From a virus (Duplodnaviria > Caudoviricetes): a stretch of DNA of 32,916 bases. Positions 1-32,916 of the stretch are shown piece by piece. The notes beneath the pieces were generated by a model. It saw nothing but the letters and a program-made list of their open reading frames with translations, made no database searches and was not told the origin of the DNA. A program made the translations under genes and the position numbers. The stretch is taken from the IMG/VR virus record IMGVR_UViG_3300032218_002106, positions 1-32,916 of that record. One strand, written 5' to 3'. How positions within the stretch are numbered: the stretch's first letter is position 1; each line of letters begins with the position of its first letter.

Positions 1-73
1 AATAAAGTAGCAGTTCAAACCATTTTAGGTGTTAGGCTTGAAATACAAGTCAACTACGAGTCTTGGAGAATAT

Positions 74-517
74 ATGCCTAATCCCCCTAAACCTGTTGAG
101 CTAAAAAGGCTTATTGGTAACCCTGGCAGACGGCCTTTGCCGAAGGATGCTGTGGAGTTACCTCAACTTGACATGAAGCCTGTACCTTTGCGCCCTTTAG
201 GTGATACTGGTATGGCTTTTTGGGATGAAGCATGGAATAAGGGTCAGTTGTGGTTGGGTCGTACTGATGCTTGGCTTGTACAGTTAACGGCTGAAATGTT
301 GGATGAGCGTGATGAGTTGCGCCTTCTTCTTGCTGAAAGGGTTGCTAGTGGCGATAATGATTCGTGGCGTGACCGTAGGCAGTTGCGTGATTTAGAGCGT
401 TCTTTGATTTCTAACTTGTCTTTGATGGCTTGGACTCCTGTTGACCGTTCTCGCTATGGTTTGGCTGAGGTTAAGGCTAAATCTAAGTTGGCTGACTTTA
501 TGGAGAAGCATGGGTAG
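74..517 (+). CDS. terS: Terminase small subunit (P27-like)
   Basis: N-terminal PPKPVELKRLIGNPGRRPL motif and C-terminal TPVDRSR are typical of P27-type TerS. Lies directly before terL. Start moved to ATG 74 (GGAG at 65-68). Confidence 0.88.
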   Translation: MPNPPKPVELKRLIGNPGRRPLPKDAVELPQLDMKPVPLRPLGDTGMAFWDEAWNKGQLWLGRTDAWLVQLTAEMLDERDELRLLLAERVASGDNDSWRDRRQLRDLERSLISNLSLMAWTPVDRSRYGLAEVKAKSKLADFMEKHG

Positions 518-2024
518 TTGGCCACCTGCTTGGCTGACCCCTGTTTCAGAGCAAGAAATTGCTAATGGTAAGGGTGATGCTGTCATTGCTTTTGCTGAAA
601 CTTTTGGAATTATCACTAAGGACTCGGTTGCTGGTAAGGCTGGCGTAACTTTGCAGTTGCGTGACTGGCAGAAAGAGTTGCTTCGCCATGTTTTTGCTTA
701 TGATGAGTTGGGTTTGAAGCACCGTATCAATTTGATTGGTATGCCACGCAAGCAAGGTAAGTCTGCTTTGGCTTCTACGCTTGGTGTTTATGGTCTTTTG
801 GCTCAGGGCATTAATGGTGCTGAGGTTTATTCGTGTGCAGCTGATAAAGACCAGGCTCGTATTGTTTTTGGTGATGCTAAGAAGATGATTGAATCTAGTC
901 CTGACTTGATGGAGATGGTCAAGTTGTATAGAGATGCTATTGAAGTGCCTTCTACTGGGTCTGTTTATCGTGTTCTTTCGGCTGAAGCCTTCAGTAAAGA
1001 GGGTCTGTCTCCAACATTTGTGATTTTTGATGAAGCACATGCCCAACCCAATAGGGAACTCTTTGATGTTATGTCTTTGGCTCAGGGCGCTCGTGGAAAC
1101 ATGGCTTCTATGGTGGCTATTACTACTGCTGGCGTAAAATCGGACTCTACGGGACAGGATAGTATCGCCTATTCGCTGTATCAGTATGGTCAGCGTGTGG
1201 CTCGTGGTGAAGTTATTGACCCAACTTTCTTTATGAGTTGGTGGGAAGCCCCTATGGAAGCAGACCATAGACTTCCTGAAACTTGGTACATGGCTAATCC
1301 TGGTATTGATGACATTTGTGCTTTATCTGACTATGAATCTGCTGTTTTGAGGACACCTGAGTCGGAGTTTAGGACTAAACGCTGTAATCAATGGGTTTCT
1401 AGCCAAATTTCGTGGCTTCCTACTGGCGTTTGGGATGCTATCGCTGAACCTGAAGAACTTGATGTTGATGCAGAGTATGTTTTAGGTTTTGACGGTTCGT
1501 TCTCTGGAGATACAACTGTTATTGTTGGTTGTCGCAAGGCAAGACATGAAGAAGATAAACCTTATGTTTTTCTTGTGAAGGCTTGGGAAAAACCTGTTGA
1601 TGCTGATGATACTTGGCGTGTGGACATTTTAGATGCTGAAAACGCTATAAAAGACTTTTGTGCAAAGTATAAGGTTCGTGAAGTTGCTTGTGACCCTTTC
1701 CGTTGGCAGAGGTCTATGGAAGCGTTAGCAGATGTTGGTATCCCTATTGTTGAATGGCCTTCTACTTCGGCTCGCCGTATGATACCTGCTTGCGCCAACT
1801 TCTTTGATGCTGTCGTTGAGAAGCGTATTACCCATGACGGTAATCCGTTGTTGGCTCGCCATTTGAGTAACGCTGTTGTAAAAACAGATAATCTTGGTGT
1901 AAGAATAGTTAAAGAGAACCGTTCTAGTAATCGCAGAATTGACGCAGCTGTTGCAGCAATCTTGGCGTATGACCGAGCAGGGGCTAAAATAGAGAAGCGG
2001 ATAGTGCCAAAGTTTTTTGGATAG
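510..2024 (+). CDS. terL: Terminase large subunit
   Basis: Walker A PRKQGKS, Walker B VIFDEAH, ITTAG coupling motif, nuclease LGFDGS...D and C-terminal RIDAAVA. ATG 510 overlaps the terS end. Confidence 0.96.
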   Translation: MGSWPPAWLTPVSEQEIANGKGDAVIAFAETFGIITKDSVAGKAGVTLQLRDWQKELLRHVFAYDELGLKHRINLIGMPRKQGKSALASTLGVYGLLAQGINGAEVYSCAADKDQARIVFGDAKKMIESSPDLMEMVKLYRDAIEVPSTGSVYRVLSAEAFSKEGLSPTFVIFDEAHAQPNRELFDVMSLAQGARGNMASMVAITTAGVKSDSTGQDSIAYSLYQYGQRVARGEVIDPTFFMSWWEAPMEADHRLPETWYMANPGIDDICALSDYESAVLRTPESEFRTKRCNQWVSSQISWLPTGVWDAIAEPEELDVDAEYVLGFDGSFSGDTTVIVGCRKARHEEDKPYVFLVKAWEKPVDADDTWRVDILDAENAIKDFCAKYKVREVACDPFRWQRSMEALADVGIPIVEWPSTSARRMIPACANFFDAVVEKRITHDGNPLLARHLSNAVVKTDNLGVRIVKENRSSNRRIDAAVAAILAYDRAGAKIEKRIVPKFFG

Positions 2025-2031
2025 GAAAATT

Positions 2032-2169
2032 ATGATTTCTTCAATAATTCAAGCAATAGGCATCATTGTTATAGCGACAGGTATCGCTCTAATTTATCCG
2101 CCAGCAGGTTTAATTGCTTTAGGCATAGGCACACTTCTTTTTGGTTTAGCACTTGGAACGGATAAATAA
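2032..2169 (+). CDS. Small two-TM membrane protein (45 aa, MISSIIQAIGIIVIATG...)
   Basis: Translated by hand. AGGA RBS, fills the terL-portal gap, TAATG overlap with portal. Hydrophobic throughout. Confidence 0.75.
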   Translation: MISSIIQAIGIIVIATGIALIYPPAGLIALGIGTLLFGLALGTDK

Positions 2170-3461
2170 TGCTAAATAAACTTCTCAATACTCGCTCAGT
2201 TTCTTACCAAAGCATTTTCTCTATGGGTGGAGATTTTGGTACTGAAAGCCAAGCAGGTATAAACATTACAGGTAAGAACGCCTATGAAGTTGTTGCTTTC
2301 TTTTCTGCTGTAAGCCTTATCAGCGACACTATCTCTACCCTTCCTGTTGATTCCTTTATTCGGGTAAATGGTGAGCGTAAACCTTATAGACCTAAGCCAG
2401 CATGGGTTGAACAACCAGATGTTGATACTACCCGTCAAGCACATTATGGTTCTGTCGTTTCATCTTTACTTGTATTCGGTAATTCTTACACTCGTGTTTT
2501 TAGAGATAACAAAGGTGATGTAGTTAACCTTGTTGTTTTAGACCCAACAAAGATGGAAGTTCGCCGTTCTGCTATCGGTAAGAAAATCTTTATTTACGCT
2601 GATGAACCTAAACCTTTAAACTCAGATGAAATTATTCACATCATTGATTTAGCGACACCAGGTTCTTTAACTGGATTATCCAGAGTAGATAAATTAAAAG
2701 ATGCTCTTGGTGTTGCTACTGCTTTACAAGCCTATGCGGCTCGTTTCTTTGACCAAGGTTCTACAACCAATGGAATCATTGAGTATCCTGGAGAATTAAC
2801 TCCTGAAGAAGCAAAAGACCTTCGTGAAGGTTTTGACTCTCGACACAGGGGATATAAGAAAGCGCATAAGACTGGTGTTTTATCTGGCGGTGCAAAGTAT
2901 GTTACTACTTCTGTTCCTAATGACCAAGCACAGTTCTTAGATTCACGCCGTTTTGCTGTTGAAGAAATTGCTAGAGCATTTAACATTCCTCTACATATGC
3001 TGGGTATTCCTGGTACTGCTAGTTATGCTTCGGTTGAACAAAATAACCTTCAGTTTATTTCTCACACACTTAGACCTATTTTGGAAAAAGTGGAGTGGGC
3101 TTATAGTCGTGTTCTTCCAAGTTCGGCATTCATCAAATTTAATTTTTCTGCTTTACTTCGTGGAGACCTTCAAAGCCGTTACCAAGCGTATTCAATCGCT
3201 ACTCAGGCTGGTTTCAAGTCAATTAATGAGATTAAGAAACTTGAAGATGAGCCAGCAGTTGAAGGTGGAGATGCTTTCAGAGTGCCATTAGCAAATGTGA
3301 ACATTAATGCTGCTGACCTTTCTGAAACTGAAGCCAAAGTTAAGATGGCCGATACTTTGATTGCTGCTGGATTTGACCCTGAATCTGTGCTTTCACAACT
3401 TGGTTTACCTGCTATCCCTTATGTTGGGAATAGTCCTGCACCTACTGGAGTTGGTAATTAA
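2169..3461 (+). CDS. Portal protein, HK97 family
   Basis: ISDTISTLP, LLVFGNSY, QFLDSRRFAVEEIARAFNIP, LLRGD and SINEIKKLED motifs. Position after terL. Confidence 0.95.
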   Translation: MLNKLLNTRSVSYQSIFSMGGDFGTESQAGINITGKNAYEVVAFFSAVSLISDTISTLPVDSFIRVNGERKPYRPKPAWVEQPDVDTTRQAHYGSVVSSLLVFGNSYTRVFRDNKGDVVNLVVLDPTKMEVRRSAIGKKIFIYADEPKPLNSDEIIHIIDLATPGSLTGLSRVDKLKDALGVATALQAYAARFFDQGSTTNGIIEYPGELTPEEAKDLREGFDSRHRGYKKAHKTGVLSGGAKYVTTSVPNDQAQFLDSRRFAVEEIARAFNIPLHMLGIPGTASYASVEQNNLQFISHTLRPILEKVEWAYSRVLPSSAFIKFNFSALLRGDLQSRYQAYSIATQAGFKSINEIKKLEDEPAVEGGDAFRVPLANVNINAADLSETEAKVKMADTLIAAGFDPESVLSQLGLPAIPYVGNSPAPTGVGN

Positions 3462-3808
3462 TGATAAATCCAGGAACATACAACATTACTTGTCCACAAG
3501 GTGCAACCTTTGATAAAACATTTACTATCAGCGTTAGTGGAACACCTAAAAATTTGACTGGCTATACGGCAGCTATGCAAGTTCGTGAAACCTATGATTC
3601 AACTTCAACTATTTTGTCTTTGACTTCTGGCACAGGCATTACTTTGGGTGGAACTGCTGGAACTATTGCTCTTCTTGTCTCTTCTACTGCTACAACAGCT
3701 CTTACTGAAGGTTTCTATCAGTATGACCTTGAAATAACTTCGGGTGGTGGAGTTACTGACCGTTTGCTTCAGGGTAAGTTTGTTGTCACACCACAGGTGA
3801 CACGATGA
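3461..3808 (+). CDS. Ig-like virion adaptor protein (BppU N-terminal-like), first gene of fibre cassette
   Basis: QGATF...NLTGYTAAMQVR...YQYDLEIT...LLQGKFVV pattern of phage fibre-anchoring beta-sandwich proteins. Translationally coupled to portal. Confidence 0.6.
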   Translation: MINPGTYNITCPQGATFDKTFTISVSGTPKNLTGYTAAMQVRETYDSTSTILSLTSGTGITLGGTAGTIALLVSSTATTALTEGFYQYDLEITSGGGVTDRLLQGKFVVTPQVTR

Positions 3809-4470
3809 CAGATGTTTCAGTAACAGTCATTGAAAGTAACCCATCTATTACTGTTTCAGATGGTGATGTAACTATTGATGTGATTGAATCTTCTGTTTTA
3901 GTAAATACAGACAATAACATTTTGCAAGCAGTCAGTTTTGATGCCGTAGCAGCTAACATTCTTCCAGCACAAACTGGAACATATAGTTTAGGTTCTTCTT
4001 CCAGGCGTTGGTCAGATGCTCATTTATCAAATGTTGTTTTTAATGATTCAACTACTCAAACAACAGCAATGCAGTCTGGTGCTTCAACAAGTTACACACC
4101 TTTATTTCAAGATGGTGGAACTTATAGTGCAACTCAAAATGGTGCTTCAGGCTCATACATAAAAAATGGAAAATTATGTTATTTCAATGTTTTTTTTAAT
4201 TTTACTTATGTAACTAATTTTGGAACAACACAATACAGTATTACTTTACCTTTTACATCATCACAAGAAATTGTTTTTCGTAATGGAACTTACCATGATG
4301 CTTCAGCAAATAATACCTATCATTTGACTGGTCATATTAACGCTAATTCAGATGTTATGACTTTGTTTTATACCACTTCAGGGCAAGACCAAATTTTTGA
4401 CCATAATTCACCTGTAACTATTACTACGGCTGATTCACTACATTTATCTGGAATGTTTGAGACAACATAA
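3805..4470 (+). CDS. Putative virion fibre/spike protein
   Basis: ILPAQTGTYSLGSSSRRW and FNDSTTQTTA fibre-shaft motifs. C-terminal GSYIKNGKLC...YSITLPF resembles a receptor-binding head domain. Confidence 0.55.
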   Translation: MTDVSVTVIESNPSITVSDGDVTIDVIESSVLVNTDNNILQAVSFDAVAANILPAQTGTYSLGSSSRRWSDAHLSNVVFNDSTTQTTAMQSGASTSYTPLFQDGGTYSATQNGASGSYIKNGKLCYFNVFFNFTYVTNFGTTQYSITLPFTSSQEIVFRNGTYHDASANNTYHLTGHINANSDVMTLFYTTSGQDQIFDHNSPVTITTADSLHLSGMFETT

Positions 4471-5924
4471 TGGCTATTCCTTGGCCAGCATCTCCAGCCG
4501 TAGGTGATACTTTCACTTATGGTGGAATTACTTATACTTGGAATGGTGTTGCGTGGGTTAATGCTATAACTAATACTCCTGCTGGAACTGCTGGAGTTTT
4601 GTCTGTAACAGCCAGTTCACCAATTAGTTCTTCTGGTGGAACTGCACCAAACATTACTATTGACCAAACACTTCTTTCTATAACTAAAAGTCAGATAAGT
4701 GATTTTACTTCTGGTACGGTTGCTTTTTCTAGTACTTCTGGTACAGCCGTTTATGCTTCTACTGCTGGTACATCTGTCTATGCAACTACGGCTGGTACAG
4801 CAGACTATTCAACTCTTTCAGGTACAGCCGTAAACATTTCTGGTTCTATAACTCGGTCAAAAGTTAGCGATTTTGCTACGGGTACTGTTGCTTCTGCAAC
4901 TTTAGCTGGTACGGCTACTTATGCGACTACTTCTGGTACAGCCACTTATAGCACTACTTCTGGTACGGCTGTTTATGCTACTAATGCTGGTACGGCAGTA
5001 GGTATTTCTGGTTCAATAACAAAATCACAAATATCGGACTTTACAGCTGGTACTGTGAATACAATTTCTGGTTCAATAACAAAATCACAAGTTAGCGATT
5101 TCACTTCTGGAACAGTTACAACTATTTCTGGTTCAATTACAACTACACAAGTCACAGGTACTGCTGTAATAACTTCTGACAGTCGTTTATCTGATGCTAG
5201 AACACCAACTGCACATACTCACGGAAACATAAGTAATACTGGAACTCTTACAACAGTTATAACGCCTTCTGCATCAGTAGCAGTTTTAGCAAATAGTTCA
5301 ACAAATACAATAGGTCTTTTAGGAACTGCTACAAGTGTATCTACACAGTTTTTGCGTGGAGATGGAACATGGCAAGTTCCTGCTGGTGGTAGTAGCGGTG
5401 TAATACCTAACTTTAGAGTTTTTCCAACTGGAAACTATTTCACGGCTAAAGCAACTGGGTCAACATCATCAGTAACATTGACAATGACTGCTATACCTTT
5501 TTGGGTATCAACATCAACAACTTTTACTAAAATCGGTATCTATGTTTCAAGCACAGGTTCTTCAAGTGCTTTTAGATTAGGCATTTGGAACAATAACGCA
5601 ACAACAGATAAACCAGATACTTTATTTGCAGACTATGGAACTGTGTCAACAACAAGCACAGGATTTAAAGAAGTTACTGGACAAACAATCACTTTGTCTG
5701 CTGGTTTATGGTGGATTGGTGGAGTAAATACAGGTTCACCTGGTGCGACAGTTTCTGCAACTATAATTGGTTATCCATTACATCCAATTCCGCATACATC
5801 TGCACCATCATCAACTAGCGCATATAACGCCTATTCTGGAACATATGTTTCTGGAACTTTACCAACATTTGTCGGTGCATCTACTCCTGCAACACAAGGT
5901 TTTCTAGTTTGGTTAGGATTGTAA
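4470..5924 (+). CDS. Ser/Thr/Gly-rich fibre protein with internal repeats
   Basis: N-terminal WPASPAVGDTFTYGGITYTWNG, repeats, DSRLSDARTPTAHTH (HxH) and QFLRGDGTW fibre motifs, globular C-terminus. Confidence 0.7.
   Translation: MAIPWPASPAVGDTFTYGGITYTWNGVAWVNAITNTPAGTAGVLSVTASSPISSSGGTAPNITIDQTLLSITKSQISDFTSGTVAFSSTSGTAVYASTAGTSVYATTAGTADYSTLSGTAVNISGSITRSKVSDFATGTVASATLAGTATYATTSGTATYSTTSGTAVYATNAGTAVGISGSITKSQISDFTAGTVNTISGSITKSQVSDFTSGTVTTISGSITTTQVTGTAVITSDSRLSDARTPTAHTHGNISNTGTLTTVITPSASVAVLANSSTNTIGLLGTATSVSTQFLRGDGTWQVPAGGSSGVIPNFRVFPTGNYFTAKATGSTSSVTLTMTAIPFWVSTSTTFTKIGIYVSSTGSSSAFRLGIWNNNATTDKPDTLFADYGTVSTTSTGFKEVTGQTITLSAGLWWIGGVNTGSPGATVSATIIGYPLHPIPHTSAPSSTSAYNAYSGTYVSGTLPTFVGASTPATQGFLVWLGL
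4680..5140 (+). repeat. Intragenic repeats: 20-aa ISGSITKSQ(I/V)SDFTxGTV units and 9-aa T(S/A)GTAxYAT units
   Basis: ATTTCTGGTTCAAT at 5004, 5064 and 5124 (60-bp period). 27-bp degenerate repeats at about 4735-4830 and 4905-5000. Confidence 0.85.
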
Positions 5925-5926
5925 AT

Positions 5927-6133
5927 ATGGGTTTAAATACAAGTTATGGGGATGGTGGTTTTTGTGAGAACTGTGATGAAACACATGGGCATCCATTACA
6001 TAACATTATTGCAGAATATGAAGTCGCTGACCCAGAATTAAGTCAAGAAGAATTACTTAAACAATCTGCTAAAAATAAATTGGCAGTTTTAGGTTTAAGT
6101 GAAGAAGAAATTAAAGCGTTGATTGGAAACTAA
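5927..6133 (+). CDS. Small fibre-associated protein (possible assembly chaperone)
   Basis: Follows the fibre gene. C-terminal SAKNKLAVLGLSEEEIKALIG resembles small fibre-partner proteins. ATG 5927 preferred over 5909. Confidence 0.5.
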   Translation: MGLNTSYGDGGFCENCDETHGHPLHNIIAEYEVADPELSQEELLKQSAKNKLAVLGLSEEEIKALIGN

Positions 6134-7821
6134 TGCCATATTTTATTAGTGATAAGCAAGATGATTGCTCTGGTTGGGCTACTTTAAAGGTTGAAAATGG
6201 TGAACCTACTACTATTGCCTGTCATCCTACTAAGACTGCTGCTATAAAACAGATGGTTGCGTTATCTTTGGCTGAGAAAATTGACCCTGCTGGTGAGTAT
6301 GGTAAACGAGCTGTTGCAACCTATAATCCACCACAAGGCGTTATTGCTGCTGCTAAGAGGGCTTTAGTTTGGATTGCTGATGGTAAGGCTGGTAGTGGGT
6401 TTACTTCTGTTGGTAGGGCTAGGGCTTCACAACTTGCTTCAGGTAATTCTGTTTCTGCCGATACTGTTACTCGTATGAAGTCATACTTTGCTAGACATGA
6501 AGTAGATAAAAAAGCTACTGGTTTTCGTTCTGGTGAAGATGGTTTCCCTAGTGCTGGTAGAGTAGCGTGGGATGCTTGGGGTGGGGATGCAGGTCAGTCT
6601 TGGGTAAATGGTTTGGCTGATTTCCGTAAGGCTGGCGGTAAAAAGGCTGTTATTTCTGATATTGATGATACTTTGATTCATGCTGGTAAGCGTATGGATA
6701 AGACTTACAACTATCTTGAATCTTTAGATGTAGATGTTTTGTTGGTTACTGGCAGACCTGAATCAACCAGAGATGCCACTACTAAACAGTTAGCAGATTT
6801 AGACATTAGTTACAATCGTCTTTACATGAATACTGGTTCAAGTGCTAACAGTAATGCTTTTAAGAAGGCTAAGGCAGAGGAACTTTTAAAGACTTATGAC
6901 ATTGTGGAAGCAATTGAAAATAACCCTGATGCTAGACGAGGTTACTCTGATTTAGGGATTTCTACTAAAGACCCTGCTAAACTACCTATGATGGAACATC
7001 AAGATACTGTTGGCGATAATGAAGATGCGCCACAAAGGAATATTATGACGGATGCTAAACTTCGGTCAATTAGCCGAGCCGAAAAGATTATGGCTACTTT
7101 ACGCAAAATTAACGGCATCAAGCCTACTGCTGAAACTCGTGTTTTAGATGTTGATTTTGAGATTCGTGGCGAAGGTGATAAATTAACTTTTTCTGGTTAT
7201 GCAGCTGTATTCAATAGTGATAGCCAGCCTTTACCTTTCATTGAGCGTATTGCACCTGGTGCTTTTAAAAGGACACTTCAGGCTCGTAATGATGTGAAAC
7301 TTCTTTGGAATCACGATTCGGGTGAAGTTTTAGCAAGCACTCGCTCTGGCACTATGAGGTTAGTTGAAGATTCTCATGGTTTAAGAGTTGAAGCAGACAT
7401 TGCCCCAACAACTAGGGGTAAAGATTTAAGTATTTTAATGCAGCGTGGAGATGTCAATAAGATGTCTTTTGGTTTTACTGTGCAACAGGATTCTTGGTCT
7501 CCTGACGGTAATACTAGAACTTTAGAGTCTGTTAGACTTGCCGAAGTATCAATTGTGACCTTTCCAGCCTACGAATCGAGTGTTGCCCAAGTGCGTTCAT
7601 TAGACCAAATAGATACAGAAAAACTTTCTGATGCTTTACTAGCATTAGAGACAAGTGATTCATTGACTCCAGACCAAGCAGGTTTGTTAGAAAATGTTAT
7701 CAAACAACTTACTAAAGGTGAAACACCAGTAGAAGAAGTTGTTGAAGAAGAACCTGAAGAACCTGTCACTATGATAGGCTTACTTCAGTTGAAGCACACT
7801 CTGGAAGGAAAGATGCTCTAA
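6133..7821 (+). CDS. Multidomain prohead maturation protease: N-terminal domain of unknown function + HAD (PNK 3'-phosphatase-like) domain + HK97-family protease
   Basis: HAD motifs ISDIDDTL, LVTGRP and FKK. Protease motifs FSGYAAVFN, LLWNHD, MSFGF and EVSIVTFPAY. Confidence 0.88.
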   Translation: MPYFISDKQDDCSGWATLKVENGEPTTIACHPTKTAAIKQMVALSLAEKIDPAGEYGKRAVATYNPPQGVIAAAKRALVWIADGKAGSGFTSVGRARASQLASGNSVSADTVTRMKSYFARHEVDKKATGFRSGEDGFPSAGRVAWDAWGGDAGQSWVNGLADFRKAGGKKAVISDIDDTLIHAGKRMDKTYNYLESLDVDVLLVTGRPESTRDATTKQLADLDISYNRLYMNTGSSANSNAFKKAKAEELLKTYDIVEAIENNPDARRGYSDLGISTKDPAKLPMMEHQDTVGDNEDAPQRNIMTDAKLRSISRAEKIMATLRKINGIKPTAETRVLDVDFEIRGEGDKLTFSGYAAVFNSDSQPLPFIERIAPGAFKRTLQARNDVKLLWNHDSGEVLASTRSGTMRLVEDSHGLRVEADIAPTTRGKDLSILMQRGDVNKMSFGFTVQQDSWSPDGNTRTLESVRLAEVSIVTFPAYESSVAQVRSLDQIDTEKLSDALLALETSDSLTPDQAGLLENVIKQLTKGETPVEEVVEEEPEEPVTMIGLLQLKHTLEGKML

Positions 7822-7982
7822 TGGCTACTAAAGAACAAATTATTGCAACTATACTTGAAGTCGCTGGCAACCCTGCTGCTGGTGAAATTAAAGATTTAGC
7901 AGAAGCATTTGCTGATGCAGTTGTTGCTATTGATACTCCTGCTAAAGAAGTAAGAGTATTGGAAGCAAAAGAAACTCGCTAG
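7821..7982 (+). CDS. Hypothetical 53-aa protein (MATKEQIIATILEVAGNP...)
   Basis: Translated by hand. TAATG coupling to the protease gene and normal codon usage. Confidence 0.7.
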   Translation: MATKEQIIATILEVAGNPAAGEIKDLAEAFADAVVAIDTPAKEVRVLEAKETR

Positions 7983-8002
7983 TTATTCCCTTTTCTAGCG
8001 AC

Positions 8003-8045
8003 ACCCCACTAGGTTAATTCCCTTTCCCTGGTGGGGTTTTCTTTT
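8003..8045 (+). terminator. Rho-independent terminator preceded by a second hairpin (7976-8001)
   Basis: ACCCCACTAGG / CCTGGTGGGGT stem followed by a T-run. Confidence 0.75.
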
Positions 8046-8064
8046 AAGCATTATATTCTACTAT

Positions 8065-8126
8065 TAGACTTAAAGAGTAGTTGAGTGTCAGCACCGCTAC
8101 ATCTGTTGCGTGTTAGCACCACAGGT
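8065..8126 (+). promoter_or_regulatory. Putative late promoter -10 (TAGACT) and tandem-hairpin 5' leader of the capsid gene
   Basis: TAGACT at 8065-8070. Two similar hairpins at 8077-8100 and 8101-8126. Confidence 0.5.
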
Positions 8127-8158
8127 ATCCCTTATTCATTTATTTATAGGAGACTTCC

Positions 8159-9334
8159 ATGTCTGAATTTCTAAAAATCCAGCAAGAAGCCCGTAAGTCA
8201 GCATACGAGCAAGCTAAATCTTTGCTTGACAATGCAGCATCTGAAAAGCGTGACCTTTCAGGTGAAGAAACACAAACTTACGAGCGTATCATGGCTGACA
8301 TTGACGAAAGAGCAAAACTCATTGAGTCAATCAAGGCTACCGCAGAGCGTGAAGAAAGAGCCGCAGAAGCTGCCGCATCTTTCAAGCCTTCTGAGGACAC
8401 CCGTTCAAATGACTCTGACATTCTTCGTGCTATCGCTACTGGCGAGCGTAGAGGTTTTGAGTTTGCACCAGCATCAGAGCAGAGAACACTTGTTGGTTCA
8501 TCTAACACCGTTCCTGCTTCTTTCTACAACCAGGTATTTCAGGTTGCTCGTCTAGTTGGCCCAATGCTAACTACAAGCCAGTTGTTCAACACAACCTCTG
8601 GTGAGAACCTAACTATCCCTACCCTTACTGCTCGTTCAACTGCTGCTGTTGCTACTGCTACTGCCGCTATTGCTGCAAGCGACCCAACATTCTCATCAAT
8701 CACCCTTGGTGCATACAAGTATTCATTCCTTGTAGGCGTAGCCAATGAATTGATTGCAGATGCTGGATTCGACCTAACATCTCTAATTGCAGAACAAGCT
8801 GGTAACGAAATTGGTTACAGAGTAAACAACGACTTGACTCTAGGTACTGGAACTGTTCAGCCTACTGGTCTTTCAGTTGCAGCAGGTTCAGCCGTTACTG
8901 GTGGAACAGGTGTATCAGGTGCGTTCACTTACGACAACCTAATCGACCTTGTTTACAGCGTTGATGGTGCAGCTCGTATGATGCCTGGTGTTGGTTTCCA
9001 CATGTCAACTGCTTCTCTTGGTGTTCTTCGCAAGTTGAAGGATGGTGCAGGTAACTACATCTTCGTTCCAGGACAAGTTGGTGCGCCTGACACAGTTCTA
9101 GGTTTCCCAATCTATGAGAACCCTGCTGTTGCAGCTACCGCTACTGGTGCTAAGTCTGTTCTATTCGGTCACCTACCTTCTTACAAGGTTCGTATTGCTG
9201 GTGGAATTGACATTGCACAGTCACCTGACTATGCGTTCAACCAGGATGTTACAACATTCCGTGTGAAGATGCGTGTTGACGGTAACTTGGCTCACGCAAG
9301 CCATGTTAAGTACTTCAAGGGTGGCGCAAGCTAA
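8159..9334 (+). CDS. Major capsid protein, HK97 fold with N-terminal coiled-coil delta (scaffold) domain
   Basis: Charged helical N-terminus, FSSITLGAYK, ELIADA, GTGTVQPTG, LKDGAGNYIF, TVLGFPI and RVDG motifs. AGGAG RBS. Highly biased codon usage. Confidence 0.96.
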   Translation: MSEFLKIQQEARKSAYEQAKSLLDNAASEKRDLSGEETQTYERIMADIDERAKLIESIKATAEREERAAEAAASFKPSEDTRSNDSDILRAIATGERRGFEFAPASEQRTLVGSSNTVPASFYNQVFQVARLVGPMLTTSQLFNTTSGENLTIPTLTARSTAAVATATAAIAASDPTFSSITLGAYKYSFLVGVANELIADAGFDLTSLIAEQAGNEIGYRVNNDLTLGTGTVQPTGLSVAAGSAVTGGTGVSGAFTYDNLIDLVYSVDGAARMMPGVGFHMSTASLGVLRKLKDGAGNYIFVPGQVGAPDTVLGFPIYENPAVAATATGAKSVLFGHLPSYKVRIAGGIDIAQSPDYAFNQDVTTFRVKMRVDGNLAHASHVKYFKGGAS

Positions 9335-9350
9335 ACCTTGTCTTAAACTG

Positions 9351-9390
9351 AAAGCCCCCCTAGTGTGCGTAGGCATTAGGGGGGTTTTCT
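9351..9390 (+). terminator. Rho-independent terminator after capsid gene
   Basis: AAAGCCCCCCTAGTGT / GCATTAGGGGGGTTTT stem. Confidence 0.8.
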
Positions 9391-9428
9391 TATGCTATTC
9401 TAGTCTTACCTACTACGAAAGGCAATAA

Positions 9429-10628
9429 ATGGGAAAAATAAAGGGTGCGGTTTCAATTTTATCTAATAGTCCTTATCTACCTACTGGTTATGGTATTCAG
9501 GCTGGTTATCTTGTTGACCGTTTGAAGCGTGATGGTGTTGATGTTGCTGCTCTAAGTAATTTTGGTCTTGATGGTATTAATAGCACTTTAAAAACTCCTT
9601 ATGGTGACATTCCTCATTATGCTAGGGGTTTTGAAGCGTATTCTAATGATGTTGTTGCTATGAATCATGCTCACCATGTCGGTAATGCTAATAGGGCTTC
9701 TAAAACAAAGTTGAATGATGTTTTATTTACCCTTTATGATGTTTGGGTTTTTAAAGGGGAAGCATTTGACAGTATTAAGCAGATTGCTTCTTGGACTCCT
9801 TTAGACCATTTGACTATGCCACCTGGAGTTCTTCAATGGCTTAGGAAACCTAATGTTCTTCCTATTGCTATGTCTCCACATGGTAAGAGACAGATGGAAG
9901 AAAATGGTTTAGAGTGTGAATACATCCCTCATGTTGTTGATACTAAAGTTATGAAACCCACTCATACTGTTGCTGGTGTAGATACTCGTAAGTTTATGGG
10001 TATAGGTGAAGATGATTTTGTTGTTGGTATGAACGCAGCTAATAAGGCTTCTGGCATGATTCACCGTAAGGCTTTCGCTGAGAACATTATGGCTTTCAGT
10101 ATTTTTGCTAAGAATCGGCCTGATGCAAAACTTTATTTACATACAGACCCTTTTGGTGGTGCTGGTGGCTGGAATTTGTTTGTTCTTTGTGAATCTTTAG
10201 GGTTGAAGCGTGAACAGGTTATTTTTCCTGACATTGCAGATTATCGTTATGGTATTAGTCAAGAGATACTTGCCGCCTACTATACGGCTATGGATGTAAT
10301 GTTAACGCCTTCTTTTGGGGAAGGATTTGGTGTTCCCACCATAGAAAGCCAATCCTGTGGGACACCCGTAATTGGCTCTAATTGGGCTGCAACGCCTGAC
10401 CTTGTATCTGAAGATTCGTATTTAGTTGATGGGCAACCTGCTTGGGATGCTGGACAGAACTCTTGGTGGCAGACTCCTTCTATTCCTGCTATAACTAATG
10501 CTCTTGAAACTGCTTACGCTAATAAAGGTAAAAAGTCTGAAAAGAGTATTGAGTTTGCTAAACAGTTTGATGTTGATAATGTTTGGACTAAAGACTGGCT
10601 ACCTTTGTGGAAAAAACTTCTTGCATGA
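9429..10628 (+). CDS. Glycosyltransferase, GT-B fold (GT4-like)
   Basis: N-terminal PTGYG and C-terminal YTAMDVMLTPSFGEGFGVPTIESQSCGTPVIGS (E-x7-E signature). Confidence 0.92.
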   Translation: MGKIKGAVSILSNSPYLPTGYGIQAGYLVDRLKRDGVDVAALSNFGLDGINSTLKTPYGDIPHYARGFEAYSNDVVAMNHAHHVGNANRASKTKLNDVLFTLYDVWVFKGEAFDSIKQIASWTPLDHLTMPPGVLQWLRKPNVLPIAMSPHGKRQMEENGLECEYIPHVVDTKVMKPTHTVAGVDTRKFMGIGEDDFVVGMNAANKASGMIHRKAFAENIMAFSIFAKNRPDAKLYLHTDPFGGAGGWNLFVLCESLGLKREQVIFPDIADYRYGISQEILAAYYTAMDVMLTPSFGEGFGVPTIESQSCGTPVIGSNWAATPDLVSEDSYLVDGQPAWDAGQNSWWQTPSIPAITNALETAYANKGKKSEKSIEFAKQFDVDNVWTKDWLPLWKKLLA

Positions 10629-11272
10629 TACCTGTTTTGGGTTTTCTTACACTTAAACGCTTTGATTTGGCAGATAGATTACTTGCAAGCATTGACTATC
10701 CTGTTGAAGATTTAATTATTATAGATAATTCGGGTAAGCGTGAGTATCAACCTGTAAAACCTGAATTGGTTAAGCGAATGTGGTTTATTCAAGTTCCTCA
10801 TGGCTTAGGTTATGGTGGTGGTTTGAATTTAATTATTAAATCTACACCGTTTGCCCCGTACTGGGTTTTATTGAATGATGATAGTGTGCTTGCGCCTGGT
10901 GCTTTGCAGAAGATTGCTGAAGAAGCTGACCCTAATACCATCAATTTTTTGACTATTATGCCTAAATGGTCTGGCTTTGTTTTGGGTGAAAAAGTTGTTA
11001 AAGATGTTGGTTTGTTTGATGAGCGTTTTCATCCTATCTATTTTGAAGATAACGATTATGAACGCAGGTTACAGAATGCTGGTTTTGAAGCCAATTTTAT
11101 TCATGCTATTTTATCGCATGACAATAGTTCTACTTTGGCTACTGGCTTTCATAGTCAAAATAACATTACTTTTAACCGTAATCACATGCTTTACATTAAA
11201 AAAGAAAATGAAGAAGATTTTTCTGAAGGTAATTGGTCTTTACAGATTAGGCGGGATAATTCGTGGGAGTAG
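10625..11272 (+). CDS. Glycosyltransferase, GT-A fold (GT2-like)
   Basis: IIIDNS, LLNDD and VGLFDERFHPIYFEDNDY motifs. ATGA overlap gives start 10625. Confidence 0.9.
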   Translation: MIPVLGFLTLKRFDLADRLLASIDYPVEDLIIIDNSGKREYQPVKPELVKRMWFIQVPHGLGYGGGLNLIIKSTPFAPYWVLLNDDSVLAPGALQKIAEEADPNTINFLTIMPKWSGFVLGEKVVKDVGLFDERFHPIYFEDNDYERRLQNAGFEANFIHAILSHDNSSTLATGFHSQNNITFNRNHMLYIKKENEEDFSEGNWSLQIRRDNSWE

Positions 11273-11706
11273 TTTATACGGGTGGCACTTTTGACTTGTT
11301 TCATTCGGGTCATGTAGCGTTTTTGCGGTCTTGTAAGCGTATTGCTGGTGTGGATGGGCGTGTGATTGTTAGTTTGAATACTGACGAGTTTATTTATGCC
11401 TATAAGGGTAAAGCGCCTGTAATGTCGTTTGATGAGCGTAAATCGGTGTTGATGGCTTGTAGGTATGTGGATAGTGTTGTGGCTAATGTTGGTAATGAGG
11501 ATTCTAAAGTTGCGATAGAGAATGTTTTACCTGATTTTGTGGTTATTGGTGATGATTGGGCTAAGAAGGATTATTATAAGCAAATGCAGTTTACTCAGGC
11601 TTGGTTGGATGAGAATAAGATTCAACTTTGTTATGTTCCTTATACTTTTGGGGTTAGTTCTACTGACATCAAAGCCCGTATAGTAAATGACGCTAAAATT
11701 GGTTAA
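11263..11706 (+). CDS. Cytidylyltransferase-family nucleotidyltransferase (TagD/RfaE-like)
   Basis: YTGGTFDLFHSGH (HxGH), ACRYVDSVV, GDDW and PYTFGVSSTDIK motifs. Confidence 0.92.
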   Translation: MGVVYTGGTFDLFHSGHVAFLRSCKRIAGVDGRVIVSLNTDEFIYAYKGKAPVMSFDERKSVLMACRYVDSVVANVGNEDSKVAIENVLPDFVVIGDDWAKKDYYKQMQFTQAWLDENKIQLCYVPYTFGVSSTDIKARIVNDAKIG

Positions 11707-11724
11707 TAAAGACTAGGAGTTCTT

Positions 11725-12336
11725 GTGCCTGTTATAAATGGTTATGCTGCTTTAAACGACCTTAAAACCGCACTTCGTATTCAGGATGGCGTAGATGATT
11801 CTCTATTGGAGATTGCTTTAGAATCTGCTTCACGCTTAATTGATGAGTACACTATGCGTAATTTCTATAACGCTGGTACAGCTACTAGAGTTTTTGTGCC
11901 TAGTGATGATGACTGTGTTGCTATTGATGACCTTATTTCTTTGTCTAGTATCTCTGTTTCTACTTTGCTAAATAAAACTTATGACCAGACTTGGACTACT
12001 GCCGAGTATCAGTTAGAGCCTTTAAATAGTGTTGTTGATGGTCTTTCTGGTTGGCCTTATACTCGTATTCGTGCTGTGGGTGTTTGGGAGTTTCCTTATG
12101 ATGAAGATGATGAGATAGCAACTGTACAGATTACAGGTGTTTGGGGCTGGAGTGCTGTTCCTACGGCTGTAAAACAGGCAACCATCATTCAGGCTATGCG
12201 TATCTTTAAACGCCTTGATTCGCCTTTAGGAGTCATTTCTAGCCCTGATACGGGTTACTTTAGGGTATCTAGCCGTATTGACCCTGATGTGGCTATGTTG
12301 CTTAATTCGTATCGTAGAACAAGGCATCTAGGTTAA
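11725..12336 (+). CDS. Head-to-tail adaptor (HK97 gp6/SPP1 gp15-like)
   Basis: YAALNDLK...DDSLLEIALESASRLID, WGWSAVPTAVKQA and LLNSYRR motifs. AGGAG RBS with GTG start. Confidence 0.85.
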   Translation: MPVINGYAALNDLKTALRIQDGVDDSLLEIALESASRLIDEYTMRNFYNAGTATRVFVPSDDDCVAIDDLISLSSISVSTLLNKTYDQTWTTAEYQLEPLNSVVDGLSGWPYTRIRAVGVWEFPYDEDDEIATVQITGVWGWSAVPTAVKQATIIQAMRIFKRLDSPLGVISSPDTGYFRVSSRIDPDVAMLLNSYRRTRHLG

Positions 12337-12743
12337 TGGCTAGTCTTAGCGATTTGCGTGAAGGTATTGCAGAAAACCTTTCAACTATTGTTGGTTTGAG
12401 GGTTTCTAGTTTTGTGCCAGATAACCCTAATGCACCTATGGCTGTCGTTTCTCCACAAGGTATTGAATACCACAAGTCTTTTGCTAATGGTTTTAATACC
12501 TACAACTTCTCTGTTGCTGTTTTTGTTGCTAGAGTTTCTGAGCGTACGGGTCAAAATAGTCTTGATGCCTATTGTTCTTCTACTGGTTCATCTAGTATAA
12601 AAAGTGCGATAGAATCAGATAGGACACTAGCAGGTCGTTGTTTTGATTTGATAGTATCTGACATGAGTAACTACGGCTCAGTCATAATCGGTGAAAATAC
12701 ATATCTAACAGCAGAGTTTAGCTGTGCTGTTCAAGCAAATTAG
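12336..12743 (+). CDS. Putative tail terminator/neck protein
   Basis: Size and position directly before the tail tube gene. AIESDRTLAG motif. Confidence 0.6.
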   Translation: MASLSDLREGIAENLSTIVGLRVSSFVPDNPNAPMAVVSPQGIEYHKSFANGFNTYNFSVAVFVARVSERTGQNSLDAYCSSTGSSSIKSAIESDRTLAGRCFDLIVSDMSNYGSVIIGENTYLTAEFSCAVQAN

Positions 12744-12754
12744 GAGAACATACT

Positions 12755-13168
12755 GTGGCAGTTTATGCAGCAACAGACCACAAGATTACGCTTAACGGAA
12801 CAGACCTTTCAAATGTTCTCCAGAGCGTAAGCCTTGATATTAGTGCAGATGAAATTGAAACAACCGCTTTTGGTGGTGGCTGGAGAACCCGTATCGCTGG
12901 TTTGAAGTCAGGGTCTGTAACCCTAAACTTCTTCCAAGATTTTGGTGCATCTTCAGTTGATGCGACTATTGCACCATTATTTACTGCTGGTTCTTTTGGA
13001 ACAGTAGTTGTGAAGCCAACATCTTCAGCAACTTCAGCAACCAATCCCGCATGGACAGCAGTATGTCTTGTGAGCCAGTACCAGCCATTCTCGGCATCAG
13101 TCGGGGATATAGCTACATTATCCGTTACATGGCCAACATCAGGTACTGTAACTCGTGCAACAGCCTAA
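12755..13168 (+). CDS. Major tail (tube) protein
   Basis: IETTAFG...RIAGLKSGSVTLNF motif. Followed by a frameshifting chaperone. AGGAG RBS. Confidence 0.85.
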   Translation: MAVYAATDHKITLNGTDLSNVLQSVSLDISADEIETTAFGGGWRTRIAGLKSGSVTLNFFQDFGASSVDATIAPLFTAGSFGTVVVKPTSSATSATNPAWTAVCLVSQYQPFSASVGDIATLSVTWPTSGTVTRATA

Positions 13169-13184
13169 TAACTAAGGAAAACAA

Positions 13185-13436
13185 TTGAAATTAAACCTAC
13201 GCATTGAATTTGTTTCTGGTGAAGAAAAAGAAATTACTTGTTCAGCATCTGACATAGTTAAGTTTGAAACTAAATTTGACTTGTCGGTTGCTGTACTAGA
13301 AGCTAATGTTAAATTAACTCACCTATTGTTTTTAGCTTGGTCATCTGAAGCTCGCACTAAATCAACTACCAAAGAATTTGATAATTGGATTGATGATGTT
13401 GCTTCTATTAAGGCGAGTGAAACAGACCCAAAATAA
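13185..13436 (+). CDS. Tail assembly chaperone (G-like)
   Basis: Position after the tail tube gene. Ends at the slippery GAC CCA AAA TAA. Confidence 0.85.
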   Translation: MKLNLRIEFVSGEEKEITCSASDIVKFETKFDLSVAVLEANVKLTHLLFLAWSSEARTKSTTKEFDNWIDDVASIKASETDPK

Positions 13437-13591
13437 CTGGATTAGGCGATAATTCTGCTCATTGGTATATCGCTTCTCTTGCAGTTGAAACAGGTATTAG
13501 CCCTAATCTTTTATTAGAGTGTAGTGACCGTATGCTTTGGACTATGGGGCGTTACATTGTTTGGCGAAGTCAGGAACAATCTAAGAGATAG
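13185..13591 (+). CDS. Tail assembly chaperone, -1 frameshift product (GT-like)
   Basis: Slippery heptamer CCCAAAA at 13427-13433. The -1 frame stays open (ITGLGDNSAHWYIASLAVETGISP...) to TAG 13589-13591. Confidence 0.85.
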
Positions 13592-13615
13592 AATATAAGA
13601 GATTGGTGGTGACTT

Positions 13616-14284
13616 ATGGGAGTTTTAGTTCAACAAGGTAATCGTTATGGATTATATGTTACTGATTATCGTGACCTTATTCGTGAGTTAAACCGAATCC
13701 AACCTAGTCTTGTTAAAGATATGCAAAAAGAGTATAAGGTTATTGCTAAACCTGTGCAGTCTGCTGTTAAAACGGCTATTCCTTCTAACCCACCAACTTC
13801 GGGTATTCACAAAAAAAGACCTCAGCGTACTGTTTCTGGTTTTTATCCTAGAGCATTACCTGGGCGTGAAACTTGGTCATCTAATGCGGAAAATAAAAAT
13901 ATACCTGTTAAAAGCGTTTTAATTCAAACTCCTAGTGCTACTAAGGCTAGTCGTAATGCTAGAAGATTTGGTGCTGCTTCTATTGCTCGTTTGGCAGTTA
14001 GAAACCCTGGTCTTGTTATTGCTGATATGGCTGGTAAAACTAATAAGGTAACAGGTAAGAAACCTTTATCTAGAAAATATAAATACACTAAGCGTAATGG
14101 TTCTGTTTATGAGAGACAGCATAGGCTTAATGGTCAAGGTCGGGCTATGATTCGGGCTTTAGGTGGTACATCTTCTCGTTATATTTGGCCAGCTGCTGAG
14201 AGAGCAGTTCCAGCAACTTTTAATAAAACTAATGCAGTTTTACAAAGAGGTTACGACAAAATTAACCGAAGGATGGCTTCGTAA
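13616..14284 (+). CDS. Basic virion morphogenesis protein (HK97 gp10-like, putative)
   Basis: Arg/Lys-rich. DLIRELNRI at the N-terminus and SRYIWPAAE near the C-terminus. Coupled to the tape measure gene. Confidence 0.55.
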   Translation: MGVLVQQGNRYGLYVTDYRDLIRELNRIQPSLVKDMQKEYKVIAKPVQSAVKTAIPSNPPTSGIHKKRPQRTVSGFYPRALPGRETWSSNAENKNIPVKSVLIQTPSATKASRNARRFGAASIARLAVRNPGLVIADMAGKTNKVTGKKPLSRKYKYTKRNGSVYERQHRLNGQGRAMIRALGGTSSRYIWPAAERAVPATFNKTNAVLQRGYDKINRRMAS

Positions 14285-16464
14285 TGGCTGGCTCTATTTT
14301 TATTCCTTTAATTACCGTCTTTAATGATAAGGGTATTAAAGATGCTAAAGGTGGTTTAGCTGCTGTCGGTGCAATGATGAAAAACATGAAGGGGGCAATT
14401 GTTGCAACCGCTGCTGCTGCCGCTGCTAATGGTATAAGTGATTTTGTTAAAGAGTCTGTTTCTTCTGCTCGTGACTTGGAATCAAGTTATGTTGGTTTAA
14501 GTGGTATGTATGGTTCTTTATCCCCTCAGATGAAGCAGTTTACTAAAGATGCTCAGGCTATCGGTTTAAGCCAACTTGATGCTAGTCGTGCTGTAACCTT
14601 TTTGGGTGGTTCTTTAAGTGCTACTGGTTTGCCTATGGCCGAAGTTGGCGATAAAACTAAAAAACTTATTGGTATAGGTGCTGACTTGGCAGCTACCTTT
14701 GGTTTGCCTATGGATGAAGCTATTAAAGGTATTGGTGCTACTTTTCGTGGTGAGTATGACCCTATTGAGCGTTTTGGTGTTGCTATTAAACAGGCTCAGG
14801 TTAATGCTTTGTTGGTTACTCGTGGTCAAAAGGGTCTTACTGGTTCGTTGTTAGCTTCTGCTCAGGCTCAGGCTCGTTACGATTTGCTTGTTAAGGCTAC
14901 TGCTAAGAGCCAAGGTAATTATGCTAAACAAACGGGAAGTCTTTATGTTCAGCAACAAAATTTAAATGCTGCAATGGAAAATATGAAGGCTAGTGTTGGT
15001 AGTAGTTTGACTGGCCCGTTGGCTCTTTTATTATCATCATTAATGCCAGTAATTGAGTTATTAGGTAAAACTCTTGGACCAATATTTGAAGATTTAGGAA
15101 AAGTTATAACAAGTTTCGCGCCTGTATTTGCACCTTTAATTGAAACAATTTTGTTAGTATTTGATGCTATTACACCTCTTCTTGATGTTCTTGTTTCTTT
15201 ACACAAATCTGCTATATCACCATTAGTAATAGCGTTTAAAATACTTAATCAAATTTTAAAACCAATCATACCTTTAATTAGATTTTTGGCGTATGTTATT
15301 GGTTCTGTTTTAAGCCCAATTCTTACTGTTTTTTCAGTTACATTAGATTTTGTACTTTTACTTATTTCTAAACTTTTTGATGCTCTTGGTTCAATTCCTT
15401 TTGTTGGTGATTTCTTCAAAAATGCTAATGATGGTATGAAAACTTTTATTGATGGTATGGCTTCAATTCCAGATAAAGTTACTGGCTTACAAATGCCAGA
15501 AAATAAGATGGCTTCAGAATTAGCTGGTGTTTTACCTCAACCAAATGTTGATTCAAATAAAAAGGCTTTAGATGCTATAACTAAAAATACTAAAAAAGCT
15601 GCTCAAAAGATGACTGACCTTTTAAATAGTGCTTTAACTATTCAAAAGAACATTATGAGTTCTGCTGATATTACGGGTCTTTTAGATAAAACTTCTAATG
15701 ACATTGTTGAATCTGTTATTTATTTGGATGGCAAATTTAAAACTGTTATTTCAAGTGTTAAGACTGGTTCAACTGATTTGGTTTCTGCTTTTAAAACTAA
15801 TTTGACTAAAATCAAAACTTTTTATGCTAATTTAAATAAGTTGACTGCTATGGGTCTTGATGCTGGGTTAATTGAGCAAATTACTTCGGCTGGCCCTGAT
15901 GCTGGTAATGCTACTGCTGAAGCTATTGTTGCTTCGGGTAAGACTGGTGTTACTAGTTTAAATAAGACTTTTAAGGAAATTAAAACTATTTCAGGTAACA
16001 TTGGCGCTAAAGTTGCTACATACATGGAGAAAACTGGTAATGATATCGGTAATGGTCTTATTGATGGTATTAAGGCTCAGGCTGATGCTTTGAATAGTGC
16101 TGTTGAAAATATGGGTAAAGATGCTGCTGAAGTGTTTAAAACAGCAGTTAATAAGGGTATGGCTGGTGCTTGGAGTACGGCTGTTTCGTTTAAATCTTCT
16201 GTTATTGCTGGAGACCCTGGCTATCAAAATAATTTTGGTATGGGTAACTTTACTTACAAAAATGCTTCTGCTATTACTAATCCGTTTAATGCACAAAAAA
16301 ATCCTCATGCTTATTCTAAATTTAATCAAGCTCAGCAACAGGCTTCTCAATATAATATTGATATTAAAGTTGCACCTGGTGCTAGTGGCGCTCAAATTGG
16401 TCAGGCTTTAGTAAATGCTATTCAAGAGTATGAAAGAGTAAAGGGTATTAAATGGCGGCAATAA
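14284..16464 (+). CDS. Tape measure protein
   Basis: Longest ORF, Ala/Gly-rich helical, RGEYDPIERFGV motif, amphipathic central repeats. Confidence 0.93.
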   Translation: MAGSIFIPLITVFNDKGIKDAKGGLAAVGAMMKNMKGAIVATAAAAAANGISDFVKESVSSARDLESSYVGLSGMYGSLSPQMKQFTKDAQAIGLSQLDASRAVTFLGGSLSATGLPMAEVGDKTKKLIGIGADLAATFGLPMDEAIKGIGATFRGEYDPIERFGVAIKQAQVNALLVTRGQKGLTGSLLASAQAQARYDLLVKATAKSQGNYAKQTGSLYVQQQNLNAAMENMKASVGSSLTGPLALLLSSLMPVIELLGKTLGPIFEDLGKVITSFAPVFAPLIETILLVFDAITPLLDVLVSLHKSAISPLVIAFKILNQILKPIIPLIRFLAYVIGSVLSPILTVFSVTLDFVLLLISKLFDALGSIPFVGDFFKNANDGMKTFIDGMASIPDKVTGLQMPENKMASELAGVLPQPNVDSNKKALDAITKNTKKAAQKMTDLLNSALTIQKNIMSSADITGLLDKTSNDIVESVIYLDGKFKTVISSVKTGSTDLVSAFKTNLTKIKTFYANLNKLTAMGLDAGLIEQITSAGPDAGNATAEAIVASGKTGVTSLNKTFKEIKTISGNIGAKVATYMEKTGNDIGNGLIDGIKAQADALNSAVENMGKDAAEVFKTAVNKGMAGAWSTAVSFKSSVIAGDPGYQNNFGMGNFTYKNASAITNPFNAQKNPHAYSKFNQAQQQASQYNIDIKVAPGASGAQIGQALVNAIQEYERVKGIKWRQ

Positions 16465-16467
16465 ATA

Positions 16468-17661
16468 ATGACTATTAATAGGGTAACTGTTAGTATTAGT
16501 AATTCTACTGGTAGTTGGAGTCTTACTGATTATGTTTTAAATGTAGATATTTCTTTAGGTAAAAATGCTGCACTTGATAGTTATGAACCTGGAACTTGTA
16601 CAGTTTCTTTAAAGAATTTTAATCGAGAATTTGACCCATTAAATACAAGTTCTAGTTTTTATGGTGCTATTTTACCTAAAAATACAGATGTTGATATTGT
16701 CTTAAATGGTTCGTATCGTATTTTTACTGGAAATATTGATGATTTTTCTTTTGATTATAATGTTTCTAATGAATCTACTGTAACTTTCAATGCTTCAGAA
16801 TTTAGTTCTATTTTTGTTAAACAAAATCTTTTTTCTACTAGTTTTCCACAAGAATATAGTGGTTCTCGTGTTTCAAGAGTTTTAGATGATGATGGTGTAG
16901 CTTATTCAACGGCTGTTGGTGCTAGGACTATTTATCCTGGAACGCAATTACTTGATGCTGATACTAATTGTTTTGGTGTTAATGCTTTAGATTATTTAAA
17001 AAACATTGAAATATCTGAACAAGGGTCTTTTTACTATAATAGTGATGGGACTTTTTGGTTTGACGATAATAGTGTTAGTTTGACTTCAACGGGCGTTGAA
17101 CTTTTTACTGATGATGGTGCTTTAAATTATTCTTATGGTGCAGGTGTTGATTCTTACCCTTATACTGCAATAGATATTAGTTACACTTCTCAACTTTTAT
17201 ATAATAGAATTAATGTCAATTCTAATGATGGTTTATCAACTGTTACTGCTGATGAATCTAATTCTCAAAATACCTACGATAAATCTCTTTTAACTGTTGA
17301 CGGGATTCTGTATAATGATTCAACTCGTTTACTTAACTTAGCTTCTTATTTAACTAGTAAATATTCGCAACCTGAATATCGTATTAATTCTGTAACTGTT
17401 AATTATGGTGGTTTATCTACTGCTATACAAAATAGGTTAGCTCTTAAACTTCAAAATGTTAATGTCTTTGCTAAGGTTCGTTTTACTCCTAACAAAGTAG
17501 GTACTGCTATTGAGAAATATGTGCGTATTATTGGCATTAAACATAGTATTTCACCTAGTAGTCATGAAATTAATTATATGTTTGAAAGTATTAAAACACC
17601 CAATTTGGTTCTTGATGATACTGAATTTGGTAAACTAGATACTGGTAGATTAGGACTTTAA
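16468..17661 (+). CDS. Minor tail / baseplate hub protein
   Basis: Directly after TMP. GTCTVSLKN...FDP and IFTGNIDD motifs. Confidence 0.7.
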   Translation: MTINRVTVSISNSTGSWSLTDYVLNVDISLGKNAALDSYEPGTCTVSLKNFNREFDPLNTSSSFYGAILPKNTDVDIVLNGSYRIFTGNIDDFSFDYNVSNESTVTFNASEFSSIFVKQNLFSTSFPQEYSGSRVSRVLDDDGVAYSTAVGARTIYPGTQLLDADTNCFGVNALDYLKNIEISEQGSFYYNSDGTFWFDDNSVSLTSTGVELFTDDGALNYSYGAGVDSYPYTAIDISYTSQLLYNRINVNSNDGLSTVTADESNSQNTYDKSLLTVDGILYNDSTRLLNLASYLTSKYSQPEYRINSVTVNYGGLSTAIQNRLALKLQNVNVFAKVRFTPNKVGTAIEKYVRIIGIKHSISPSSHEINYMFESIKTPNLVLDDTEFGKLDTGRLGL

Positions 17662-17670
17662 GGAGATATT

Positions 17671-18168
17671 ATGGCTGGTTCAGGTAGAAAAACTTTTGCT
17701 GCGGGCGCTGTTTTGAGTGCTTCGGATGTTCAAAATTATTTGCAAGACCAATCTGTTATGGTTTTTGCTACGACTGCTGCTCGTACTAGCGCTATTTCTA
17801 GTCCTACTGAGGGTATGGTCACTTATATAAAGGATGTTGACCAAGTTCAAACTTATAATGGTACTTCTTGGTTTCCGCAGTCTTATGCTCAATCTGCTGG
17901 TTCAACTACTAGCGGTGCTGGTGGTGCAGTTACAGTTACTTTTCCTTCAGGTCGTTTTAGTGTTGCACCTATTGTTACAGCAAGTATTGTTGCGACTACT
18001 GCTAAACCTGAATTTGTTGTGATTACTGCTGTTACTTCTACTGGCTTTACAGCTACAACTTATGTCTCTAATAGTTCTTCAAGCCCTTTTAATGATTTAA
18101 TTACTGGTACTAGTAGAACTGTTCATTGGAATGCTGTTCAAATGACTGGTACGGCAGCGGCTGGCTAA
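17671..18168 (+). CDS. Minor tail protein with C-terminal lectin-like beta-sandwich
   Basis: KTFAAGAVLSASDVQNYL, SPTEGMVTY and VTFPSGRFSVAPIV motifs. AGGAG RBS. Confidence 0.7.
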   Translation: MAGSGRKTFAAGAVLSASDVQNYLQDQSVMVFATTAARTSAISSPTEGMVTYIKDVDQVQTYNGTSWFPQSYAQSAGSTTSGAGGAVTVTFPSGRFSVAPIVTASIVATTAKPEFVVITAVTSTGFTATTYVSNSSSSPFNDLITGTSRTVHWNAVQMTGTAAAG

Positions 18169-18416
18169 TGACTGAGGTTAAACGCCCAAATAACGGGGAA
18201 CTATTACAAAGGATTGTTGACGATATGGCTGTTATTAGAACAGACATTGCCGTCATAAAAAAAGATGTAACTATTCAATCGGATTTGGTTATTGACCATG
18301 AGGCTCGTATCAGGGAGTTGGAGAAGGCTCGCTGGAAGTCTGCTTGGGTAACTGGTATGTTATCTGCTGTTATTACATCTGCGATTGTTGGAGTTCTTTT
18401 AAAACTAATTCAATAG
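18168..18416 (+). CDS. Coiled-coil protein with C-terminal TM (holin/XhlA-like)
   Basis: DHEARIRELEK followed by a hydrophobic tail. Start 18168 by TAATG overlap. Confidence 0.6.
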   Translation: MTEVKRPNNGELLQRIVDDMAVIRTDIAVIKKDVTIQSDLVIDHEARIRELEKARWKSAWVTGMLSAVITSAIVGVLLKLIQ

Positions 18417-18425
18417 GAAGGTATT

Positions 18426-19814
18426 ATGCCAAAGTTGACAAGACTTTTATTTGTTTTGTTTTTGGCATTTGCACCAATTCTGACCTTTACACCTACGGCA
18501 CAGGCAGAAACCCAACAGGGTTTAGGTGTGGATGTCTATACATTTGACCCGTCAGCGTTACCTGAGAGACAGGCTTATACGCTGTGTGAGGGTGCTTGGA
18601 CTTCTGTATCTAACATTGATGCCGATTGGGGTAATGATGTTGTTGCTGGTTGTCAATCAGATTTTGTAGTCATCCATTATTCAGGTGTTTTGACTTCACC
18701 TAAGTCTGGTGATGTTTCTTTTCAGTCTTGGGCTGATGATGGTTTTTTCTTTTCTTTGGATGGTGAAACTGTTATTGATGATTGGCGTTTGAAGGGTTGT
18801 TCGGGTAGTTCTGCTACTGTGCCTTTGGTTGCTGGCCAGTCTTATCAGTTTGATGCTTGGTGGTATGAGTATGGGGGTGGGGCTTGTAATCGTTTGTCTT
18901 GGGATGCTGAGGGTGAGGGCATGAATGTTGTCTCTGCTGGTGCGTTTAGTGGACAGCCTGTTTTGCCACCTGTTAAACATTTTTTGACTAAACCTACTAA
19001 TTTGACTGGTGTTGTTGATGGTACTTCGGTTGATTTGGTTTGGGCTTCTGTTGTTGAAGATACTCCGATTGAGCGTTATGCGGTGACTTGGAGTTATCAT
19101 AATTATCCTGGTTGGGGTATCGCTGTTTTGGATACTAAATCTACTATTTCTGGTTTACCTGAAGATACTGATGTTACTTTTTGGGTTAGGTCTGATAACG
19201 ATACTTTTGGTGTTTATTCTGGACCTTCTGACTCTATTGTTGTGCATACTGGTTTGAATCCTGTAATTCCTGTTGACCCGCCTGTTGACCCACCAGTTGA
19301 CCCACCAGTTGACCCTGAGCCACCTATCGTTGACCCTGTTGACCCACCTATTGTTATTCCTGTTGTTAAACCTGACCCAGTTGTTGAGCCAGAACCTGTG
19401 GTAGAGCCAATTGTTGAGCCTTCTATTGTTGATGTTGATTTGACTGAAATTGACCCGCAGAGTCTTTCTGATGAAGATGTAACTCTACTTATGGAAGATG
19501 CTTTGCAGACCTTTGAGACGGCTGTTGAAGGCTCTGATGAGTACAATCAGGCTTTAGAGCAACTTATGATTGTGGCTCAGGCTGATGACATTGTTGTTTC
19601 TGAAGAATTAGCGAATGTGCCTGTGTTGGGTGCAACGATTGTTGGTTTAACTAATGCTTTTAATGCTTTAGGTAACTTTGGTGCTGACATGTCCCCAAAG
19701 GCTAGACATAAAGCTAAACAAGAAGTTGTGGCAGCTGTAATTGTCACGCAGATAGCAACTACGGCAGCTGGGCTGACTGTTTCAGCATCATCATCTATTA
19801 GGAGAATAAAATGA
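18426..19814 (+). CDS. Secreted/membrane-anchored PA14 + fibronectin type III protein with Pro-rich linker
   Basis: Signal peptide ending AQA. PA14 motifs DFVVIHYSG, ADDG, VIDDW and WYEYGGG. FN3 motif KPTNLTG...VDLVW. PVDP repeats and a hydrophobic C-terminus. Confidence 0.78.
   Translation: MPKLTRLLFVLFLAFAPILTFTPTAQAETQQGLGVDVYTFDPSALPERQAYTLCEGAWTSVSNIDADWGNDVVAGCQSDFVVIHYSGVLTSPKSGDVSFQSWADDGFFFSLDGETVIDDWRLKGCSGSSATVPLVAGQSYQFDAWWYEYGGGACNRLSWDAEGEGMNVVSAGAFSGQPVLPPVKHFLTKPTNLTGVVDGTSVDLVWASVVEDTPIERYAVTWSYHNYPGWGIAVLDTKSTISGLPEDTDVTFWVRSDNDTFGVYSGPSDSIVVHTGLNPVIPVDPPVDPPVDPPVDPEPPIVDPVDPPIVIPVVKPDPVVEPEPVVEPIVEPSIVDVDLTEIDPQSLSDEDVTLLMEDALQTFETAVEGSDEYNQALEQLMIVAQADDIVVSEELANVPVLGATIVGLTNAFNALGNFGADMSPKARHKAKQEVVAAVIVTQIATTAAGLTVSASSSIRRIK
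19258..19425 (+). repeat. PVDP/PVVEP proline-rich linker repeats
   Basis: Degenerate 12-bp GTTGACCCN-CCN tandem units. Confidence 0.85.
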
Positions 19815-19978
19815 AAAACTTTCTAAATGACATTATCGGTCAACTTTGGACACTTCTAGGCATGTTTGTTGCTTGGATTGTGTTGGAAGGCTCTGCAAAG
19901 AGTATTGTTGGCTGGTGTATTCTAGTATCAATAGCGGTATGGATTATTACTTTCCGCTTACGCAATCCAAAGGAATAA
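19811..19978 (+). CDS. Small two-TM membrane protein (55 aa, MKNFLNDIIGQLWTLLGMF...)
   Basis: Translated by hand. AGGAG RBS and ATGA overlap with the PA14 gene. Confidence 0.75.
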   Translation: MKNFLNDIIGQLWTLLGMFVAWIVLEGSAKSIVGWCILVSIAVWIITFRLRNPKE

Positions 19979-19979
19979 C

Positions 19980-20447
19980 ATGTCTGCCATCTATAAAGAG
20001 CCGTTTCCTGCTAAAACTCGTAATGATGAGTTCGGCAATTTAGCCCCTTACCGTAATGGTAGGCCACATAGGGGTCAGGATTGGTCTCCTAAAGAGAAGT
20101 CTCCTATTCCTGCTGTTACTTCGGGTACTGTTGCTTTGGCTGAGTGGTCTGATGTTTTGGGTTGGTTTATTGTTCATTCTGCTAAGGATGGTTACTGGGT
20201 TTTATATGCTCATTTAGCGGAGAAACCTACTTTGGTTAAGGGTGACAAAGTGGAGTTGGGTGACATTATTGGCAAGGTTGGTGGCGGTAGAAATACGCCT
20301 TCTGGTTCTGCTTCTACTGGCGCACATTTGCATTTGTCTATTGGTAAGGCTAATAAGTCTTGGTCTAATCCTGCTATTCATCTGGCTGCTTATGATGATT
20401 TGGTTGACCCGTTGAAACATATTCTTGACAATTTGAAGGCTAAATAA
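19980..20447 (+). CDS. Endolysin, M23 family peptidase
   Basis: HRGQD (HxxxD), YAHL and STGAHLHL (HxH) motifs. Confidence 0.92.
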   Translation: MSAIYKEPFPAKTRNDEFGNLAPYRNGRPHRGQDWSPKEKSPIPAVTSGTVALAEWSDVLGWFIVHSAKDGYWVLYAHLAEKPTLVKGDKVELGDIIGKVGGGRNTPSGSASTGAHLHLSIGKANKSWSNPAIHLAAYDDLVDPLKHILDNLKAK

Positions 20448-20734
20448 TGAACTGGAAATCTAGGGTTAAAGATGTTATTGAGGTTGTGGCTACGCTTGCT
20501 TGGCGTAGTTTTGGTATTTTTCTTTACATCCTGGGTGGTTCTATGGGTGTTGGTGCAGCTCTTACAGGCAACTGGGTGACTGGTGTTATTGTGGCTTGGG
20601 GAACACTTATGTTAGGTGTTATTGGTGTTATTGGTTATGCGATTGCTACTACTGGTAAGGCTACTAAGGATGATGTTGCTAGAGGTTCTCAGGATGCTAT
20701 CCAGAAGGCTAAAGAATCCGTCGAGAAGAAATAG
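20447..20734 (+). CDS. Putative holin
   Basis: Two to three TM segments, charged C-terminus, coupled to the endolysin gene. Confidence 0.65.
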   Translation: MNWKSRVKDVIEVVATLAWRSFGIFLYILGGSMGVGAALTGNWVTGVIVAWGTLMLGVIGVIGYAIATTGKATKDDVARGSQDAIQKAKESVEKK

Positions 20735-21011
20735 TTTTTAGAAAGTTTCTTCGTTCTTCTGGGTCTAATCCACCCCAAATACCAAATTCTTCTTTTGCTT
20801 CTAAAGCGTATTTTCTGCAATCATCTATTATTGGGCAGATTTGACAAAGTGATTTTGCTATTTGAGTATCTTCTCTACGCTTGATTTCGCCACCTTCAGG
20901 GTAAAAAGTATCTGGAAAGTTTCGGCAGGGTACTTGACCAACTTCATCAATTTTGTCTAATAAAGAAAATAATTTTCGTGAAATTGGTATTGTTTGTCGG
21001 TGGTTTGTCAT
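20709..21011 (-). CDS. whiB: WhiB-family Fe-S transcription factor
   Basis: C...PDTFYP...AKSLCQICPIIDDCRKYAL...EFGIWGG: four Cys and the GIWGG turn. Confidence 0.95.
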   Translation of the reverse strand: MTNHRQTIPISRKLFSLLDKIDEVGQVPCRNFPDTFYPEGGEIKRREDTQIAKSLCQICPIIDDCRKYALEAKEEFGIWGGLDPEERRNFLKTISSRRIL

Positions 21012-21046
21012 ACACTTACCTTACTGACATTTGGGTCAGATGTAAA
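21012..21046 (-). promoter_or_regulatory. SigA-like promoter for leaderless whiB mRNA
   Basis: Minus strand reads TTTACA-17 bp-TAAGGT-6 nt-ATG. No SD sequence. Confidence 0.6.
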
Positions 21047-21058
21047 TAGGAAAAGGGT

Positions 21059-21925
21059 ATGTCTAATAAATTAAATCATGGGTTGTATGGTTCGGCTAAG
21101 TTGATTGGCGATTTTGAGAATCAGAGTCCTGAGTGGCATGAATTGCGGGCTTCAGGTATTGGTGGTTCTCAGGTTGGTACGATTCTTGGGTTGAATCCTT
21201 GGGAGTCTGCTTTTACTTTGTGGGCTAAGTTGACTAAGCGTATTGACGATAGTTTTGAACAGAATGAGAAGATGCGTTGGGGAACTATTGTTGAACCGCT
21301 TATTTTTGATGAGTGGGGTTTGCGTAACCCTGAATACAAAATGTTTACTACTGGTACTTGGGCTGATGGTTGGAAGCATGCTAATCCTGATGGCATTTTG
21401 TTTGATGGTGAAACTTATGGTCTGTTAGAGATTAAGACTGCTGGTTATCGTTTTGATTCTGTGCCTGAGCATTATGTAGCTCAATGTATGTGGTACATGC
21501 ATTTGCTTGGTTTGAAATGGTGTAAGGTCGTTGTACTATTTCAGGGTAATCAGTTGGAGACTTTTCATCTTGACTATCAACCTGATTTTGTTGACCGTAT
21601 GGTTGCTAGGGTTGAAGAATTTTGGTCTAAGTTGACTAAGGATGTGCCACCTGATTGGGATGGTTCTGAAAGCACTTTCCAGACTGTTAGGGTTATGAAT
21701 CCGAGCATTGTGGATGATGAGGTTGAGTTGGGTGAGTTGGGAACTAATTTATTGTTTCTTCAGGCTGACCTTGATTTGACTTCGCAAAGAGTTACAAAGT
21801 TAAAGAGCCAGATTCTTGACCTTATGGGTGATGCGAAATATGGTTCTTTAAATGGCAATGTTATTGCTACCCGTTCTTCCAGAAATGGTGGGACACCGTA
21901 TCTATCAATTAAGACAAAGGGCTAA
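21059..21925 (+). CDS. YqaJ/lambda-exonuclease-family recombination nuclease
   Basis: EWHELRASGIGGS, ANPDG, LEIKT and YVAQCMWYM motifs. Confidence 0.93.
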   Translation: MSNKLNHGLYGSAKLIGDFENQSPEWHELRASGIGGSQVGTILGLNPWESAFTLWAKLTKRIDDSFEQNEKMRWGTIVEPLIFDEWGLRNPEYKMFTTGTWADGWKHANPDGILFDGETYGLLEIKTAGYRFDSVPEHYVAQCMWYMHLLGLKWCKVVVLFQGNQLETFHLDYQPDFVDRMVARVEEFWSKLTKDVPPDWDGSESTFQTVRVMNPSIVDDEVELGELGTNLLFLQADLDLTSQRVTKLKSQILDLMGDAKYGSLNGNVIATRSSRNGGTPYLSIKTKG

Positions 21926-21927
21926 AA

Positions 21928-22116
21928 ATGGAAAAGTTACCTGCATTAAATGACAAAGTGCTTTTGATTTACAGCACAAATGATAAAGAAAAAACAACTG
22001 TTATTGGGCGTGTTACTGGCGTTCAATTCTTTAATGATGTGACACCAGGAGTGCAGATTGCTGGTATTGGTTGGGTTTATTTGAATGAAAAGTTTTTCTG
22101 GTCGGTGATTGCATAA
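21928..22116 (+). CDS. Hypothetical protein
   Basis: Tightly packed ORF in the recombination operon. Confidence 0.6.
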   Translation: MEKLPALNDKVLLIYSTNDKEKTTVIGRVTGVQFFNDVTPGVQIAGIGWVYLNEKFFWSVIA

Positions 22117-22694
22117 TGGAAGCTAGAGAATTGGTTGTTGAAATTATGAAGGAAGTTCAGGGGCTTGCTAAGAAGGATAAGAATACTTCGCAGGGCTTTA
22201 ATTTTCGTGGTATTGATGCTGTTATGAATGTGGTTGGCCCTGCTTTGCGTAAGCATGGTGGGTTTATTGTTCCTAGTGTGTCGGATGTTTCTACTTCTGT
22301 TGCTACTACTAAGAGTGGCGGGTCTTTGAACATTTCTCGTTTGAAGGTCAGTTATTCAGTTTTTGGTAGTGAGGGTGAACCTATTACTGGAACTGTTGCT
22401 GCTGAAGCTATGGATTCGGGTGATAAGGCTACGGCTAAGGCTATGAGTGTTGCTTATAGAACTTTTTTACTTCAGTTGTTGTGTCTGCCTACTGATGAGC
22501 CTGACCCTGATTCTTTCAGTTATGAGTTGGCTTCTAAGGCTACTGAGGACATTTATCAGTTGGCTTCTGATGCTTACTATCATAAGGATTTGGCTAAGTT
22601 GAAGATTTTGTATGTTGAAGCACAGCAAGCGAAGTTACCTGCCGAGAAGTTAGAGAAAATAGTGATGTGGGGTAAAGAACTTGGAAATATTTAG
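22116..22694 (+). CDS. ERF-family ssDNA annealing protein
   Basis: FNFRGIDAV, DSGDKATAKAMSVAYR and DPD motifs. Partner of the exonuclease. Confidence 0.88.
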   Translation: MEARELVVEIMKEVQGLAKKDKNTSQGFNFRGIDAVMNVVGPALRKHGGFIVPSVSDVSTSVATTKSGGSLNISRLKVSYSVFGSEGEPITGTVAAEAMDSGDKATAKAMSVAYRTFLLQLLCLPTDEPDPDSFSYELASKATEDIYQLASDAYYHKDLAKLKILYVEAQQAKLPAEKLEKIVMWGKELGNI

Positions 22695-23019
22695 TCCAGA
22701 CCAAGTTATTGCCAAGCTGAATGAACTTATCCAGTCTGGTGAAAAAGGTGTTAATGCTTTATATGATGCTGAGATGAAAGTTGCTGATAGGGATTTGGTT
22801 TATGAGAAGGCTTATCAGTCTGCATTTCTTGAAGCGCAAGGAACTGTTGCTGATAGGACTGCTGTTGCTCGTTTAAAGACTGCGGAGTTAAAGTTTGAGC
22901 ATGACATGGCTAAGGTTGAGTTGAGTCGTGTGAAGGCTAAAATTAAACAGATTTCGGATGCTGGTACTTTAACTGCTGTTATCGCTAAACAGGTGGAATT
23001 GACTTTTAGGCATGGTTAG
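22681..23019 (+). CDS. Hypothetical coiled-coil protein
   Basis: Helical ORF overlapping both neighbours. Confidence 0.7.
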   Translation: MEIFSPDQVIAKLNELIQSGEKGVNALYDAEMKVADRDLVYEKAYQSAFLEAQGTVADRTAVARLKTAELKFEHDMAKVELSRVKAKIKQISDAGTLTAVIAKQVELTFRHG

Positions 23020-23353
23020 TAAGACTGTTTGGGCTAAGGTTTTACAGCGTGATGTGTGTTGTTGGCATTGTGGGCGGATGGATGAAACTCTTGTGCCACA
23101 GCACCGCATCAATCGTGGTATGGGTGGTTCTAAATTATTGGATGTGCCATCTAATTTGATTGCTTTGTGTAGTGAATCTAATGTTTTGATGGAATCTAAC
23201 GCTGAGTTTCGTGAGAAGTCTTTGGTTAATGGTTGGAAGTTGGAGAGATTCAAGTTCCCTGAGCGAGTACCTGTCTATGATTTTATGAAGGGTGACTGGT
23301 TTTTAATTGATAATGACTGGAATAAGTCTCTTTATCGTTTGAATTTAAATTAA
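23012..23353 (+). CDS. HNH-like nuclease
   Basis: RD..CWHCG...QHR...GMGG...NLIALC...N pattern. Confidence 0.7.
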   Translation: MVSKTVWAKVLQRDVCCWHCGRMDETLVPQHRINRGMGGSKLLDVPSNLIALCSESNVLMESNAEFREKSLVNGWKLERFKFPERVPVYDFMKGDWFLIDNDWNKSLYRLNLN

Positions 23354-23357
23354 GGAA

Positions 23358-23684
23358 ATGACTATGGATGATTCACAAGTGTTGAAAAAGGTTAGGGATG
23401 ATGCTGAGTGGTTGGCTTATTTGTTGGCTTTGGAGAAGGAACGGCACGATTCTAGTCATGTCACTAATGCTCAGATTGTTGCTGAAGCTAAGGAGAATTT
23501 AACTAGAAGCCAGGTTCGTCATGTGAAGGCTTTGGTGGATGCTGAAATTGAGCAGTTGGAGTCTATGAGGGAACAGCGAGATAAGTTGTTTTTTAATGCT
23601 GGTAGGTATGCGGCTGGTGCTTTGGATGAGGTTGCGTCGGCTTCTCACAGGATTATGGATGCTTTGTTAGATAGCGAAGGGTAA
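23358..23684 (+). CDS. Hypothetical protein
   Basis: AAGGA RBS, in operon. Confidence 0.7.
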   Translation: MTMDDSQVLKKVRDDAEWLAYLLALEKERHDSSHVTNAQIVAEAKENLTRSQVRHVKALVDAEIEQLESMREQRDKLFFNAGRYAAGALDEVASASHRIMDALLDSEG

Positions 23685-23737
23685 AAGATGTTAAACCTAC
23701 GCAAAAACGCCTTTAAACGCCCTCTAGGGGGCTTTAG

Positions 23738-24529
23738 ATGAGTGTAGAGATGATAAGCCTTGTTTTGAACACCAGTCGTGCTGAGGGGCGAGCAAAACTT
23801 GTTTTGATTGGTATTGCTAATCATCATGGAGATAATGGTGCTTGGCCATCTATTGCTACTTTGGCTAGATACGCTAATTCGTCTGAAAGGTCTATTAAAC
23901 GAGATTTACAGCATCTTCAGGAAATAGGTGAGATTTCGGTTGAAATAAATGGCTCTGATTTTGGTGGTCAATACAAGACAAATAAGTATTGGATTTTGTT
24001 GGCAGGGGTGACAGGTCAGGTAAGCAGGGGTGACAGACTGGGTAATTCAGGGGTGACAGATATGGCACACAAACCATTAAAAGAAACATATATAAACCTA
24101 TATGCTCATTTTGACGAATTCTGGAATGTTTATCCTCGTAAGGTTTCTAAACGAGCTGCCCTGAAAGCGTTTGAATCTGCTTTGGGTAGAGCAAACCATG
24201 ACGAGATTTTGGCTGGTGCTATTCGGTTCGGGCATGACCCTAATCTTCCACCAGCAGAGTTTATTCCTTATCCGACAACTTGGTTGAATGGTGATAGGTG
24301 GGGTGATGCGCCTTTACCTGAGAGAACTAAGTCTAGGGATGAGGTGATTGCTGAAGCCAGAGCGTTAGAGGAAATTAATAGGGCTAAGTTTAAGGAAATT
24401 CAGAAACAGCGAGCTTTGGAAGAAAAGTTGCGTGAAGAAGAAGTGAAGAAGAACGCCCCTAAACTTTGTGAGCATGAACGAATCATCTGGAACTGTTATG
24501 AGTGCAAGTTGCGTAAGAAGAATAAGTAA
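23738..24529 (+). CDS. Replication initiator with N-terminal HTH
   Basis: KLVLIGIANH...AWPSIATLA HTH. FDEFWNVYPRKVSK and YPTTWLNGDRW C-terminal motifs. Internal iterons. Confidence 0.85.
   Translation: MSVEMISLVLNTSRAEGRAKLVLIGIANHHGDNGAWPSIATLARYANSSERSIKRDLQHLQEIGEISVEINGSDFGGQYKTNKYWILLAGVTGQVSRGDRLGNSGVTDMAHKPLKETYINLYAHFDEFWNVYPRKVSKRAALKAFESALGRANHDEILAGAIRFGHDPNLPPAEFIPYPTTWLNGDRWGDAPLPERTKSRDEVIAEARALEEINRAKFKEIQKQRALEEKLREEEVKKNAPKLCEHERIIWNCYECKLRKKNK
24003..24105. repeat. Iterons and AT-rich tract: putative replication origin
   Basis: CAGGGGTGACAG at 24003, 24025 and 24048, followed by an A/T-rich stretch. Confidence 0.75.
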
Positions 24530-24542
24530 ATAAACTGGTGGT

Positions 24543-24812
24543 GTGGATGATAACAAAATTATTTGTAATCGGTGTGGCTATTCTTGGGTTGTTGCCCCGC
24601 AGAAGCGTGACCGAACAGATTTGTTTTGTGTGTCTTGTCGTGCTAAACCCGCAAAAATTGTGCAGTATGGTAGTCTCAAATGTATTCCACATAAAGGCGA
24701 GTTCGCTGATGATGGAGTTACACCCTTATCTGGTGGGGTTGAAGTTTTACCAGGTGAAAGAATATGCAATCATTCCGATTGTGTAAATCCAAAACATATA
24801 GAGAAAGGGTAA
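24543..24812 (+). CDS. Cys-rich zinc-binding hypothetical protein
   Basis: CNRC, CVSC and CNHSDCVNPKH motifs. Confidence 0.65.
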   Translation: MDDNKIICNRCGYSWVVAPQKRDRTDLFCVSCRAKPAKIVQYGSLKCIPHKGEFADDGVTPLSGGVEVLPGERICNHSDCVNPKHIEKG

Positions 24813-24815
24813 ATT

Positions 24816-25115
24816 ATGCCCAACACAATTAAGGCAACAAATCTGACTGTAACGAAGGCTTTTCCAAAGTTTTTTGTTGCTTTTGATACTTTTAAGAAGT
24901 CGGATGGTACTGAAGGGAAACAAAACTATAAAGTTTGGTCAACTATTCCTGTGCAGACTGGTCATGTTGTAAACATTATTGGTTCGGCTTCAGCAAATGT
25001 TAATGAGTTTGTTGAACAGGCAACAGGTAAGAATGTTGTTTATGCACAGTTGTCTATTAATGCTAAGGAAGTTGAAATAGTTTCTAAAGCTGCATCTAAC
25101 TGGGATACATTTTGA
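24816..25115 (+). CDS. Putative single-stranded DNA-binding protein (OB fold)
   Basis: Beta-rich, YKVW, short tail ending WDTF. Replication context. Confidence 0.55.
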   Translation: MPNTIKATNLTVTKAFPKFFVAFDTFKKSDGTEGKQNYKVWSTIPVQTGHVVNIIGSASANVNEFVEQATGKNVVYAQLSINAKEVEIVSKAASNWDTF

Positions 25116-25270
25116 AGTTCGCCTATCTAATTCTGTTTGCAACTGTTGTTGAATTCATTTGGGTAGGCATGAACAGCGATTCAATGGAACAAGCAGTTTT
25201 ACCTTATGTTTTTGCGGGTATCTGGTTTCTTGTGCTTTGTGTGAACTACTATAAAAGGCATGATAACTAA
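25112..25270 (+). CDS. Small two-TM hypothetical protein (52 aa)
   Basis: Translated by hand. TTGA overlap, fills the gap to rusA. Confidence 0.55.
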   Translation: MKFAYLILFATVVEFIWVGMNSDSMEQAVLPYVFAGIWFLVLCVNYYKRHDN

Positions 25271-25649
25271 GTTTGCTGTTTTTGGTGTGCCAGCACCGCA
25301 GGGTTCTAAACGCCATGTTGGTAATGGTCGCATGATTGAAGCATCCAAGTATTTACCTGCTTGGCGTAAAGCTATTGAAACAGAATGTCAATCTTTATTT
25401 GAAGAACCTATTGACGGGGCTTTGGAAGTGGAACTTTGGTTTTATCTTCCAAGGCCTTCTTCTGTTTCTAGGGAGTATCCGAGTGTGATGCCCGATTTAG
25501 ATAAATTGGTGCGTAGTGTTGGAGATGGGCTGACTCAGGGTGGTGCGATTGCGGATGATGCCCGTATCGTTGATTTACACGCCTATAAGCGTTATTCGGT
25601 TGATGGTTGGACTGGCGTTCAAATACAGATTAGTCAAATAAAAGATTAA
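25260..25649 (+). CDS. rusA: RusA-family Holliday junction resolvase
   Basis: GVPAPQGSK, PDLDKLVRSVGDGL and ADDARIV motifs. Confidence 0.92.
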   Translation: MITKFAVFGVPAPQGSKRHVGNGRMIEASKYLPAWRKAIETECQSLFEEPIDGALEVELWFYLPRPSSVSREYPSVMPDLDKLVRSVGDGLTQGGAIADDARIVDLHAYKRYSVDGWTGVQIQISQIKD

Positions 25650-25670
25650 TTTTATTTTGGCGTGTTGCTA

Positions 25671-25700
25671 TTGACTTTGGGATACTTGCTGGACTAGATT
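25671..25700 (+). promoter_or_regulatory. SigA-like promoter
   Basis: TTGACT-18 bp-TAGATT in an intergenic gap, with GGCGTGT upstream. Confidence 0.6.
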
Positions 25701-25728
25701 TAGGTCTATGAACACAAGAAAGGGAAAC

Positions 25729-25863
25729 ATGGCTAAACACAGGGGCAACTACCAGTTCGGTGGTCGTTTATTTCAACAGTATTTACGCTTACAAAATCGT
25801 TGGCGTTTCTTTATTAAACCTAATTTGAAGGAAAGGATTTCTAATGTCTTGGGCGCAAAGTGA
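25729..25863 (+). CDS. Small basic hypothetical protein (44 aa, MAKHRGNY...)
   Basis: Translated by hand. GAAAGGGAAA RBS. Confidence 0.6.
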   Translation: MAKHRGNYQFGGRLFQQYLRLQNRWRFFIKPNLKERISNVLGAK

Positions 25864-26032
25864 AAAACTTAATGAGTGGATTGAACGGGCTTATGAGAAC
25901 GGTAAATCTGAGGAACAGCAACGCATAATCAATTTGCTTGAAACAACACCTTTTATTTGGATGGGTGATGTTCAATTAATACAAACAAGTAGAGATGAAT
26001 TAATTACTCTTATTAAGGGAGAAAACAAATGA
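25844..26032 (+). CDS. Hypothetical protein
   Basis: GAAAGGA RBS. EQQRIINLL motif. Confidence 0.65.
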   Translation: MSWAQSEKLNEWIERAYENGKSEEQQRIINLLETTPFIWMGDVQLIQTSRDELITLIKGENK

Positions 26033-26328
26033 CTAGACCTGACTTTGACCCAACTTGGCTTTTAGATTTGGCTAAAGATTCTGAAGATTTATTTAAAAAA
26101 ACTCTTGGCGTAATGTTAGATGCTCATAGAGAAGAAGCAGCTATTTTTGAGCGTGAACGAATCATTGCGCTGATAGAAAGCCTTGATGCTGAAACATGGA
26201 TGGGCGCTAATCTTCAAATAGCAGACCTTTTAAAAGGTGATGTTGCTGAGTGTGAGTGTGACCCTTGTGATAATGAAGATTGTAAATGTCGTATGAGTCG
26301 TTGCGATTATTGTATGGGCAATGAATAA
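26029..26328 (+). CDS. Hypothetical protein with Cys-rich C-terminus
   Basis: ERERIIALI motif and CECDPCDNEDCKCRMSRCDYC tail. Confidence 0.65.
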   Translation: MTRPDFDPTWLLDLAKDSEDLFKKTLGVMLDAHREEAAIFERERIIALIESLDAETWMGANLQIADLLKGDVAECECDPCDNEDCKCRMSRCDYCMGNE

Positions 26329-26462
26329 TGTTAGAACTATTTGCATCAGTTGGCATAGTTGGTTTAATAATGCTGATAATTGGTTTTGGTTTGTTGTGGT
26401 GGCTCGCACAAATCATTGAAGATAAAAACATATTTGATGATGAAAGGGATTTAAATGAATAA
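26328..26462 (+). CDS. Small single-TM protein (44 aa)
   Basis: Translated by hand. TAATG coupling. Confidence 0.55.
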   Translation: MLELFASVGIVGLIMLIIGFGLLWWLAQIIEDKNIFDDERDLNE

Positions 26463-26655
26463 TGCACAACAAGCAGTAAAACTATTGAGAGACGATAACT
26501 TACTTTGGTCTAATGACTTTGACTTAGTTCGCCACAAGATAGCAGATGTTATTGAGGAAGCTAACACGATTACTCATCCAGTTATTTTGGCTACTATCCG
26601 TAATTTATGCCACCATTTGACCAGCCCTATCGTATTGGAGAAGCCTAATGCTTGA
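26455..26655 (+). CDS. Hypothetical protein
   Basis: GAAAGGGA RBS. Confidence 0.65.
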   Translation: MNNAQQAVKLLRDDNLLWSNDFDLVRHKIADVIEEANTITHPVILATIRNLCHHLTSPIVLEKPNA

Positions 26656-26872
26656 AGGATTAACACCAGCAACAAGACAATATTCGTGCAAAATGAACAC
26701 TATTTTAGAGTCTTTATCTGAAGCAGATAGGAAAATCTTGGTTGAAGCGTTAGAATCTCCATTATGGAACAATTCTGCTCTTACAACTGCTTTAAATGAG
26801 CGTGGTTTAAAACTTAGTCGCTATTCGGTTGATAGCCATACAGGAAAGCAATGTTCATGCTGGAGAATTTAG
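26648..26872 (+). CDS. Hypothetical small protein (possible Zn-binding HTH)
   Basis: C...helical...HxxxxCSC pattern. GGAG RBS. Confidence 0.65.
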   Translation: MLEGLTPATRQYSCKMNTILESLSEADRKILVEALESPLWNNSALTTALNERGLKLSRYSVDSHTGKQCSCWRI

Positions 26873-28020
26873 CACCTGCAACTAAGGTTGCGCCACCACA
26901 AGGCTGGAATCCAGCTTTAGAATTTGATGGCACAGAAGGTACAGCAACACTCCCACCTTTATCTGATGATGAGAAACCTGATTTTGATAAGTTTTTAGTT
27001 GATGCAGGTTTTGACCCTGAGTTGATTGAAATTATTGGTGAACCTAGAACTAGTCGCTGGCAGGTTGCTAGACCTTTTCCACTTGAACCTATGTGGCTAA
27101 CAGCATATAGATTTCGGTTTAGGAAACGCAATTCGGTTATAGATTTACCATTGCTTTATTCACAAGTAAAGAAAACTAAAAGGGTTGAACCTAAAGTTTC
27201 TGATTCGGGTAAGGCTTTTATTATTTTATGGTCTGACCTTCAGGTTGGTAAAAGTGACCATAGGGGCGGTACTGCTGAGTTACTTGAACGCATTGAGGAG
27301 AAGAAAAAGTCTCTTATTGCTAAGGTAAAGGAAGTTAAACCTGAGAAAATCATATTCGCTGATGTAGGTGATGTTATTGAAGGGTTCTCTAACACCGCAA
27401 ATCTTATGCAGTTAAGAACAAATGATTTATCGCTTATGAATCAGATTGACCTTGCTACAACTTTGGCGTGGGATATTTTGAAAGAGTTATGTAAATTTGC
27501 CCCTGTATCGTATCTTTCGGTTGGAAGCAATCATTGCCAATGGCGTACAAGTAAACAGCGTGTAGGAACAACTTTAGATGATTGGGGTATCCACATTGGG
27601 CGTACTCTTGCTCGTTTAGCAGGCGAAGTTGGTTTACCTATCAAATTTTATGAGCCACAACCTAATGATGAAAGTTTGGCCTACGATATATTTGATGATT
27701 CCTACCATATTCTCGGCTTATGGCATGGACATCAATCACCTAGACCAGACCAAGTACCAACTTGGTGGAGACAGCAAGCGTTCGGTAAGCAACCTGTTCA
27801 TGCAGCAACTATCGGTGTTTCAGGTCATTTCCACCATTTGAGAGTGCAAGAACTTGGTTCAACACCTAGGGGAACATCTCGGTTTTGGATTCAAGCTGCA
27901 ACATTAGATAATGGAAGTGGCTGGTTTAGACAGACATCAGGTGAAGATAGCCAACCTGGTTTAGTCTGTTTTTCGGTTGAAAAGGGCAAGGAATTTACTG
28001 GGACTGTCTGGAAGTTGTAA
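26857..28020 (+). CDS. Calcineurin-like metallophosphoesterase (Mre11/SbcD-like)
   Basis: SDLQVG, GDVIEG, GSNH, HGH and GHFH motifs. Start could be 26851 or 26857. Confidence 0.85.
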   Translation: MLENLAPATKVAPPQGWNPALEFDGTEGTATLPPLSDDEKPDFDKFLVDAGFDPELIEIIGEPRTSRWQVARPFPLEPMWLTAYRFRFRKRNSVIDLPLLYSQVKKTKRVEPKVSDSGKAFIILWSDLQVGKSDHRGGTAELLERIEEKKKSLIAKVKEVKPEKIIFADVGDVIEGFSNTANLMQLRTNDLSLMNQIDLATTLAWDILKELCKFAPVSYLSVGSNHCQWRTSKQRVGTTLDDWGIHIGRTLARLAGEVGLPIKFYEPQPNDESLAYDIFDDSYHILGLWHGHQSPRPDQVPTWWRQQAFGKQPVHAATIGVSGHFHHLRVQELGSTPRGTSRFWIQAATLDNGSGWFRQTSGEDSQPGLVCFSVEKGKEFTGTVWKL

Positions 28021-28023
28021 TGT

Positions 28024-28233
28024 ATGGTTCGGGAGAGATGCTCTTGTGGGGCTGAGTTTGAAACAGATGAAAAGTCTGCTTTACAACTTTTGAAGTCTTG
28101 GCGGGCTATCCACCGACACGAATTATCTGAGTCAGCAACTTTTGTGAATGTTGGTTCACAGGTAGAACAAGCAATACAAGCGATAGAAAGAGAACCAGAG
28201 TTACAGATTGGTTTTAGACCTGATGGAGAGTAA
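28024..28233 (+). CDS. Hypothetical protein
   Basis: CSCG...H motif and C-terminal IGF. Confidence 0.65.
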   Translation: MVRERCSCGAEFETDEKSALQLLKSWRAIHRHELSESATFVNVGSQVEQAIQAIEREPELQIGFRPDGE

Positions 28234-28403
28234 TGCCTATTTATGAGTATGAGTGTGAAAATGGTCATAATTCGGTCATAACGGAATCCATAAATTCTGA
28301 CCATAAAATACCTGAAAAATGTGAGCAATGTGGCAAAGATTTGGTTAGAGTATTTGGTAGCCCTAATATTCGGTTCAATGGAACTGGCTGGGGTAAAGAT
28401 TAG
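28233..28403 (+). CDS. FmdB-like zinc-ribbon protein (56 aa)
   Basis: Translated by hand: MPIYEYECENGH...CEQCG...FNGTGW. Confidence 0.8.
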   Translation: MPIYEYECENGHNSVITESINSDHKIPEKCEQCGKDLVRVFGSPNIRFNGTGWGKD

Positions 28404-28416
28404 TGAAAGGGATAAA

Positions 28417-28575
28417 TTGACTAAGTTAGAAAAAGCATTATTCGGTTTGAACATTATTTTGATTGCAATTATTTTGTGTCTAATATTCGGTTACTATAAT
28501 TCGGTTGAAAATTGTTGGGACAAGTATCATACTGAGTTTGAAGCTATAACTTATTGTGAAAGCCATAATGGGTAA
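28417..28575 (+). CDS. Small membrane protein
   Basis: GAAAGGGA RBS before TTG 28417. One TM segment. Confidence 0.6.
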   Translation: MTKLEKALFGLNIILIAIILCLIFGYYNSVENCWDKYHTEFEAITYCESHNG

Positions 28576-28900
28576 GTTTCGTAAACCTTGCCTTGATTGC
28601 GGTGAATTGACTAGTGGCGGTAATAGGTGTGATGAACACGAAAATTTGGTTCAACAGTTACATAACGCTAAACGAGCTGCTGTAAAGAAATTGACGGGAC
28701 AGTATTCGGGTGATTATCAGAAAAGGGCTAAATTGGTTCGTGAGACTGCTTTGGTTTGCCATTTATGTAATGGGGGCGCTAGTTTTGATGACCCTTGGGT
28801 TGCTGACCACGCTAATCCTGCTGAATTCGGTTCTAATGCGGTTCTGCTACCTGCGCATAAGAGTTGTAATGAGAAGCGGGGCAATAAACCGCTAACCTAG
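28568..28900 (+). CDS. HNH endonuclease (possible terminase cofactor)
   Basis: KPCLDCG, CHLC, ADH and AHKSCNEKRG motifs. Confidence 0.85.
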   Translation: MGKFRKPCLDCGELTSGGNRCDEHENLVQQLHNAKRAAVKKLTGQYSGDYQKRAKLVRETALVCHLCNGGASFDDPWVADHANPAEFGSNAVLLPAHKSCNEKRGNKPLT

Positions 28901-28957
28901 GTTTTGGTTATTCGGTTCTAAAATTCGGTTGTGATGCCCGATACCCGATAACACGCC

Positions 28958-28991
28958 AAGCCCTCTAGTCTTTGTCCGCTAGGGGGTTTTT
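28958..28991 (+). terminator. Rho-independent terminator
   Basis: AAGCCCTCTAG / CTAGGGGGTTT stem followed by T-run. Confidence 0.7.
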
Positions 28992-29100
28992 GGCGTTTAT
29001 AACGGTTTTATAACGGTATGTGAAATGTGCGTGTTTTGTCGTGTCGTTTCTGTATTGTTGGTTTTGTAGCCAACAACGGCTACTAAATGAAAGGGAAAAA

Positions 29101-29214
29101 ATGATTACAATTTCAACTAAGGCAAAATGTCCAGAGTGTTCTAGGGTATTCAACTTGTTAGATGAAGAACAAGCAAGCGAGTTTTACTATGGACACGATT
29201 GCGAAGATAACTAA
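29101..29214 (+). CDS. Small Zn-finger-like protein (37 aa)
   Basis: GAAAGGGAAAAA RBS. CPEC...HDC motif. Confidence 0.7.
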   Translation: MITISTKAKCPECSRVFNLLDEEQASEFYYGHDCEDN

Positions 29215-29366
29215 TGGAAACTATTTACCGTATTACAGATAACACTAATCAGGTCTATAACATTGAGTTCAATAATGTTGAGTTGGCTAAAAAGTGGATT
29301 TACACACACCTAAACATAAAGGATATTCTTGCTATGGATATCAAGCCAATTAGAAAGGGAAAATAA
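29214..29366 (+). CDS. Hypothetical protein (50 aa, METIYRIT...)
   Basis: Translated by hand. TAATG overlaps at both ends. Confidence 0.65.
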   Translation: METIYRITDNTNQVYNIEFNNVELAKKWIYTHLNIKDILAMDIKPIRKGK

Positions 29367-29635
29367 TGAGCAACATAACTACCGAACAGACTTGGGAACT
29401 ATTACAGATACATAGTTTGCTTATAGACGGAGATGAACATAAGAAAAGTATTGGTATTTCTTTCTTTGTTGATTTTATTGAGACACACTTATTTACGGCA
29501 GATGTTGTCGGTTGGGTGTCTTGTATAAAGTGTGGTTGCGCTATTCAAAAGGATATAGCGGAAGAAGAACTGTATATGTGTGTGGAGTGTTCTAATACTT
29601 ATTACACACACGAAGAAGATAAGGGAGATAACTAA
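29366..29635 (+). CDS. Hypothetical Zn-finger protein
   Basis: CIKC and CVEC motifs. AAAGGGA RBS. Confidence 0.65.
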   Translation: MSNITTEQTWELLQIHSLLIDGDEHKKSIGISFFVDFIETHLFTADVVGWVSCIKCGCAIQKDIAEEELYMCVECSNTYYTHEEDKGDN

Positions 29636-29865
29636 TGGCTACTTTAGATATTGGAAGTAATTGTGTCTGGTGTAACCGAGATACCTCTTTTGGCTCAGGT
29701 CGCTTTGTGAATAGAATACCCGTAGGCACTGACCCTAATTTTGTTGAGTGGCTTTCTGATGAAGATAAAGCTAAGTATAACGAGGTTGAGGGTTATGGTT
29801 GTGCCGAGTGTTATGAAGATTGTGATTGTAATGATGAAGAAGAGGAAGAAAATGAAGAACTATAA
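29635..29865 (+). CDS. Hypothetical Cys-rich acidic protein
   Basis: CVWC...GSGRFVNRIP...CAEC motif. Confidence 0.7.
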   Translation: MATLDIGSNCVWCNRDTSFGSGRFVNRIPVGTDPNFVEWLSDEDKAKYNEVEGYGCAECYEDCDCNDEEEEENEEL

Positions 29866-29998
29866 AGTTAGGCTAAAACACGATACGGGTTTTGTTAGTG
29901 TGTTTGTTAGCGCTAATACTACTGGTAAAGCTATAAAGTTGGTTTGTAAGTCTGAGAAAGCGCCGTTTAGTGCGGTGCGGTCTGTAAAGTTAGCGTAA
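29852..29998 (+). CDS. Hypothetical protein (MKNYKVRLKHD...)
   Basis: Start trimmed to ATG 29852, with GAGG upstream. Confidence 0.6.
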   Translation: MKNYKVRLKHDTGFVSVFVSANTTGKAIKLVCKSEKAPFSAVRSVKLA

Positions 29999-30019
29999 AG
30001 GGAAAAGGATAAAGGGAAA

Positions 30020-30202
30020 ATGAAAACATACATGGTAAAAAATGAAGCAAGTCTAATCTATGAAATTGAAATTGAAGCCGAAAACGAAGAGCAAGCGCTA
30101 GAACTTGGTCAAAATAAATTATTTGACGGGTTAGGAACTGAAAGCCCTTATTCGTTTATTTGGACAGACTGGAGTGAAATTGAAGAAAAAAGAGATAACT
30201 AA
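30020..30202 (+). CDS. Hypothetical acidic protein
   Basis: AAAGGGAAA RBS. IEAENEEQA motif. Confidence 0.7.
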   Translation: MKTYMVKNEASLIYEIEIEAENEEQALELGQNKLFDGLGTESPYSFIWTDWSEIEEKRDN

Positions 30203-30378
30203 TGTATGGTTGTGGTAATCGTAAGTGTGTGAGTTGTCAACCGTTTACTTATGGTTGTGAGTATTGCGGGGCAGATTTTCAGATACCCGTAGCGAATGGC
30301 GATATCTATGTTTGTGATAGTTGTGGCTATGTTATAGATGAACAGTCAGACGAAATCAAGTTCGCTGATTTAGTATAA
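30202..30378 (+). CDS. Cys-rich hypothetical protein (58 aa)
   Basis: Translated by hand. CVSC, CEYC and CDSC motifs. Confidence 0.65.
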   Translation: MYGCGNRKCVSCQPFTYGCEYCGADFQIPVANGDIYVCDSCGYVIDEQSDEIKFADLV

Positions 30379-30396
30379 AGAAAAGGAAAAGGGAAA

Positions 30397-30669
30397 ATGA
30401 AAATAAAAACACTAATAGAACACTTACTAAAAGATAATGATTTGGAAGATGAAATTATTGTTGATTGGTTTGAAAAGTCAATGTATGAAGACTTACTATT
30501 CAATAAAGAAGATAAGTACACACGCAAAGAATTTGATAAAGCGTGGTTAGCTATTCAAGAAAACGGGCAGGAAGAGTTATCTAATATGTTGTCTCACTAT
30601 AACCTTGATTACGATATTCGGAATATGGTTTTAGATGAGATAGATGAGATGAGAAAAACTAATGGATAA
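30397..30669 (+). CDS. Hypothetical protein
   Basis: AAAGGGAAA RBS. Confidence 0.7.
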   Translation: MKIKTLIEHLLKDNDLEDEIIVDWFEKSMYEDLLFNKEDKYTRKEFDKAWLAIQENGQEELSNMLSHYNLDYDIRNMVLDEIDEMRKTNG

Positions 30670-30829
30670 TGATGAACTGCTACCTAAATGGTTTCCGCCC
30701 GCTAAAAAAGAAAAAACTGTTGGTTCTCTAGTTAGCAAGGCGGTAAGCATAAGTTTTATGGTGCTTTTTATCTTTGTTTTCCATATTTGTTTAGAGTTTA
30801 TATTTCAAAAGTCAGAAGGGAAAAAGTAA
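30662..30829 (+). CDS. Small single-TM protein (55 aa)
   Basis: Translated by hand. Fills the gap, with overlaps at both ends. Confidence 0.55.
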   Translation: MDNDELLPKWFPPAKKEKTVGSLVSKAVSISFMVLFIFVFHICLEFIFQKSEGKK

Positions 30830-31035
30830 TGAATTGGTATTCGTATTCGGTTGGAAAATCTGGTTTCAATCAAGTTGTAGGCGATATGGTGGAAGCCGAT
30901 ACTATCGGTCAGGCGATATCTATAATTCGGTCTGAAATCGGTTATTTGGTTCAGTTATCGGTTAGGCGGTCTTACTATGGTGAAACTGATTGCGATAACT
31001 TTACCTTTAGCGGTCATATGCAACATAATAAGTAA
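30829..31035 (+). CDS. Hypothetical protein (MNWYSYSVGK...)
   Basis: GAAGGGAAAA RBS and TAATG start. Confidence 0.6.
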   Translation: MNWYSYSVGKSGFNQVVGDMVEADTIGQAISIIRSEIGYLVQLSVRRSYYGETDCDNFTFSGHMQHNK

Positions 31036-31064
31036 TTCGGTCATAATTCGGTCTAAATTCGGTC
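31034..31064 (+). repeat. Three AATTCGGTC repeats at 11-bp period
   Basis: Copies at 31034, 31045 and 31056. Confidence 0.85.
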
Positions 31065-31110
31065 AGTATTTGGTTTGGTTTCTCCTATCGGTCAGCCTAA
31101 GCCATAGCCT

Positions 31111-31140
31111 AAGCCCCCGCCGTTTTGGTTGGGGGCTTTC
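31111..31140 (+). terminator. Terminator-like hairpin
   Basis: AAGCCCCC / GGGGGCTT stem followed by a short T tract. Confidence 0.6.
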
Positions 31141-31310
31141 GCCTATCTGTAAAGTCTTAGCACACAATCAAGCAAGACACGCTAAAAAACGATAACAATT
31201 ACGATATCTAACTGTTACCGTTTCGTTATCTTAATATCTAGCCTAAACACGCTTTTATATGTAACACTTAGGGAGTGGCAATAAAGCCACACTAAACGAA
31301 AAGGGAAAAA

Positions 31311-31748
31311 ATGAACAAGCAAGAAAAGGCAGAACTAGAGACACAAGCAAAGGACTACGCTAGGCAAATTCACGCCATAGTTACAGGGCAAGGCGGGAGT
31401 TTTGAGGTAGTTATACATAAGACAAGCCAATCTAATATGACTTGGTATTACTCGGTAAACTTGTGGTATTTTGACGAGAAACTAGGGCGGGTTAGGTCTT
31501 GGAACTTGAACTATGTTATGAGCCAATTCCTAGGGTTTGGAAAACTAAAAGACGAGAGACACCTAAAAGGCAACGGGGTAGGGACTGAAAGGAGTTTCCA
31601 GACAATCTATAACCTAGGGTTAGCGGTCTCTAAGGCGCTAAATTGGGCAGACTTTATAGACATTAAAGCTAGGTTTGGCGTTGAGTTTCAAGAAAACCCT
31701 TGGCGTTACGCTTATGTTTACACCGATAAAGTTACAGCAGTTTACTAA
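31311..31748 (+). CDS. Hypothetical protein
   Basis: AAAGGGAAAAA RBS. 145 aa. Confidence 0.75.
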   Translation: MNKQEKAELETQAKDYARQIHAIVTGQGGSFEVVIHKTSQSNMTWYYSVNLWYFDEKLGRVRSWNLNYVMSQFLGFGKLKDERHLKGNGVGTERSFQTIYNLGLAVSKALNWADFIDIKARFGVEFQENPWRYAYVYTDKVTAVY

Positions 31749-31766
31749 GAAAGGGAAAAGAAAAAA

Positions 31767-32165
31767 ATGAACGAGACAATTTTAGAAAACATACTAAATG
31801 AGTTCCGAAAGATAGGACTAATAGAGTTGCCAGAAAATGTTTTGGTATATTTCGCAGACCCCGACAAAGTGGCAGAGACCCCCTACCATATGGCAGGGGA
31901 GTTATTTAAGGATATGTATCACGAAGACCGTCTTGGTTATATCAATGTATCTTGGGGCAAATGGAATATCGTTTTAGGGTATGGCGACAGGAACGGTTCG
32001 GAAATGTGGGACGGCGTTTGGTCTTGGTCTGTTCAATACGATTACAACACTTATCCCGATTACTTTTCGGGCGAAATAAATAACGGCTCACCCGATTATG
32101 TAGTTTGGACATTGTTCGCACAACTAAGCGAACAAGTAGAAAAGTTAAGGGCTATCAATGCGTAA
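31767..32165 (+). CDS. Hypothetical protein
   Basis: GAAAGGGAAAA RBS. 132 aa. Confidence 0.75.
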   Translation: MNETILENILNEFRKIGLIELPENVLVYFADPDKVAETPYHMAGELFKDMYHEDRLGYINVSWGKWNIVLGYGDRNGSEMWDGVWSWSVQYDYNTYPDYFSGEINNGSPDYVVWTLFAQLSEQVEKLRAINA

Positions 32166-32259
32166 ATCTGTTCTTATCGCTAGGGAACTTGTCGGGACTA
32201 TGTTCTGGCTTTTTGTCTGGTGGTCTAGCCTTTGGGTTGTCTGTTTGCTTTTCGTTTAG
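32158..32259 (+). CDS. Small hydrophobic peptide (33 aa)
   Basis: Translated by hand. AAGGG RBS, ends just before a terminator. Confidence 0.45.
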   Translation: MRKSVLIARELVGTMFWLFVWWSSLWVVCLLFV

Positions 32260-32272
32260 CATCCTAAAACGA

Positions 32273-32303
32273 GAAACCCCCGTCTATTTTGGCGGGGGTT
32301 TTC
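32273..32303. terminator. Rho-independent terminator (possibly bidirectional)
   Basis: GAAACCCCCGTC / GGCGGGGGTTTT stem. Confidence 0.75.
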
Positions 32304-32718
32304 TGTTACCTAAATGTAACAATGACCCGCCAATATTCGGCAAACCTGAAAAGCCTATCCCCCTAAAACGCCCTAAAATGCCCTTAGAGACCTTGACCCC
32401 CTAAACTGACCTACCACACCAGACCACCCCTAAAAGTGTTTCTAGGGGCAACCTGACAAGCCTAGTTTGTTATCTAACTGTTATAAACTGTGGGCGTGTC
32501 TAAACTAAATATATGCTATGGGACACACGCTAAAAGAAAGAAACTAAAAGCCTTACCATATGCCACACCTAAAAGTCAATAGCAAACGATAACAATTTTG
32601 TTATCTTATCGTTACCGAAACGACACCTAAAACGCTACCTAAACACGCCCCTATATGGGACTATATAGATACAACTAAATAACTAAAATAACCAACACAA
32701 CGAAAGGGAAAAAAGAAA

Positions 32719-32892
32719 ATGACCAAAGTAGCAATTAGAGAATTAGTTAGAGAACTAATCATATTAGAGAAAAATGGAACACTAACTAACGATTACAAAA
32801 TGCCAAACCTAAGCCATACAGAAAACGCCTATTTTTGCGAATTGCTAGAAATGGCAACTTTCGCAATAAACACCGCCCAAAGTAAAAACTAA
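32719..32892 (+). CDS. Hypothetical protein (57 aa, MTKVAIRELV...)
   Basis: Translated by hand. GAAAGGGAAAA RBS. Confidence 0.65.
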   Translation: MTKVAIRELVRELIILEKNGTLTNDYKMPNLSHTENAYFCELLEMATFAINTAQSKN

Positions 32893-32916
32893 CAACACAA
32901 GAAAAGGAAAAAGGGA

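Follow-up and report, generated by a model that had tools for sequence, protein, structure and literature searches.

A pyrimidine-loop, terminator-like hairpin between a 53-aa gene and the capsid gene of an HK97-type phage family, and its possible pairing with early-gene ribosome binding sites

The window (i.e., the whole analysed stretch of 32,916 nucleotides) covers nearly the whole genome of an HK97-type phage. Its virion side (terS, terL, portal, protease, capsid, tail and lysis genes) lies left of 20.7 kb, and its right side carries RecE, Erf, HNH, replication initiator and RusA genes together with a small-gene cluster. This gene order is kept across relatives, which were gathered by protein-based scans of IMG/VR, metagenomes and genomes. 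Since the closest cultured phage, phiPsal1 (capsid 49% identical), infects Pontimonas, and since one MAG, titled uncultured Microbacteriaceae, contains a related contig, a small-genome member of the Microbacteriaceae is the probable host. At the boundary between the late and early sides, a WhiB-like gene is located on the opposite strand (20709-21011, minus strand); it is conserved in relatives and is a candidate transcriptional partner of an early/late switch.

The locus under study surrounds the end of a short gene upstream of the capsid gene, and comprises the following features:

7772..7780, plus strand: weak candidate for an extended -10 (TGnTAnnnT), lying within the protease gene at its 3' end
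7821..7982, plus strand: gene for a 53-aa protein (MATK...ETR), conserved, which anchors the hairpin element in relatives
7976..8001, plus strand: hairpin 1 (stem 7976-7982/7995-8001; loop 7983-7994, UUAUUCCCUUUU), a lineage-restricted second copy
8003..8037, plus strand: hairpin 2 (stem 8003-8013/8027-8037; loop 8014-8026, UUAAUUCCCUUUC), terminator-like, with a pyrimidine loop that is found family-wide
8037..8045, plus strand: U-rich tail of the terminator, kept in relatives
8065..8070, plus strand: -10-like hexamer of a putative separate capsid promoter, downstream of the terminator

The first-pass annotation of this DNA had described the twin stems with their loops, and both were confirmed on the sequence. 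The same core indeed recurs in the two loops, with TTCCCTTT occurring only twice on the plus strand, i.e., once per loop. Contrary to the earlier statement, the head operon does not stop at the hairpins, which lie between the 53-aa gene and the capsid gene. Specifically, the stop codon of the 53-aa gene falls within stem 1, and a U-tract is present at hairpin 2 but not at hairpin 1. The 111-nt region folds with -33.7 kcal/mol (z = -4.39; 1 of 200 shuffles as good), and in a 360-nt context the CCCUU cores are unpaired with a probability of about 1.0.

Hairpin 2 has the hallmarks of an intrinsic terminator, namely a stem rich in G+C and, where a gene ends, a U-tract behind it. Since its U-rich tail is followed by the -10-like hexamer and the capsid leader, the element appears to close the terS-to-53-aa unit; judged from these signals, hairpin 2 and its U-tract form a terminator-like end to the unit of terminase, portal, protease and 53-aa genes, with the putative capsid promoter following. 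A simple terminator scan of the window did not pick up hairpin 2, because it allowed only loops of 3-8 nt and the loop of hairpin 2 measures 13 nt. No Rfam match at the gathering level was obtained anywhere in the window. The 53-aa protein has two predicted helices and gave no Pfam, PHROG or fold match (best Atlas score 0.85, to an unnamed entry); in view of this lack of matches, a role for it as RNA chaperone was rejected.

Several other elements of the window were observed alongside. The capsid leader (8078-8125) contains two copies of a GAGTGT(C/T)AGCACC-like motif, which is likewise doubled in relatives in a lineage-specific sequence and could possibly be a translational operator. Behind the capsid gene (9352-9392) lies a terminator with a conserved GCGUAG loop that perhaps overlaps the next promoter. 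Another terminator, with an 8-nt pyrimidine loop, precedes the small-gene cassette cluster (28959-28990); its loop is kept as CUUUGUCC/UUUUGUCC in the close clade and reads CCUCUCUCU in relative G001, and its complement was found at a few early ribosome binding sites (RBS). Finally, clusters of a short ATT(C/T)(A/G)GT(T/C) repeat are situated around the HNH gene and in the cassette region (28270-28923 and 30845-31068), and this repeat is dense in relatives too.

The first-pass annotation had proposed stem covariation and loop conservation as a check of its reading, and both were found. Across 22 close sequences, 99.2% of stem 2 cells were paired and two-sided changes occurred in 6 of its 11 pairs (0 of 500 shuffles as high; slid controls at 40-54%). 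Stem 1 was paired in 92% of cells with 1 of 6 pairs compensatory, and is nearly fixed because it overlaps the coding sequence of the 53-aa gene. Family-wide, 425 locus hits (with loci found by loop pattern left out) yielded 193 distinct elements, 186 of which carry a G-rich terminator-like hairpin and 7 of which do not. The 123 distinct hairpins are built on 71 different inner arms and have a median loop of 12 nt that is 87% pyrimidine, with CUU(U/C) in 117 loops (and thus missing from 6), CUUUC in 83, CCCUU in 68 and UCCUU in 17. In contrast, among 58 other terminator-like hairpins from these genomes the loop has a median length of 6 nt, with CCCUU in none and CUU(U/C) in 10 of them. Moreover, a hairpin pattern scan of 2.9 million IMG/VR viral contigs returned 42 loci, 30 of them directly behind the 53-aa gene.

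These data also qualify the earlier description of the element as a pair of twin hairpins: both exist in the window, but the family-wide element is a single terminator loop, and its doubling is lineage-specific, as a hairpin 1 bearing a CCC loop is found only in the close clade and a few further relatives. The cultured phage phiPsal1 shares the 53-aa gene without the hairpin-loop element, and distant blastn among 50,697 records found no cultured phage with the element.

The RBS of the family were compared in 35 genomes or fragments (the rearranged G108 being left out) using starts from a simple purpose-made gene caller, with genes called early (the RecE-to-terS stretch) or late (the rest) by gene content and synteny, not by expression. 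In the window, AAAGGG is present in the RBS windows of 11/27 early/middle genes versus 0/27 late genes, and the shorter AAGGG in 14/27 versus 0/27. The earlier statement that the motif precedes more than a dozen genes thus holds for AAGGG, with AAAGGG itself at slightly fewer. AAGGG is found at 9 of the 12 cassette genes, and AAAGGGAA has 9 occurrences, every one right of 25.7 kb. The (A)GGAG sites that the first-pass annotation had described were confirmed for terS and for the capsid, adaptor and tail tube genes, and the 165-aa tail gene uses (A)GGAG as well. The predicted target RBS are as follows:

21916..26449, plus strand: middle region, with AAAGGG at 21916, 24804, 25719 and 26443, and AAGGG at 26015
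29090..32915, plus strand: small-gene cassettes, with AAAGGG at 29090, 29354, 29997/30011, 30388, 31300, 31750, 32703 and 32910, and AAGGG at 29621 and 30816

This early/late split extends to the relatives. AAAGGG occurs at 98/522 early versus 5/568 late starts in 23 genomes with a CCC loop (two of which were reached through the loop pattern), at 1/92 versus 0/100 in the limited sample of four genomes with other loops, at 3/68 versus 0/79 in three loop-less genomes, and at 2/342 genes of the candidate hosts (400 kb from five small Microbacteriaceae genomes). The base following AAGG is G in 159 and A in 91 early cases of the CCC phages, versus G in 21 and A in 119 late cases, and G in 20 and A in 25 cases in hosts. 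Caller-free counts of AAAGGG agree, with 75 in 88 kb of early versus 1 in 138 kb of late sequence in the close clade (8.5 vs. 0.07 per 10 kb), and 2.7 early versus 0.13 late per 10 kb in other CCC phages; relative to the latter, densities are 0.2 in alternative-loop genomes (p 8e-5) and 0.84 in loop-less ones (p 0.018). The correspondence is not strict: AAGGG persists at 13/67 early starts of the loop-less G019, G097 and phiPsal1, with phiPsal1 contributing 4 of its 23 early starts, and G016 and G018 carry CCC loops, yet AAGGG was called at only 0/18 and 1/23 of their starts.

A comparison with the 16S rRNA suggests how such a motif could discriminate between gene classes. The 16S tail of the candidate host family reads CCUCCUUUCU and the 16S end GAUCACCUCCUUUCU (the 18-mer pattern, with at most 2 mismatches, was matched in 48 of 61 genomes). 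As the 16S tail takes AAAGGA (A-U) and AAAGGG (G-U wobble) alike and a CCCUUU loop takes only AAAGGG, one wobble-neutral base can tag early genes. By base-pairing rules, such a tag can spare late genes, which use AGGAG or AAGGA.

The fit between loop and RBS was quantified as duplex energy. At starts with a strong Shine-Dalgarno sequence (SD), a duplex with the phage's own loop of -8 kcal/mol or lower was reached at 12/13 early versus 0/11 late starts of the window, 77/112 versus 6/70 in the close clade, and 122/234 versus 29/135 in other CCC phages. A merely stronger SD in early genes was rejected as cause of the split, as the window counts are confined to strong SDs. In the four alternative-loop genomes, the own terminator loop gave no early/late separation at strong-SD starts (13/66 vs. 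5/33, p 0.78). On the whole coding strand of the window, the six best loop sites are all early RBS, and the 26 best comprise 14 at early starts and 0 at late starts. The pairing seeds measure 7-10 bp and lie inside the closed loop. A longer, one-bulge pairing with 29621-29634, claimed earlier, is real but requires stem 1 to open, and hairpin 1 is expected to be opened by ribosomes finishing the 53-aa gene.

Whether loops and early RBS vary together, the other check put forward by the first-pass annotation, was assessed in a double-centred loop-by-genome matrix with one genome per lineage. Each loop fitted its own early RBS better than foreign ones, by a residual of -0.36 kcal/mol (p ~1e-4 over 15 lineages, in a permutation that treats lineages as independent) that became -0.38 kcal/mol with other lineage representatives. 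The signal survived every leave-one-out, and no effect appeared in upstream, early-coding and late-RBS control windows (p 0.21-0.88). Within the 12 CCC lineages the residual was -0.20 kcal/mol (p 0.005), fading without G000 and G008 (p 0.09) and disappearing when G104 was removed as well (p 0.30).

Two further analyses, one stricter and one finer, gave no clear support. An independent-pair test on a protease-only tree (chosen because a concatenated tree misplaced fragments with missing genes; 33 of 35 genomes with at least 12 early starts) was underpowered, with 4 well-supported pairs of which mostly 1-2 ran in the predicted direction (sign test p 0.5). Single-base covariation was likewise unconvincing, with AAGGGG in 16/61 cases for four-C loops versus 16/127 for three-C loops (12/50 once the close clade was taken out), and with no difference between CCCUUU and CCCUUC loops.

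Which RNA carries the loop was approached through upstream promoter signals. The candidate extended -10 recurs, with five different middle codons, upstream in 18 of 19 sequences from the close clade, the exception being a mis-called start; family-wide it is found in 23/201 (background 0.9%), and a plain TAnnnT in 102/201 (background 14%). On this evidence it may be the promoter for a ~260-nt RNA with the 53-aa gene and both loops, or a coding artefact. In one metatranscriptome (0.06 share of words), contigs of relatives cover the region; as these are contigs only, they were not counted as evidence.

The gap between terminator and capsid promoter was also observed to be an insertion hot spot for structured, gene-less units of 80-300 nt (contigs L004, L012, L016, L017 and L023), one of which holds another CCCCCUUUU stretch. 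In two relatives (L431:629-711, and 5569-5650 of L040, i.e., phiPsal1) Rfam tmRNA matches above cut-off were obtained (59.5 and 54.6 bits) that span only ~82 nt, corresponding to the tRNA-like domain without tag reading frame, between terminator and capsid promoter. Further tmRNA look-alikes behind the terminator (L002, L014, L025 and L089) scored below cut-off, and ARAGORN found none.

Structure, covariation, a family-wide loop, the early/late split of the RBS and the lineage-by-lineage fit together form the comparative base for interpretation. They argue that the hairpin is a real, selected RNA element, with comparative evidence pointing to a class-specific anti-RBS role. The reading that we prefer, at a probability of roughly 60%, is that the terminator loop pairs in trans with the AAAGGG RBS of early/middle genes and blocks their translation once late transcription has begun. 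The trans-silencing idea of the first-pass annotation thereby gains support from stem covariation, loop conservation and loop/early-RBS co-variation. The unpaired CCCUUUC loop, doubled in the lineage of the window and complementary to the AAAGGG RBS, would be delivered by the 3' end of the terS-to-53-aa transcript, by the ~260-nt RNA from the internal promoter, or by a processed 3' fragment. It would pair with the RBS without a chaperone, as reported for the 6C sRNA, so that ribosomes would be occluded and early mRNAs would decay faster. The RNA species, its timing, the pairing in vivo and the repression are what we infer from the comparative data.

Pairing in cis with a neighbouring RBS agrees less well with the data, and so does broad host shut-off. 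An interaction in cis between the loop and the RBS of the 53-aa gene or the capsid gene was rejected, as mean energies were -5.0 and -4.4 kcal/mol and AAGGG was present at 2/118 and 0/118 of them; the capsid RBS did show a small cis residual of -0.15 (naive p 0.009, not tree-corrected).

Another reading, which we hold to be unlikely, takes the loop as a protein ligand that mimics the 3' tail of the 16S rRNA (the protein being, for example, an S1-like factor, an anti-SD-cutting nuclease or a phage protein), so that the loop would protect the transcript or titrate the bound protein and the RBS match would be a by-product. The most constant part of the loop, CUUUC (83/123), is indeed the 16S tail of the candidate host family, and some loops are near copies of that tail. 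However, CCCUU is commoner than the host-type UCCUU (68 vs. 17 of 123), a host-protein ligand gives no reason for a best fit to the phage's own early RBS, and the matching CU tracts of relatives with AGAGAG RBS (see below) would be left unexplained.

At slightly longer odds, the loop may pair with AG-rich RBS as proposed, its main targets being mRNAs of the host or early mRNAs from a superinfecting relative. With loop 2, 36/138 strong-SD starts of candidate hosts reach -8 kcal/mol, and cross-silencing would be automatic because relatives share the AAAGGG class. Nevertheless, the loop fits best to the phage's own early RBS, and in the 400 kb of candidate hosts AAAGGG is found at 2/342 genes and 7/342 reach -10 kcal/mol, versus AAAGGG at 11/27 own early genes.

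Control might also run in reverse, with abundant early mRNAs binding the loop and thereby destabilising or sponging a premature late transcript, or altering read-through into the capsid gene. This direction is equally compatible with complementarity and covariation, and the hairpin is located just upstream of the capsid gene, but we consider it quite improbable: one early RNA would be enough, yet many genes carry the complement where their SD lies; a promoter of its own seems to serve the capsid gene, and unrelated RNAs are inserted between terminator and capsid in several relatives; and the stand-alone CU units described below have no late mRNA to control.

That the element is a plain intrinsic terminator, with the pyrimidine loop and the early AAAGGG as inherited lineage habits that never pair in vivo, would be marginally more surprising still. 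The loop has been altered or lost without known cost (6/123 without CUU(U/C), 7/193 without hairpin) and the independent-pair test was not significant; against this, the loop outlasts 71 different stems, the loops of other terminators are short and unrelated, and the fit is confined to early RBS windows. Finally, a stoperator-like repressor or activator site in the DNA, common to early starts and the capsid promoter region, is very improbable despite the short motif repeated near gene starts and lying 30 bp from the downstream -10 in 20/64 elements, since its orientation in loops is opposite to that in RBS and the core is always enclosed by a covarying stem; a promoter element of fixed spacing was rejected, with core-to--10 spacing ranging from 30 to over 300 bp.

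Relatives that use another early RBS bear on the trans-pairing reading as well. Cassette genes of G094, G102, G096 and G099 carry AGAGAG as RBS. In G099 the own terminator loop, CUCUUUCU, fits AGAGAG, and in G094, G102 and G096 a separate non-coding unit was found in which a consensus -35/-10 promoter is followed by an unpaired CU tract and a strong hairpin. These stand-alone units, running from promoter to hairpin, are located as follows:

L329, near 10107-10250: CU-tract unit
L534, near 4433-4600: CU-tract unit
L333, near 4529-4640: CU-tract unit

None of the three units had an Rfam match. Their CU tracts reach -12 kcal/mol or lower at 16/34 early versus 3/28 late starts in G094, 6/18 versus 0/11 in G102, and 8/28 versus 0/30 in G096, a support that stems from three genomes in two lineages and was found after the fact. 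The same tracts also fit 4-7 of the 27 early starts of the window, and CU-tract length did not correlate with AGAGAG use over 35 genomes (rho 0.18, p 0.31). Because their promoters are of the consensus housekeeping type, the units need not be late.

CU tracts of G010, G014 and G033 were not counted as support, as they lie inside the stems of larger structures. Upstream of an ssb-like gene, these three genomes have a stretch of several hundred bases that is devoid of genes and strongly folded (near L170 5945, L177 5060 and L533 11608), with no Rfam match in L170 or L177. In G020, a second terminator with a CCCCCUUUC loop was noted, preceded by a consensus promoter and situated immediately ahead of the HNH gene (L187, near 10976-11130).

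Taken more broadly, the early/late switch of these phages might rely on a second code within the SD, in which early but not late genes would be tagged at a wobble-neutral base (AAAGGG, with AGAGAG in other lineages), and the tag would be read by a terminator loop closing the first virion transcript, or by a stand-alone CU-tract RNA in lineages with a changed tag, so that the whole early class is silenced, a generalisation for which we see the chances as evenly balanced. How small phages without a polymerase or sigma factor of their own turn off early genes is largely an open question. If true, the loop and a one-base RBS tag would constitute a protein-free shut-off that is readable from sequence, would account for the unusual A/G-rich RBS that small-gene cassettes of aquatic actinophages carry, would make early genes classifiable from sequence, and would provide a compact class-specific translational switch for Actinobacteria.

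Like known anti-SD sRNAs, the element presents an unpaired seed that is complementary to several SD regions and conserved apart from its stem. One of these, RNAIII, codes for a small protein as well, a feature that the predicted ~260-nt RNA would share; unlike the phage element, RNAIII and RsaE are Firmicute chromosomal regulators, and the Rfam scan gave no match to them. RNAIII, RsaE and other sRNAs with a UCCC motif similarly use an unpaired UCCC seed to block the SD (PMC4132741, in part). The best Rfam look-alike of the element was LhrC of Listeria (RF00616), with 27.3 bits (E 0.04) and 24.1 bits for one relative, well short of the gathering cut-off of 110 bits. LhrC carries its UCCC/CU-rich motif in two loops including the terminator loop, through which it binds AG-rich SDs (PMC4132741). 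The window likewise has a UCCC-type motif in more than one loop including that of the terminator, with two sites; LhrC, however, is a chromosomal sRNA that stands alone, is induced by LisRK and has three sites (PMC4132741, in part), whereas the phage loop ends a virion-gene transcript and is predicted to target a class of genes of the phage itself.

The 6C sRNA (B11, RF01066) also resembles the element, with C-rich loops that bind G-rich RBS on many mRNAs and need no chaperone; it belongs to Actinobacteria, the phylum of the likely hosts (PMC6486639, in part). Its loops hold runs of about six C, unlike the CCCUUU of the phage loops with 3-5 C followed by U; no 6C match was found in the window at the gathering level or at E <= 10, nor in any of 5 candidate host genomes. 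By analogy, the phage element would work like LhrC or 6C, but it belongs to neither family. A literature search, with most subscription papers outside its scope, found no description of the element, and the available part of a 2025 phage sRNA review (PMC12197685) contained no such case. Three of the six supplement files of the IMG/VR structured-RNA catalogue (PMC10690425; sequence archives excluded) gave no match, and the hairpin may be among the 1,241 terminator-containing candidates of that catalogue.

Two further systems share the logic instead of the molecule. UTR-derived, sigma28-dependent sRNAs of the E. coli flagellar regulon let the last gene class feed back on a timed assembly cascade, but depend on an Hfq-type host system with other target modes that are apparently not based on RBS class (PMC10578931, in part). 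T4 RegB inactivates early transcripts via an SD motif and spares late ones; it does so as a protein nuclease that cuts GGAG with S1 as cofactor (PMC3014915, in part), whereas in these phages a wobble-neutral SD variant would be recognised by an RNA loop, and the PHROG hits of the window include no RegB-like protein. If the second code exists, it would thus be an RNA-only counterpart of T4 RegB that co-evolves with its targets across a large phage family.
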